A DNA stretch of 17,587 nt from NCBI GenBank assembly GCA_903828055.1, contig CAIKKP010000057.1, positions 1 to 17,587 on the forward strand. The letters run 5' to 3'. How positions within the stretch are numbered: the first letter of the stretch is position 1; every line of letters begins with the position of its first letter. The notes under the pieces are model-generated. The model did no database searches and was not told where the DNA came from. It worked only from the letters and a program-made list of their open reading frames with translations. Below, in pieces: positions 1 through 17,587 of the stretch. Both the position numbers and the translations under genes were made by a program. Source of the DNA: an uncultured bacterium. Lineage in GTDB: Bacteria; Patescibacteriota; Andersenbacteria; UBA10190; CAIZMI01.

Positions 1-81
1 ATCGCCTATGCTAAAAGTGATACGGAATTTGTTCTCGAAGCAAATAAGGCGAAAAACGAGCTATTTTCAACCTTTCATTAA
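1..81 (+). CDS. 3' end of an upstream ORF that runs off the window start; product unknown
   Basis: Frame 1 reads IAYAKSDTEFVLEANKAKNELFSTFH and stops at TAA 79-81. There is no start codon in the window. Confidence 0.25.
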   Translation: MAYAKSDTEFVLEANKAKNELFSTFH

Positions 82-177
82 TAACTTAATAATCACCGCT
101 ACGCACGCTGTTTCATACCAATCTTCGGATTGGAAAAGACTTTCTGGAAACTCTTCTTTGGTCACATAAAGTAACTT

Positions 178-205
178 AAAAGAGCGCCAAAACGGCGCTC
201 TTTTT
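178..205. terminator. Rho-independent terminator hairpin, usable in both directions
   Basis: Stem agagcgcc (181-188) pairs with ggcgctct (194-201) around a 5-nt loop. It is flanked by AAA and TTTT, and lies 16 nt downstream of the minus-strand gene ending at 221. Confidence 0.55.
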
Positions 206-220
206 CAACTCAATGTTTAT

Positions 221-643
221 TTAAATCAAGCCGTCTTCTTTTTGTCCGGCGTTATCCTCCGGAAGGCTGGCGGTATTACAGTCGCGTTGTTCGTCTTTGA
301 AGGTGTCCCAAGCGCTTTTTTGGGATGCTTTAAAAGTTTTTCGTGATTCCAAACGGGAATTGCGGAATGTTTTCCAGGCGTTGTTAACCGCCTTTTTTCT
401 ATCTGAAATTGTTGTTTTGCCCCACGCATCTTTAAGTGCCGTTTGGCGAGTTCCCAACGCGTTTCTTACCGTAGTGTGATATGTGTCGTAGGCCGTGATG
501 CCTGCCGTCTCACGTTTGTTTACGGCGGATTGAATACAGGAAGCGCGAACAGGGTTCACGGTTCTCACCGCTTGTGCCGAAGTGGCAAGTAAACCGACTG
601 TCGCGATACCGACTCCAATTGTCGCCATTGCTATTTTTTTCAT
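221..643 (-). CDS. Small secreted or periplasmic protein of unknown function
   Basis: 140-aa ORF with N-terminal MKKIAMATIGVGIATVGLLATSAQA, which has a hydrophobic core and an AQA cleavage motif. A TATAAT-like -10 lies on the minus strand upstream, and the gene is followed by the 178-205 terminator. No recognisable domain. Confidence 0.55.
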   Translation of the reverse strand: MKKIAMATIGVGIATVGLLATSAQAVRTVNPVRASCIQSAVNKRETAGITAYDTYHTTVRNALGTRQTALKDAWGKTTISDRKKAVNNAWKTFRNSRLESRKTFKASQKSAWDTFKDEQRDCNTASLPEDNAGQKEDGLI

Positions 644-759
644 GTGTTTTGTCTTAATTATTAATCACCTTTGATGTGTTACCCCATTATATAGAAAAGT
701 GACGCATTGGAATACCGGTGCGAAAGTAACCGCCCACAGGTTAAGGCAAACAACGCATT

Positions 760-793
760 AAGGTCCGACTTTTGCAAAGGTCGGACCTTAATC
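760..793. promoter_or_regulatory. Perfect 12-bp inverted repeat with a 10-nt spacer in a divergent intergenic region
   Basis: ttaaggtccgac (760-771) is followed by 10 nt and then by gtcggaccttaa (782-793), its exact reverse complement. Confidence 0.4.
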
Positions 794-872
794 ACGAAAA
801 ACAGAACACAGCGGCAAAATTTGCTGATACAAACAAAATTCCTCAACCTGTGAGCGGTTACGTGCGAAAGAG

Positions 873-900
873 GTGACAGGATTAAAAAAAATGCTATAAT
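873..900 (+). promoter_or_regulatory. Sigma70-type promoter with an extended -10 box
   Basis: GTGACA (873-878), a 16-nt spacer, then TGcTATAAT (892-900). This sits 30 nt upstream of the ATG at 931, and the leader has no Shine-Dalgarno motif. Confidence 0.45.
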
Positions 901-930
901 AGTATTATTAAATCTAAATTAAATAAAACC

Positions 931-1257
931 ATGGACGCAGTACCACAAACACCCGTTACGCCAAATCCGGCTGACGACGTGCAAAAGAATAAAGCTCTAG
1001 CCGCTATTTCTTATATTTATATCGCCAGCTTGATCATCTTGTTGGTAAAAAAGGATAGTCCATTTGCGCAATTTCATGCAAAGCAGGGTTTCGTCTTGTT
1101 TATCGCCGCTTTGATTTGCGGATTTGTGCCGATTCTCGGTTGGTTATTGAGCATTGTTATTTTGGTTATGGCAATTATTGGAATCGTTTCGGCCGCGCAA
1201 GGCAAATGGTACAAAATGCCGTTGGTCTCCCAGTTGGCTGAAAAGATAAATTTCTAA
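931..1257 (+). CDS. DUF4870 (Tic20-like) family small membrane protein
   Basis: 108 aa with two predicted TM helices. Motifs AAISYIYIASLII...KKDSPFAQFHAKQGFVLFI and PILGWLLSIVILVMAII are characteristic of DUF4870 proteins. Confidence 0.7.
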   Translation: MDAVPQTPVTPNPADDVQKNKALAAISYIYIASLIILLVKKDSPFAQFHAKQGFVLFIAALICGFVPILGWLLSIVILVMAIIGIVSAAQGKWYKMPLVSQLAEKINF

Positions 1258-1275
1258 TTTAAAATGAAATTGTAA

Positions 1276-1360
1276 GGGAGCACGTTCTTGCTGTGTCGCT
1301 CCGTAGCTCAATAGAGCGAAGGGGGGTGCTCCCGTGCGGGCGGACTAGGACGTCCGCCCC
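1276..1360 (+). promoter_or_regulatory. GC-rich structured element of two tandem hairpins upstream of the pyk promoter
   Basis: gggagcac (1276-1283) pairs with gtgctccc about 42 nt later, enclosing an inner gctc-aata-gagc hairpin. A second hairpin follows at gggcggac...gtccgccc (about 1337-1360). The surrounding intergenic DNA is AT-rich. Confidence 0.3.
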
Positions 1361-1387
1361 TACGCGTTATAATTAAACTCAATCACC

Positions 1388-2815
1388 ATGTTAAAGCGCA
1401 CTAAAATCGTTTGCACAATCGGGCCCGCTTGTCAGTCGGAAGATAAATTATCGGCTATGATTAAGGCCGGGATGAACGTAGCGCGTCTTAATATGTCGCA
1501 CGGAACGTATGAGAATCATGCGCTCTTGATTCAGAATATTCGTAAAGCCTCGGAAAAGAATGGGGCGATTGTTGCATTACTGTTGGATTTGCAGGGTCCG
1601 AAAATTCGCGTCGGCAAATTGCCTGATGGTGGCGTAGAAATTAAGAAAGACGCGAAAATAATTCTCACCACCGGTACAGAAAAATATTCTGAAGGTGTAA
1701 TTCCGGTGCAGTTCAAGAATTTGCATAAAGATGTCAAAGAAGGTGATCGCATTTTATTGGATGATGGAAATTTGGAAGTGGCCGTTGAAAAGGTTGACGG
1801 CAGGGATATTTACTGTCGCATGATTATTGGTGGAAAGCTTATTTCGCATAAGGGAATTACTGTTCCAACTGCATCGTTGAGTACTTCCGCCTTGTCCAAA
1901 AAAGATAAGGAAGATTTGGTGTTTGGATTGAAACAGGGTGTTGATTTTGTCGCAATTTCCTTTGTTCGTCGTCCTTCCGATATTCGCGAATTGCGCGGTT
2001 TAATCAAAAAAGGATTACCCGATGGAATGGCAACACCGCTGATTATTTCCAAGATTGAAAAACATGAGGCATTGGTAAATTTGGATGAAATTATCGCGGA
2101 AACCGATGGTATTATGGTTGCTCGGGGCGACCTGGCACTGGAAACCAAGGCTTCCGAAGTTCCAATTTGGCAAAAGAGAATGATTCAAAAATGTTTGGAG
2201 GTTGCCAAACCGGTGATTACCGCGACGCAAATGTTAGATTCAATGACCAATGCGCCACGTCCCACACGTGCGGAAATTTCTGACGTGGCTAACGCGGTAA
2301 TAGATCACACGGACGCGACGATGCTTTCTCAGGAATCGGCGATGGGAAAATATCCGATAGAAACAGTAACAACAATGGCTGAGATCGCGCATTCTACCGA
2401 GGCTTCACCATTGGATGACATGGTTACTCTTCCTCCGCTTGATGGTACAGCTCCACCGGTATTGGCAATGAGCGCCGCCGCTTGTAGAGTGGCAAAAGAA
2501 GTCGGTGCCAAGGCCATATTTGTCATGAGTCGTACAGGGTTCACTGCTCGTTGTGTTTCTCGTCACCGTCCGCTTTTGCCTATCATTGTCGCAACCTCTG
2601 AGGCTTCTACGCGCAATCAGTTGGCGTTGAGTTGGGGGGTCGATCCATATTCTATCGAAAAATTCAGCGAGGCCAGGGAAGCCTGGGCGATTTTAGCTCC
2701 GGAATTGAAGAAAAAATATAAATTCAAAAAGGGTGATAAAATTATTGCTGTTTCCGGTTTAACGTCCAACCGCCATGGTGACTGGGACGAGTCGGTGCGT
2801 GTGTTTGAGGTGTAG
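1388..2815 (+). CDS. pyk: Pyruvate kinase
   Basis: 475 aa. N-terminal RTKIVCTIGPA, NVARLNMSHG, active-site MVARGDLA and the C-terminal regulatory-domain architecture are all present. TATAAT lies at 1368-1373. Confidence 0.95.
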   Translation: MLKRTKIVCTIGPACQSEDKLSAMIKAGMNVARLNMSHGTYENHALLIQNIRKASEKNGAIVALLLDLQGPKIRVGKLPDGGVEIKKDAKIILTTGTEKYSEGVIPVQFKNLHKDVKEGDRILLDDGNLEVAVEKVDGRDIYCRMIIGGKLISHKGITVPTASLSTSALSKKDKEDLVFGLKQGVDFVAISFVRRPSDIRELRGLIKKGLPDGMATPLIISKIEKHEALVNLDEIIAETDGIMVARGDLALETKASEVPIWQKRMIQKCLEVAKPVITATQMLDSMTNAPRPTRAEISDVANAVIDHTDATMLSQESAMGKYPIETVTTMAEIAHSTEASPLDDMVTLPPLDGTAPPVLAMSAAACRVAKEVGAKAIFVMSRTGFTARCVSRHRPLLPIIVATSEASTRNQLALSWGVDPYSIEKFSEAREAWAILAPELKKKYKFKKGDKIIAVSGLTSNRHGDWDESVRVFEV

Positions 2816-2886
2816 AAAAATAAATTATTTTATAAAATTTTCAGCAGGCCACCTAATCGTACTTTGTATTATTCATGGTGATTTTT

Positions 2887-2895
2887 TGCTATAAT
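2887..2895 (+). promoter_or_regulatory. Extended -10 box TGcTATAAT
   Basis: Same TGCTATAATA motif as at 892-901. It lies 26 nt upstream of the ATG at 2921, and the -35 is weak. Confidence 0.4.
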
Positions 2896-2920
2896 ATACT
2901 GGTCAATAATTAATATTTAT

Positions 2921-3856
2921 ATGCAAACAAAAACAAAGATCATATCGGTTATTGCGGTGGTTGTTGCGGTGGCGATAGTTTTGGCGTTCGCTATTAATCG
3001 GCCCATGGACAAAGAAATATATTCCTCATCAGATTATGATGTTACTGAGGAAAACATGATTGGTGGTCGGGCATTGCCACAATCATTAGTCGGAGTTGCT
3101 TCAGTGGAGAAAATTCAATCTTTTGCTGACAATTCGGGCGACAAGGCCTCATCTCAACAAAAACTGCAGTCCACTGAAAGATTAATTGTTCGTACCGGGC
3201 GACTGTCGGTTGTTTCTAATGATGTGCGAAAATCGGTCGGTGATATGTCGTCTTACGTTGTTGGTATCGGCGGTTTTGTGGTCAGTTCAAATGTGCAAGG
3301 AACGAATGATAATCCTTCTGCCACTTTGGAAGTTAGGGTTCCTGTCGACAAGTTTCAGGAATCGGTTGATAAGGCAAAAACTGCCGGCTTGCGCGTTACC
3401 AGCGAATCATTGACCGGCGAAGATGTGACGGAAGATTTTGTGGACACACAAGCGAGAATAAAAAATCTGCAGGCCAGTGAAATGCAGTTTTCTGAAATCA
3501 TGAAAAAAGCACAGAAAATCTCGGATGTATTGGAAGTACAACAACAACTTGAGCGAGTAAGAGGAGATATCGATGTCGCTCAAGGTCATGCGCAGTACTT
3601 AGAAAAATCTGCCAAGATGTCATCAATCACGATCTATTTTGCGACCGATGAAGCACAACTGCCGGTGGTGGATCCGGTAAATAATTGGAACCCGCTTACC
3701 ATTATCAAGAACGCATTCCGCTCTTTGGTTGGGTTGGCGCAGGGGTTGGGAACACTGGTAATCTGGTTGGTAATCTATCTCCCGCTTTGGGTATTAATCG
3801 CGGTAGTGGTTTACATCATAAAAAAAATAGTACGGCGTAATCAACAGCTAAAATAG
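2921..3856 (+). CDS. DUF4349 domain protein, a membrane-anchored envelope protein
   Basis: 311 aa with an N-terminal TM and two C-terminal TM helices. The central region carries LEVRVPVDKFQESVDKAKTAGLRVTSESLTGEDVTEDFVDTQARIKNLQASE...VLEVQQQLERVRGDID, which matches the conserved DUF4349 core including DVTEEYVD and RNL. Confidence 0.75.
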   Translation: MQTKTKIISVIAVVVAVAIVLAFAINRPMDKEIYSSSDYDVTEENMIGGRALPQSLVGVASVEKIQSFADNSGDKASSQQKLQSTERLIVRTGRLSVVSNDVRKSVGDMSSYVVGIGGFVVSSNVQGTNDNPSATLEVRVPVDKFQESVDKAKTAGLRVTSESLTGEDVTEDFVDTQARIKNLQASEMQFSEIMKKAQKISDVLEVQQQLERVRGDIDVAQGHAQYLEKSAKMSSITIYFATDEAQLPVVDPVNNWNPLTIIKNAFRSLVGLAQGLGTLVIWLVIYLPLWVLIAVVVYIIKKIVRRNQQLK

Positions 3857-3865
3857 CTATTGCCG

Positions 3866-3901
3866 AAAAAATGCCTCACCCGAAGAGTGAGGCATTTTTT
3901 A
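3866..3901. terminator. Bidirectional rho-independent terminator
   Basis: AAAAA, then stem atgcctcac (3871-3879), a 7-nt loop, stem gtgaggcat (3887-3895), then TTTTTT. It sits between the DUF4349 gene and the stop of the minus-strand recombinase ORF. Confidence 0.8.
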
Positions 3902-3913
3902 ATGGCAGGTTAG

Positions 3914-5554
3914 TTATTGCGGATCTGGTTCACAAGCGGTATGCTTTTGACGCGATAAATAAGCCAAGGAGAGGTGGCCGAGTGGTCGAAGGCGCGGCTC
4001 TCGAAAAGCCGTAGGGGCGCAAGCTTCTCGTGGGTTCGAATCCCACCCTCTCCGCCAGTTTGTACTTTTCGTAAAATCGTAGTCGGTTGCCTTCGCGCGT
4101 TGCGCTTCGGCGTGATATTTCGACGCGATTCGCCACGCGGGTTGGGGGGAAAACGACAACGACCGCTCGGCGATGCGGAAGTTCGAACCAATCTTTTTGA
4201 GAAAATCCCGTCCCGCGACGGGATTTTCTTGTTGAGCGATATTTTCGGCTTGGTTAGCCTCTTTTATGAAGTTTATCATCAGTTCGAACCGATTTTTGCT
4301 CTTTGTTCCAAAAGCGGAGATTTTCTCTTCTAAATCTTTTTTAGCAAGCATAAGTTTTTGTTTTTTCGCAACATATTCCATTTGTGATAAATTTCCGTCC
4401 AGTTGTAAATCAAGCAAACGATCAAGTTTTGTTTCTAGATCCACGAGTTCATCTCTCGTCTTTTGGACATGAAAGCTTTCCGCTTGGACGCCCTCCATTT
4501 TCTCTTTTTCAAATTCCGCAATACTCGCTTTTGCCCAACCGTCTGACAAAGAAACTTTTTTGATCACCTCCTTTATTTGAGAAGTGATGGCGTCCTCTCT
4601 CGCATACCTTTGTGTGCAAGGATTTTTCCGTTTCGTACATCGCAAATAGTTATGTCCTTTTTGCGTTTCAGTGGTAATGAAGCAACCGCACTCCCCGCAA
4701 CGGAAAAATCCTCTGTACACATAAGGTTTGAGTTTTGGCGTTTTCGGTTTTGATTTATTCATCATCACTTCTTGAACGGAATCAAAAAGCTTCTTTGTGA
4801 TAATCGGTTCATGCTTTCCGTCATACAGTTCATCGTTATATTCAATCATTCCGTAATAGATTTTGTTCTTAAGCATATATTGATAATTTGAGACGGAAAG
4901 CATTTTACCTTTCTTGCCAACCAAGCCTAGGGAATTGATCATCTTTCGCACTTGAGCAAGAGGATATTCACCAGTGGCGTACATTTCAAACGCCCGCTTG
5001 ATATACTTTGCCTTTTCTTTGTCCACGGCGATACAGCGAGCATTTTTATCGTTCACATAGCCCAATGGCGCCCAAGCGGGCCAGATGCCATTGCGTAACT
5101 TCTGGCGAATACCTCTCTTGATATTTTCCGACAGATTATCCACATAGTACTTTGATTGCCCAAAAGCGATTGATAACATAAATTTTCCCTGTGGTGTCGG
5201 ATCAAACCAAAAAGTAGGAAATTTTAGCGTGGTTATTTTCCCAGTATCTACCAGATAGATTATCCGTCCGCCGTCTATGGAATTGCGAGCTAAGCGGTCA
5301 GGGTGCCACGCTAAAATTCCTTCTGCTTCATTTTTCTCTATGCAAGAGATCATTTCGTTGAAAATATCTCTGCCCGGCTCTTTGGCGGTTTTACTTTCCA
5401 CAAACTCACGGACGATATTCAATCCTTCTTTTTTCGCAAATTCCCGCAATTCAAACATTTGCGCTTCAATACTCAAAACCTGCCTTTCAGGTTCGTCCGT
5501 GGATTTGCGGGCATAGAGAAAAATCTTTTTGGTTTGTAAATTTATGTTGTCCAT
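3914..5554 (-). CDS. Large serine recombinase with resolvase/invertase catalytic domain, recombinase domain and zinc ribbon
   Basis: The N-terminus YARKST...S has the catalytic Ser context of serine recombinases, followed by an RLARN motif. A CxxC...C...C zinc ribbon lies around residues 286-313 (FRCGECGCFITTETQKGHNYLRCTKRKNPC), and a coiled-coil region follows. Residues 1-456 are unique sequence. Residues 457-546 are encoded by repeat X and the antisense strand of the tRNA, so this is a probable read-through tail. Confidence 0.85.
   Translation of the reverse strand: MDNINLQTKKIFLYARKSTDEPERQVLSIEAQMFELREFAKKEGLNIVREFVESKTAKEPGRDIFNEMISCIEKNEAEGILAWHPDRLARNSIDGGRIIYLVDTGKITTLKFPTFWFDPTPQGKFMLSIAFGQSKYYVDNLSENIKRGIRQKLRNGIWPAWAPLGYVNDKNARCIAVDKEKAKYIKRAFEMYATGEYPLAQVRKMINSLGLVGKKGKMLSVSNYQYMLKNKIYYGMIEYNDELYDGKHEPIITKKLFDSVQEVMMNKSKPKTPKLKPYVYRGFFRCGECGCFITTETQKGHNYLRCTKRKNPCTQRYAREDAITSQIKEVIKKVSLSDGWAKASIAEFEKEKMEGVQAESFHVQKTRDELVDLETKLDRLLDLQLDGNLSQMEYVAKKQKLMLAKKDLEEKISAFGTKSKNRFELMINFIKEANQAENIAQQENPVAGRDFLKKIGSNFRIAERSLSFSPQPAWRIASKYHAEAQRAKATDYDFTKSTNWRRGWDSNPREACAPTAFREPRLRPLGHLSLAYLSRQKHTACEPDPQ
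3968..4057 (+). tRNA. tRNA-Ser with anticodon CGA; class II with a long variable arm and encoded CCA
   Basis: Acceptor GGAGAGG pairs with CCTCTCC. The D arm is GCCGAGTGGTCGAAGGCG. The anticodon stem cggct/agccg carries loop CTCGAAA, giving anticodon CGA. A 19-nt variable arm is followed by T arm GTGGG-TTCGAAT-CCCAC, discriminator G and CCA. It closely resembles canonical bacterial tRNA-Ser. Confidence 0.9.
4052..4185 (+). repeat. Inverted repeat X, copy 1 (134 bp, about 58 % GC)
   Basis: Exact reverse complement of 5618-5751, checked base by base (134 of 134). It begins with CCGCCA, the last 6 nt of the tRNA-Ser. Confidence 0.95.
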
Positions 5555-5585
5555 TCTTTATTTTTGGTTAGCTAAAAGATTGGTT

Positions 5586-5602
5586 GTATCGCCGTGCGAT
5601 AC
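5586..5602. promoter_or_regulatory. 7-bp perfect palindrome in the recombinase upstream leader
   Basis: gtatcgc-cgt-gcgatac lies between the recombinase start codon (5554) and repeat X' (5618). It is a candidate operator. Confidence 0.3.
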
Positions 5603-5617
5603 CCACGCATTGCGCGG

Positions 5618-5751
5618 CGAACTTCCGCATCGCCGAGCGGTCGTTGTCGTTTTCCCCCCAACCCGCGTGGCGAATCGCGTCGAAATATCACGCCGAAGCG
5701 CAACGCGCGAAGGCAACCGACTACGATTTTACGAAAAGTACAAACTGGCGG
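5618..5751 (-). repeat. Inverted repeat X, copy 2
   Basis: Reverse complement of 4052-4185 at 100 % identity. Confidence 0.95.
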
Positions 5752-5900
5752 GCGTTTTTGGACGAAGTTCGAACGTCGTTCGACGCAAACGCGTGACGCC
5801 CCCCCAGCAACGAAACGCGACGACGCCGATTCGTAACGCGAAAAAGGCATGGGAATAAATGAGTACTGTGTATTCTATAACGCAATCTTTATTTTTGCGA
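5748..5900 (+). repeat. Inverted repeat Y, copy 1 (153 bp)
   Basis: Reverse-complement match to 7675-7830 at about 94 % identity. The differences are C7 versus C9 in a homopolymer, a 12-nt divergent patch and one further substitution. It overlaps X' by 4 nt (GCGG). Confidence 0.9.
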
Positions 5901-5916
5901 CACGCCCTCTAAAAAT

Positions 5917-7638
5917 TCAAATAAAATTATTTAATTTTTTAGAAACAAAAAATGGTCCTATTGCTAAATACTTTATGTTTTTTGAATCAATAAAAGCTTC
6001 AATTGCTTGCCCTGGGTCATTAACGATCGGCAAGCCTTTAATATTGAACGATGTATTAATAATCAGAGGAATATTAGTTATATTTTCATATTCTTTTATG
6101 AGATCATAGTAAATACCATTATCATCGTTGTTTACTGTCTGAACTCGTACACTCCCATCAACATGTTGTGCTGCAGGTACTTTGTTACTGTATTCAGACT
6201 GTATTGCATCAACCAACAACATGTATGGCGATTTGGTTCCGCGTACCAGCCAATCTTTTGTTTTTTCTTCAAGAATAGAAATTGCAAAAGGACGAAATGA
6301 TTCCCTGTGTTTAGTTATGTTTAATTTTTCAATCATACTTTTATCAACGGCCGATGCAAGAATACTGCGCGCACCAAGAGCTCGGGGACCAAATTCTAAT
6401 CGTCCCTGAAACCACATAACGATTTCGCCCTCACTCAAAAGTCTGGCAACTTTTGTGTGAATTAAATTTTCCTTTGAATATGAAAATAAGTTTCCATGTT
6501 TCTTTAATTCATTTTCAATTTCCTTATTTGAGTACTCGGGGCCTAAATATGCATGACTAAACCGAACAGGTTTCTTTTCCTTGTTGAATTCTTGATGCAG
6601 TAAGTATTCCGCACCAATTGCTACACCTGCGTCATGCGATGCGGGCTGGATAAAAACCTCCTTGAATGGGGTTTTTTCTAAAATAAATCCATTTGTTACG
6701 GAATTCAAACAGACGCCACCAGCCATCACGAGTTTGCTTTTTTTTGTCTTATTATAAATATCATTTAGTTTTTCCAAAACTATCTCTTGTGTGTACTCTT
6801 GCCAAGTTGCCGCGACATCGAAATGGGCTTGCTTATATTGGCCTGATATGGCTGAAGGTTCGCCAATTAATTTTTCAAATTTCTCTGTTGGTTCTCCTTT
6901 GCAATCAGCTATTTTAAAATAAGAGGTATCTACATTTAGCCAGTCATTATCTTTTTCTGGAAAGAATTTCACAATATTTTTAAATTCACTCAAATATTTT
7001 GGCTTTCCAAGTGCAGCGAATGCCATCGTCGTGCCAGCCTTTTGCCAACCAGGCTCGAAACCGCAATATTCGCCTACTGCTCCCCAAACACATCCAATAG
7101 AATTGGGGTGATACAAAAATCCTTTTTGTTGTATTCCTTTTTTGTAATCAATTTGTCCCCACAAACTTGAATCATATTCTCCCCGCGCATCTATAGTTAA
7201 AAATGCGGCATCATCAAACCCCGAAGCATAAAATGCCGATGCGACATGTGCTTGGTGATGAATGTAAAATTTTATTTTTACGTTTGAAGAAAGTTTTCCG
7301 ATTCTCTTTTCAAAAAGATTAGCAATTGTTCTTAGTTGCCATAACTTTTTTAAGCTCTTTTTAAAAACGTAAAATGGCGGATGATATTGGAACAAGTATT
7401 CTTTAATAATTCGATTAAAAAATAGTTCTTTGGTGTCCCAACCTACGGCAACGCCTTTTAAATCTTTACTTGTAATGCCAGCCTTTTTGAAACAATATTT
7501 AATGGCATTTTCTGGAAAACCGGAATAATGTTTTTTTTGAGTAAATCGTTCTTCTTCAACTGCAACAATAATATTTCCCTCATCATCGATGAGGCAAGCA
7601 CTACTATCGTGTGAATAAGCATTTAGGCCAAGATACAT
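5917..7638 (-). CDS. Carbamoyltransferase of the NodU/CmcH family
   Basis: 573 aa. The N-terminus MYLGLNAYSHDSSACLIDDEGNIIVAVEEERFTQKKHYSGFP is the hallmark of NodU/CmcH/TobZ-type carbamoyltransferases, and the length is typical for the family. Confidence 0.9.
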   Translation of the reverse strand: MYLGLNAYSHDSSACLIDDEGNIIVAVEEERFTQKKHYSGFPENAIKYCFKKAGITSKDLKGVAVGWDTKELFFNRIIKEYLFQYHPPFYVFKKSLKKLWQLRTIANLFEKRIGKLSSNVKIKFYIHHQAHVASAFYASGFDDAAFLTIDARGEYDSSLWGQIDYKKGIQQKGFLYHPNSIGCVWGAVGEYCGFEPGWQKAGTTMAFAALGKPKYLSEFKNIVKFFPEKDNDWLNVDTSYFKIADCKGEPTEKFEKLIGEPSAISGQYKQAHFDVAATWQEYTQEIVLEKLNDIYNKTKKSKLVMAGGVCLNSVTNGFILEKTPFKEVFIQPASHDAGVAIGAEYLLHQEFNKEKKPVRFSHAYLGPEYSNKEIENELKKHGNLFSYSKENLIHTKVARLLSEGEIVMWFQGRLEFGPRALGARSILASAVDKSMIEKLNITKHRESFRPFAISILEEKTKDWLVRGTKSPYMLLVDAIQSEYSNKVPAAQHVDGSVRVQTVNNDDNGIYYDLIKEYENITNIPLIINTSFNIKGLPIVNDPGQAIEAFIDSKNIKYLAIGPFFVSKKLNNFI

Positions 7639-7674
7639 GGATATTGCATTAATGATCTGATCTTATAATAGTTC

Positions 7675-7830
7675 TTCGCAAAAATAAAGATTGCGTTATA
7701 GAATACACAGTACTCATTTATTCCCATGCCTTTTTCGCGCTACGAATCGGCGTCGTCGCGTTTCGTTGCTGGGGGGGGGCGTCACGCGTTGTCAGCGAAA
7801 CACGTTCGAACTTCGTCCAAAAACGCCCGC
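7675..7830 (-). repeat. Inverted repeat Y, copy 2 (155 bp)
   Basis: Reverse complement of 5748-5900. It ends with CCGC at the outer junction. Confidence 0.9.
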
Positions 7831-7839
7831 AAAATAATG

Positions 7840-7867
7840 AAACGCCCTTGTGGCGTTTTGTTATTTT
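7840..7867. terminator. Terminator-like hairpin
   Basis: aaacgcc (7840-7846) pairs with ggcgttt (7852-7858) around loop cttgt, followed by tgttatttt. It lies at the outer edge of repeat Y'. Confidence 0.35.
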
Positions 7868-7977
7868 GCCTGAGCAACCAACTGCTTGGTTGCGAGTGGG
7901 ATTCGAACGGTTCGCGTTGTCCAGCAGGACCGCGAACCGGTGGCCAGAAATTTGCAAATCATTGCAAGTTTCGAGGC

Positions 7978-7992
7978 CGAATCCCACCCTCT
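7978..7992 (+). repeat. Partial duplicate of the tRNA-Ser 3' segment, a candidate attR core
   Basis: 15 of 15 identity to 4037-4051, with mismatches on both flanks. An inverted partner, gtgggattcgaa, lies at 7897-7908. Confidence 0.4.
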
Positions 7993-8087
7993 TTGCAGTA
8001 AGAATTCTTTTCCTTATCGTTGACAGTATCGAATTAGCGTGTAAAGTTTATCAACATTGGTAATTTATAAATAATTGCAATATTGAT

Positions 8088-8531
8088 ATGGGTGAATACA
8101 AAAATGCCTCTGACGTAAAAACAAACGCCATTGGAAAAAACAAAAAAGTGCTCTTCATTGAAGAAGTTGAAGACGATAACTCCCTCCGCAGAGTGCTTAG
8201 TGATAAATTGACCCATGAGGGGTTTGGCGTTTATGAAGCAAAAGATGGCGAAGAGGGATTAGCGGTTGCTTTAAGTGAGCACCCCGATTTGATTTTGCTT
8301 GATATTAAAATGCCCAAAATGGACGGTCTAACGATGATGAAAAAATTGCGTCAGACCGATGAATGGGGAAAGCATGTTCCGATTATTATGTTGACGAACC
8401 TTAGCGCGAACGATAATCATATCAACCAAGTGATTACGGAGAATGAGCCGGCCTATTATATCGTGAAATCAGACTACACACTTGACGAGTTGGTAAAGAA
8501 AATAAGAGAACGACTTTCTAAGGTGCTTTGA
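8088..8531 (+). CDS. Single-domain response regulator (CheY-like receiver)
   Basis: 147 aa. Acidic pocket EEVEDD, phospho-acceptor context LILLDIKMPKMDG, conserved T in IIMLTNLS and a K near the C-terminus. There is no output domain, and no histidine kinase in the window. Confidence 0.8.
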   Translation: MGEYKNASDVKTNAIGKNKKVLFIEEVEDDNSLRRVLSDKLTHEGFGVYEAKDGEEGLAVALSEHPDLILLDIKMPKMDGLTMMKKLRQTDEWGKHVPIIMLTNLSANDNHINQVITENEPAYYIVKSDYTLDELVKKIRERLSKVL

Positions 8532-8948
8532 ATATAAGCACTGTCAGGGTTACAAAATCTTTTAGGGTATACGCAATAATGGGTTGGAGTCTCGTCCTTG
8601 CGAGGCTTTTCAAGGCCGAAGCAATCTCCCGTTAAAAATTACTACTTCATAGCACTCATTCTTGAGATTGCCACGCTGTTCGACAACCCTGAGCTTCCCT
8701 CTCGATCCTGAGCTCGAGGTCGAAGAGCAGTCGAAGGGCCTTGTCCTCCGCCAGCCGGCGGAATCACGCATGATCAATGGCTCGCAAAGACGCGAATTGT
8801 TTCAATTTTGTTTCTGATATGGCTTATGTTTATCTATTAATCCAGATGATTTACGTATGATCTTCATGGGTTGTTTCTTTAAATAAGTCGCATATCGTTT
8901 AGAATATTGAAGCTTACCTACGCTTACGGTTTGTGCTATTATTTACTT

Positions 8949-10187
8949 ATGCCTACAGAAAAGAATTCCGGAGCAATAGACGCGGAAGTGATAAAAGAGC
9001 CATCTTTGAAGGAGATTCTTGACGATAAGGAACTTGGGCGTGGTTTTAAGACGTGGTTAGAAGGACAAAAAAGGGAGGATTTAATGGTTCGTATGTTGTC
9101 TGGGAAATTGGAAAGTGATGATCTGAAGACGTTGGCGTCAGAAACGGATAAGTTTTTAGAGCGAACGAGTCAAAGTGGCGAAATAAAGAAACAAATTTCA
9201 GAAACCGATGAAATTAGTACACTGGTTGAGGCATCAAACTCGGATGACTTAAAAGATTTGGTTAAACTTTTTGGTGTGGATGGTATTAAGGAGGCTTTTG
9301 GGGATGTGTTGGATAAAATCGCTTTGATGCCCGGTGATGAGCTTGCGAATGTTTACAAAGTTTTTAATGAGCGACGTGAAGCGGGGAAGTTGGTGGAACA
9401 ACAAAAAGCCGAATTTAACAGTATGTTGGAAAAGTTGAATTTGTCACAAGAAGAGGCAAAAGAAGTCGCAGGTATTCCGATATGGGAAGTAAGACAAAAA
9501 AAGGTGGCTGAGTTGTGGCGTAGTAAGGGGTTAGAAAAAACCGAGGAAAAAAGTATTTGGTTTATAAAATGGAATAAAAAGGTGTGGCCGCCGGAACAAG
9601 AGGAATTTATGAAAATGGATGCTGAGGATTTTTCCAAGGCGCTTAAAATTAATGAGTGGACAATAACTGAAAAACAAATTGAGAAGGCGGAAAAAGCGTT
9701 AAAGGAACGGCAGAAGTCTTTAGTGGAATCACTGAACGCTACCGCCTCTATCGATGGTATTGCAGAACTCAATCGTCATTTGATAGGGGAAAAGGAAAAA
9801 CCGGACAAAACAATGAGTTTCAAAGAAGTGAAACAGGAACTGAAAAAAGAAAAGGACAAGGAAAACATTTCTCGTGAATTTTTTGAGTATGCGGAACGCG
9901 GGTTCGCTGATTATATTGAAGAGGCTGGCTACCCGATGGGTACGAAAGATTTGCAGATGGCTGCCGCAAGTGATTTTTATCGAAAGTTTCAGGACAATCG
10001 CAAATTACAACAGAACAAACGTGGCGGATTATGGTCGTCTATCTATCAAACTGTTCTTGAGCCGTTAGTTCAAGAATTATTGACCGAACTACAGACAGAT
10101 GATCGCTTTAATGTGACAACAAGAGTTGAGAAGAAACGCGGCGTAGCTGACAAAAATTGGTATAATTTATCAAAGAAAACAAAATGA
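8949..10187 (+). CDS. Hypothetical K/E-rich soluble protein, first gene of a four-gene operon
   Basis: The ORF is open from TTG 8907. An ATG at 8949 lies directly downstream of TGcTATTAT (8934-8942), so a leaderless start is plausible. The protein is charged, largely helical, and has no recognisable domain or TM. Its stop overlaps the next start in ATGA. Confidence 0.5.
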   Translation: MPTEKNSGAIDAEVIKEPSLKEILDDKELGRGFKTWLEGQKREDLMVRMLSGKLESDDLKTLASETDKFLERTSQSGEIKKQISETDEISTLVEASNSDDLKDLVKLFGVDGIKEAFGDVLDKIALMPGDELANVYKVFNERREAGKLVEQQKAEFNSMLEKLNLSQEEAKEVAGIPIWEVRQKKVAELWRSKGLEKTEEKSIWFIKWNKKVWPPEQEEFMKMDAEDFSKALKINEWTITEKQIEKAEKALKERQKSLVESLNATASIDGIAELNRHLIGEKEKPDKTMSFKEVKQELKKEKDKENISREFFEYAERGFADYIEEAGYPMGTKDLQMAAASDFYRKFQDNRKLQQNKRGGLWSSIYQTVLEPLVQELLTELQTDDRFNVTTRVEKKRGVADKNWYNLSKKTK

Positions 10188-10474
10188 CCGAACTCGCCAT
10201 TCAACTTGAAAAGCTAATTGAAGTCGGTGATGAAAAAGCCGTGCGCGCTTTTGTTATTGAACACATTAAAGAGTTTCCGGAAGAAACAAGAAATCAAATC
10301 ATCTTTGCTTTTTTTACCGAAGCGATGGAAAACGACACCAAGGCCAAGCAAGCGCTCGCGGGAATAATTGGTCAAGGGTTGGATGAATTGAAACAAATTA
10401 ATAAAGACCTAGCCAATCTTGGCGATAAGAAAGCGATTTTGGACGTACAAAAGAAGATTCAGGGGATAAAGTAG
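10184..10474 (+). CDS. Hypothetical 96-aa protein
   Basis: The ATG overlaps the upstream TGA in ATGA. Coding-like composition, no recognisable domain. Confidence 0.5.
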   Translation: MTELAIQLEKLIEVGDEKAVRAFVIEHIKEFPEETRNQIIFAFFTEAMENDTKAKQALAGIIGQGLDELKQINKDLANLGDKKAILDVQKKIQGIK

Positions 10475-10687
10475 GACGCGCACTACGTCAGACATAACCC
10501 CTCTTGCGCTGGCACCCTCTCGAACATCCACCGGATGTTCTCGGGGCATCCGCCGCGCCACTTTGATAAGGGGAGATAACTTGGTGTCGTATTTCTTCCA
10601 TTTTTCAGGGGAAGGCGGGGATGAGTTTGGTTGTTGCTTTTGATATGTTTGTTTATTCGTTAGAAAAGCGTCATAATTGACGTAGCT

Positions 10688-11152
10688 ATGCCAACTGAAA
10701 CAAGAAAAGAAAACCCCGAAGGCAGTTTAGTTTTTGAAAATTCGGAAAAAGCGAAGCAGTTTGCCGAGCGCGTGAAAGAAAACTTAGAACAAAAGAATGA
10801 GTCTGAACCTGGCATGGAAAGGCGTAACGAACTTACTGAAAAACGCATTAAAGACGCAATTCGTGAAGAATTGGAGAACGAAACAAACGGTGCCGGTTTG
10901 GCTACTGTTGCGGAAGGCAAGGGTGAATGGCAGTATTCCGCCGAGGATCGCGCGGGTGTACAACAATATGTAAACGTGGCTTTCGCTACCTCCGTTCAAA
11001 AAGCGGTGGAAGAAATGATGCGAGAAAAAATTGTCGCGGGCAGTAAAGCCGACGAAGCGTCCACTTATCGTAAACTTGATTTATTTCATGACACGCTCAC
11101 CGATCATCTCTACCAAGATATGACGGCCAGAAAAATGATTCCACCGGGATGA
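10688..11152 (+). CDS. Hypothetical 154-aa acidic protein
   Basis: Preceded by TTGTTT, a 17-nt spacer and CATAAT (about 10648-10676). Its stop overlaps the next ATG in ATGA. No TM and no recognisable domain. Confidence 0.5.
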   Translation: MPTETRKENPEGSLVFENSEKAKQFAERVKENLEQKNESEPGMERRNELTEKRIKDAIREELENETNGAGLATVAEGKGEWQYSAEDRAGVQQYVNVAFATSVQKAVEEMMREKIVAGSKADEASTYRKLDLFHDTLTDHLYQDMTARKMIPPG

Positions 11153-13617
11153 TTCAGTTACTTGTTCTTTTCTTGTTGTTGATTATTGTAGGGATTATCA
11201 CCTATTTGGTTTTGAAGTATTTGCAGGAAGAAAGATTACTCTCTTCTTTACATTTGATTTTGCTGGAAGTGACGGTGCCGAAAGACTTACCGCAACAAGA
11301 AAAAGACCGTGAGGGAACGGTGCAGGAACAAATTATGCGCGGTTCGCAGTTTTTAGCCAGTTTGGCGGGTTTGCGTGAAGAAAATTTCATTAAGAATCTG
11401 ATTTTTGGTAAACCGACATGGGGTTTCGAAATTGTCGCGCATCCGAATGGTGAGATTATTTTCTTTGTTTCGGTACCACGTCGTTATGAAGAATTTATGG
11501 AAAAACAAATTCTTGCTTTTTATCCGCGTGCCGATGTGAAGCGCGTGGCGGATTATACGATTTTTGAAGAAGGTGACACGGTTGAGGGGGGAGTTGTAAA
11601 ACAACATCATAAAAAATATTTACCGTTGAAGACTTTTGAGGATTTGCCGTCCGACCCGATGCAGGGGATTACACAGGCGTTATCTAAAATGGAAAAAGGC
11701 GACGGTGGCGCGGTGCAATTTATTGTGCGACCGGCATCCGCGCGGATTCGTGTGAAGGGACGGCGTGTTACGCGTCAGGTGGCGTTGGGAAAAGAAAAAT
11801 CGGTGCGACACGGGACTTCTTCTTTTGGCGAGGCGGCTCGCGGTTTGGGGCGCACAGCTAACAATTCCTTATTGAAAAATAAAGAGCAAAATACGCGACA
11901 AGACGATCGGGAAGATAAGTGGCAAGCACAAATGTCGCCTGCGGAACAAGAACGACTAGAACGCGTAGATAAAAAAACCGGTGAATATCAGTTTGAAGTG
12001 ACAATGCGCTTAATCGTTTCCTGCAAAACAAAAGAAACAGCCGAATCACATTTTATGGTACTCAAAGAATCACTGACGCAATTTGGCGACCCTTCTTTAA
12101 ACGAGTTGAGTACGCATCGTCAAACGAAACGTAGTTTTTTCCGTGATTATATATTCCGCACGTTTAAAAAATCGCAATGCATGGTGTTGTCGTTGACGGA
12201 GCTTTTGTCACTTTTCCATTTCCCGTTATCTACCACTGAAACACCCAATATTCGTTGGCGCACGTCAAGAAGTGTCGCGGCACCGGCCAATTTGCCCCAA
12301 AACGGTATTTTATTAGGTTACAACGATTACCGAGGGATTAAGACTCCTATTCGGCTTCAAAGAGAGGACAGGCGTCGTCATATGTATATGATCGGTCAAA
12401 CTGGAACCGGTAAAACAACGCTCTTCAAAAATATGATTATGCAGGATATTCGCAACGGAGAAGGAGTCGGGGTGGTTGATCCGCACGGACAATTGATTGA
12501 AGATATTCTTTTGCAGATTCCTAGAGAGCGGGCCGAAGATGTGATTATTTTTGATCCGCGCGATACCGATCGGCCGTTGGGGTTGAATATGTTGGAGGCG
12601 CGCAATCCGGCGCAACGCGATCTTGTTGTTTCCGAACTAATTATGATTATCGAAAAACTGGCCACACGGATGAATCCGGAATCGATCGGTCCGATGTTTG
12701 AACATTATTTGAGGAACGCGCTTTTGACACTGGTGGAAGACCCAGACTCAACAATGATCGATATCTCTCGTCTTTTTACCGACAAGGCCTTTCGTGATTG
12801 GCTGGTGGCAAAAGTGAAAAACCCGATAGTGCGGGAGTTTTGGGAGAAAGAGTATGCTCAATCTCTGAAGGGGCAACAGTCGGCCGATATGTTGTCGTAT
12901 GTTATCAGTAAGCTTGGGCGTTTTATTGGTAATGAGGTAATTCGCAATATCATCGGTCAGCCAAAAAGTTCGTTTGATCTGCGTGAAATAATGGATAATA
13001 AAAAAATCTTACTCGTTAATTTGTCGAAGGGTTCGTTGGGTGATATTAATGCCGATTTGCTTGGGTTTATCTTAGTCAGTAAGTTGCAAATTACGGCGCT
13101 TTCCAGAACGGATATTCCGGAAAATCAACGTAAGGATTTTTATCTTTATCTCGATGAGTTTCAAAATTTCACCACCGATACTGTCGGGACAATTTTAAGC
13201 GAGGCGCGTAAATATCGCTTGGACTTGAATTTGACGCATCAGTTTATCGCGCAACTTTCGGATGAAATCAGAGAAGCTGTTTTTGGTAACGTTGGTACGG
13301 TAATTTCTTATCGTGTCGGTGTGGAAGATTCGGAGCTGATGGCAAAACAACTCGCCCCTGTTTTTGACGAGTATGATTTGATTAATGTTCCAAATTATAA
13401 TTGTTTCACGCGCTTACTTGCCAAAAATCAACCGCAACGTCCATTTTCCATGAAAGCGTCACCGCCACCACCGGGGGGCGACGAAGAACTTCGTCAGAAT
13501 TTGTATGAATTGTCACGTCTTAAATATGGTCGACCAAAACAGGAAGTGGAAGAGAGAATATTGGAACGGCTGAAAGTAGCGACTGCTCCCAGCCTGTCCG
13601 GTATGGGTTCGCGCTAA
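11149..13617 (+). CDS. TrwB/TraD/VirD4-like type IV coupling protein family P-loop ATPase, membrane-anchored
   Basis: 822 aa with an N-terminal TM (LVLFLLLIIVGIITYLVL). Walker A MIGQTGTGKTTL is followed by VVDPHGQLIEDIL...IIFDPRDTDRPLGLNMLE, matching the TrwB pattern GATGTGKS...IVDPNGD...ILNP.D.R. Walker B is YLYLDEFQNF. The C-terminal LTHQFIAQL...GNVGTVISYRVG matches the Q..QL...GN motif of coupling proteins. Confidence 0.6.
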   Translation: MIQLLVLFLLLIIVGIITYLVLKYLQEERLLSSLHLILLEVTVPKDLPQQEKDREGTVQEQIMRGSQFLASLAGLREENFIKNLIFGKPTWGFEIVAHPNGEIIFFVSVPRRYEEFMEKQILAFYPRADVKRVADYTIFEEGDTVEGGVVKQHHKKYLPLKTFEDLPSDPMQGITQALSKMEKGDGGAVQFIVRPASARIRVKGRRVTRQVALGKEKSVRHGTSSFGEAARGLGRTANNSLLKNKEQNTRQDDREDKWQAQMSPAEQERLERVDKKTGEYQFEVTMRLIVSCKTKETAESHFMVLKESLTQFGDPSLNELSTHRQTKRSFFRDYIFRTFKKSQCMVLSLTELLSLFHFPLSTTETPNIRWRTSRSVAAPANLPQNGILLGYNDYRGIKTPIRLQREDRRRHMYMIGQTGTGKTTLFKNMIMQDIRNGEGVGVVDPHGQLIEDILLQIPRERAEDVIIFDPRDTDRPLGLNMLEARNPAQRDLVVSELIMIIEKLATRMNPESIGPMFEHYLRNALLTLVEDPDSTMIDISRLFTDKAFRDWLVAKVKNPIVREFWEKEYAQSLKGQQSADMLSYVISKLGRFIGNEVIRNIIGQPKSSFDLREIMDNKKILLVNLSKGSLGDINADLLGFILVSKLQITALSRTDIPENQRKDFYLYLDEFQNFTTDTVGTILSEARKYRLDLNLTHQFIAQLSDEIREAVFGNVGTVISYRVGVEDSELMAKQLAPVFDEYDLINVPNYNCFTRLLAKNQPQRPFSMKASPPPPGGDEELRQNLYELSRLKYGRPKQEVEERILERLKVATAPSLSGMGSR

Positions 13618-13670
13618 TTTCACGTGTCTGTCATTCCTGCATCAAGCAGGAATCAGCGACGAGTGTAACC

Positions 13671-14423
13671 ATGGGCTCCTGCTCAATGGCAGGAGAGACG
13701 TCTGTGACGTATGGGCAGGAATCCGCTATACTGCTTTTGATGCAAAAAGATTATATCATCGCCGTTGGGGGATCGATCATTTGTCCGGACAAAGTTAATA
13801 CGGAGTATCTTAAGGCGTTGCATGCCTTTATCCGGGGTGAGATAAGAGATGGTAAACGCTTTATTTTGGTGGTAGGGGGTGGGGCACCGGCTAGAACTTT
13901 TCAAAAAGCGGCCGCTGAGGTGGTAGACGTGCCGGATGAAGATAAAGATTGGCTTGGTATTCATGCCACACGTCTTAATGCCCATCTTTTGCGGACGGTT
14001 TTTCGCGAGGAAGCAAATCCCGTGATTTTTGAAGCGCGCGGAAAAATTACGGAATTCGGCAGTTATCCTTTGATAATTGGTGCCGGATGGCGACCGGGAT
14101 GGTCGACGGATTTTGTAACAGTGCAAATAGCGGTTGATTTTAAAAATCCGCAGGCGATTATTTTAGGCAAACCGGAATTTGTTTATGATAAGGATAATCA
14201 AGCTTTTCCGGATGCCAAGCCGTATGTCAAAATGACTTGGGAAGAATATATGAAACTGGTGCCGGCTAAATGGTCACCGGGTATTCACGCGCCGGTGGAT
14301 CCGGTGGCGGCTAAGCTTGCACAAAAAGAAAAATTACGCGTGATTGTGGCGGGTGGCAAAGATTTGCAGAATGTAAAAGATATTTTAGACGGGAAAGATT
14401 TTAGAGGAACAACGATAGAATAA
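13671..14423 (+). CDS. pyrH: UMP kinase of the archaeal-type amino-acid-kinase fold
   Basis: IIAVGGSII...FILVVGGGAPAR...DWLGIHATRLNAHLL matches the archaeal-like PyrH consensus. The true start may be the internal Met at about 13740 (MQKDYIIAVGGS). Confidence 0.65.
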   Translation: MGSCSMAGETSVTYGQESAILLLMQKDYIIAVGGSIICPDKVNTEYLKALHAFIRGEIRDGKRFILVVGGGAPARTFQKAAAEVVDVPDEDKDWLGIHATRLNAHLLRTVFREEANPVIFEARGKITEFGSYPLIIGAGWRPGWSTDFVTVQIAVDFKNPQAIILGKPEFVYDKDNQAFPDAKPYVKMTWEEYMKLVPAKWSPGIHAPVDPVAAKLAQKEKLRVIVAGGKDLQNVKDILDGKDFRGTTIE

Positions 14424-14514
14424 TGAATTTGTGGCTCAAAATACTTTAATAGTAAAAAAGCATAGCTAATTGGTCCGTTTTTTTGTATGCTTAGTCCATC
14501 GCTGAAACAAATAC

Positions 14515-15183
14515 ATGAATAAAGGATCTAAACAAAAAAAAGTTTATCGATTAGCTGATGAACAACAAGGTCATTCAGGGTTATCATTTTTCCAGATTTT
14601 TTTACGCGCGAGTGTTGTTTTTTCTTTTGCCTTTATAATGTTGTGTACGTTTTTTGTGTCGGCCGCAATCTTGCCCAAGAAAGTTGTAATTTTGAATGTT
14701 CCGCGCGGTGCCTCAATTAATATCGGAATGCCCACGGCAAAGAAGGACGCGATAAAACTGATTGAAATTTGTCGAGGCGCATTAATTCCAAAATGTACGG
14801 TGTTGGCAAAGAATGTGCCTGGCGTAAAAAAAGTTATTAAAATTCCTGTCACTTATGCGATGGGGAATGCGACTATTAAAATTTCCATTACAAATAGTGT
14901 CTTGGGGAAAACAACAAAAACTCCGCTGGCTGATAAGAAAGTGAAAATTATTGCGGTTAAGACGTCTGGTGGTGGCTCTGGCGGAGGCGGTGGCGGAAGC
15001 AGTGGTGGCGGTTCCAGTTCCAGTTCTTCTGAAAGTACAATTACGTTAATCAATGGTGGTGTTTCAACACCAACACCAACACCGGTAAGCACCCCCTCTT
15101 CCGGTGGAACAATTATTCGTGCCACTCCTACACCAACACCATCAATAAACAATACAACAAAACCGGTTTTGATTAATCATTAA
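14515..15183 (+). CDS. Membrane-anchored protein with Gly/Ser and Thr/Pro low-complexity linkers, function unknown
   Basis: 222 aa with one TM (residues about 33-55), a middle region, then SGGGSGGGGGGSSGGGSSSSSS and TPTPTPVSTP...TPTPTPS tracts. Confidence 0.5.
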   Translation: MNKGSKQKKVYRLADEQQGHSGLSFFQIFLRASVVFSFAFIMLCTFFVSAAILPKKVVILNVPRGASINIGMPTAKKDAIKLIEICRGALIPKCTVLAKNVPGVKKVIKIPVTYAMGNATIKISITNSVLGKTTKTPLADKKVKIIAVKTSGGGSGGGGGGSSGGGSSSSSSESTITLINGGVSTPTPTPVSTPSSGGTIIRATPTPTPSINNTTKPVLINH

Positions 15184-15226
15184 AACTTGTTAGACAGGGG
15201 CTAAAAACCGATATACGCTCATCTTT

Positions 15227-17059
15227 GTGAGTGACTCAAACGTTGAACAAGTAAAAGAGCGGACGGATATTGCGCAACTGATAGGTGAACAGGTGCGCCT
15301 AAAGCGCGTGGGTGGTAATTATAAAGGTCTTTGTCCATTTCATACCGAAAAGACGCCTTCTTTTATCGTAACTCCAAGTCGTCAGATGTTTCATTGCTTT
15401 GGTTGTGGAAAATCCGGTGATGTTTTTACTTGGGTAATGGAAAAAGAAGGGATGACTTTTGCCGAGGCTTTGAGGGTATTGGCTCAGCGAGCAGGGGTGA
15501 CACTTGCGTTCGAAAAACCGGAACATCGGGAAGAAAAAGAACAATTACGATCCACCCTTGATACCACCGCGGAATTTTATAAAGCCATCTTTGAAAAAAC
15601 TACAGCCGGAAAAAGCGCGCGTGATTATTTATTGGGACGCGGTTTAACGGAGGAAACAATTAGTGCTTGGCGGATTGGTTATGTTCCGCCATCCGGAACA
15701 CCCTTGATTGAAAAAGCAAAAAATCGTGGCGTGACGGTAAATGATCTAATTCAAACCGGCATTGTCGCACAAGGTAGTCGTGGATATTACGAAAGATTTT
15801 TTGGGCGTGTAATTTTTCCGCTCACTGATATGCATGGTTCGGTGGTGGGATTGGCGGGGCGTATATTGAAAGATGATCCCAATCGGCCGGTGGCAAAATA
15901 TATCAATAGTCCGGAGACGGTTTTGTATCGAAAGAGCAAGATATTGTACGGTTTGGATCGGGCGCGCGATATGATTCGCAAAGAAGATCTCGCCATTATC
16001 GTTGAAGGATATACGGATGTGATGGGTTCGCATCAAGCCGGTGTGGCAAATACGGTCGCAACTTCTGGTACAGCCTTAACGGAAGAACATTTACAAATTA
16101 TTAAGCGTTTCACGGAAAATATCGCGTTTGCTTTTGACGGGGATACGGCGGGGGACAATGCCAATCGTCGCGCTATTGATATGGCAATCGCGTCTGGATT
16201 TTCGGCGACGGTTGTGTTGTTGCCGGATGGGCAGGATCCGGCTGATGTGGCAATTAAAACTCCTGATGCATGGCGACAGGCAATCGCGGAGCGTAGTGAT
16301 GCTTTTACATTTTTGCTTCAGAGGGCTTTAAAAAAATATCCGAAAATGGATACACAGGATAAGAAAAATATCGCTGGCGAATTGTTGCCCCTTTTAGCTA
16401 AGATTCCCGAAGCGATTACACGCGGGGATTATTTACAGCGACTAGGGCAGGCGGTAGGAATCGAGTCGCGTTATCTGAATGAGGAAATCAAGCGCCTACA
16501 AACGGTGGCATCAAAAATCGGTGCAACAGTACCGTCCCCGACCAGGATCGGGGATCCACGCGTCGTCGAAAAACCTAAAATCGCACCTCAACAATTCGAC
16601 CCAATCGTGCTCAAAGAGGAGCGTTTACTAACGCTTTTGTTGGTGGCGCCCGGTGCGCTTCCGTATGTTTTGGAACATTTGCCAAGCGAGGTCTTTTCTG
16701 GTAATCATACGAGGGACTTGTTTAATGAGTATATTAGGTTGTATAATGCCCAATACCGCAAGGAGGCCTCGTTTGATTTTTCTGAGCTTAGGGAAAATCT
16801 CAACGAAGAGCTCCGTCGGCTGGTCGATATCTTCCTCCTCGCTATCGAGGTTGAACAAGAAGAAGGGTTACTCGATCAGCCCGATCTGGAAGTCCGTACG
16901 CTGCTGAAAGAACTGCTCCAGTCTTATCTCCGTAAATGTTTAAACATTCAGAGTAATAAGCTTGAGCAAGCAGATCCGCAACAAAAATCAGTTCTAATGC
17001 AAGAGATTGATCAGCTAAGAGAAAAACTGATCCAAGCGGAAAGTCTTACGACAACATAA
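15227..17059 (+). CDS. dnaG: DNA primase
   Basis: GTG start. Zinc-binding domain CPFHTEKTPSF...FHCFGCGKSGDVFTW. TOPRIM region with EGYTDV and DGDTAGD. 610 aa. Confidence 0.95.
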   Translation: MSDSNVEQVKERTDIAQLIGEQVRLKRVGGNYKGLCPFHTEKTPSFIVTPSRQMFHCFGCGKSGDVFTWVMEKEGMTFAEALRVLAQRAGVTLAFEKPEHREEKEQLRSTLDTTAEFYKAIFEKTTAGKSARDYLLGRGLTEETISAWRIGYVPPSGTPLIEKAKNRGVTVNDLIQTGIVAQGSRGYYERFFGRVIFPLTDMHGSVVGLAGRILKDDPNRPVAKYINSPETVLYRKSKILYGLDRARDMIRKEDLAIIVEGYTDVMGSHQAGVANTVATSGTALTEEHLQIIKRFTENIAFAFDGDTAGDNANRRAIDMAIASGFSATVVLLPDGQDPADVAIKTPDAWRQAIAERSDAFTFLLQRALKKYPKMDTQDKKNIAGELLPLLAKIPEAITRGDYLQRLGQAVGIESRYLNEEIKRLQTVASKIGATVPSPTRIGDPRVVEKPKIAPQQFDPIVLKEERLLTLLLVAPGALPYVLEHLPSEVFSGNHTRDLFNEYIRLYNAQYRKEASFDFSELRENLNEELRRLVDIFLLAIEVEQEEGLLDQPDLEVRTLLKELLQSYLRKCLNIQSNKLEQADPQQKSVLMQEIDQLREKLIQAESLTTT

Positions 17060-17061
17060 CT

Positions 17062-17587
17062 ATGGCAGCTTCAAAAAAGCACTCCTCACACACCGAGAAG
17101 AAAGCCAAAAAGGCGACTCGGTCAAAACAGAATAAAGTTATTACAAGGGCGGCAAAAAAACATACAGCCGTACAAACTAGAATCGCGTTTAAAAAAGGCG
17201 CTCACGGTAAGTCACACAAGCACGAAAGCAAACCTATTATCAAACCAAAAAAAGTTGAAAAATTAACCGCGGAAGAAATTATGGCTTCCATGGCTGTTGA
17301 AAGTTTGTTGCGAAAAGGGCAACAGGTTGGTTTTGTTACGGAAGAAGAAATTATGCGTGCTATTCCGGAAGTGGAAGATAATATTGAGGCGCTTGAAATG
17401 TTTTATGATAAACTTTCCAGTCGCGGTTTGCGCATTGAAGAGCCGGTCAGTTCTTTGATTGATTATGAAATACCAAGTGATAATAAGGACGATGATAAAA
17501 TAAAAGTGAAAGGTAAAAAAGCAGAATCGGTGAAAGGAAGGCATGTAGCAACTAAAAGTGGTGATGATAATATTATCGATATCAGTA
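17062..17587 (+). CDS. rpoD: RNA polymerase sigma-70 factor, N-terminal part (runs off window end)
   Basis: ATG lies 2 nt after the dnaG stop. A basic N-terminal tail is followed by LLRKGQQVGFVTEEEIMRAIPEVEDNIEALEMFYDKLSSRGLRI, which is sigma70 region 1.1/1.2. The dnaG-rpoD order is the conserved operon arrangement. Confidence 0.85.
   Translation, partial: MAASKKHSSHTEKKAKKATRSKQNKVITRAAKKHTAVQTRIAFKKGAHGKSHKHESKPIIKPKKVEKLTAEEIMASMAVESLLRKGQQVGFVTEEEIMRAIPEVEDNIEALEMFYDKLSSRGLRIEEPVSSLIDYEIPSDNKDDDKIKVKGKKAESVKGRHVATKSGDDNIIDIS

Follow-up and report, generated by a model that had tools for sequence, protein, structure and literature searches.

The perfect 134-bp inverted repeat in the window, i.e., the whole 17,587-nt stretch of DNA analysed here, is probably one half of an approximately 290-bp inverted duplicate of the attP region, carried by a small element (about 4052-7830) which a large serine recombinase (LSR) has inserted into tRNA-Ser(CGA). 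The mobile unit, a 3.8-kb island, runs in the order attR at the tRNA, LSR gene, intact inverted attP, cargo, and attL beside the tRNA's old terminator. Its features, with the attachment-site roles that we propose for them, are given below.

3914..5554, minus strand: ORF of the large serine recombinase, 546 aa
3968..4057, plus strand: tRNA-Ser(CGA) (ARAGORN, Rfam); T-arm and acceptor 3' strand as predicted host half-site (B') of attR
4035-4040: T-loop TTCGAA of tRNA-Ser(CGA), 11 nt before the core (spacing counts)
4052..4055, plus strand: core 1, CCGC, tRNA nt 71-74 (three-junction comparison, window and 16 relatives)
4052..4185, minus strand: IR-A arm 1, predicted P arm of the attachment site, recombinase codons 457-501 (SNFRIAERSL...KSTNWR)
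4199..4230, plus strand: hairpin with a 14-bp stem inside the recombinase coding region (codons ENPVAGRDF)
5586..5617, minus strand: pair of small hairpins that interrupt the TTCG/AA motif on the inner side of arm 2
5618..5751, plus strand: IR-A arm 2, predicted P arm of the intact internal attP
5748..5751, minus strand: core 2, GCGG on the plus strand, inverted, predicted centre of the internal attP
5748..5900, plus strand: IR-B near arm, predicted P' arm of the internal attP
5917..7638, minus strand: cargo, NodU-like carbamoyltransferase
7676..7830, minus strand: IR-B far arm, predicted P' arm of attL, with TTCGAA at 7805-7810
7827..7830, plus strand: core 3, CCGC, direct repeat of core 1, right end of the element
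7837..7865, plus strand: hairpin and T-run right after attL, putative displaced native terminator of the tRNA gene (B side); the scan flags the minus strand and the plus-strand reading was made by eye

The inverted repeats

The two arms of the first repeat (IR-A, 4052-4185 and 5618-5751) are 134 nt each, lie 1432 nt apart on either side of the LSR gene and are 100% complementary (134/134), just as the original prediction had stated; they are the only two copies in the 17.6-kb window, and their GC content is 0.565-0.585 against about 0.37-0.45 in the surroundings. The tRNA-Ser(CGA) gene was mapped to 3968-4057 by ARAGORN and scored 59.5 bits with Rfam tRNA, the Rfam scan of the window giving nothing else above threshold. 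Arm 1 opens with CCGCCA, which corresponds to C71 C72 G73 C74 C75 A76 of this tRNA, and hence the claim that the repeat starts in the tRNA 3' end and supplies its terminal nucleotides was borne out. The repeat also belongs to the recombinase, as had been proposed, since arm 1 is its last 45 codons; the same observation refutes a dispersed MITE. On the plus strand arm 2 encodes the same recombinase tail and then reads on into ...NWRAFLDEVRTSFDANA and a stop, while past the two hairpins at 5586..5617 the inverted copy goes on for a short way in degenerate form (AACCAATCTTTT). The hairpin at 4199..4230 (z = -3.6) resembles a terminator when read in the sense of the tRNA, and covariation of its stem is seen between loci.

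A second inverted pair (IR-B, 5748-5900 and 7676-7830), which the original prediction had missed, directly adjoins IR-A and surrounds the carbamoyltransferase gene. Its arms are 99% identical over 5799-5900 / 7676-7777 and 90% over 5748-5805 / 7773-7830. Judged from their sequences, IR-A and IR-B together are one ~290-bp inverted duplicate of the attP region. The IS-like cassette with the 134-bp repeats as its ends is not supported as it was put forward, because the core-bounded unit of about 4052-7830 includes the cargo and arm 2 is internal, as part of the putative intact attP. The IR-A arms are 100% identical to each other and 71% identical to the nearest other locus, the recombinase body being 82% identical; by this comparison the window arms show concerted evolution, and the ongoing homogenisation suggested earlier for the repeat was upheld.

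The recombinase and its C-terminus

The protein is classed as a large serine recombinase (serine integrase) by its catalytic, Recombinase and zinc ribbon domains, with matches to Resolvase (PF00239, E = 1.2e-20, residues 12-157), Recombinase (PF07508, E = 5e-16) and Zn_ribbon_recom (PF13408, E = 2e-7). R16, S18, T19, and D20 are invariant across 24 recombinase homologues, as in a resolvase catalytic domain with its serine nucleophile. It also matches the structure of the A118 integrase C-terminal domain (E = 6e-7 over 118 residues), and the scores with the NCBIfam models CcrB and XisF are far under the cut-offs. In serine integrases directionality is controlled by a coiled-coil insertion in the zinc ribbon domain; a candidate stretch here would be residues ~335-425, between the zinc ribbon match and a conserved NRFE motif. 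A recombinase-internal sequence at KKIGSN resembles the P' motif.

Past codon 501 the ORF is antisense tRNA, without a conserved stop. A rough sequence-pattern count over 120 homologue clusters placed the conserved peptide NWRCFLDEVRTFF(E/D)(E/Q)NP at the C-terminus in 19-21/120 and antisense tRNA in about 67-71/120. Two recombinase proteins in a relative, P0098 and P0090, differ by 2 residues before residue 498 and split right after NWR, the one continuing into the P' peptide and the other into antisense tRNA. One recombinase is here found joined to both partners, with attP-type and attR-type ends, and this supports mobility indirectly.

Proposed structure of the integrated element

At the window junctions attR, the internal attP and attL have only CCGC in common, and attL runs into native terminators or neighbouring tRNA genes (window and 16 relatives); L010 and L018 are arranged like the window here, with a terminator after attL. 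Direct copies of CCGC stand at the element ends (4052-4055 and 7827-7830), and the tRNA is intact at one end. We propose that crossover took place at a dinucleotide inside CCGC (tRNA nt 71-74) at the tRNA-Ser(CGA) 3' end, a position read from sequence comparison. Arm 1 joined to the tRNA would then be attR, coding at the same time for the final 45 residues of the recombinase, arm 2 with 5748-5900 would make up a complete attP, inverted and just upstream of the recombinase gene, and the far P' copy (7676-7830) joined to the old tRNA terminator would be attL. The attP is predicted at about 5725-5780, the reconstructed attB is CCCACCCTCTCCGCAAAATAATGAAACG and the predicted empty site reads tRNA...CTCTCCGC-AAAATAATG.

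The distance from TTCGAA to the core is 16 nt in the P' arm (36 loci), as in the conserved motif of the IR-B near arm with TTCGAA at 5768-5773, and 11 nt in the tRNA (38 loci). This difference fits the 5-bp shift of the zinc-ribbon-domain motif between attP and attB which is described for serine integrases (PMC3783163). As a general site of crossover, the TTCGAA on the inner side of arm 1 was considered and rejected: the upstream copy runs on past the two inserted hairpins, in other subfamilies the perfect repeat stops 13-50 nt from the motif, and the recombinase of L227 is a chimera with a mid-gene breakpoint (see below); the case which this rejection does not cover is L145, where two P' halves lie head to head, joined exactly at TTCGAA.

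From the layout of the arms and P' copies, the excised circle would contain two inverted attP regions dividing a recombinase segment from a cargo segment. We infer for the duplicated attP a role in which integration could use either copy, the long repeats would permit flipping and gene conversion so that the arms stay identical, and the recombinase reading frame would be kept complete whichever arm adjoins it. The native protein would be the circle form, with the end ...NWR-(C/A)FLDEVRT..., and integration through attP1 would swap this end for antisense-tRNA codons. No circle junction or excised form of the window element was found in the assemblies examined, no empty tRNA site was present among contigs with the flanking proteins (exact look-up of the response regulator and DUF4349), and an exact arm 32-mer had no match in JGI metagenomes. 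The window copy may be fixed and decaying, since identity between its P' arms falls to 90% in the 58 nt next to the core and one population variant carries an insertion in the recombinase gene.

Related loci

An inverted pair surrounds the LSR in 60/80 related genome loci, and its arms are at least 99% identical in 33 of the 60 while being diverged between loci. A convergent tRNA stands at the arm end in 48 of the 60 repeat-bearing loci (tRNA-Ser in 40 of these), all 48 being convergent with the recombinase, and the arm-terminal 5-7 nt track the host tRNA (CCGCCA, CAGCCA, GGAGCCA, GGCGCCA). The adjacent second pair around cargo is seen in 16 of the 60. Outside arm 2 a ~45-nt motif occurs in essentially all loci, with an inverted copy where the cargo ends on the far side; the cargo itself is variable and often defence-related. 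The related islands lie in genome bins labelled Patescibacteria, Elusimicrobia, Verrucomicrobia, Omnitrophota, and Ignavibacteriota. A phage origin was considered and rejected, a search of IMG/VR having given one true relative only. Three loci (L120, L169, and L173) are recombinase-less derivatives with collapsed arms. In L059 the recombinase lies between two tRNA-Ser genes and in L228 a decayed attR is found at the far end of the cargo; these two loci and L145 are no simple products of the model.

Orientation of the segments and alternative explanations

We considered whether the recombinase acts as a self-inverting switch, flipping 4186-5617 or 4052-5751 at useful frequency and thereby altering its own promoter context or C-terminus. 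Relatives do show the recombinase segment both ways relative to the tRNA, as the chromosomal contigs L234 and L227 have the opposite topology of tRNA(+), arm, LSR(+), tail, core, P' arm, and cargo, and the duplicated coding tail leaves the gene intact in either orientation. Cargo inversion is active in relatives as well, two elements having been found with cargo in both orientations (L228/L232 versus L229-L233, and L235 versus L236 at 100% identity); L237-L239 end at the inner edge of the repeat. Furthermore, the contigs L004 and L008 of one sample share an overlap of exactly k = 141, made up of arm 2 and 7 further nt. This means that the assembly graph branches next to the arm, and a minor variant would agree with such a branch. 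However, all assemblies of this species have a single orientation, with no flipped form of the window element, and the cluster of the window recombinase in a 15-billion-sequence collection contained no flipped protein variant. L008 carries a different tail arm and is a hybrid, not a simple flip. Such hybrids look like homologous exchange in conserved stretches, in view of the chimeric L227 recombinase with its breakpoint mid-gene. The sites flanking the segment here would be attR and attP, whereas serine integrases normally recombine attP with attB only (PMC3783163), and the arms of L234 are only 86.5% identical in the opposite topology, so that this state can be stable. A switch of this kind is unlikely. 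The self-inverting module of the original prediction is partly supported: relatives show the recombinase segment in either orientation (L234 and L227) and two of them flipped cargo, and for the window element there is one orientation plus one compatible graph break.

Somewhat less probable still are two independent cassettes inserted successively at the tRNA end, a recombinase-only one of 1.7 kb (4052-5751) and a cargo one (5748-7830), each having the same sequence, inverted, at its two ends and forming a palindrome where these join in the circle. This would account for CCGCCA/TGGCGG at all three junctions, for the recombinase-less, collapsed-arm derivatives, for L228 with its recombinase on the cargo side away from the tRNA and for the recombinase between two tRNA genes in L059. 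Yet a recombinase cassette standing by itself between tRNA and native flank is seen in none of about 100 loci, the P' motif always adjoins arm 2, and the P0098/P0090 pair acts as an ordinary attP versus attR. Symmetric ends would also predict equal orientations, but 48/48 arm-adjacent tRNAs are convergent and the homologue C-termini stand at roughly 3.5:1.

An assembly artefact, i.e., a chimeric or collapsed repeat, is refuted in spite of the perfect arm identity and of several contigs terminating inside or at the arms. Independent assemblies of at least six samples, for which various assemblers and k values were used, gave an identical sequence, in part as single contigs across both IR-A arms. 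Moreover, the neighbouring repeat is imperfect, and the architecture is kept in 60/80 loci of other genomes. The source samples include ERZ27313539 and ERZ27313541.

Comparison with known systems

The proposed LSR-inserted element resembles phage and element serine integrases (A118/LI, Bxb1, and phiC31 type) in its Resolvase, Recombinase, and zinc ribbon protein, in hybrid attL and attR sites with only a short common core, and in a recognition motif whose distance from the crossover is 5 bp shorter in the half-site of the host than in that of the element. It differs from them in that its LSR is very distant in sequence (see the A118 integrase match above) and targets a tRNA gene 3' end, in that the ORF crosses attP so that the C-terminus would change upon integration, and in that the gene is flanked by a second, inverted copy of the attP region of about 290 bp. 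Tn4451/Tn5397 (TnpX, TndX) and SCCmec (CcrAB) are likewise small cargo elements moved by LSRs via a circular form, but their terminal repeats are short and imperfect, they do not target tRNA genes, and they lack an internal copy of attP.

With tRNA-integrated islands that use tyrosine integrases, and with tycheposons, the element shares insertion at the tRNA 3' end with restoration of that end, direct core repeats at both ends, variable cargo and an integrase adjoining the tRNA; unlike these it has a serine recombinase, a core of only about 4 bp and an internal inverted attP. SSV1-type archaeal integrases are likewise directed at a tRNA gene and have attP inside the int gene, so that attachment site and ORF overlap, but there the enzyme is a tyrosine recombinase whose gene is split by integration, whereas the window element would swap only the C-terminal extension after NWR. 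The predicted circle, having two long inverted repeats and two unique segments, recalls the yeast 2-micron plasmid (FLP/FRT) and plastid inverted repeats, with a recombinase site within the repeats, segments that can flip and concerted evolution. FLP, in contrast, is a tyrosine recombinase acting on identical sites, while the sites of the window element would be copies of an integrase attP and the element is without replication genes.

Segments between inverted recombinase sites are known from the DNA invertases Hin, Gin, and Pin and from engineered inverted-attP landing pads (MiMIC, cassette exchange). Cargo in both orientations, seen in relatives of the window element, is a likeness to the former, and two inverted attP sites, there used for cassette exchange, to the latter. 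Landing pads are synthetic, however, and the window element is natural. We rejected a DNA invertase proper: such enzymes are small (~190 aa), have a C-terminal helix-turn-helix, lie outside and beside their segment, and act on 26-bp sites with an enhancer, whereas the window protein has about 500 aa and LSR domains and is encoded within the repeats.

Biological significance

The literature searched contained no description of this architecture, which for serine-integrase elements is widespread across phyla, nor of a natural dual-attP element. We would suggest only tentatively, and with more doubt than confidence, that these loci form a distinct class of serine-recombinase elements built on two inverted attP sites. 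If so, entry into a tRNA gene could proceed via either site, and an intact attP left in the chromosome could react with other tRNA genes, giving, as in L059, inversions or a natural exchange of cassettes. The cargo between the sites, in many cases genes for restriction or other defence, could invert and so be phase-variable. Upon integration the recombinase C-terminus would be recoded, from the CFLDEVRTFF..NP peptide to antisense-tRNA codons, and this could be a built-in directionality switch replacing a separate directionality factor.

The repeat layout explains one common cause of contig breaks beside tRNA-Ser genes in metagenome-assembled genomes, and it identifies invertible, tRNA-linked, defence-gene cassettes in organisms that are not culturable. 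As the sequence itself gives both attB (tRNA T-arm and acceptor) and attP, many candidate tRNA-targeting integrases with predicted sites become available for genome engineering. The family also hints at a way in which integration might be controlled in small elements that have no obvious directionality factor.

The recombinase gene and its repeats

The original prediction placed a large serine recombinase (LSR) gene inside a perfect 134-bp inverted repeat beginning in the 3' end of tRNA-Ser, and this was borne out by the full complementarity of the arms, six nucleotides shared with the tRNA and three LSR domains. The features are:

3968-4057, tRNA-Ser(CGA)
5554 to 3914, minus strand, LSR ORF of 546 codons between the arms (Resolvase, Recombinase and zinc-ribbon domains)
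4052-4185 and 5618-5751, inverted repeat, arms 1 and 2, 134 nt, 100% complementary, 1432 nt between them
about 4199-4230, coding-region hairpin, 14-bp stem, z = -3.6, covarying between loci
5586-5617, two small inserted hairpins, exactly at TTCG/AA, upstream of the LSR gene
5799-5900 and 7676-7777, second inverted pair, part 1, 102 nt, 99%
5748-5805 and 7773-7830, second inverted pair, part 2, 58 nt, 90%
5917-7638, carbamoyltransferase gene (cargo)

Since the tRNA ends at 4057, arm 1 opens with its final six nucleotides, CCGCCA; GC content is 56-58% in the arms against about 37-45% in the region around them. The three domains identify the product of the ORF as a member of the large serine recombinases, at a very large distance from characterised ones (A118 integrase, E = 6e-7; CcrB and XisF far under family cut-offs). 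The second inverted pair, which had been overlooked, adjoins arm 2 and flanks the carbamoyltransferase gene. An assembly chimera, one of the candidates initially proposed, is excluded, as the same sequence came from several independent samples and different assemblers, with some contigs spanning both arms.

The LSR ORF has no stop ahead of arm 1, and its reading frame crosses the arm into antisense tRNA. The tail ...KKIGSNFRIAERTLS..KNAW..KYHAEA......NWR is common to LSR homologues down to 58% identity, and NWR is followed in most of them by R.RDSNPR, the tRNA T-arm translated antisense. As this tail is kept and mostly runs into antisense tRNA, arm 1 is coding (codons 457-501) and the whole family is convergent with a tRNA gene. 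Outside the window, about 1.1 kb from its start on the pyruvate kinase side, lies an rve-family (DDE) integrase gene (contig L003, 17558-18724).

The layout in related loci

The inverted-repeat architecture is family-wide. The comparison covered 80 related loci, drawn from a set of genomes with a single representative of each species; the taxa given in the record titles, which carry depositors' bin labels, some of them doubtful, include Patescibacteria, Elusimicrobia, Verrucomicrobia, Omnitrophota and Ignavibacteriota. An inverted pair was present in 60 of the 80: one arm lies shortly before the start of the LSR gene, and the second covers its 3' end (median 121 nt; arms at least 99% identical in 33 of the 60). 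Where the downstream arm ends on its outer side, a convergent tRNA begins in 48 of these 60 loci (tRNA-Ser in 40, Gln, Glu, Asn or Asp in the remainder), and the outermost 5-7 nt of both arms match the host tRNA (CCGCCA, CAGCCA, GGAGCCA, GGCGCCA). Sixteen of the 60 carry a second, adjacent pair (139-434 nt) around a cargo of 1.3-4.7 kb. A conserved motif of ~45 nt, GGATTTTGCTCAAAAAATGTTCGAACTTCGTCCAAAAAACA running directly into CCGCCA, stands immediately outside the upstream arm in essentially all loci and is repeated, inverted, at the far end of the cargo. The cargo varies between loci. Many loci carry defence-related genes (GmrSD, type II and type III restriction-modification, AAA_15 ATPases), and others have metabolic cargo, namely carbamoyltransferase in the window, FAD oxidase, and enolase, the last assigned by reading the sequence and not by Pfam.

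Arm identity is 99-100% within most loci, while between loci the arms diverge no more slowly than the recombinase body; for the window, identity to the nearest foreign arm is 71%, against 82% for the body. A layout common to the whole family implies that the duplication is old, and, judged from these identities, gene conversion must keep such old arms alike. The perfect identity ends at TTCG/AA (4185/4186) because the two small hairpins are inserted there in the upstream copy. In relatives these hairpins often contain a GCGAAGC motif, and past them many loci still show, in degenerate form, an inverted copy of the codons ...ENIAQQ(ENPxxxRDF)LKKIGSN. Read on the tRNA-sense strand, the coding-region hairpin looks like a terminator that would replace the displaced one.

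Attachment sites and limits of the element

We compared the junctions of the window and 16 double-repeat relatives in the tRNA-sense direction, taking attR and attL as the hybrid ends of the integrated element, attP as its own site (P and P' arms) and attB as the host site. The junctions read:

(a) tRNA...CT/CCGC/CA-arm, attR
(b) motif...ACA/CCGC/CA-arm, intact attP
(c) motif...ACA/CCGC/native flank, attL

In (c), the native flank frequently consists of a terminator hairpin (window 7837-7865, L010, L018) or of the following tRNA gene (L040). CCGC (tRNA nt 71-74) is the sole segment common to the three junctions, which on sequence grounds places the crossover within it, and the three readings make the window element about 4052-7830. 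On this reading the attP region is present as an inverted duplicate, of which the first repeat pair is one half and the second pair the other: arm 1 plus 7676-7830 make up the copy split by integration, and arm 2 plus 5748-5900 the copy that has stayed intact. The spacing between TTCGAA and CCGC is 16 nt in the P' arm (36 loci) but 11 nt in the tRNA T-loop (38 loci), a 5-bp inward shift which fits the geometry of serine integrases; for A118 integrase, the zinc-ribbon-domain motif is 5 bp further inward in attB than in attP (PMC3783163).

Past attL and the old terminator, window 7880-7997 holds tRNA-like fragments with hairpins between them (antisense T-arm-like GAGTGGGATTCGAAC at about 7898-7912, sense GGCCGAATCCCACCCTCTTTGCAGT at about 7973-7997); they have no match in Rfam and may be an older integration scar. 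The LSR-internal GGATTTTCTCAAAAAGATTGGTTCGAACTTCC (window 4178-4210, codons RDFLKKIGSNF) is closely like GGATTTTGCTCAAAAAATGTTCGAACTTCGTCC, the P' motif that relatives conserve outside arm 2, and our model leaves this likeness of the KKIGSN region unexplained. Some metagenome contigs (L120, L169, L173) carry derivatives without a recombinase, their two arms collapsed into short palindromes. L107 is another contig grouped with these and with L145, where two different P' halves meet head to head exactly at TTCGAA, a junction that the model also leaves unexplained.

Two ends of the recombinase

Because the ORF crosses attP, the C-terminus changes on integration. Ahead of residue 498 the homologues P0098 and P0090 differ at 2 positions and are one and the same recombinase; directly after NWR, at the core, they part, one continuing into CFLIDVRTFFEQNPQ (P' arm), its counterpart into antisense tRNA-Ser(GCT). 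We count this pair as evidence, at sequence level, that attP- and attR-type junctions are interconverted. By rough sequence-pattern counts in the 120 best homologue clusters, about 67-71 have the antisense-tRNA ending and 19-21 end in NWR-C(F/L)L..(V/I)R(T/M)(F/Y)F(E/D)(E/Q)NP with a stop of their own. The latter peptide is preserved although the underlying DNA changes (L010, L011, L037, L040, L053), which suggests that it is translated, and we infer that it is the native end of the protein, made when the element is circular. Forward reading of arm 2 in the window yields ...NWRAFLDEVRTSFDANA; the peptide from the far arm is AFLDEVRTCFADNA. Each is closed by a stop.

Orientation and inversion

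In the genome loci, every one of the 48 tRNAs next to an arm converges with the recombinase, as in the window. The opposite topology was found in the chromosomal contigs L234 (dnaX, tRNA-Gln(+), arm, LSR(+), tail, core, P' arm, cargo) and L227 (tRNA-Ser(+), arm, LSR(+), tail, core, P' arm, HTH gene); such an order would result if the element entered by its second attP or if the recombinase segment flipped. In locus L059, two convergent tRNA-Ser genes, GCT and GGA (53-142, 1955-2044), enclose a recombinase whose arms are 175 nt long, as a reaction of the internal attP with a second tRNA gene would produce. Cargo inversion between neighbouring repeats is directly visible in two relatives, where it looks active or polymorphic: the P0088 element (approximately 9-kb restriction/helicase cargo) stands in one orientation in L228 and L232 and in the other in L229, L230, L231 and L233, and the P0057 element (type III restriction cargo) occurs in both at 100% identity (L235 vs L236), and three further contigs (L237-L239) break off precisely at the repeat's inner edge. 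The inversions may be homologous or recombinase-driven.

For the window element itself we found no empty site, circle junction or flipped variant. In sample ERZ27313539, contig L004 ends 7 nt beyond arm 2 and contig L008 starts at its outer base; their overlap of exactly k = 141 marks a graph branch beside the arm, which hints at heterogeneity at the window element and is its one sign. L008 passes from an identical recombinase body through a different tail arm and a P'-type motif to an HTH gene; the different tail arm led us to reject a simple flip, L008 being a hybrid with another element. Population variants in sample ERZ27313532 (L225, L217/L005) and in ERZ1426756 have an LSR gene interrupted between 5334 and 5373 by an insertion, its product being 421 aa (P0016), and the P' arms of the window differ at 10% of positions across the 58 nt closest to the core. 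The window copy may be fixed and slowly decaying. Further along (8907-13617), several successive genes match no family, and after them comes an 822-aa protein that has a TrwB/VirD4-like coupling-protein domain (PF10412; DUF8128 in precomputed matches); these genes may form a DNA-transfer or uptake module.

Comparison with known elements

The structural interpretation of the element is well supported. It works like a tRNA-targeting integrative island, but departs from known ones in that its ORF crosses attP, so that integration alters the C-terminus, in the long inverted second copy of the attP region that flanks the recombinase gene, and in the invertible cargo. In the literature searched, this layout was not described; it comes closest to the yeast 2-micron plasmid and to engineered inverted-attP landing pads. 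The duplicated attP may allow integration via either copy, flipping with the reading frame intact or reactions with further tRNA genes, or may serve recombinase regulation.

Follow-up and report, generated by a model that had tools for sequence, protein, structure and literature searches.

The window, as we call the whole 17,587-nt stretch of DNA that we analyzed, comes from a CPR-type uncultured bacterium and carries a tRNA-Ser(CGA) gene at 3968 to 4057 (ARAGORN; Rfam tRNA, 59.5 bits); this gene and all other features lie on the + strand unless noted. Junction comparison assigns 3968 to 4051 to host DNA and the final 6 nt of the tRNA, CCGCCA (4052 to 4057), to an inserted element. When Rfam was run at a permissive threshold over 3800 to 8200, the tRNA was the sole credible match; sX4, BSnc120, and others scored far below their gathering scores. 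Overlapping the tRNA on the − strand is the gene for a large serine recombinase (LSR; 3914 to 5554), which encodes 546 amino acids (aa) as integrated and has Resolvase (PF00239; 1.2e-20), Recombinase (PF07508; 5.1e-16), and Zn_ribbon_recom (PF13408; 2.3e-07) domains. Its phmmer matches include the A118 integrase (PDB 4KIS) and resolvase-family catalytic domains, and about 8,000 proteins are homologous to it at E < 1e-30. LSR residues 1 to 501 (4052 to 5554) form the conserved part of the protein, while the last 45 aa are antisense tRNA.

The second gene, on the − strand at 5917 to 7638, encodes a cargo carbamoyltransferase with NodU/CmcH-type N and C domains and has a lower GC content (0.36 to 0.38). 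Apart from these two genes, no ORF within 4052 to 7830 was seen that could be a candidate directionality factor. Between 4052 and 7977, the LSR and the carbamoyltransferase are all that is encoded, with neither a tyrosine recombinase nor the six-gene module of ssrA islands.

Repeat X (4052 to 4185; 134 nt) begins directly after the host part of the tRNA and doubles as LSR codons 457 to 501 on the − strand (...KYHAEA...DFTKSTNWR). Its perfect reverse complement, X' (5618 to 5751), lies upstream of the LSR start. A second pair, Y (5748 to 5900, downstream of the carbamoyltransferase stop codon) and Y' (7676 to 7830), is 94% identical over about 155 nt, compared with 100% for X and X'. Next to X, at 4197 to 4232, is a hairpin plus T tract (GAGAAAATCCCG-loop-CGGGATTTTCTTG) that is conserved in 32 distinct loci of the family described below; its loop is variable, and locus L089 has a compensatory CACG/CGTG change. 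We read it as an element-borne tRNA terminator, antisense within LSR codons ENP...RDFL.

A first-pass annotation of this DNA had called attention to a 15-mer, CGAATCCCACCCTCT, and interpreted its two copies as attL and attR of an island integrated into the tRNA. The repeat itself is as described there: exact copies lie on the + strand at 4037 to 4051, within the tRNA, and at 7978 to 7992; the flanks are mismatched on both sides (left, tgggtt versus cgaggc; right, ccgcca versus ttgcag), and 4051 is the final base ahead of X. We found no further match with ≤2 mismatches beyond these two copies, and two matches were reached in 0 of 200 shuffles. The 15-mer is generic tRNA-Ser T-arm/acceptor sequence, and about 14 other loci that we fetched have it, without mismatch, in their tRNA-Ser genes; we agree with the annotation that position, not length, marks it as nonrandom.

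Taken at face value, such a pair implies a single element from 4052 to 7977, with the crossover inside the 15-nt identity and 4037 to 4051 and 7978 to 7992 as the attL and attR cores. It would explain why an exact 15-mer occurs in the right places and why, when the LSR element is deleted in silico, the outer repeat grows to 18/20 bases (CGAATCCCACCCTCT CC/TT GCA). It would also fit a related locus, L017, where the second copy is absent and the native trailer of the tRNA is like the sequence past 7992, and it has a precedent in Dehalococcoides ssrA islands, in which a serine recombinase lies beside attL and a 20-bp repeat starts in mid T-loop. The junctions of related elements argue against it and place the right end elsewhere.

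We fetched 80 metagenome loci encoding LSRs that are 59 to 93% identical; more than 577 loci of the family occur in JGI metagenomes, among the matches listed. The family is very abundant; its elements are 3 to 8 kb long and lie in tRNA genes of CPR bacteria, mostly tRNA-Ser, with a target tRNA that begins GG and has G as its discriminator; their cargo is mostly restriction-modification or defense cassettes. The order of parts is the same throughout the 80: tRNA, CCGCCA-X, LSR, X' fused to Y, cargo, Y', CCGC(CA), and host flank. X and X', together with the adjoining repeat Y and Y' that brackets the cargo, recur across the family. Nearly all 80 loci have the same arm of about 134 nt and a 6-nt overlap between the LSR end and the tRNA 3' end.

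Junction triplets from the window plus 14 complete loci define three sites. The left junction, attL, is tRNA joined to CCGCCA-X (B-P'); the internal site is a P arm joined to CCGCCA-X (P-P'); and attR is the identical P arm joined to CCGC(CA), followed by unrelated host DNA (P-B'). Identity among att sites in the family is thus limited to the core, CCGC or CCGCCA (4 to 6 nt). In the window, the attL B arm (4034 to 4051) comprises the T-loop motif GTTCGAA (4034 to 4040) and the 11 nt that separate it from the core, and includes the first 15-mer copy; the core CCGC (4052 to 4055) is common to attL, the internal attP, and attR; and X is the P' arm of attP. The P arm adjoining the core is conserved family-wide, with GTTCGAA 16 nt from the core versus 11 nt in the tRNA. 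Just such an arm ends Y' (GTTCGAA at 7804 to 7810, then 16 nt, then core CCGC at 7827 to 7830). From this comparison, we take 7804 to 7830 as attR and as the right end of the LSR element: an intact family attR lies 147 nt ahead of the second 15-mer, which had been assigned that role.

The internal site lends weight to the same boundary. The X'-Y junction is the reverse complement of Y'-X with a CCGC overlap, and its center (Z; 5746 to 5790) consists of core TGGCGG (5746 to 5751) and a reverse-complemented P arm with TTCGAAC at 5768 to 5774, 16 nt from the core. It is an intact, inverted attP that matches, in reverse complement, the joint expected on excision. In this copy, the P arm runs straight into X, with neither the 15-mer nor the 147 nt that precede it (segment s; 7831 to 7977). 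Loci L042 and L077 have an element in common (99.9% identity over 3,159 nt) but differ in genomic context, and their identity breaks off exactly at P arm + CCGCA, ...AAAAAACACCGCA. We therefore assign the window element to 4052 to 7830; this boundary rests on family comparison rather than on a before/after pair, since no empty site from the same strain was found. We considered s as part of the LSR element as well and rejected it on the evidence of the internal joint and the L042/L077 ends. Finally, no direct repeat of a tRNA fragment (≥10 nt) occurs within 500 nt beyond Y' in any of the 13 other complete tRNA-mapped loci.

The two kinds of half-site point to the same core. Beyond the core, 49 tRNA arms and 5 P arms lie downstream of the LSR, and 49 P arms and 3 tRNA arms lie upstream; the LSRs of L027, L035, L046, and L103 have P arms on both sides. 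We compared a B-arm profile (48 distinct arms) with a P-arm profile (40 distinct arms); they aligned best when offset by exactly 5 nt (similarity, 0.369, versus ≤0.26 at any other shift). This agrees with the rule for serine integrases, in which the outer half-site motif is about 5 bp closer to the center in attB than in attP (PMC11722253). The 5-nt offset puts the site used by the LSR at the CCGC core, not inside the 15-nt identity. The differing bases and the symmetry of the arms suggest that crossover takes place at the CC dinucleotide 4052 to 4053. On these grounds, we consider a single element ending at 7977 improbable.

The picture that we favor is thus of an LSR element of about 3.8 kb (4052 to 7830) in the 3' end of the tRNA-Ser gene, with a true right end, as read from the family junctions, about 160 bases ahead of the second 15-mer. 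The first-pass annotation was correct that an element is inserted in the tRNA 3' end, that it starts exactly at 4052, and that its first bases, CCGCCA, complete the tRNA (every X arm in the family begins with them), whereas the right boundary that it proposed does not hold. Its island of 4052 to 7977 would then be a composite of the LSR element and a 147-nt remnant that lies outside that element.

Segment s would have been the tRNA flank at the time the LSR element integrated. It contains an 18-bp terminator hairpin (7829 to 7869), an 8-bp hairpin (7874 to 7893), and a three-way junction; its region folds at −91.9 kcal/mol (z = −10.7). We found no homologue of s among the fetched loci and no Rfam match. 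In L017, a distant relative whose neighbor protein is 64% identical, tRNA-Ser(CGA) is unoccupied, and the tRNA end plus trailer align with the second 15-mer and the sequence that follows it, TTGCAGTAAGAATTC... (7978 to 8011; 34 nt, 82%). This similarity score was reached in 53 of 5,000 shuffles (p ~0.01), and it comes from this one relative. The sequence past 7830, unlike that past 7992, does not resemble the L017 trailer. Because the likeness runs on into the trailer, we dropped mere chance as an explanation of the 15-mer. L017 has one copy of the 15-mer, so the possibility raised earlier that the downstream copy is native to such loci is not borne out in this relative.

From this alignment, the second copy and the following GCAGTAAGA... 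are most likely the displaced ancestral tRNA-Ser 3' end and its trailer, that is, a partial-tRNA scar; the outer repeat is probably a genuine att-type scar, and s would be a remnant of an older element. By analogy with Dehalococcoides ssrA islands, the outer repeat may also have originated through a serine recombinase. Alternatively, the second 15-mer could be no att scar but part of an unrelated structured element that shares the T-arm/acceptor sequence by coincidence: a repeat of palindromic or tRNA-like form, a small RNA, or what is left of a second tRNA gene after decay. The generic nature of the 15-mer among tRNA-Ser genes is compatible with this, as is the local structure: an inverted copy at about 7898 to 7907 forms base pairs with 10 nt of the 15-mer in the three-way junction, and a second tRNA-like 3' fragment, inverted and with a different acceptor sequence, lies inside s at 7887 to 7912. 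Moreover, back-to-back tRNA-Ser pairs are found in related loci L031 and L086. Yet the similarity passes the tRNA end into the L017 trailer (GCAGT.AGA...TTATCG), neither ARAGORN nor Rfam finds a tRNA or RNA family at this position, and nothing comparable lies downstream of the L017 tRNA; we regard such an origin as unlikely.

We consider it probable, then, that an LSR element at 4052 to 7830 occupies the tRNA end and that the second 15-mer is the scar of an older insertion. In this history, the older insertion, of the classical type that leaves a T-loop-to-3'-end repeat, would have displaced the original tRNA end, and only 7831 to 7977 would persist from it. Later, the LSR element would have entered the tRNA end restored by that older DNA. 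The LSR would recombine attP (P arm, core CCGCCA, and P' arm, the start of X) with the tRNA 3' end, where attB would consist of the T-loop/acceptor as B arm, core CCGC(CA), and trailer; the crossover would lie within the first CC of that core. Integration would set X, with its CCGCCA and terminator hairpin, straight after 4051 and would leave P arm + CCGC at 7804 to 7830, joined to the old trailer, which would start with the native terminator hairpin.

Several junctions are predicted by this scheme (a slash marks the joint). The empty site of the window would read CCCACCCTCTCCGC/AAAATAATGAAACGCC; with s retained, it would read tRNA...CTCTCCGC/AAAATAATG...; and the circle joint, carrying Y'-type SNPs, would read ...GTCAGCGAAACACGTTCGAACTTCGTCCAAAAACGC/CCGCCAGTTTGTAC. 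If the native end was displaced, the tRNA-Ser gene of a relative would be expected directly before CCGCAGTAAGAATTC... and the response-regulator gene. The comparison with an empty locus that the first-pass annotation had suggested could be made in L017, whose empty site (tRNA...CCCACCCTCT/CCGC/AGTCAGAC..., CCA not encoded) fits the attB reconstructed for the window, ...CTCT/CCGC/AAAATAATG followed by a terminator. It could not be made in the window's own strain: contigs with an identical DUF4349 or response-regulator protein all carry the element or end in its repeats. A scan of species-representative genomes with the neighboring DUF4349 protein returned only a 29%-identical Acidimicrobiaceae match, and response-regulator homologues at 70 to 74% identity had uninformative contexts, none with a tRNA-Ser neighbor. 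IMG/VR scans with the family attP pattern and with the predicted empty-site junction gave 0 matches each; IMG/VR and the same-strain contigs yielded no excision joint for the window element, and no circular contig was found among loci in which P arms flank the LSR.

Each member of the family retains an intact second attP, inverted, between LSR and cargo (window, 5618 to 5900), so that one pair of inverted repeats encloses the LSR gene and another encloses the cargo. At orthologous tRNA-Ser(CGA) genes in L104 and L105 (flanks, 98.8% identical), the LSR segment lies in opposite orientations; the assembled contigs of the window's own strain show a single orientation. Inversion may proceed by homologous recombination across the 134-nt repeat or by reintegration via the other attP. 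We do not rely on the inverted cargo seen in L027 versus L029 and L040 versus L045, where arms of 195 to 315 nt, about 100% identical, exceed the assembler's k; L029, moreover, resembles a fold-back path and was set aside as evidence.

These cases raise the question of whether the inverted-repeat structure as a whole is an assembly artifact, generated by fold-back paths through repeats or by a mixture of strains. Many contigs do end at X or the core (L002, L011, L103, and L107), a perfect inverted repeat of 1,323 nt in L029 probably reflects a fold-back path, and arms longer than the assembler's k leave cargo orientation within a contig arbitrary. Such an artifact is nevertheless very hard to credit here: the window arrangement is collinear in at least five independently assembled samples, X, at 134 nt, falls below k = 141, seven positions distinguish the Y arms, and the repeats, 86 to 100% identical between arms, recur in >60 contigs that many studies and assemblers produced.

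The LSR reading frame spans the att core, with a tail that gives 546 aa as integrated and about 515 aa in the other state; the sequence past the core thus determines the C-terminal tail. In the literature that we searched, we found no description of a double inverted attP, an invertible LSR segment, or an att-spanning LSR frame, which is not proof that they are unpublished. It is a tentative suggestion, and one that we would not press, that these features mark an undescribed class of minimal elements, very abundant in CPR bacteria, in which two inverted attP sites would permit independent flips of the two arcs, entry into a tRNA in either orientation, or exchange of cassettes, and in which the att-spanning tail would act as a switch.

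Phage large serine integrases (A118/LI, phiC31, Bxb1, and SPbeta SprA) share with the window LSR the resolvase, recombinase, and zinc-ribbon (coiled-coil region) domains, short sites with few identical central bases, and an outer (DBD2/zinc-ribbon) motif 5 bp nearer the center in attB than in attP. The window element, in contrast, is not a phage but a 3.8-kb element with a single cargo gene; its attP shares sequence with the 3' end of the recombinase ORF, so that integration would alter the protein tail; it has a second, intact, inverted attP and no visible directionality factor gene; and it targets a tRNA 3' end, which it restores. Serine integrases do not ordinarily recombine one attP with another. 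In the yeast 2-micron plasmid, which encodes FLP, two inverted repeats divide two unique arcs. Like that plasmid, shufflons, and invertons, the excised circle would consist of two arcs, LSR and cargo, split by two inverted, site-bearing copies of about 290 nt, and both orientations of the LSR arc occur; unlike in those systems, the repeated site is the integration site attP, and the element is chromosomal, in a tRNA gene.

Among islands in tRNA-like genes, the nearest parallel is with the Dehalococcoides ssrA islands, whose serine recombinase DsiB is accompanied by a 20-bp direct repeat from mid T-loop and a six-gene integration module; these are small, cargo-bearing islands that build up at a single site (PMC3146451). 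In both systems, a serine recombinase of about 540 aa is encoded on the reverse strand beside attL, but in the family described here, identity is limited to a 4- to 6-nt core, there is just one recombinase gene, and inverted repeats form the brackets. The outer 15- to 20-nt repeat of the window looks like a scar of the ssrA-island kind, although the LSR element does not include it. Classical tRNA islands and tycheposons likewise integrate at tRNA 3' ends with a tRNA-proximal integrase; newcomers push older elements outward, and scattered partial tRNAs are their scars (bioRxiv 10.1101/2020.12.28.424599). Such elements mostly use tyrosine recombinases, have partial-tRNA repeats of about 40 nt, and often carry replication genes, whereas the window lacks a tyrosine recombinase and the LSR element makes no tRNA-fragment repeat. 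In Thermococcales, integrases drive chromosome inversions between tRNA-related sites (PMC5495485); the present elements are similar in that, once integrated, they keep a site that could recombine with other tRNA genes, but the Thermococcales system belongs to archaea and its integrase is of the tyrosine type. In one locus, L063, the LSR is flanked by inverted copies of tRNA-Ser(GGA). The arrangement suggests that rearrangements comparable to the integrase-driven inversions of Thermococcales may have taken place.

The immediate consequence is that the island boundary moves from 7992 to 7830. More generally, because serine integrases leave few identical bases, a short tRNA repeat beside a recombinase gene is not proof that it is the att site of that recombinase. 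The attP/attB pairs of this family can be read directly from sequence, which makes them useful in recombinase tool discovery. The conserved inverted attP and the att-spanning frame raise the question of how directionality is controlled with no visible helper protein. If the class tentatively proposed above is real, integration, excision, or flipping would rewrite the C-terminal tail of the LSR and change which promoter or terminator faces it; tail rewriting could then give the element its own switch for directionality or expression, in place of a separate directionality factor, and the retained attP could also cause chromosomal rearrangements from one tRNA to another. The genomes of CPR bacteria are tiny, and the routes by which these bacteria exchange genes are poorly known; a ubiquitous, self-contained, tRNA-targeting shuttle with sites of about 50 bp would explain some of their strain-level variability.

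The flanking genes in the window (pyruvate kinase, DUF4349, response regulator, TrwB-like ATPase, and DnaG) all lie on the + strand. Two genes lie on the − strand: a large serine recombinase (LSR; 546 aa) with resolvase, recombinase, and zinc-ribbon domains, which matches the A118 integrase (4KIS), and a carbamoyltransferase (573 aa) of lower GC. Each is enclosed by an inverted repeat pair, X (4052-4185) and X′ (5618-5751) around the LSR gene and Y (5748-5900) and Y′ (7676-7830) around the carbamoyltransferase. X′ adjoins Y with a 4-nt overlap, so the block at 5618-5900 is the reverse complement of a 7830-to-4052 joint. Y and Y′ differ at seven positions in all; six of these cluster within ∼12 nt (5777-5788 versus 7790-7801), just outside the conserved element-side (P) arm of attP, and elsewhere the Y arms are 99 to 100% identical. 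An assembly accident does not account for the window structure: at least five samples yielded this arrangement collinearly, the assembler's k (141) exceeds the length of X (134 nt), and the Y arms carry the seven differences just given. Contig breaks at X or precisely at the att core are frequent, which is what repeats would produce. In sample ERZ27313532, one contig (L012, 2702-2796; window 5334/5335) has the LSR interrupted near residue 74 and fused to an unrelated coding sequence resembling a formylglycine-generating enzyme, so a subpopulation carries a disrupted recombinase; two further contigs, L010 and L013, stop at window position 5229, near this cut.

Read in the sense of the tRNA, attL passes from ...gggttcgaatcccaccctct into CCGCCAGTTTG..., the internal copy from ...acgttcgaacttcgtccaaaaacgc into CCGCCAGTTTG..., and the right end from ...acgttcgaacttcgtccaaaaacgc into CCGCAAAATAATGAAACGCC.... 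The same junction triplet was found in 14 complete loci, at whose right ends a conserved P arm leads into CCGC or CCGCCA and then into unrelated DNA, often with a terminator hairpin. Loci with otherwise unrelated Y sequences share this P arm. Downstream of the LSR gene, beyond the core, we counted 49 tRNA arms versus 5 P arms, and upstream of it 49 P arms versus 3 tRNA arms. The spacing between GTTCGAA and the core is 11 nt for tRNA arms and 16 nt for P arms; when profiles built from distinct arms (48 of the tRNA type, 40 of the P type) were aligned, the best shift was exactly 5 nt (0.369, versus ≤0.26 for other shifts). The outer DNA-binding domain of serine integrases is reported to sit 5 bp closer to the center on attB than on attP (PMC11722253). 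Our offset agrees with this rule, and the agreement identifies the B arm of this recombinase as the tRNA T-loop/acceptor and its P arm as the Y′ end.

Two further comparisons bear on the boundaries. L042 and L077 carry the same element (99.9% identity over 3,159 nt) in different genomic contexts, and their identity stops exactly after ...AAAAAACACCGCA, which proves the boundary rule independently. In the relative L017, the tRNA-Ser(CGA) gene is unoccupied; it ends ...CCCACCCTCT CCGC AGTCAGAC and encodes no CCA, in agreement with the reconstructed window attB, ...CTCT CCGC AAAATAATG, which is followed by a terminator hairpin at 7829-7869. Together with the junctions and the 5-nt offset, these loci define the window LSR element as 4052-7830, and the CCGCCA at the end of the tRNA is supplied by the element. 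Crossover would fall within CCGC, with the first CC (4052-4053) suggested by arm symmetry and the differing bases. The predicted empty attB joins CCCACCCTCTCCGC directly to AAAATAATGAAACGCC, and the predicted circle joint, with its Y′-specific bases, would run from ...GTCAGCGAAACACGTTCGAACTTCGTCCAAAAACGC into CCGCCAGTTTGTAC; the seven Y/Y′ differences tell it from the internal copy.

The first-pass annotation took a different right boundary, proposing that a 15-mer, CGAATCCCACCCTCT, repeated at 4037-4051 and 7978-7992, represented attL/attR. The repeat itself is real: there are two exact + strand copies in the window and no further copy with ≤2 mismatches, and 0 of 200 shuffles reached two matches. 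Copy 1 lies inside tRNA-Ser(CGA) (3968-4057; ARAGORN; Rfam tRNA, 59.5 bits), the bases neighboring the two copies differ on either side, and position 4051 is, as described, the last base before X, which is perfectly inverted at X′. The outer repeat also has the form of an att-type scar: with the LSR element taken out in silico, the copies agree at 18 of 20 positions from midway along the T-loop to the tRNA end. The proposal is right only in part, however: the second copy is not the attR of this element, because the element ends at 7830 and that copy sits 147 nt outside it. None of 13 other complete loci has such a repeat: no tRNA-fragment repeat of ≥10 nt occurs ≤500 nt from their distal ends, and thus the family does not create these repeats. 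The 15-mer is generic among tRNA-Ser genes. The annotation had also reasoned that finding the distal copy in place in genomes lacking the recombinase and carbamoyltransferase would make it native sequence; L017 carries a single copy and so does not show that pattern.

What, then, is the distal copy? The 34 nt at 7978-8011 match the tRNA end and trailer of L017 at 82% (CTCT-TT-GCAGTAAGA versus CTCT-CC-GCAGTCAGA), a score reached by 53 of 5,000 shuffles, and the sequence after 7830 shows no such similarity. Classical tRNA-integrating elements leave a scar of the same form, as do the Dehalococcoides ssrA islands (PMC3146451). From these comparisons we lean toward 7978-8011 being the displaced ancestral end and trailer, the intervening segment (7831-7977) being a remnant of an older insertion, and the LSR element having entered later. 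The native tRNA would then have been followed directly by CCGCAGTAAGAATTC and the response regulator gene. The older insertion would have restored the tRNA end together with a terminator, leaving 7831-7977 as inserted DNA, and the LSR element would later have entered the restored end; we infer this order of events. The intergenic region 7827-8010 is exceptionally stable, folding at −91.9 kcal/mol (z = −10.7) into two hairpins, of 18 bp and 8 bp, and a three-way junction, in whose closing stem ten bases of the 15-mer pair with an inverted tRNA-like 3′ fragment (7887-7912). Segment 7831-7977 has no Rfam match and no copy in any fetched locus.

The surroundings of tRNA-Ser(CGA) differ among relatives. 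L020 lacks, at the syntenic position, the block at 8088-13617 (response regulator through DUF8128/TrwB-like ATPase); there, after DUF4349 and tRNA-Ser (8986-9073, on the opposite strand), come a 226-aa gene, a cupin, and an amino-acid kinase. By this comparison the block may represent another region downstream of the tRNA that is variable or acquired. In L017, a LAGLIDADG-like ORF (9035-10102) separates DUF4349 from the tRNA, which is followed by an alpha-2-macroglobulin gene that contains an intein (10338-15428). An rve-family (DDE) integrase gene lies on source contig L001 (17558-18724), ∼1 kb outside the left end of the window. The names of DUF4349 homologues point to a CPR-like host close to Peregrinibacteria, and the closest response-regulator homologues are named Paceibacterota.

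The LSR reading frame has no stop codon at the att core (ORF portion 3914-4057, − strand): after X, which encodes residues 457-501, it continues across the antisense tRNA as far as 3914. The integrated LSR thereby gains 45 extra codons (...NWRRGWDSNPRE...), for a total of 546 aa. In the circle or the flipped state it would instead end ...NWRAFLDEVRTSFDANA (in full, ...TNWRAFLDEVRTSFDANA), at about 515 aa, and the 500- to 580-aa lengths of homologues reflect this dependence of the tail on what lies past the core. Such a change of tail between states could act as a directionality switch. L103 (ERZ27313539 k141_714009), from the same sample series, encodes a 516-aa variant whose body is 99.9% identical to that of the window LSR over 1,588 nt; its X-type 3′ end, however, is not that of the window, and beyond it come the core, a P arm, and an HTH gene. 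As judged from this pair, the C-terminal/P′ module has been swapped between elements. Just inside X, at 4197-4232, is a hairpin (GAGAAAATCCCG-loop-CGGGATTTTCTTG plus a T tract), positioned where a tRNA terminator is needed. It is conserved in 32 distinct loci with the loop free to vary; L089 has a compensatory CACG/CGTG pair, L038 an alternative stem, and L043 a loop that is inverted. Probably it is the tRNA terminator, encoded antisense in LSR codons ENP...RDFL.

Inversion of the LSR segment is seen in relatives. L104 and L105, from different samples, have 98.8% identical flanks and the same DUF4349 protein. At their orthologous tRNA-Ser(CGA) genes both bear a related LSR element, with the LSR segment in opposite orientations and the breakpoint at the inner end of X; both paths are read-supported because X is shorter than k. 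The tRNA also lies upstream of the LSR gene in L026, L063, and L085. For the window, the flipped state would be recognized by tRNA-X followed by CCGCGCAATGCGTGGG, not AACCAATCTTTTTGAG. Cargo is inverted between some near-identical elements, which we set aside as evidence since those arms are longer than k. At L063 (6661-8596), inverted tRNA-Ser(GGA) copies lie on both sides of the LSR gene within a 226-nt inverted repeat (92%), a layout that may be a product of cassette exchange or inversion, or a chimeric assembly of two isomers.

The LSR has about 8,000 relatives at E < 1e-30, many 60 to 97% identical, and our metagenome scan returned at least 80 loci. Three features are recurrent among these loci. 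The conserved LSR end overlaps by 6 nt a tRNA 3′ end on the other strand, mostly tRNA-Ser of any anticodon and sometimes tRNA-Trp, -Asp, or -Gln. An inverted repeat of ∼134 nt lies on both sides of the LSR gene; a second, 100 to 400 nt long, either begins at the upstream arm or overlaps it by ∼6 nt, and its partner lies 2.5 to 6 kb off, bracketing cargo. Cargo in other members is mostly restriction-modification/defense (D12 and N6/N4 methylases, ResIII helicase-nucleases, GmrSD-HNH, and OLD-like AAA_15 ATPase; surveyed in L025, L034, L040, L043, L056, L068, L075, L092, and L100), making the window carbamoyltransferase atypical. Modules are nested in L055 (1167-6723): a second, diverged LSR (76%) with its own 124-nt inverted repeats abuts a tRNA-Ala, which is duplicated inside the 356-nt arms bracketing the first element's cargo.

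Excision would go through attL × attR; no directionality factor is visible in the element. In the literature searched, we found no description of an intact inverted attP inside an element, of the resulting 2-micron-like two-arc layout, of an att site inside the 3′ end of a recombinase ORF, or of a terminator antisense in such an ORF. Possible functions considered for the inverted second attP include integration in either orientation or cassette exchange, self-regulation through binding upstream of the LSR's own gene, and exposure of the LSR gene to tRNA read-through when flipped.

For the mechanism, the comparisons establish the recombinase domain set, hybrid junctions with a 4- to 6-nt core, the 5-nt offset, ends that are sharp in two contexts, a relative's empty target, the element-derived CCGCCA, the conserved hairpin, and LSR-segment inversion in relatives. 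The element appears to work like a serine-integrase integrative or mobilizable element, passing every family test that could be run, but does not qualify as an island bounded by partial-tRNA repeats; the outer repeat would belong to a different, older event.

Follow-up and report, generated by a model that had tools for sequence, protein, structure and literature searches.

The window, a 17,587-nt stretch of DNA from an uncultured patescibacterium, contains a recombinase gene, a tRNA-Ser gene, a carbamoyltransferase gene and two sets of inverted repeats (Table 1). In the ORF list, ORF 3914..5554(−) encodes 546 aa, of which 501 are native and 45 are fused. Pfam PF00239 matches residues 12–157 (E 1.2e-20), a resolvase-type catalytic domain with a serine nucleophile, and the matches to PF07508 and PF13408 correspond to the recombinase domain and zinc ribbon. 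Y14, R16 and S18 are invariant across 30 homologues, and C286, C289, C306 and C313 are invariant cysteines in the homologue alignment. A PDB sequence search reached only residue 292 and did not place the C-terminus, so structure prediction and a fold search were used for this region. The AF2 model of P0001, a 97%-identical homologue, has coiled-coil helices at 338–434 followed by strands at 456–470, and its full-length Foldseek matches were the SPbeta, LI, Bxb1 and phiC31 integrases (E 1e-10 to 2e-16). The protein is a large serine recombinase with a native form of 515 aa.

The single-copy gene body extends to 4187, the end of codon 456, and residues 457–501 are encoded by arm X of a 134-nt inverted repeat whose arms (4052–4185 and 5618–5751) are 100% complementary. 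Arm X covers the last 6 nt of tRNA-Ser (CCGCCA, read as W500-R501). Beyond it the frame runs through antisense tRNA-Ser (residues 502–529) and the antisense of the tRNA upstream region (residues 530–546) to a stop at 3914–3916, ~10–15 nt from a hairpin/T-run at ~3870–3900. That the ORF crosses both repeat X (4052–4185) and antisense tRNA-Ser (3968–4057) was the starting point of the original prediction, and the coordinates, ARAGORN and Rfam, and 69 of 81 related loci all agree with it. The prediction also included a mirror ORF generated by the other repeat copy; such an ORF exists, ORF 5584..5796(+), and repeats residues 458–501 before continuing with AFLDEVRTSFDANA-stop, but the ORF then cited, at 5594–5836, is in a different frame.

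The tRNA is the sole Rfam match in the region; no Rfam family matched X or Y at gathering or permissive thresholds, and the matches to sigma-70 promoters, located in Y and Y′, were all too weak to use. The spacer between the upstream arm and the start codon measures 10–250 nt in relatives. The hairpin at 4201–4228 may be a terminator for tRNA read-through, or a regulatory element; in two clades such stems are perfect and come in at least 9 different sequences (z −5 to −7), and two other clades lack them.

Table 1. Features of the recombinase locus, with positions in the window, strand and basis of assignment.
Feature	Position	Strand	Basis
Large serine recombinase ORF, integrated state	3914..5554	−	Pfam Resolvase, Recombinase, Zn_ribbon_recom
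Non-native tail: codons 502–546 + stop; antisense tRNA-Ser, then antisense of tRNA upstream region	3914..4051	−	No codon-position bias
tRNA-Ser(CGA), proposed integration target (attB, B half)	3968..4057	+	ARAGORN; Rfam tRNA, 59.5 bits
Junction J1, crossover overlap CCGC (GCGG on coding strand, inside W500-R501; tRNA positions C71–C74)	4052..4055	.	Three-junction comparison
Arm X: codons 457–501 (SNFRIAERSL...TKSTNWR), native C-terminal region, proposed P half of attP	4052..4186	−	Inverted repeat; conserved in all homologues
Single-copy gene body, codons 1–456	4187..5554	−	Between repeat arms
Hairpin, 12-bp, inside coding sequence (codons ~443–452), flanked by A-run and T-run	4201..4228	.	Terminator-like match on + strand
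Spacer from spare arm X′ to start codon; GC-rich hairpin abutting arm	5555..5617	−	
Arm X′: inverted spare copy of codons 457–501	5618..5751	+	100% complementary to X
Junction J2: GCGG, spare arm/native tail; intact attP-like site in inverted orientation	5748..5751	.	
Repeat Y: tail + ~100 nt past stop; one arm of second inverted repeat	5748..5900	+	Repeat pairs I2, I3
Native tail: true last 14 codons (AFLDEVRTSFDANA) + stop, in frame with X′	5752..5796	+	ORF 5584..5796
Cargo gene, carbamoyltransferase, 573 aa	5917..7638	−	Pfam Carbam_trans_N, Carbam_trans_C
Repeat Y′: displaced tail (AFLDEVRTCFADNA-stop, − strand) at far end of element; proposed P′ half of attP	7676..7830	−	
Junction J3: CCGC, displaced tail/host flank; end of inserted DNA	7827..7830	.	
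Hairpin + T-run directly beyond J3	7840..7868	+	Terminator-like hairpin 7840–7858 reported on − strand; T-run also on + strand

The native end of the recombinase

Unique coding sequence had been predicted to end at residue 456. Single-copy sequence does stop at this codon, and two further observations fit a native gene that ends there, followed by a foreign repeat X that replaced the 3′ end or is merely open in frame: the window arm is unusually GC-rich and its amino acids depart from the family consensus, and contig L081 joins an identical gene body (100% up to ~codon 461) to a different arm variant. Such an end is nevertheless very improbable. Residues 457–501 align in all homologues, which are 53–97% identical, and stops near codon 456 are absent from all homologues. 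Substitution in codons 457–480 is of the coding type, with third-position-biased divergence (third-to-first/second ratio 2.1 versus 1.9 in the adjacent gene body); this constraint is weak in codons 481–497 of the arm (ratio 1.4). In the P0001 model, which represents the native form, strands 456–462 and 465–470 (pLDDT 82–89) make a β-hairpin and are followed by helices 472–487 and 494–513, the latter spanning the crossover described below. Residues 457–501 are the native conserved C-terminal part of the large serine recombinase. Rather than having replaced the native 3′ end, as had been proposed, arm X is that end, and X′ is an inverted duplicate that still carries the last 14 codons and the stop.

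Past the upstream arm, the reading frame stays open for 14–19 codons after CGG and then stops, in 44 of 44 spare copies. This sequence co-varies with the recombinase clade, carries the motif xFLDEVRTFFEQNPx-stop in all clades and has codon-position diversities of 0.116/0.092/0.328. The tail, 14–19 codons plus stop, is the true native end of the recombinase gene, and ~22 of the best 120 protein clusters end in it.

Residues 502–546, by comparison, are junk and not a domain: diversity in the antisense-tRNA continuation is equal at the three codon positions (0.40/0.42/0.42), and stops in relatives are scattered 2–131 codons after the junction CGG. The original view that the tRNA-derived part is not native protein is borne out by both properties. 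It is hardly credible that the entire 90-residue tail, antisense-tRNA part included, is a genuine conserved domain, even though homologues cover 92–98% of the query, with RRGxDSNPR...PLxHLS among the matched segments. Homologous matches to residues 457–546 had been named as the sign of a real domain. Those to 457–501 are genuinely native, whereas those to 502–546 are shared antisense tRNA-Ser, since all of these homologues are fused to this conserved sequence; the similarity is that of the antisense T-arm and acceptor stem. Moreover, the alternative tail of the ~22 clusters is itself conserved and has a fixed stop.

Related loci and the crossover site

At least 586 loci are present among species-representative genomes. 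The ORF is fused to antisense tRNA at TGG-CGG (W500-R501) in 69 of 81 related loci, which come from Patescibacteria, Elusimicrobia and other groups; read-through of repeat and antisense tRNA that recurs this often is not due to chance. The tRNA partners in these fused loci are Ser in 66 (anticodons GGA, GCT, TGA or CGA), Asp in 2 and Glu in 1. The distance from the gene start to the tRNA 3′ end is 1497 nt in most loci, including the window, and ~1488–1552 nt across clades. Inverted arms of at least 100 nt (101–226 nt) were found in 54 related loci, with at least 97% identity between arms in 36 of the 54. Assembly artefact as the source of the inverted repeats was rejected; they occur in more than 50 assemblies made by several pipelines (by record names), and the arms are often 83–97% rather than 100% identical.

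GCGG is all that junctions J1, J2 and J3 have in common, both in the window and in ~17 other loci, which places the crossover inside the recombinase ORF, within GCGG though not to the exact 2 bp. The predicted overlap of a recombination site with the recombinase 3′ end is thus found in W500-R501. A crossover at the TTCGAA motif or at the inner arm boundary was rejected, as the inner boundary shifts ~30 nt between clades and the outer GCGG is constant. Flanks beyond J3 are host-specific and unrelated between loci; in L049, where the element lies between tRNA-Ser and tRNA-Arg, the flank is the 5′ end of the tRNA-Arg gene. A second, distal copy of the tail is located 1.8–5.4 kb upstream of the gene in ~20 loci, and the cargo is different in every related locus, restriction genes being among it.

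No separate recombination directionality factor was found, there being no conserved small gene among the related loci, in which cargo is variable. Relatives are nearly absent from IMG/VR (7 loci, weak or partial), an indication that the recombinase is not a typical phage integrase.

A model for integration

The architecture of the element and the position of the crossover inside the ORF are established, and ~4056–7830 is very probably a 3.8-kb integrated element whose own integrase gene, encoding a serine recombinase, has attP within its coding region. Arm X, with the ~45 native codons that precede the crossover, would be the P half of this site, and the tail, with the closing 14 codons and the stop, would be the P′ half. 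Recombination with attB (...CTCT-CCGC-aaaataatg) would insert the element between G73 of tRNA-Ser(CGA) and the apparent terminator of the same tRNA, joining the gene to antisense tRNA and moving the tail to the far end (Y′). As a consequence, the 14 native codons would be replaced by 45 meaningless ones, with the stop wherever the antisense strand supplies one. The hairpin and T-run beyond J3 are probably the original tRNA-Ser terminator, displaced 3.8 kb by the insertion. All family members have a second, inverted arm and tail just upstream of the gene, and this copy remains intact after integration. Judged from the sequence, the true gene end survives twice, upstream as X′ plus 5752–5796 and at the far end as the displaced tail Y′.

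The empty tRNA-Ser locus is predicted to read ...CTCTCCGC-AAAATAATG... (also given as ...CTCTCCGC-AAAATAATGAAACG...); exact-match searching of JGI metagenomes for the reconstructed empty site CCCTCTCCGCAAAATAATGAAACGCC gave 0 matches. All 7 contigs of the source genome are in the same integrated state, with no opposite orientation, circle or empty site among them, and no demonstrably circular contig of the element was found.

An isomer with an intact gene is seen in L089, in the order tRNA-Ser(+), CCGC, rc(arm), gene, arm, tail. In both intact-gene contigs checked (L081 and L089) the arms differ by ~35%, and a simple flip between identical arms therefore fails to account for these contigs. Only in intact-gene contigs is the tail followed by an XRE-type HTH gene. 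In L007 both arm-tail sites are intact, and the contig ends there.

Two other readings of the locus were considered. The recombinase might mainly operate an invertible switch, as Hin does in Salmonella, flipping its own gene or the cargo with mobility secondary. This would accommodate a recombinase gene that lies between inverted repeats, the occurrence of both gene orientations relative to the tRNA, in different genomes, and the 9.4-kb cargo of L090 and L099, which is inverted between samples. We consider it unlikely, given that recombinases 82–87% identical adjoin four tRNA-Ser isoacceptors, in hosts from different candidate phyla and with flanks and cargo that are unrelated, that the logic of J1 and J3 is that of integration, that the fused state (state A) dominates 69 to 3 in assembled genomes, and that orientation polymorphism of the gene segment was seen within no single strain. 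The L090/L099 cargo inversion may also be homologous recombination rather than recombinase-catalysed, since it breaks in a repeat 270–320 nt from the core. Alternatively, the gene and its two arms could be an IS-like transposon with the arms as terminal inverted repeats, and Y, cargo and Y′ unrelated neighbours. Near-perfect 120–134-nt repeats do bracket one recombinase gene, a break directly upstream of the gene is common among contigs, and tRNA-Ser is found on both sides in L016 and L075. A transposon of this kind is quite improbable, however: the clade-specific tail past the upstream arm extends the ORF and recurs beyond the cargo, and host-specific flank starts only after the distal tail.

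Within the integration model, and by analogy with archaeal ‘suicidal’ integrases, the C-terminal swap would change the activity or stability of the integrase, and the enzyme would differ before and after integration. Through the inverted spare copy, the element may be able to integrate as, or invert to, an alternative isomer whose intact gene points the same way as the tRNA. We tentatively raise the possibility that the system is a bacterial serine counterpart of the archaeal enzymes with a built-in rescue device. Replacement of the C-terminal helix at integration into tRNA-Ser would then leave the enzyme altered or off without a separate directionality factor, and the spare end could give rise to the isomer, whose intact gene, directly downstream of the tRNA promoter, would re-arm excision.

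Discussion

Large serine integrases are major genome-engineering tools, and their directionality is thought to need a separate factor. The recombinase described here shares its catalytic domain, recombinase domain and zinc ribbon with inserted coiled coil with the phiC31, Bxb1, A118/LI, SPbeta and TP901-1 integrases, and its proposed reaction shares with that of phage large serine integrases a conservative attP × attB exchange, two hybrid junctions and a very short overlap. Unlike in those systems, attP would lie inside the integrase ORF, with integration rewriting the C-terminus; there is always an inverted second attP-like copy and no apparent directionality factor gene; and tRNA-Ser genes with any anticodon are targeted, at their extreme 3′ end. 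If the C-terminus is self-rewritten on integration, this would be a self-contained and testable alternative for directionality control.

Hin and its relatives, such as Gin and Cin, are small serine recombinases with a C-terminal HTH, 26-bp sites and an enhancer, and the hin gene lies between inverted repeats. The present gene is likewise placed within inverted repeats, but it encodes a 515-aa large serine recombinase and the arms are 120–134 nt. FLP of the yeast 2-micron, a replicating plasmid, is a tyrosine recombinase; that circle is split by two long inverted repeats into segments that flip, and in the circle of the present element two long inverted repeats would likewise separate two flippable segments. 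In mycobacteriophages with tyrosine integrases, the work of Broussard et al. in 2013 reportedly found attP inside the repressor gene and integration-dependent immunity. There too integration alters the C-terminus of an element protein, and there it acts as a switch, although the protein affected is the repressor and here it is the integrase.

In ‘suicidal’ integrases of the SSV1, pTN3 and pT26-2 types, the att site is within the integrase gene, and integration, often in a tRNA gene, splits off the 3′ part; the gene is intact only in the excised form, and the splitting itself has been argued to be a possible directionality control (PMC8371274). These enzymes are tyrosine recombinases of the Phage_integr_3 type, exclusively archaeal, and their genes are left as large N and C fragments (PMC8371274). 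The present system has in common with them an att site inside the integrase gene and the interruption of that gene by integration, but its recombinase is a bacterial serine recombinase, the part split off amounts to only 14–19 codons, and the element has a spare inverted gene end. Integrases that interrupt their own gene have been described only among archaeal tyrosine recombinases, and our finding would extend them to bacterial serine recombinases.

Tycheposons of marine bacteria are small tRNA-integrating elements with variable cargo and mostly tyrosine recombinases, a minority having large serine recombinases; the text consulted mentions neither an intragenic attP nor an inverted spare gene end (bioRxiv 10.1101/2020.12.28.424599). 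A literature search returned no description of an intragenic-attP serine integrase with an inverted spare gene end, and a spare end of this kind appears to be undescribed.

The element is widespread and carries cargo; its hosts include Patescibacteria and Elusimicrobia, two groups about whose mobile elements little is known, and some relatives have restriction and defence genes. Among the 120 closest database protein clusters, ~70 have translated antisense tRNA (RDSNPR...) at their ends; the annotated C-termini of these clusters thus reflect the integrated state and are artefactual.

Extent of the recombinase ORF and its antisense-tRNA extension

The recombinase ORF runs through the inverted repeat X and then the antisense strand of tRNA-Ser, as the original prediction accurately described. 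Codon 456 ends at 4187 and arm X encodes residues 457-501; its last two codons, TGG (W500) and CGG (R501), are complementary to the terminal CCGCCA of tRNA-Ser. The antisense tRNA sequence then supplies residues 502-529, and the antisense of the DNA upstream of the tRNA supplies residues 530-546.

Features of the recombinase element in the window
Feature	Position	Strand	Remarks
Recombinase ORF	3914-5554	-	546 aa
tRNA-Ser(CGA)	3968-4057	+	
Inverted repeat X / X'	4052-4185 / 5618-5751		Arms of 134 nt, perfect
Inverted repeat Y / Y'	5748-5900 / 7676-7830		Y abuts X'; pair brackets the carbamoyltransferase gene
Carbamoyltransferase gene	5917-7638		Cargo
Junction J1	4052-4055		Arm/antisense tRNA
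Junction J2	5748-5751		Spare arm/tail
Junction J3	7827-7830		Distal tail/host flank
Spare gene end	X' + 5752-5793 + stop 5794-5796		ORF 5584..5796; 5752-5793 reads AFLDEVRTSFDANA
Hairpin with T-runs	7840-7868		Directly past J3

Eighty related loci were taken from species-representative genomes of many Patescibacteria classes, Elusimicrobia and a few other groups. Counting the window, 69 of 81 loci have an ORF that continues into antisense tRNA sequence: tRNA-Ser in 66 (anticodons GGA, GCT, TGA or CGA), tRNA-Asp in two and tRNA-Glu in one. The distance from gene start to tRNA 3' end is 1497 nt in most loci, including the window, and ~1488-1552 nt across clades. Past the CGG codon, diversity at the three codon positions is 0.40/0.42/0.42 in a clade at ≥79% identity and 0.52/0.48/0.51 in a second clade, and the first stop of the continuation falls anywhere from 2 to 131 codons beyond CGG. 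Given this equal diversity and the scattered stops, residues 502-546 are translated tRNA complement and form no domain. Homologues do match residues 457-546, which had been proposed as the mark of a genuine domain; over 502-546 they match only because the tRNA itself is conserved. The tRNA-derived part was rightly called non-native, and the overlap of the site with the recombinase end was rightly called unusual. In a minority clade of the family (L057, L061 and L066) the recombinase is joined to antisense tRNA-Asp or tRNA-Glu and not to antisense tRNA-Ser, which indicates a target switch.

Residues 457-501 are native

The window protein carries Resolvase, Recombinase and Zn_ribbon_recom domains (Pfam), and homologues at 58-97% identity span 92-98% of the query in a protein search. 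For its structure we modelled P0001, a homologue that is 97% identical to the window protein and has the native C-terminus, with AlphaFold, supplying 19 native-tail sequences as the alignment. Over its full length the model (mean pLDDT 73) matches the serine integrases of SPbeta, LI, Bxb1 and phiC31; the window protein is a large serine recombinase. In the model, a helix at 445-455 leads into a beta-hairpin (456-462 and 465-470, pLDDT 82-89), after which come two helices, 472-487 and 494-513; arm X therefore encodes a native, structured part of the enzyme. The alignment reads ...KKIGSNFRIAxRTLxxxLKNxW...NWR, followed in most sequences by RxRDSNPR...PLxHLS. The ratio of third-position to first- and second-position diversity is 2.1 for codons 457-480, compared with 1.9 for the adjoining gene body, and a weaker 1.4 for codons 481-497. 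The coding-type ratio and the modelled structure contradict the earlier view that unique coding sequence ends at residue 456 and that X replaced the native 3' end.

The true gene end lies in an inverted spare copy

Almost all loci whose upstream DNA is long enough have an inverted arm immediately before the start codon. The repeated arm runs from gene nt ~1370-1400 to 6 nt inside the tRNA; 54 loci have arms of 100 nt or more, with pairs 100% identical in 19, at least 97% in 36 and below 93% in 13. Past the outer end of the upstream arm, and in frame with it, every clade has a conserved stretch (e.g. ...NWR|CFLDEVRTFFEQNPx-stop), and joining gene body, upstream arm and this tail yields ORFs of 515-536 aa. 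A stop occurs 14-19 codons past CGG in 44/44 spare copies, and divergence of the native tail is of coding type (0.116/0.092/0.328 by codon position). Among the best 120 protein clusters, ~22 have the native-tail end and ~70 the antisense-tRNA end.

The arm and tail of the window (4052-4185, 5618-5900 and 7676-7830) have a GC content of ~55-58%, versus ~37-43% in gene body and host. Their amino acids (SFSPQPAWRIAS..., AFLDEVRTSFDANA) diverge from the family consensus, and the two tail copies show non-synonymous differences (TSFDANA vs TCFADNA). Beside the inner end of the spare arm, the spacer holds a GC-rich hairpin of variable sequence in most loci (window 5590-5617; e.g. CCGTGC-TTT-GCACGG). 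Many contigs break 100-600 nt upstream of the recombinase start, in or just past spare arm and tail, which fits assembly breaks at a tail repeat longer than the assemblers' k-mer.

Crossover site and element ends

In ~20 loci with long flanks we found a second tail copy, in opposite orientation, 1.8-5.4 kb further upstream (Y' in the window). When J1, J2 and J3 were compared in the window and ~17 other loci, GCGG was the minimal sequence common to all three, corresponding to CCGC at C71-C74 of the tRNA. The flanks past J3 bear no relation between loci; that of L049 is the 5' end of a tRNA-Arg, so that this element sits between two tRNA genes. A junction pattern of this kind is characteristic of conservative site-specific recombination between attP (arm-GCGG-tail) and attB (tRNA-Ser...CTCT-CCGC-flank), the inserted DNA in the window being ~3775 nt. 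We infer that the hairpin past J3 was the original terminator of tRNA-Ser. Cargo between the two tails differs at every locus (GmrSD-like nuclease, type III restriction-modification genes, FAD oxidase and unknown membrane proteins are examples), and no conserved accessory gene is present there across the loci compared.

A perfect hairpin of 12-13 bp also lies within the recombinase coding sequence (window 4201-4228, codons ~443-452, ~25 nt within the arm boundary). It has the same position in L001-L025 and L038-L080, with at least nine stem sequences in which pairing is kept while the residues vary (NPVAGRDF, NPERIRDF, TNEENLHLF, IPEEILREF), and is absent from the Elusimicrobia and tRNA-Asp clades. 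As its two sides carry an A-run and a T-run respectively, it may terminate read-through from the tRNA, whose own terminator is displaced. Some 60-160 nt past the element end, two stretches may be left over from previous insertions at this tRNA: a degraded direct repeat of the 3' half of tRNA-Ser (7964-7992, + strand; score 37 vs 19 ± 3 for shuffled sequence) and a weaker segment similar to an arm-to-antisense-tRNA junction (7887-7908).

Consequences of integration and relation to known integrases

attP lies inside the integrase ORF, integration swaps the last 14-19 native codons for an arbitrary extension, and the inverted copy of the gene end stays intact. The swap at residue 501 would cut the predicted C-terminal helix 494-513, which may change activity, directionality or stability, such that the excised-form enzyme would differ from the integrated-form enzyme. 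The spare inverted site would permit integration via either site, or later inversion, and either event would produce an isomer with the intact gene directly downstream of the tRNA. Among assembled genomes the interrupted state outnumbers the intact state 69 to 3, an excess that would fit a lower stability of intact-gene integrants. A review makes the same argument about the enzyme before and after integration for archaeal 'suicidal' integrases, described as tyrosine recombinases and exclusively archaeal (PMC8371274), whereas the window's enzyme is a serine recombinase. The literature searched contained no account of a serine integrase that combines an intragenic attP with an inverted spare gene end, and we place the window element with large serine recombinase integrative elements and self-interrupting integrases, as a variant of these known kinds.

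Alternative isomers and rearranged relatives

L089 has the predicted other state: host genes, same-strand tRNA-Ser(GCT), CCGC, the reverse-complement arm and 12 nt precede the ATG, from which gene, arm, native tail and an HTH gene follow. In L081, whose contig starts exactly with CCGCCA, the upstream arm and gene body are 100% identical to the window's; the gene then enters a different arm variant (~65% identity), native tail and HTH gene. The gene is also intact in L007, L015 and L048. All seven contigs of the window's genome show the same state as the window. L090 and L099, from two samples, are 99.9% identical and represent one element whose 9.4-kb cargo segment lies in opposite orientations, so inversion polymorphism occurs in this recombinase family; the breakpoint lies in a 56-nt inverted repeat 270-320 nt past the core, and the inversion may reflect homologous recombination.

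The two arms of L081, like those of L089, are different sequence variants (~65% identity), and 100% identity to the window breaks off at the inner arm boundary; from this switch, arms and tails seem to pass between elements as modules. Intact-gene contigs (L081, L089, L090-L095) have a small XRE-type HTH gene of 67-69 aa some 300-500 nt downstream of the native tail; the window's element lacks it. L015 (gene-relative -424..7500) chains two different recombinase paralogues of 73-76% nucleotide identity, reading gene1, arm, core, tail, 4.1-kb cargo, rc(tail), core, rc(arm2), gene2, arm2, core, antisense tRNA-Ser. Modules seem to have been added one after another at a single tRNA. At its far end, L099 (11499-11620) has a remnant without recombinase: the post-tail region, in reverse complement, joins the final ~30 nt of an arm at a shared CAAAATCC, and antisense tRNA-Ser comes next. 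This arrangement resembles a resident element that has undergone a deletion. In L016 and L075 the inverted repeat covers the whole tRNA-Ser gene, placing tRNA-Ser on both sides of the recombinase unit (copies 92-96% identical, with differing anticodons in L075). From this, both attP copies seem to have taken part in recombination with tRNA-Ser genes, in which case the chromosome would have been rearranged.

Follow-up and report, generated by a model that had tools for sequence, protein, structure and literature searches.

Serine integrases move a range of prophages and other elements (phiC31, Bxb1, A118 with its LI integrase, SCCmec with Ccr, Tn4451 with TnpX), and these are the closest described relatives of the locus analysed here. 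In the canonical reaction an attP-type site recombines only with attB, and integrases with defined attP and attB sites are used as genome-engineering tools. The present locus has the same enzyme architecture and fold, the same few bases shared between the ends and the target without long direct repeats, and the same 5-bp offset of a half-site motif between the element side and the target side. It differs in that attP appears to lie inside the integrase ORF, where integration would swap the C-terminus, and in that the element carries the attP region and the 3' end of the gene a second time, intact and inverted (approximately 290–550 bp). It also differs in having no recognisable directionality factor, in its patescibacterial hosts and in its tRNA-Ser target.

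Two further systems resemble the locus in part. Two unique segments separated by inverted repeats also occur in the yeast 2-micron plasmid (FLP/FRT), in plastid genomes with inverted repeats and in the class E genome of herpes simplex, where the internal junction is an inverted copy of the joined termini. Orientation isomers and concertedly evolving repeats are shared as well, but the likeness is one of topology, without homology: here the isomers were seen only between genomes, not within a population, and are strongly biased, no replication function is encoded, and the enzyme, as a serine integrase, would not be expected to recombine two identical sites. In the integration-dependent immunity of mycobacteriophages, which Broussard et al. 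are said to have described in 2013, attP reportedly lies inside the repressor gene. Placement of attP within a coding sequence and an integration-dependent change of the C-terminus would be common to both, whereas here the split gene is that of the integrase itself and the enzyme is of the serine rather than the tyrosine type.

Full-text literature searches found no published description of the architecture reported below. The nearest was a general survey (PMC2853133), which treats repeat-flanked transposon-like units and tRNA-integrated units with direct repeats separately, contains no combined architecture and does not cover Patescibacteria. The restriction-modification cargo found in relatives of our element, bracketed by long inverted repeats and with an integrase at a tRNA, corresponds to these units. 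Patescibacteria (CPR bacteria) are a large and mostly uncultured group with tiny genomes, in which few mobile elements have been characterised.

The window analysed here is a 17,587-nt stretch of an uncultured patescibacterial genome (GCA_903828055.1, contig CAIKKP010000057.1, positions 1 to 17,587). It contains two pairs of long inverted repeats, X and Y (outer and inner arms X and X', and Y' and Y, respectively), with the following features:

3914..5554, minus strand: large serine recombinase ORF as integrated, 546 aa (Pfam, structure comparison, tail analysis)
3968..4057, plus strand: tRNA-Ser(CGA) (ARAGORN; Rfam tRNA, 59.5 bits)
4052..4185: outer arm of repeat X, read as the element side of attL; 134 nt, complementary to 5618-5751 at 100%
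4056..7830: whole integrated element, 3,775 bp with one CCGC core copy counted (core positions, Y'-X join, layout in relatives)
4199..4230: strong hairpin adjoining X on its internal side, within the integrase ORF; both strands have T-runs (terminator scan; fold -21.4 kcal/mol)
5555..5617, minus strand: spacer between the integrase start codon and X'
5618..5751: inner arm of repeat X, X' (inverted-repeat search)
5748..5751: internal core GCGG, common to X' and Y, at the centre of the intact inverted attP-like unit
5748..5900: inner arm of repeat Y (gapped alignment, translation)
5917..7638, minus strand: carbamoyltransferase of the NodU/CmcH type, the sole cargo gene (Pfam Carbam_trans_N and Carbam_trans_C; homologues)
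7676..7830: outer arm of repeat Y, Y', read as the element side of attR (gapped alignment)
7837..7865: hairpin with T-runs directly outside the element (terminator scan; fold -16.8 kcal/mol)

The first-pass annotation had described Y as a long inverted repeat around the carbamoyltransferase gene, and this repeat is real. Positions 5748-5900 and 7676-7830 are reverse complements at 94% identity (94.2% over 155 columns by BLAST). The repeat search returned them as two pairs of arms, 5799-5900/7676-7777 (102 nt, 99%) and 5748-5805/7773-7830 (58 nt, 90%), which merged in a gapped alignment. The differences between the arms consist of a 12-nt patch, one A/G change and a run of 7 versus 9 C, and the arms are separated from the gene by 17 nt at its stop codon and by 37 nt at its start codon, all as described before. 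A chance origin is excluded, because the next-longest inverted repeat of the window besides X and Y measured only 30 nt at 77% identity. The same two repeat pairs are contained in a contig assembled independently from a different sample (L002; 9,964 nt, 99.97% identical), which excludes an assembly artefact. The arms are GC-rich and structured, as could also be said of a generic intergenic repeat of the REP or MITE kind. However, the inner part of Y had no other match in approximately 100 related or neighbouring loci (including about 20 kb of the 82.8-kb source contig), the repeats were always linked to the integrase, and independent assemblies agreed, so that a generic repeat or an artefact of assembly is given practically no weight. 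Rfam searches at both thresholds returned the tRNA as the sole match, with none for the adjoining inner arms X'Y or for the structured region 7866-7996, and a sigma-70 consensus scan did not find a convincing promoter inside X'Y.

The position of Y relative to X is central to the interpretation of the locus. Y begins within the final 4 nt of the right X arm, X' (5618-5751), with the core GCGG in common, and X and Y are therefore physically one unit. Together, X' and Y make up a single 283-nt unit, U (5618-5900), which is intact inside the element. The inverted copy of U is split, with X beside the tRNA-Ser gene and Y' beside the tRNA terminator, and both pieces end in the same 4-nt core, present as CCGC at 4052-4055 and at 7827-7830. 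Joining position 7830 to position 4056 (Y' to X) restores the reverse complement of the internal U. We read Y, with a probability of roughly 0.7, as half of a larger mirrored repeat that belongs to one mobile island at the end of a serine tRNA gene, and not as a feature of the carbamoyltransferase. In the simplest reading, the outer arms are attL and attR and the inner unit is a second, intact, inverted attP.

The boundaries of the element agree with insertion at the tRNA. The tRNA-Ser(CGA) gene ends exactly at X and its final bases, CCGCCA, overlap the start of X; the encoded CCA is therefore supplied by the element, and the 3' end of the tRNA gene would constitute the left half of attB. The distance of the motif GTTCGAA from the core is 15 nt towards the tRNA and 20 nt towards Y. 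For the LI integrase, a 5-bp outward shift of the motif bound by the zinc-ribbon domain is expected in attP relative to attB. The predicted sites, as reconstructed from the two ends, are:

attP: 7780-7830 joined to 4056-4100
attB: 4020-4055 joined to 7831-7870
empty site: CCCTCTCCGC|AAAATAATGAAACG

The hairpin directly outside the element (7837..7865) is read as the tRNA-Ser gene's own terminator, displaced by 3.8 kb through the insertion; analogous hairpins adjoin the outer Y arm in four relatives (L020, L033, L042 and L066). The hairpin just internal to X (4199..4230), which has matching stems in both L014 relatives, may replace the terminator of the tRNA. A clean empty site for this exact locus was not obtained: contigs with genes for the identical flanking DUF4349 and response regulator proteins either carry the element or break at the repeats, and a metagenome scan with DUF4349 yielded only two distant loci. 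Two loci with the same DUF4349-tRNA-Ser(cga) arrangement upstream were found. In one (L100) the tRNA is unoccupied and the DNA downstream of it differs, and in the other (L101) the tRNA is occupied by a different family member. In two close relatives (L102 and L104; DnaG 93% and 83% identical), synteny is lost at the element, just upstream of a 426-aa gene. A DDE-type transposon or insertion sequence was rejected, given that Pfam detected no DDE transposase between the repeats, that X and Y', which form the outer ends, do not constitute an inverted repeat, and that the sole flanking repeat is the 4-nt recombination core. A phage origin was likewise rejected, with one distant match (56%) in IMG/VR.

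The integrase displays the Pfam domains Resolvase (PF00239), Recombinase (PF07508) and Zn_ribbon_recom (PF13408). A search of solved structures with its sequence returned nothing at 1e-5, and the relation to known enzymes emerged by fold search. The AlphaFold2 model of a 97%-identical homologue (P0001; mean pLDDT 78.5), which has long helices at residues 338-385 and 391-415 after the zinc ribbon, in keeping with the coiled coil embedded in the zinc-ribbon domain of serine integrases, matched serine integrase-att complexes over its full length, including those of Bxb1, phiC31 and the LI integrase (Foldseek, E 1e-16 to 1e-12). The ORF runs through X and across the crossover core: the minus strand of the outer X arm encodes residues ~457-501, and from residue ~502 onwards the protein reads antisense through the tRNA. 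The native end of the protein, which with this tail would be 515 aa long, is encoded in Y, of which the first 14-20 codons correspond to a conserved C-terminal helix of the integrase. In the window, the first 45 nt of Y after the core (5752-5796) form a spare integrase tail, AFLDEVRTSFDANA followed by a stop codon, in frame with X', and the reverse strand of Y' encodes the tail AFLDEVRTCFADNA and a stop codon, with which the integrase ORF would end in a circular form. Internal copies translate as ...NWR-CFL(D/I)(E/D)VRTFF(E/D)(Q/E)NP-stop, distant members included, and the tail codons show an excess of third-position changes, with 1152/903/2656 pairwise differences at codon positions 1/2/3. 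The P0001 model predicts the tail with confidence as a helix (residues 498-513). Among 120 cluster representatives of the protein, at least 71 had the antisense-tRNA read-through and at least 18 the native tail.

The inner boundary of X falls within an invariant GGTTCGAAC in 69 out of 69 genes. The spacer between the integrase start codon and X' consists of two small hairpins and then AACCAATCTTTT, with continuing homology to the 3' region of the integrase. A site-specific event at this boundary (TTCG^AAC) was considered and rejected: the upstream copy merely has the two small hairpins inserted, after which the homology resumes.

The same organisation was found in many other genomes. A scan of approximately 186,000 species-representative genomes returned at least 557 relatives, of which 80 loci were kept. 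The layout tRNA, X, integrase, X'Y, cargo, Y' is repeated in dozens of patescibacterial genomes, and the family can be described as very common minimal islands of ~3-9 kb that target tRNA-Ser genes of any anticodon. A tRNA-Ser gene on the opposite strand lies at the 3' end of the integrase gene in 59 of the 80 loci, and a tRNA-Gln gene in 4. The X repeat reaches at least 120 nt in 46 loci, in 28 of those with at least 99% identity, and also occurs beside tRNA-Ser in Elusimicrobia, with a nearly constant length of ~134 nt from Patescibacteria to Elusimicrobia. The Y repeat is more variable in length (~150-420 nt) and brackets 1.3-7 kb of cargo. The DNA outside the outer Y arm differs from genome to genome and often holds a terminator hairpin; in 25 relatives, a shared core ranging from CGG through GCGG to TGGCGG is flanked by unrelated host DNA. 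In the family junction table the core region reads ...TTGGCGG, followed by TGTTTTTTGA..GTTCGAAC.

These data bear directly on the proposal of the first-pass annotation that X and Y delimit two cassettes with separate histories. Two independent cassettes side by side, each with its own terminal inverted repeats and moving as a circle with a palindromic joint, would account for a separate repeat pair around each unique segment and for the different identities of the two pairs (100% versus 94%). Symmetric joints are also conceivable, as the possible crossover dinucleotides in the shared CGG include the palindromic CG, and in one locus (L050) X-integrase-X' stands by itself between two identical tRNA-Ser(gga) genes in inverted orientation, with neither Y nor cargo. 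Against this, X and Y abut with an overlap of 3-19 nt and a common core in all 19 loci where both were mapped, and the conserved Y start follows the upstream X arm in 37 of the 40 junction-table loci with a readable flank, the exceptions being L055 and L050 (flipped or tRNA-flanked) and L073 (a distant member with a different flank). Moreover, the start of Y encodes the integrase C-terminus with a codon-position signal, a cargo-only unit was not seen, and the element has a tRNA at one end and host DNA at the other, as would a single insertion. Since Y' and X also make up an inverted U, and many Patescibacteria genomes have inherited the entire layout as a single element of two segments, the two-cassette proposal is quite unlikely and the idea of separate histories is not supported. 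The L050 arrangement is nevertheless outside what a single-element model predicts.

The lower identity of Y had been taken as a sign of that separate history. Family Y arms are typically 97-100% identical, and the 94% of this element is unusual. In comparisons between relatives, for instance, 24 (L034 versus L060) and 25 (L027 versus L043) differences were fixed in both arms and 0 were found between arms; the two copies of each arm thus evolve in concert. The element of the window appears to be reduced, lacking the HTH gene usual in the family, and the low identity of Y fits such a reduced element better than a separate origin. Homogenisation of Y is weak or lost in this element.

The carbamoyltransferase is co-directional with the integrase and, as had been proposed, is the cargo of a mobile element with a recombinase. 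It is also atypical cargo, as first thought: relatives carry variable cargo, mostly an HTH gene plus restriction-modification or defence genes. Its closest homologues (85%, 72% and 60% identity) occur in ordinary chromosomal contexts, with neither a recombinase nor repeats. The gene is probably of an ordinary chromosomal type and would have been captured from a chromosome into the cargo position of the reduced element.

Taken as one island, the locus suggests the following route of movement. The element would travel as a circle in which the Y'-X junction is the attP site and falls within the 3' end of the integrase gene. The enzyme would then recombine attP with the 3' end of tRNA-Ser (attB), thereby splitting this copy of U into attL and attR and replacing the last ~15 residues of the integrase with antisense-tRNA sequence. 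The internal U would represent a second intact attP together with a spare integrase 3' end and stop codon, in inverted orientation. In the circle, two inverted copies of U would separate the integrase segment from the cargo segment; recombination between them could change the relative orientation of the segments, and either copy could serve for integration. Under the canonical rule that attP pairs only with attB, the integrase should not invert these segments, and serine integrases are not known to pair attP with attL or attR either. We favour homologous recombination with gene conversion over the integrase as the source of the isomers and the identical arms. For this element, neither a circle junction nor an alternative orientation was found. 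Among 15 billion sequences, the integrase proteins predicted for the circular and the flipped form were both absent, and the integrated form was present on 8 contigs.

Orientation isomers raise the possibility of a programmed inversion switch, in which the integrase would flip the cargo, its own gene or both to switch expression. Invertons and shufflons (Hin, Gin, Rci and hsdS switches) likewise combine a recombinase gene with adjoining DNA bracketed by inverted repeats. Known examples have short repeats and use small invertases or tyrosine recombinases. Both orientations do occur among the relatives, with the cargo flipped in L054 and L066 and the integrase flipped in L055 and L062, and inversion of the integrase segment would give the protein its native C-terminus again, supplied by the internal copy. 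In many assemblies the contigs end at the repeats; such breaks, however, are expected at any repeat longer than the k-mer. In the window element a single orientation was seen on 8 contigs, every assembled contig spanning a junction agrees with it, and no inversion within a population was detected. The orientation is strongly biased in the family, with the integrase 3' end at the tRNA in ~95% and the cargo diverging from the integrase in 22 of the 24 cases where its operon direction was clear, which makes free flip-flop unlikely. The arms (134 and 153 nt in this element, 134-420 nt overall, versus 14-40 nt in invertons) bracket whole genes, including that of the recombinase, in contrast to short recombinase sites. 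In flipped relatives the X arms often differ from each other (83% identity in L055; a mosaic in L050), which suggests rare homologous events. An inversion switch is therefore regarded as rather unlikely.

The internal copy might instead be a historical accident, that is, the functionless scar of an old nested or head-to-head double insertion followed by a deletion, passed on by inheritance ever since. These tRNA genes commonly harbour tandem or decayed insertions, and the function of the internal copy is a prediction only. A scar, however, is at odds with the nearly constant length of X across the two phyla, the concerted evolution of the arms, the invariant inner X boundary and the operator-like palindromes that flank the internal copy (17-bp palindromes GCAAAATnnnATTTTGC and ATTTTGCnnnGCAAAAT), all of which argue for a maintained function, and we consider an accident very improbable.

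At the other extreme, the inverted duplicate could be a working part of a new transposition strategy. Integration and excision would swap the C-terminal helix as a self-encoded directionality switch, with no separate factor, and the internal copy would serve as a second live attP with a native 3' end in reserve, giving four isomers or a single-strand dumbbell. In the dumbbell form, a single DNA strand would be taken up in which X pairs with X' and Y pairs with Y', so that the stem is a double-stranded attP with a nick exactly at the core. No recombinase would then be needed to recircularise the element, and repair of heteroduplex in the stem would produce identical arms. This strategy is offered as a tentative idea that we think unlikely.

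For serine integrases, an attachment site within the integrase gene is unusual, as is a concertedly evolving inverted copy of it, and the architecture raises the question of what controls directionality and expression when a separate directionality factor is lacking. Islands of this family are probably a main route of defence-gene exchange in these organisms. The family further offers many integrase variants whose sites can be read from sequence.

Three smaller observations were made in the relatives. Terminator hairpins accompany the internal U. In L012, from the same sample series, the integrase body reads into a different X2-Y2-HTH region starting exactly at the X boundary, and this contig is either a chimeric assembly or a real recombinant. 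Finally, L016 displayed a chain of four repeat pairs, which is explained by tandem accretion at one tRNA.

The inverted repeat around the carbamoyltransferase gene, which the first-pass annotation had described as the frame of a separate cassette, is real. The two arms of this repeat, Y, showed 94.2% identity across 155 columns (BLAST), and a gapped alignment reproduced all the differences that had been listed between them, namely a 12-nt patch, one A/G change and a run of 7 versus 9 C. The gaps of 17 nt and 37 nt between the arms and the gene were also correct given the position of the ORF. Besides Y and the repeat X that brackets the integrase, the longest inverted repeat in the window had 30 nt and 77% identity in the repeat search. 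An independent contig of 9,964 nt from another sample was 99.97% identical and covered both repeat pairs. The features are as follows.

3968–4057, tRNA-Ser(CGA), its last bases containing the start of X
4052–4185, X outer arm, 134 nt, 100% complementary to 5618–5751 (inverted-repeat search)
5618–5751, X inner arm (X'), 134 nt (inverted-repeat search)
5748–5900, Y inner arm (gapped alignment joining two pieces from the repeat search)
5917–7638, minus strand, carbamoyltransferase ORF
7676–7830, Y outer arm (Y') (gapped alignment joining two pieces from the repeat search)
7837–7865, hairpin with T-runs, directly after Y'

The right X arm (ending at 5751) and the left Y arm (starting at 5748) share GCGG, and 5618–5900 therefore forms a single 283-nt unit, U. 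CCGC is both the end of Y' and the start of X, and the reverse complement of U exists in two pieces that are restored by joining position 7830 to position 4056. The simplest reading is that a 3,775-bp element (4056–7830) has integrated at the 3' end of tRNA-Ser; the element-side halves of attL and attR would then be X and Y', and U would be an intact second attachment region in inverted orientation. The hairpin after Y' looks like the terminator of tRNA-Ser(CGA) itself. The motif GTTCGAA is separated from the core by 15 nt in the tRNA and by 20 nt in Y; for LI integrase, attP is expected to have the zinc-ribbon-domain motif shifted 5 bp outward relative to attB. Among genomes that retained DUF4349 upstream together with tRNA-Ser(cga), L100 has the tRNA unoccupied, and in L101 another member of the family occupies it.

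We scanned species-representative genomes with the integrase and obtained at least 557 relatives, of which 80 loci were kept and compared with the integrase oriented forward. Patescibacteria accounted for nearly all of them and Elusimicrobia for the more distant ones. A tRNA-Ser of any anticodon abutted the integrase 3' end on the opposite strand in 59 of the 80 loci, and a tRNA-Gln did so in four distant loci. An X repeat of at least 120 nt was present in 46/80 loci and was at least 99% identical in 28 of these 46. Wherever upstream DNA sufficed, a Y repeat of ~150–420 nt abutted X, with an overlap of 3–19 nt (19/19 loci), and bracketed a cargo of 1.3–7 kb. Across the family the junctions are conserved: X terminates in ...TTGGCGG and runs on either into antisense tRNA (AGAGGGNGGGATTCGAACCC) or into a conserved start of Y (TGTTTTTTGA..GTTCGAAC.TTTTTTGA). 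Beyond the outer Y arm, each genome had a different sequence, which was often a terminator hairpin and had only CGG to TGGCGG in common with the core. Host-specific flanks with a short shared core are the pattern that would be expected of attR and host flanks.

The ORF between the X arms encodes a large serine recombinase with Resolvase, Recombinase and zinc-ribbon domains (Pfam), and the AlphaFold2 model of a 97%-identical homologue (P0001) matched serine integrase–att complexes over its full length (Foldseek). The ORF passes through X, and the family proteins share the ending ...KYHAEA..YDF.KS.NWR before the tail. After NWR, antisense-tRNA translation (RDSNPR...) was found in at least 71 of 120 cluster representatives, and a conserved tail, CFL(D/I)(E/D)VRTFF(E/D)(Q/E)NP plus stop, in at least 18 of 120. 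The internal U copies, distant members included, encode the same CFL... tail in frame after X. Variation in the 14 tail codons was mostly at third positions (pairwise differences of 1152, 903 and 2656 at codon positions 1, 2 and 3), and in the P0001 model the tail is a confident predicted helix (residues 498–513) after a small beta-hairpin and helices encoded by X. In the window, the internal copy (5752–5796) encodes AFLDEVRTSFDANA-stop and the outer arm would encode AFLDEVRTCFADNA-stop in a circle; the 12-nt Y patch therefore swaps three tail residues and keeps the frame and stop codon. We infer that the attachment site would be located inside the integrase gene, that integration would swap the last ~15 residues of the enzyme for antisense-tRNA sequence, and that a spare native 3' end would remain upstream, inverted, after integration. 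In the proposed mechanism, the element would circularise, making the Y'–X joint an attP within the integrase 3' end, and the circle would integrate at tRNA-Ser, with internal U as a second attP and spare gene end.

In one relative at tRNA-Ser(gct), L016:1723–11503, a chain of four abutting inverted-repeat pairs resolves into two complete two-segment elements in tandem, the newer between the tRNA and the older. By reading on into the newer element's outer Y arm, the older integrase recovers a tail of the native type. Two further relatives (L029 and L047), in which the integrase reads into Y-type sequence and not tRNA, may have the same tandem arrangement. In sample ERZ27313532, a contig (L005:2702–2796) departs from the integrase gene at window 5334 into unrelated AT-rich sequence, and contigs from other samples of the same population (L003, L006) stop at window 5229; in some strains the 5' third of this gene may carry an insertion or deletion.

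Elements with the same Y-arm type differed mutually at many positions that were identical in both arms of each. Relatives L034 and L060 had 24 differences fixed in both arms and 0 between arms; for L027 and L043, these numbers were 25 and 0. X arms were mostly 99–100% identical within an element, against a median of ~65% between elements in an ungapped comparison. Changes are being transferred from arm to arm by some process, for which gene conversion between inverted copies is the obvious candidate. Mismatched X arms resembled mosaics of two X alleles (L024, 75%; L055, 83%), and in L050 the allele switch point falls within X; homologous exchange therefore occurs inside the arms. In L050 (9669–11587), the integrase and X arms lie between two 100%-identical inverted tRNA-Ser(gga) genes with differing outer flanks, no Y and no cargo, and the mosaic X arms differ only within 35 nt of the core. 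This arrangement is not explained by the main model; it could have arisen by recombination of the internal attP with a second tRNA-Ser gene.

At the inner X boundary (4178–4190), the G-S-N codons GGT TCG AAC (GGTTCGAAC) were present in 69/69 integrase genes (window and L013–L094), with no synonymous variation across 57–97% protein identity. The motif matches the tRNA T-loop and the Y half-site motif, and the codon invariance suggests a DNA-level constraint, possibly as an additional site bound by the integrase. The upstream copy carries an insertion of two small hairpins precisely at TTCG^AAC, beyond which homology resumes. Related 17-bp palindromes (ATTTTGCnnnGCAAAAT, GCCAGTTnnnAACTGGC, GCAAAATnnnATTTTGC) flank the internal repeat copy in L016, L018, L020 and other relatives, at the inner Y-arm boundaries and in the spacer upstream of the integrase, and move together with inverted cargo. 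Because of the invariant codons, the hairpins and the boundary palindromes, we argue that the internal copy is maintained. The palindromes are likely operators for the element's 64–70-aa HTH protein, whose gene and 180 nt upstream are conserved backbone and not cargo in the relatives. The window's element is without the palindromes, the HTH gene and the upstream backbone.

Cargo diverged from the integrase in 22 of 24 relatives with clear operon direction, usually opening with the HTH gene adjoining the inner Y arm. Inversion of the entire cargo was seen in L054 and L066, where the HTH gene lies beside the outer arm, and the window's carbamoyltransferase is co-directional with the integrase, like these inverted cargoes. 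The integrase is directed away from the tRNA in L055 and L062. Segment-orientation isomers thus occur in nature and are rare. The window element was seen in one form only: 8 contigs carry the integrated-form integrase, and neither the circle-form nor the flipped-form protein predicted for it occurred in the sequence collection searched. Contig breaks at the repeats were not taken as evidence of inversion, since they are expected with any repeat longer than the assembler k-mer. One contig (L012, sample ERZ27313539) starts exactly at the outer edge of X; its integrase is identical over the first ~465 residues, beyond which the contig continues with another allele of X (74% identical), a junction of the Y type and an HTH gene. 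The contig is either a chimeric assembly of two elements sharing the integrase body or a real recombinant or alternative isomer.

The inverted copies would recombine, probably by homologous recombination with conversion, a segment occasionally flipping and the arms staying identical. The inversions were not attributed to the integrase, since pairing of attP with attL, attR or a second attP is not expected of canonical serine integrases. A directionality switch via the swapped integrase C-terminus, or a dumbbell fold of single-stranded DNA rebuilding attP, seems improbable. The enzyme and insertion logic are like those of serine-integrase elements. Unlike these, the family has its predicted attP inside the integrase ORF and a long, conserved, concertedly evolving inverted copy of the attachment region; together with the two-segment layout, which in topology resembles the 2-micron plasmid, plastid inverted repeats and herpes simplex genomes, these features set it apart. 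A full-text literature search returned no description of this architecture; the nearest match was a general survey (PMC2853133) covering restriction-modification genes that have flanking inverted repeats or are linked to integrases at tRNA genes.

Among 95 cargo ORFs scanned in 25 relatives, 20 were HTH_3 proteins, and the others were mainly DNA methylases, restriction endonucleases, ResIII/DEAD helicases and AbiEii-like ATPases, with occasional HisRS, Hsp70, GreA and transporters. The earlier view of the carbamoyltransferase as unusual cargo thus holds against a family mainly carrying HTH_3 and restriction-modification or defence types. Homologues of the protein at 85%, 72% and 60% identity all sit in ordinary chromosomal surroundings that lack both integrase and repeats, and nucleotide homology to the closest is limited to 5922–7691, the gene plus ~50 nt upstream; the gene appears to be a captured host-type gene. 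Apart from L064 (78%) and L024 (90%), the window's Y arms were the least similar of those measured. Together with the missing HTH module, this fits a reduced, possibly ageing copy.

The relatives of its DnaG place the host in the Patescibacteria as a Parcubacteria-like member. When window 8088–8906 was compared with two close relatives (L102 and L104, DnaG 93% and 83% identical), these had the window's gene order from the 426-aa gene (8907) onward, and at that position were without the response regulator, tRNA-Ser and everything upstream. Because the order is shared only from 8907 onward, the element is placed at a synteny breakpoint. Within the integrase ORF, just internal to X, 4199–4230 forms a perfect 14-bp hairpin (GAGAAAATCCCGTC/GACGGGATTTTCTT) with T-runs on both strands. 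Matching stems with a varying loop are present in both L014 relatives, and the residues encoded here, ENP...RDF, are found again in the inspected family proteins. This hairpin could terminate read-through from the tRNA, whose own terminator is now 3.8 kb off. The region 7866–7996 is very stably structured (about -67 kcal/mol on either strand) and comprises two inverted tRNA-3'-end-like fragments (GAGTGGGATTCGAAC and GAATCCCACCCTCT, the latter identical to the tRNA-Ser 3' end) and a terminator-like hairpin; it received no call from ARAGORN or Rfam. L066 has a comparable tRNA-like fragment ~50 nt beyond its outer Y arm. Either the region is a remnant of earlier insertions, perhaps, or it may be an unknown small RNA. 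On the source contig, an rve-family (DDE) transposase gene (L001:178–1344) lies just beyond the window, ~100 nt before its first position, and represents a second kind of mobile DNA in the vicinity.

Follow-up and report, generated by a model that had tools for sequence, protein, structure and literature searches.

Serine integrases are major tools of genome engineering, and the control of the direction of their reactions is an active structural question. For the canonical enzymes, attP is not a partner of attL or attR, and excision depends on a directionality factor. An attP inside a gene is known from systems with tyrosine recombinases, namely the SSV1-type (fusellovirus) integrases and the integration-dependent immunity systems of mycobacteriophages; the gene hit by integration is the integrase, which is split in two, in SSV1, and the repressor in the mycobacteriophages. 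In the yeast 2-micron plasmid, FLP, also a tyrosine recombinase, acts on FRT sites (FRT × FRT) located in 599-bp inverted repeats, and the reaction serves plasmid copy-number amplification. The tail-fibre switches Gin, Cin, Min, and Pin and the Rci shufflon are invertible systems that swap C-termini. Tn4451 (TnpX), Tn5397 (TndX), and SCCmec (Ccr) are moved by large serine recombinases (LSRs) via a circular intermediate, without a separate excisionase.

We analyzed a stretch of 17,587 nucleotides (contig CAIKKP010000057.1; hereafter, the window) from an uncultured bacterium of the Andersenbacteria (Patescibacteriota). Positions 4056-7830 very probably constitute a single mobile element of about 3.78 kb, which is moved by its own LSR and contains its attachment region twice, in inverted orientation. 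This unusual layout recurs in hundreds of uncultured bacterial genomes and is apparently undescribed; our search of the literature for this architecture found no description.

The LSR shares its catalytic, recombinase, and zinc-ribbon domains and a predicted long coiled coil with the phiC31, Bxb1, A118 (LI), and SPbeta (SprA) integrases. As in those systems, a short crossover core is common to attP, attB, attL, and attR, and a recognition motif lies 5 bp nearer to the core in attB than in attP (PMC3783163). Several features set these elements apart from those systems. The target is the extreme 3' end of a tRNA gene (acceptor end, discriminator base, and CCA region), attP is located within the ORF of the integrase, and a further attP copy in inverted orientation is always present. 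No directionality-factor candidate is shared by the elements, which are tiny (about 3.8 kb in the window) and not phage-borne. As in SSV1 and the mycobacteriophages, one of the element's own genes is rewritten or split upon integration, so that its product depends on the integrated state; those systems have no inverted spare copy, and here, unlike in them, the exchange is confined to the final 14 codons, which give way to a predictable antisense-tRNA tail. The predicted circle resembles the 2-micron plasmid in that two unique segments are split by two inverted, site-bearing repeats and the isomers differ in orientation; unlike the plasmid, the element has no replication genes, integrates in a tRNA gene, and uses an enzyme family that normally refuses attP × attP. 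Inverted repeats in the coding sequence would join one gene body to alternative 3' ends, as in the Gin, Cin, Min, Pin, and Rci systems. Unlike in these systems, the flipping gene body would be the recombinase itself, the alternative ends are the element's own tail and antisense tRNA, and a large serine integrase takes the place of the small invertase or tyrosine recombinase. Tn4451, Tn5397, and SCCmec are likewise small cargo-bearing elements moved by a large serine recombinase, but they lack long inverted repeats, a tRNA-end target, and an attP inside the recombinase ORF.

Structure of the locus and its three junctions

The features of the locus are as follows.

3914-5554, minus strand: LSR ORF in the integrated state, 546 aa (Pfam Resolvase, Recombinase, and Zn_ribbon_recom)
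3968-4057, plus strand: tRNA-Ser(CGA), integration target (ARAGORN; Rfam tRNA, 59.5 bits)
4035-4040, plus strand: T-loop TTCGAA of the tRNA 3' half, which represents the B arm of attB; it starts 17 nt before the core
4052-4055, plus strand: attL core CCGC, the point from which attL is identical to the reverse complement of X'Y
4052-4185, plus strand: X arm, the P' arm of attP; a 134-nt perfect inverted repeat with 5618-5751
4196-4232, plus strand: hairpin and then a T-run on the tRNA-sense strand, within the LSR ORF (codons ENPVAGRDF)
5618-5751, plus strand: X' arm, in which the 3' coding end of the LSR is repeated in inverted orientation, upstream of the start codon of the gene
5618-5900, plus strand: X'Y (S), an intact attP-like site of 283 bp with the core GCGG at 5748-5751 (junction alignment)
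5748-5900, plus strand: Y arm (P arm of attP), with the final 14 codons of the LSR and about 105 nt of 3' untranslated sequence
5794-5796, plus strand: stop codon of the silent copy of the native LSR C-terminus in X'Y (TNWR followed by AFLDEVRTSFDANA)
5917-7638, minus strand: cargo, a carbamoyltransferase of the NodU/CmcH type, 573 aa (Pfam Carbam_trans_N and Carbam_trans_C)
7676-7830, plus strand: Y' arm, which pairs with Y and has the attR core CCGC at 7827-7830
7831-7867, plus strand: hairpin directly after the core (RNA fold)
7874-7995, plus strand: structured module (fold z-score about -9)

X and X' are exact reverse complements (134 nt, 100% identity). Y pairs with Y' as an imperfect inverted repeat of about 153 nt with about 94% identity; the mismatches are a 16-nt patch at 5777-5793, a C-run of seven versus nine, and one substitution. 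As the tRNA gene occupies 3968-4057, X begins 6 nt within its 3' end, and the attL core runs from the end of the acceptor stem through the discriminator G to the first C of CCA. A preliminary description of this DNA had placed the end of X' at 5751 and the start of Y at 5748, with GCGG in common, and had noted CCGC at the outer junction of X and at the close of the outer junction of Y'; we confirmed these positions (4052-4055 and 7827-7830 for the outer junctions). It had also read the locus as an intact site between two hybrids (tRNA/X, X'/Y, and Y'/flank). This reading is borne out by a three-way alignment of attL, the reverse complement of X'Y, and attR, in which a left-hybrid, an intact, and a right-hybrid site have CCGC in common: attL reads CTCTCCGC and then CAGTTTG, the reverse complement of X'Y reads AACGCCCGC and then CAGTTTG, and attR reads AACGCCCGC and then AAAATAATG. 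Since X'Y is an intact attP-like site of which tRNA/X and Y'/flank are the halves, 4056-7830 is very probably one integrated element; since X'Y is also the reverse complement of the excision join of the outer junctions, this one element has two inverted attachment copies.

CCGC is frequent in the window (150 occurrences, 125 expected); thus, the tetranucleotide by itself is uninformative and was rejected as a stand-alone signal. The CCGC of the junctions is significant because of its position and because of the comparison with other elements, as about 20 independent three-junction elements share the core. In the three-junction elements compared, the left boundary of identity was always the first C of CCGC. 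The earlier proposal of site-specific recombination with a crossover core in CCGC/GCGG is supported by the junction alignments from the window and from other genomes. Junctions at variable positions with no conserved tetranucleotide were looked for in those genomes, and the same position and the same core were found. From these alignments, the putative crossover core may be narrowed to CCGC, with CC, CG, or GC as candidate dinucleotides. A 12-bp imperfect dyad seen by eye in the window was not upheld across 16 elements, in which no family-wide dyad symmetry around the core was found (scores at the random level), and the claim of a centered GG/CC dinucleotide was dropped with it.

The palindrome GTTCGAAC, previously noted near the repeat ends, is indeed present at 4181, 5767, and 7804, and a further copy, overlooked in the preliminary description, is located at 4282. 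The four occurrences compare with 0.35 expected, and four were reached in 0 of 200 shuffles. They are not independent signals of the repeat ends, because all four lie in the LSR coding sequence or its silent inverted copies, at the codons GSNF, RFEL, and EVRT, the EVRT copy being in both Y and Y'. In Y and Y', GTTCGAAC matches the tRNA T-loop TTCGAA with an offset of 5 bp, which is the offset to be expected between an attP arm and an attB arm; in the Y arm (5767-5774), its distance to the core on the complementary strand is 22 nt.

On the minus strand, the X arm encodes about 45 C-terminal residues of the LSR, with the tail NFRIAERSL...TNWR conserved among homologues, and Y' encodes a second intact tail variant, AFLDEVRTCFADNA (translation read from the sequence). 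The element is located between the tRNA-Ser, which is left complete through CCGCCA, and the hairpin at 7831-7867. This hairpin is probably the original tRNA-Ser terminator (B' side), moved 3.8 kb by the insertion; a terminator scan gave a minus-strand site only (7858-7840), and the plus strand has a stem and then GTTATTTTG. The hairpin at 4196-4232 probably terminates transcription that reads through from the tRNA into the element. It contains a terminator-like match at 4210-4224, is also found in locus L016, and is preserved in L099 by a compensatory stem change. The module at 7874-7995, which contains copies of the tRNA-Ser 3' end in antisense (7896-7908) and in sense (7978-7992), is part of the flank and not of the element; similar modules were found after tRNA-Ser in L008-L014. 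Rfam gave no match to the repeats or to this downstream module, and the sub-threshold matches sX4 and BSnc120 were rejected as chance.

Related elements and their tRNA targets

We found more than 7,900 homologues of the LSR. At least 595 LSR loci are in species-representative genomes versus 4 in viral contigs (IMG/VR), and a phage origin was rejected on this count. LSRs that are 87-90% identical occur in bins assigned to different Patescibacteria lineages, and the cargo of related elements differs (restriction-modification and other defense genes, HTH regulators, and transporters). The locus thereby shows the features of a genomic islet: insertion at a tRNA 3' end, an intact tRNA, variable cargo, and horizontal spread.

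Among 80 related loci, 55 have the X/X' repeat, and 20 have the abutting Y/Y' repeat as well. The three-junction pattern was seen in L016, L022-24, L026, L027, L030, L036, L066, L070, L073, L088, and L095, and the cores of the independent three-junction elements are CCGC, CCGCC, or CCGCCA. The core length is mostly 4-6 nt and reaches 10 nt in L070, L088, and L069; the core of the Gln-tRNA subfamily is CAGCAA. The target tRNAs of related elements are tRNA-Ser (four isoacceptors), Asp, Glu, and Gln. An antisense tRNA directly follows the LSR in 63 of the 69 loci that have enough downstream sequence, out of the 80 analyzed (54 Ser, 4 Glu, 3 Gln, and 2 Asp).

The distance from the start of TTCGA to the core is 22 nt in the element arm and 17 nt in the tRNA arm in 31 of 33 elements. 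For the LI integrase, the motif of the zinc-ribbon domain is shifted by 5 bp between attP and attB (PMC3783163). Judged by sequence, the 5-bp shift of TTCGA matches this published attB/attP signature of serine integrases (PMC3783163), and it covers one arm per site because the B' flanks are variable.

Flipped isomers of the LSR cassette and of the cargo cassette occur in other genomes. Identical LSR proteins are located beside cargo in opposite orientations (L099/L103 versus L100-102 and L104; L105 versus L106), and in L098 a tRNA-Ser lies immediately upstream of a native-tailed LSR that reads away from the tRNA. No inverted isomer of the element in the window was found among six assemblies, in which L001-L007 and L118-L121 are collinear with the window.

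Neither an empty attB nor a circular form was recovered for this organism by a metagenome string scan, by the synteny of relatives, or from contigs with identical neighbors. The metagenome scan with CCCACCCTCTCCGCAAAATAATG gave seven loci, all from other organisms, which share only the tRNA end and a similar downstream module. Synteny with relatives ends after the DUF4349 gene, and the closest homologues of this gene (73% and 64% identity) have other genes downstream and no tRNA-Ser there. Among the contigs with an identical response regulator, the element is present in every one with enough upstream sequence.

The recombinase and its C-terminal tail

The catalytic domain of the LSR (Pfam PF00239, E=1e-20) covers residues 12-157, and R16 and S18 are invariant in alignments of 12 and 19 sequences. 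The protein also matches PF07508 (E=5e-16) and PF13408 (E=2e-7), with C286, C289, C306, and C313 invariant. An AF2 model has two long helices (338-385 and 391-434) at moderate confidence, which form the predicted coiled coil; the model of the native-tailed LSR (pLDDT 67 overall, pTM 0.34) is too weak for fold searches or tail docking. Matches to solved structures were obtained for the catalytic domain only (E about 1e-5).

The core falls on the LSR codons TGG-CGG (W-R). As the core is within the LSR ORF, integration swaps the native tail (AFLDEVRT...) for a tail encoded by the antisense tRNA: the native last 14 codons, AFLDEVRTSFDANA, are dropped, and the integrated ORF reads ...WRRGWDSNPRE..., with the residues past ...TNWR coming from the antisense tRNA and upstream DNA. 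A terminal helix is predicted, with modest confidence, for the 14 residues lost. The antisense-tRNA tail WRRxRDSNPR closes about 65 of 120 homologues, and about 22 of the 120 end in W(R/L)CFLDEVRTFF..NP.., with variation at the amino-acid level. In the internal copies, the native tail is open to its stop codon in all 32 of 32 elements, and on the pattern of its sequence this tail is real coding sequence.

No start codon is conserved among elements in the internal X'Y copy, and in some it is absent altogether; a stand-alone mini-protein or directionality factor (RDF) encoded there by the open frame was rejected for lack of a conserved start. We found no candidate RDF elsewhere, and no second gene is conserved among related elements. 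The lack of an RDF gene makes a classical phage-type integrase system less probable and leaves the membership in the enzyme family unaffected.

Alternative explanations and a possible mechanism

X'Y may be no working attachment site and serve instead as a spare 3' end or a regulatory region (for example, an LSR operator) that is gene-converted, with the chemistry taking place at the outer junctions. Its position directly upstream of the LSR start codon and the lack of a conserved start codon of its own agree with this, as does the prohibition of attP × attL and attP × attR by the canonical integrase rules; the identity of the arms (median 98.5% within an element, about 74% between different elements) fits gene conversion. 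We consider this explanation unlikely, because the internal copy retains the full core and both arms in all elements examined, and because the LSR cassette of L034 lies between two inverted tRNA-Ser copies, as if the internal attP had recombined with a second tRNA-Ser.

The LSR cassette of L034 also has no adjacent Y arm. Such a cassette would be expected if two separate foldback or TIR-bounded elements (X-LSR-X' and Y-cargo-Y') had been inserted side by side or nested at a CCGC target, and so would the long inverted repeat that each gene has of its own and the chain of three repeat-bounded cassettes in L028. Nested or adjacent insertions into a short target had been offered in the preliminary description, and they are contradicted by the single reading frame over the X'/Y junction, which encodes the conserved native LSR tail. 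In nearly all elements, even those without a detected Y', a Y-type arm with GTTCGAAC before the core is present at the outer end of X', and the cargo cassette has no recombinase of its own. Inverted repeats are present as in a TIR-bounded transposon, but no target-site duplication was found at the element. The outer ends of the whole element (the start of X and the end of Y') are not inverted repeats of each other. An origin from two elements is, on these grounds, very unlikely.

Both genes are flanked by inverted repeats, and the orientation isomers of both cassettes are found in nature; thus, the locus may act like an invertible switch without belonging to the small-invertase inverton or shufflon family, as its enzyme is a large serine recombinase and it is horizontally mobile. 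That it is a resident, non-mobile switch, in which the recombinase acts as an invertase to vary its own expression or that of the cargo, is extremely unlikely. The domain set is that of a large serine integrase and not of a small invertase, near-identical LSRs occur in distant lineages with different tRNA genes and unrelated cargo, the element is inserted between the tRNA and the hairpin, and a flip between the near-identical Y arms would hardly alter the expression of the cargo. The chance that chimeric inverted joins were made at the repeats during assembly, to which the many related contigs that end exactly at repeat ends might point, is practically negligible, because the same collinear sequence is found in contigs from at least six independent assemblies with different pipelines, and dozens of other genomes show this architecture in sequences that differ.

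For the single element moved by its own LSR, the free form would be a circle that joins the outer end of Y' to the outer end of X. The join would rebuild a second X'Y (283 bp) in inverted orientation, and the two attachment copies would separate the LSR gene from the cargo gene. Sequence comparison shows that one copy recombined with the 3' end of tRNA-Ser(CGA) within CCGC to yield attL and attR, and that the other copy (5618-5900) was left intact; the empty attB before insertion would read from the tRNA through CTCTCCGC into AAAATAATGAAACGCC. According to the LSR paradigm, dimers on attP and attB would make a 2-nt staggered double-strand cut in CCGC, followed by rotation and religation. A folded single-strand attP, as in the CTX phage, was set aside because a serine-recombinase cut of a dumbbell substrate would give hairpin-capped chromosome ends. 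The internal X'Y may serve as a silent spare 3' end and attP. Through the inverted repeats, the LSR and cargo cassettes could flip by homologous recombination or by the LSR, and a flip of the LSR cassette would bring back the enzyme with its native tail, with no need for excision. As the function of the tail swap and the duplicated attP, we infer a switch that would couple the form or activity of the recombinase to the integration state.

It is a doubtful, though conceivable, extension that the C-terminus of the integrase records the state of the element and sets directionality without an accessory factor (an RDF-free system). The enzyme in the circle, with its native terminal helix, would integrate; integration at the tRNA end would swap the helix for the WRRxRDSNPR tail, by which the activity would be altered or silenced; and the inverted spare attP and 3' end would allow the gene to flip back to the native form. 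If this is true, the elements would represent a self-contained, RDF-free serine integrase system across Patescibacteria and Elusimicrobiota, with a near-universal tRNA target.

The family combines an unusual set of features: crossover at the invariant acceptor end, discriminator, and CCA of a tRNA, an attP in the integrase frame, an obligatory inverted spare site, and a very wide distribution. As the attachment site lies in the integrase's own frame, integration edits the enzyme, and the family is a simple, testable system for the state-dependent control of a recombinase as well as a source of integrases for a highly conserved natural target. To our knowledge, classical conjugative elements and known temperate phages are largely missing from Patescibacteria. 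The hosts are mostly uncultured bacteria with small genomes, in which this family carries defense and metabolic genes, and it suggests a path by which genes move among Patescibacteria.

Repeats and genes at the tRNA-Ser(CGA) locus

The following features, among them two inverted-repeat pairs (X with X', and Y with Y'), were located in the window.

3968-4057: tRNA-Ser(CGA), found by ARAGORN and Rfam
4052-4185 and 5618-5751: X and X', inverted, 134 nt, exactly complementary
Bracketed by X and X', minus strand: ORF of a large serine recombinase (LSR) with Resolvase, Recombinase and Zn_ribbon_recom domains
5748-5900 and 7676-7830: Y and Y', inverted, about 153 nt paired, about 94%
Bracketed by Y and Y': carbamoyltransferase gene
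7831-7867: hairpin directly past the right-hand core

Y and Y' are not perfect complements: there is a 16-nt patch of differences at 5777-5793, the C-run has 7 residues in one and 9 in the other, and a single base is substituted. From the coordinates of the tRNA, X starts 6 nt within its 3' end. The LSR ORF (546 aa) has no stop before X or within it; it crosses the antisense tRNA as well and ends at a stop at 3914-3916. The preliminary description proposed CCGC/GCGG as a crossover core common to all three junctions. The overlap of X' and Y is indeed GCGG (5748-5751) in both coordinates and sequence, and CCGC opens X (4052-4055) and closes Y' (7827-7830). As CCGC occurs 150 times in the window, the tetranucleotide is meaningful only by its position. 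The motif GTTCGAAC was found four times, against 0.35 expected; the copies previously noted at 4181, 5767 and 7804 are correctly placed, and another one is present at 4282. Those at 4181 and 4282 correspond to the conserved codons GSNF and RFEL. An assembly artefact is ruled out, since contigs of at least six separate assemblies have the identical arrangement. The window itself corresponds to contig k141_73783 of ENA ERZ27313541.

Insertion of one element at the tRNA-Ser 3' end

When aligned on the core, attL (tRNA and X) reads ...CCCACCCTCTCCGC/CAGTTTGTAC, the reverse complement of X'Y reads ...CCAAAAACGCCCGC/CAGTTTGTAC, and attR (Y' and the flank) reads ...CCAAAAACGCCCGC/AAAATAATGA. Thus, X'Y (5618-5900) is one intact sequence, and the outer junctions are the product of recombination between its reverse complement, Y' joined to X, and a tRNA sequence ...CTCTCCGC/AAAATAATG. 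To judge from the sequences, this is the pattern expected of attL, attP and attR. One element was inserted at the 3' end of tRNA-Ser, the crossover was limited to CCGC, and the element carries an internal, intact, inverted copy of attP. The earlier suggestion of site-specific recombination, with an intact site flanked by two hybrids, is therefore supported. Two adjacent insertions, suggested as an alternative, are unsupported because X'Y is a single intact sequence and the outer junctions are its halves. Among 16 elements compared, no dyad symmetry around the core placed the cut dinucleotide.

LSR homologues number in the thousands (60-90% identity). At least 595 loci were found in species-representative genomes, mainly of Patescibacteria (CPR) and Elusimicrobiota, and only four loci in viral contigs. 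We analysed 80 of the at least 595 loci; 69 had enough downstream sequence, and in 63 of these an antisense tRNA lies directly past the LSR (54 Ser, covering all four isoacceptors, 4 Glu, 3 Gln and 2 Asp). The X and X' repeat is present in 55 of the 80 loci (modal lengths, 134 and 120 nt; median identity, 98.5%), and 20 of the 80 have, in addition, a Y and Y' pair next to X', overlapping it by a few nucleotides. CCGC is common to all three junctions in L023, L027, L036, L066 and L073; the core is CCGCC in L016, L022 and L095, CCGCCA in L024, L026 and L030, longer in L069, L070 and L088, and CAGCAA in the Gln subfamily. In elements with three junctions, identity invariably begins, on the left, at the first C of CCGC; the core comprises the last acceptor-stem bases, the discriminator G and the beginning of CCA. 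Variable junction positions, which had been considered a sign of chance overlap, were not seen; the core position is constant. As the arms of different elements are only about 74% identical, this conservation is not mere shared ancestry of one insertion. The architecture is conserved and horizontally spread, and the cargo is variable.

The distance from the start of TTCGA(A) to the core that follows is 17 nt on the tRNA side (the T-loop) and 22 nt on the Y' arm, with 31 of 33 elements conforming. In the LI integrase, the zinc-ribbon-domain motif is 5 bp nearer the centre in attB than in attP; site identity rests on this shift (PMC3783163). Considering these offsets and the LI shift, GTTCGAAC in Y and Y' is best read as the zinc-ribbon-domain motif; it also codes for the residues E-V-R-T in the tail of the LSR. 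Domains, catalytic residues, core and 5-bp shift all place the enzyme in the large serine recombinase family.

Exchange of the recombinase C-terminus

On the LSR coding strand, the core is TGG CGG (W-R). The plus-strand frame across X' and Y reads ...TNWR/AFLDEVRTSFDANA and stops at 5796, and Y' encodes a variant tail, AFLDEVRTCFADNA, followed by a stop. About 22 of 120 homologues end in W(R/L)CFLDEVRTFF..NP.., with variants (CLLDKVRNYF, LLVEVRTFF) whose amino-acid-level variation shows selection on the protein, and about 65 of the 120 end in WRRxRDSNPR..., the translated antisense T-arm. As the core is within the LSR gene and the tails are alternative, integration edits the C-terminus of the enzyme. 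In an AF2 model of the native-tailed homologue P0001 (moderate overall confidence, pLDDT 67), the tail is a terminal helix (residues 498-513) past a coiled coil.

In all of 32 elements, the native tail of the internal copy is open to its stop, and no start codon is conserved among them, which rules out a separate protein; the copy seems to be a silent spare 3' end. The sole clustered difference between Y and Y' (5777-5793 versus 7785-7801) is in the tail-coding part (SFDANA versus CFADNA). Frame and stop codon are kept in both; thus, both tail copies appear to be under coding constraint.

Isomers, arrays and flanking regions

In the related locus L098, tRNA-Ser(GCT) is directly upstream of an LSR reading away, with a native tail and a degenerate upstream arm; L098 is a flipped or alternative-integration form. 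Behind identical LSR proteins, the same cargo lies in opposite orientations in L099 and L103 versus L100-102 and L104, and in L105 versus L106. In L034 (9667-11589), an LSR cassette is located between inverted copies of tRNA-Ser(GGA) (219-nt inverted repeat, 93%), the product expected from recombination of the internal attP with a second tRNA-Ser gene. In L028 (174-7701), three repeat-bounded cassettes follow one another in a chain, their arms abutting. These two loci suggest an ability of the internal attP to engage with further sites, and of cassettes to accumulate in arrays. L015 (1-2357; sister sample ERZ27313539) is 100% identical to the window from 5751 to 4173 (1,579 nt; arm and whole LSR body); beyond this, its 3' arm comes from a different lineage (about 74% identity) and is joined to a Y-type arm, which is intact, and to an HTH gene. 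Whether a mosaic element or a chimera of the assembly, this arrangement gives the LSR a native tail, ENWRCFLDEVRTFFDENPE. Many related contigs break exactly at arm ends, an effect to be expected from multiple copies or from a mixture of orientations. For the element in the window, the at least six assemblies carrying the sequence showed no isomer.

L016 (4600-11600; GCA_040772285.1, 1.06-Mb contig) has two family elements at adjacent tRNA-Ser genes (TGA, GCT); in the first, the internal site is degenerate and the CCGCC core is lost. Related cargo (L099, L105, L016) often consists of anti-phage or restriction-type genes, for example MmeI/Eco57I-like methylase-nuclease, SNF2/PLD helicase, AAA_13, N6_N4 methylases and DpnII. 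Y arms are often adjoined by a small Xre-type HTH gene, absent from the window's element.

The hairpin at 7831-7867 is plausibly the original terminator of the tRNA, moved 3.8 kb by the insertion. The region just past attR (7831-7995) folds very strongly (z about -9, both strands), forming two hairpins with a three-way fold behind them. In the outer stem of the latter, antisense (7896-7908, GTGGGATTCGAAC) and sense (7978-7992, CGAATCCCACCCTCT) copies of the tRNA-Ser 3' end are paired. The region has no Rfam match. Similar modules lie behind tRNA-Ser(GCT) in unrelated contigs (L008-L014; a tandem duplicate with a 138-nt period in L009). Past attR, the geometry is the same in L066, partial in L036 and L023, and absent from 14 other flanks. 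Possible readings of the module are an attB relic, an attB decoy or a tRNA-like minihelix. Another hairpin (4196-4232) lies within the LSR ORF, at codons ENPVAGRDF, and only its tRNA-sense strand shows a T-run. This hairpin is kept in relatives, with a compensatory stem change in L099 (CCCG/CGGG to CACG/CGTG); it is probably a terminator of tRNA read-through, doubling as coding sequence. Among the downstream host genes (8907-13617) is one for a TrwB/VirD4-like coupling ATPase (DUF8128 and TrwB_AAD_bind, 822 aa), with three ORFs, small or uncharacterised, ahead of it. On the parent contig, an rve-family integrase gene is located just outside the left end of the window (L001, 15474-16640). Thus, the neighbourhood may contain further functions related to mobile elements or type IV secretion.

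Proposed mechanism and relation to known systems

From the attL, attP and attR layout, we infer a circular free form with Y' joined to X. According to the LSR paradigm, LSR dimers on attP of this circular intermediate and on attB would make a 2-nt staggered double-strand cut, followed by subunit rotation and religation. The predicted circle would contain the 283-bp region in two inverted copies.

Unlike phage integrases, the system has its attP within the LSR ORF, an obligatory inverted attP copy and a tRNA end as target, and the element is tiny, not phage-borne and without an evident recombination directionality factor. In SSV1-type integrases and integration-dependent immunity, integration rewrites a gene of the element, as it does here. 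The geometry of the predicted circle resembles that of the 2-micron plasmid, and the swapping of 3' ends resembles Gin/Min/shufflon systems. The present system belongs to none of these, and no description of this architecture was found in the literature searched. A minority of tycheposons (Prochlorococcus) are LSR-bearing elements at tRNA genes, and this layout was not reported there.

We hypothesize that the inverted repeats permit flipping, through RecA or the LSR. High arm identity within elements versus fast divergence between them fits frequent gene conversion or flipping. Flipping would bring back the native-tailed enzyme, and the form of the recombinase would thus be tied to the integration state. 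Specialists in recombination and in mobile elements should find the system of real interest.

Follow-up and report, generated by a model that had tools for sequence, protein, structure and literature searches.

A folded intergenic segment beyond a serine recombinase element inserted at tRNA-Ser(CGA), and its probable origin

The stretch of DNA analysed here, referred to as the window, comprises the 17,587 nt of contig CAIKKP010000057.1 (assembly GCA_903828055.1, from an uncultured bacterium). Between positions 7831 and 7995 it holds a non-coding segment in which hairpins and tRNA-like fragments are crowded together, and this raises the question of whether the segment is a gene for an RNA, a site for recombination, or the debris of earlier insertions. 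The initial annotation, made from the sequence alone, regarded it as the right edge of an island of long repeats and offered three explanations: a decayed tRNA, a small structured RNA, or an att region with several inverted repeats to which a recombinase would bind. The reading that seems to us probable, if only by a little, is that the segment is a composite of three things lying just past the right end of an LSR (large serine recombinase) element that has entered tRNA-Ser(CGA). The best-supported account of them involves known kinds of sequences, namely the terminator of a tRNA, one arm of an attR, and relic DNA with a displaced tRNA fragment, and it is likely that the terminator is the only part of the segment that functions today.

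Folding of the segment and searches for known RNAs

All the elements listed in the initial annotation are present in the sequence, some of them 1 nt away from where they had been placed (Table 1). P1 had been given as 7875-7894, and the palindrome TTGCAA-ATCA-TTGCAA, found at 7952-7967 and not at 7953-7968, is the core of the longer stem of P3. The nested hairpin P2 had been located correctly, with the strands of its stem at 7908-7916 and 7931-7939 and the inner GTCC-AGCA-GGAC at 7919-7930; one assembly contig (L006) breaks in its loop, at 7922. The terminator-like hairpin is formed by AAACGCC and GGCGTTT at 7840-7858, followed by TGTTATTTT up to 7867.

Table 1. Features of the tRNA-Ser(CGA) locus and of related elements (window coordinates unless a contig is named).
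Feature	Position	Strand	Remarks
Live tRNA-Ser(CGA)	3968-4057	+	ARAGORN; Rfam tRNA 59.5 bits; source of both fragments
Inverted repeat A / A'	4052-4185 / 5618-5751		134 nt, 100% identical
Inverted repeat B / B'	5748-5900 / 7676-7830		About 155 nt, 90-99% identical
CCGC core, right crossover of the LSR element	7827-7830	+	Common to attL (4052-4055) and attR
Intrinsic-terminator hairpin	7831-7871	+	Core stem 7840-7846 / 7852-7858; extended 14-bp stem 7833-7866; T-rich tail
Hairpin P1	7874-7893		Perfect 8-bp stem, GCAACCAA-CTGC-TTGGTTGC; from sequence; folds on both strands
Inverted T-loop and 3' T-stem copy of tRNA-Ser	7894-7908	-	- strand reads GTTCGAATCCCAC(TC)
Nested hairpin P2	7908-7939		9-bp stem CGGTTCGCG/CGCGAACCG; one-sided TT bulge; inner 4-bp GTCC/GGAC; loop AGCA
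Hairpin P3	7942-7978		11-bp stem 7947-7957 / 7962-7972; GGCC clamp 7942-7945 / 7975-7978; loop ATCA; from folding
Putative displaced tRNA-Ser 3' end	7978-7995	+	CGAATCCCACCCTCT (7978-7992) = 4037-4051, then TTG vs CCG in the live tRNA
LSR elements in relatives	L019:144-2017; L020:4643-6482; L020:6593-11587; L021:4843-11584		

The description of the segment as densely structured is supported by folding, which exceeds chance on either strand (z about -9). For 7831-7995, the minimum free energy is -84.1 kcal/mol on the + strand and -81.2 kcal/mol on the - strand, versus about -45 +/- 4 for dinucleotide shuffles (z = -9.1 and -9.6, respectively), and none of 200 dinucleotide shuffles is equally stable. 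When the terminator is left out, 7872-7995 still gives z = -7.8 (+) and -8.6 (-). The GC content of 7872-7977 is 55%, and that of the adjoining intergenic DNA is 27%.

The segment is non-random, and it is neither a tRNA gene nor any known RNA gene. The tRNA-search and covariance-model scans recommended in the initial annotation have yielded neither a tRNA nor an Rfam family: the tRNA-Ser at 3968-4057 is the sole tRNA that ARAGORN detects in the window, in keeping with the earlier failure to fold a complete tRNA on either strand; the Rfam tRNA model RF00005 (gathering threshold 29 bits) has no match in 7650-8100 or 7865-8000, even at E <= 10; and no family of Rfam 15 matches the segment at its gathering score. 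In E-value mode, the segment returns only miRNA, snoRNA, and sRNA noise of 10-22 bits versus thresholds of 38-59, and the signals over P3 are merely sub-threshold miRNA-hairpin noise. A complete tRNA, or one split by an intervening sequence, has been rejected on the basis of the ARAGORN and Rfam results, and also because the insert of ~70 nt between the T-arm halves is too short for a group I intron. In Patescibacteria, tRNA introns sit in the anticodon loop and not in the T-loop (PMC13011429).

In its T-arm sequence and in a multi-helix junction closed by a long stem, the segment is similar to the tRNA-like domain of tmRNA and to the tRNA-like module of bacterial Y RNAs. In contrast to them, it has no coaxial acceptor/T-arm unit, CCA end, Rfam match, associated protein gene, or conservation.

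The end of the recombinase element and the copies of tRNA-Ser(CGA)

The LSR element entered tRNA-Ser(CGA) at the CCA end and occupies positions 4052-7830. Its inverted-repeat arms end at the CCGC of the right crossover, with which the comparison of junctions in three elements agrees, and the intact inverted copy of attP at 5745-5756 reads ...CTGGCGGGCGTT. Since the right crossover is located at 7827-7830, everything to the right of 7830 is DNA that does not belong to the element. The segment is consequently not the right edge of the long-repeat island, and it matters chiefly for annotation, as the true end of the mobile element is 7830 and not 7995. A search for the segment beside other copies of the repeats had also been advised, and the LSR elements of relatives carry nothing similar beyond their right ends: in the two whose far end has been read (L021 and L020b), neither a direct repeat of a tRNA end nor a similar structure appears beyond B', and the DNA lying there in L020 and L021 is unrelated.

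The proposal of an att region is upheld in part. The first ~25 nt of the segment constitute the attB-derived arm beside the CCGC crossover, as in a serine-integrase attR, of which they form the chromosomal arm, and comparison with the intact attP copy sets the boundary within 4 nt. The palindromes, on the other hand, are unlike repeated binding sites for one recombinase, because they show three unrelated half-sites and one of the stems has a one-sided bulge. Another difference from a serine-integrase attR is that 7872-7995 falls outside the ~50-bp site that such an enzyme needs and has no counterpart at other insertions of the family.

The hairpin at 7831-7871 can be read as the terminator of the tRNA itself, which would now also act as the chromosomal (B') arm of attR. 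On the + strand, its 14-bp stem, including two G.U pairs, is followed by TTTTGTTATTTT and folds with -14.4 kcal/mol, versus -10.7 on the - strand, where both G.U pairs turn into A.C mismatches. A GC-containing hairpin directly followed by a run of T is therefore found downstream of a transcription unit, as in intrinsic terminators, and a terminator scan flags 7858-7840. Before the LSR insertion, 7831-7871 would have been located directly 3' of a tRNA ending in ...CTCTCCGC, and the sequence is weakly similar to the terminator 3' of tRNA-Ser(CGA) in the relative L017 (score 21 vs 14.1 +/- 2.2 for shuffles). The terminator has been assigned to the tRNA strand due to this resemblance and to its greater strength on the + strand. 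It shares with the rho-independent terminators usually found downstream of tRNAs the GC-cored hairpin, the T-run, the former contact with the tRNA 3' end, and the greater strength on the tRNA strand; it differs from them in that 3.8 kb of inserted element now part it from the tRNA, and in being nearly symmetrical, so that it could also stop - strand transcripts.

Both tRNA-like fragments of the segment, which had been called tRNA-derived, have turned out to be true copies of the neighbouring tRNA-Ser(CGA). The first, CGAATCCCAC, is found at 7978-7987, exactly where it had been reported, and belongs to a longer same-strand match in which 7978-7992 and 4037-4051 agree at 15 of 15 positions; by chance, the window should contain about 3e-5 matches of this kind. 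The second, gtgggattcgaa (= GTGGGATTCGAA), is located at 7896-7907 (7897-7908 in the initial annotation), and 7896-7908 is the reverse complement of 4034-4046 over 13 of 13 positions. An extension of the tRNA homology 5' of the 15-mer was considered as well and is not significant.

An intact tRNA followed by a displaced 3' fragment is a classical mark of tRNA-targeted integration, and here a same-strand exact repeat of the 3' part of the tRNA lies downstream of the intact gene. Judging from the comparison of sequences, 7978-7995 is probably a tRNA tail displaced by an older event and decaying since then (CC to TT). The suggestion of a decayed tRNA thus holds for this displaced 3' end, and fails for a complete or intron-split tRNA; the tRNA-like pieces would be relics, with no tRNA overlooked. 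The window encodes no cognate integrase with its crossover inside the repeat and no tyrosine integrase, its sole recombinase being the LSR, whose crossover is the CCGC of 4052-4055 / 7827-7830. Because this crossover is at the CCA end and not in the T-loop, the LSR did not create the 15-nt repeat; since, in addition, the two related LSR elements read to their far end are devoid of the repeat, it is attributed to a different, older event. This tRNA-Ser gene would then have been struck at least two times by inserted DNA.

Displaced tRNA fragments as marks of island ends, and scattered partial tRNAs as marks of older integrations, have been documented (PMC4383910; 10.1101/2020.12.28.424599). The locus is similar to Islander-type island ends and to the partial tRNAs of Prochlorococcus tycheposons in the intact tRNA with a same-strand exact 15-nt 3' copy downstream, in the mobile DNA between both copies, and in a fragment that is starting to decay. 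Unlike in those systems, the sole recombinase between the copies is a serine integrase with its crossover at the CCA end instead of the T-loop, and the DNA ascribed to the older event amounts to only about 150 nt, without a gene.

The tail also has a match in a relative, L015, in which tRNA-Ser(CGA) is unoccupied. By blastn, it aligns with the 3' end of that tRNA and its flank over 33 nt (82%, E = 0.027). The match runs ~15 nt past the tRNA end (window ...CCCACCCTCTTTGCAGTAAGA..., L015 ...CCCACCCTCTCCGCAGTCAGA...), where the flank alone is not significant versus shuffles, and it gives a weak hint that the sequence from 7993 onward may be ancestral flank. It is very improbable that the tail belongs to a second downstream tRNA gene, that is, to a tandem class-II tRNA which would have its T-arm and acceptor in common with tRNA-Ser(CGA) and its 5' two-thirds scrambled. 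Tandem tRNA-Ser genes ~110 nt apart do occur in the relative L020, the tRNA-Ser(CGA) of L019 and the tRNA-Ser(TGA) of L021 share the 3' end CGAGGGTTCGAATCCCTCTCTCTCCGCCA, and short collinear matches follow one another at 7940-7992 (GGTGGCC, then GCAAG..TTC, then the 15-mer). However, these extra matches are not significant (local score 37, nearly all of it from the 15-mer, vs a shuffle maximum of 36), no tRNA model matches either strand, and the inverted T-arm copy is left unexplained; a relative such as L015, with a single tRNA-Ser and then what may be the flank found from 7993 onward, would also speak against a second gene.

At the left junction, attL of the window reads ...CTCCGCCA, and the comparison of junctions reveals that the LSR element supplies the last two bases of the live tRNA (CA, 4056-4057), that is, of the encoded CCA (window 4052-4057). 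In relatives without an LSR element, tRNA-Ser(CGA) is without an encoded CCA (L015, CTCCGCAG, 10186-10194; L017, CTCCGCAC, 8980-8990), and the sequence of the window before the insertion would have been CTCCGCAA. Directly upstream of the unoccupied tRNA-Ser(CGA) of L015 there is a LAGLIDADG-like ORF (L015:9035-10102).

The history proposed for the locus starts with an older insertion, provided with a replacement tRNA tail and a terminator, which would have entered the region of tRNA-Ser between the T-loop and the acceptor and displaced the original tail; the latter, from T-loop to discriminator, would be what is now 7978-7995. The remains of the older insert would comprise about 150 nt, in which 7872-7977 (~106 nt) would correspond to GC-rich palindromes including the inverted 13-nt T-arm copy. 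The LSR element would have come second, entering between the rebuilt tRNA, at its CCA end, and the terminator. The inverted T-arm copy would happen to face the displaced tail, enclosing two inner hairpins in a three-way junction, which would exist because the older DNA holds such a copy in that orientation. According to this history, the middle part of the segment would be a functionless relic and neither an active RNA nor a recombination site, and an internal deletion must be assumed, because the older element would be only about 166 nt long.

Readings of the folded middle part

In folding, the T-arm pieces pair together (7896-7904 as the 5' strand with 7979-7987 as the 3' strand) and close a three-way junction with linkers of 0-3 nt and ~45 bp in all, including 1-2 imperfections. 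The stem of P3 has one T-G pair on the + strand, which is a C.A mismatch on the - strand. This architecture weighs against the relic reading, as a scar in passive decay should be less orderly than ~45 near-perfect bp at 55% GC; the displaced tail has already undergone 2 changes over about 20 nt. In addition, the closed three-way junction, with its short linkers and one-sided bulge, resembles a folded single strand (RNA or ssDNA), and the window lacks an integrase of the kind that an insertion with a 15-bp repeat would call for. It is nevertheless unlikely, in our estimation, that the junction of 7872-7995 is a functional folded nucleic acid, in which an inverted T-arm copy would have been captured and would pair with the displaced tRNA-Ser tail. 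A functional junction could take two forms, either a tRNA-derived small RNA with its own - strand promoter and terminator, or a hairpin DNA site for a tRNA-targeting recombinase, and in both cases the innovation would be specific to the lineage of a Peregrinibacteria-like bacterium whose genome is reduced.

Homologues of the middle part have been sought in several collections. Neither the tRNA-Ser neighbourhoods of relatives nor their LSR elements contain a homologue of 7872-7977, and no match to the segment was obtained by pattern scans of viral contigs or by blastn versus phages and plasmids. A covariance model of 7872-7995, searched against 0.49 Mb of loci that included LSR-bearing relatives, retrieved the query itself only. 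A second copy of 7872-7977 is found neither in the ~22 kb available of this genome nor in 0.9 Mb of other collected loci. A single scan of genome contigs and a single scan of metagenome contigs, for which the queries were poorly chosen, returned distant, irrelevant loci only. With respect to a retron msr/msd, the outer inverted repeat is present, no reverse transcriptase is encoded, and the neighbouring genes are those for the carbamoyltransferase and a response regulator.

A rather unlikely reading of the middle part, given this lack of homologues and hence of covariation, is a small structured RNA gene made partly from pieces of tRNA-Ser. Its likeliest version would be a - strand transcript of ~185 nt, starting near 8017, ending at the hairpin 7858-7840, and containing the three-way junction, the 8-bp hairpin, and the terminator. 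The very strong folding excess on both strands, the GC-rich island (55%) amid AT-rich DNA, and the nested stems, short linkers, and asymmetric bulge typical of RNA are all in its favour, as are the promoter-like site (8054-8025) and the terminator-like site (7858-7840) of the - strand. Nevertheless, the promoter matches at 9 of 12 positions in a region of 27% GC where such matches are common (4 found vs 1.3 expected), the terminator is better on the + strand, and no Rfam family emerges even at E <= 10. The asymmetries between G.U pairs and A.C mismatches also cancel each other, as P3 favours the + strand and the outer stem the - strand, which is what DNA palindromes give. Transcription of the junction, if it took place, would make it a case of a new RNA made from tRNA debris.

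We consider quite improbable an active DNA site of an integrating element that uses the T-arm, either as palindromes for a recombinase or accessory proteins (att or res-like) or as a hairpin-forming single-strand or transfer origin. The location between the intact tRNA and the displaced tail is exactly that of the attP arms in an integrated element, and the palindromes are flanked by two inverted T-arm halves. Furthermore, the LSR family appears to recognise GTTCGAA located 18 nt ahead of CCGC on the attB side and 23 nt ahead of it on the attP side, and the putative motif-like sequences GATTCGAAC and GGTTCGCG occur in the segment. Contrary to what such a site would require, the inverted T-arm copy has no CCGC core at the required spacing, and alignment to attL, attP, and the LSR 3' ends of five elements yields nothing beyond the 13-mer. 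No tyrosine integrase, relaxase, or replication gene is encoded nearby, related LSR elements exist without any such segment, and the unrelated half-sites and the one-sided bulge of the palindromes apply here as well.

Two further candidates for parts of this region have been rejected. A decayed LSR 3' end or attL for 7872-7910 was prompted by GCAACC..AACTG..GTGGGATTCGAAC, which is collinear by eye; its alignment to five junctions is limited to the T-arm 13-mer. A decayed left part of attP for P2 (GTTCG..GTCCAG..CCGC) is not significant.

Relatives of the locus were found by means of DUF4349 homologues, and none of them carries the segment; L015 and L017 have tRNA-Ser(CGA) nearby (inverted in L017), and L013 does not. 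Those found through homologues of the response regulator are not syntenic. Empty-site or variant alleles were sought via identical flanking proteins, and every contig found has the same arrangement; the available contigs of the locus represent one clone, with at least 99.96% identity. In L017, DUF4349 and the inverted tRNA-Ser are followed almost directly by AA_kinase, DnaG, and sigma-70 (L017:9175-10849). Compared with L017, the window has an extra block at 8088-13617, which encodes a stand-alone response regulator, an 822-aa TrwB-like coupling-protein ATPase (PHROG 5156), and ORFs of 426, 96, and 154 aa that belong to no family. The response regulator has its nearest homologues in sequences labelled Paceibacterota, and the DUF4349 neighbours are labelled Peregrinibacteria. 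This block may be DNA acquired beside the tRNA.

The recombinase element and its family

The design of the LSR element is more notable than the segment itself, and no paper describing it has been found in a literature search. Between its repeats there are two - strand genes, for the LSR (with Resolvase, Recombinase, and Zn_ribbon_recom domains) and for a carbamoyltransferase. A' and B are contiguous, and A'B encodes ...STNWRAFLDEVRTSFDANA and a stop codon; as they abut, joining 7830 to 4052 via the common CCGC recreates the A'B sequence. The reading frame of the LSR passes through A into the tRNA in antisense, and joining the CCGC cores of attL and attR restores a free-form protein of 515 aa. 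The free C-terminus (NWRCFLDEVRTFF...) is present in about 20 of 120 close homologues, and most other full-length homologues have tails of the type NWRRGxDSNPR..., which corresponds to the antisense translation of a tRNA 3' end. These two types of tails place attP within the 3' end of the LSR gene and the crossover at the CCA end of the tRNA. Upon integration, the last ~16 residues of the LSR are swapped for the tRNA-antisense read-through, a change of tail that may control the activity or direction of the recombinase.

In the window, the integrated LSR protein has 546 aa, with the read-through as its tail (WRRGWDSNPREACAPTAF..., 3914-5554 on the - strand), and the excised or flipped form would have 515 aa, ending in AFLDEVRT(S/C)F..NA before the stop codon (5618-5796 on the + strand). 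B and B' differ at 9 positions, with the frame and the stop codon kept. The hypothetical excised or inverted isoforms (515-aa) of this LSR are absent from the protein collection, as determined by exact look-up, and so there is no sign that this copy is now excising or flipping.

Four more elements have been found in relatives (one in L019, two in L020, and one in L021), with the same layout, a CCGC(C) junction at the end of a tRNA-Ser, and different cargo. Together with the element of the window they define, as a by-product of this analysis, a family of small elements that are found in candidate-phyla bacteria and use a serine integrase to enter tRNA-Ser ends. Their attP is located within the integrase gene, and a perfect inverted copy of it is retained as a spare. 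The order is tRNA, A, LSR, A'B, cargo, B', and flank, with the junctions after the tRNA and before the flank; A and A' have ~134 nt and are 99-100% identical, and B and B', also inverted, have 150-290 nt. A'B is an intact inverted attP copy which includes the last ~45 codons of the recombinase. The cargo consists of a carbamoyltransferase in the window, copper-resistance genes in L021, and a Na/Ca exchanger, an MFS transporter, and GreA in L020.

The T-loop motif GTTCGAA starts 18 nt before CCGC on the attB side (window 4034-4055), and an identical GTTCGAA starts 23 nt before CCGC on the attP side (window 7804-7830), as observed in all three elements compared (window, L020, and L021). The distance of the motif from the core is consequently greater by 5 bp in attP than in attB. 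In serine-integrase structures, an outward shift of 5 bp of the zinc-ribbon-domain motif is the expected difference between attB and attP half-sites.

Some variation has been observed around the recombinase gene. Contig L108 (positions 1-2357, sample ERZ27313539) is the reverse complement of window 4052-5751, with 100% identity up to about window 4173, beyond which it exhibits a different A-region (~65% identical), a free-form tail (NWRCFLDEVRTFFDENPE and a stop codon), and an HTH gene. Either L108 comes from a second element whose 3' cassette has been swapped, or it is an assembly chimera joined across the common recombinase body. In some contigs of the same population, the recombinase is called as two pieces of 421 aa and 38 aa (L010:1281-2794; the 421-aa piece is P0016), which implies that the gene is disrupted near the N-terminus in some members of the population. 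The alignment of L010 with the window, which covers window 2634-5334 only, contains one difference, at 3319, and this position is not within the recombinase gene.
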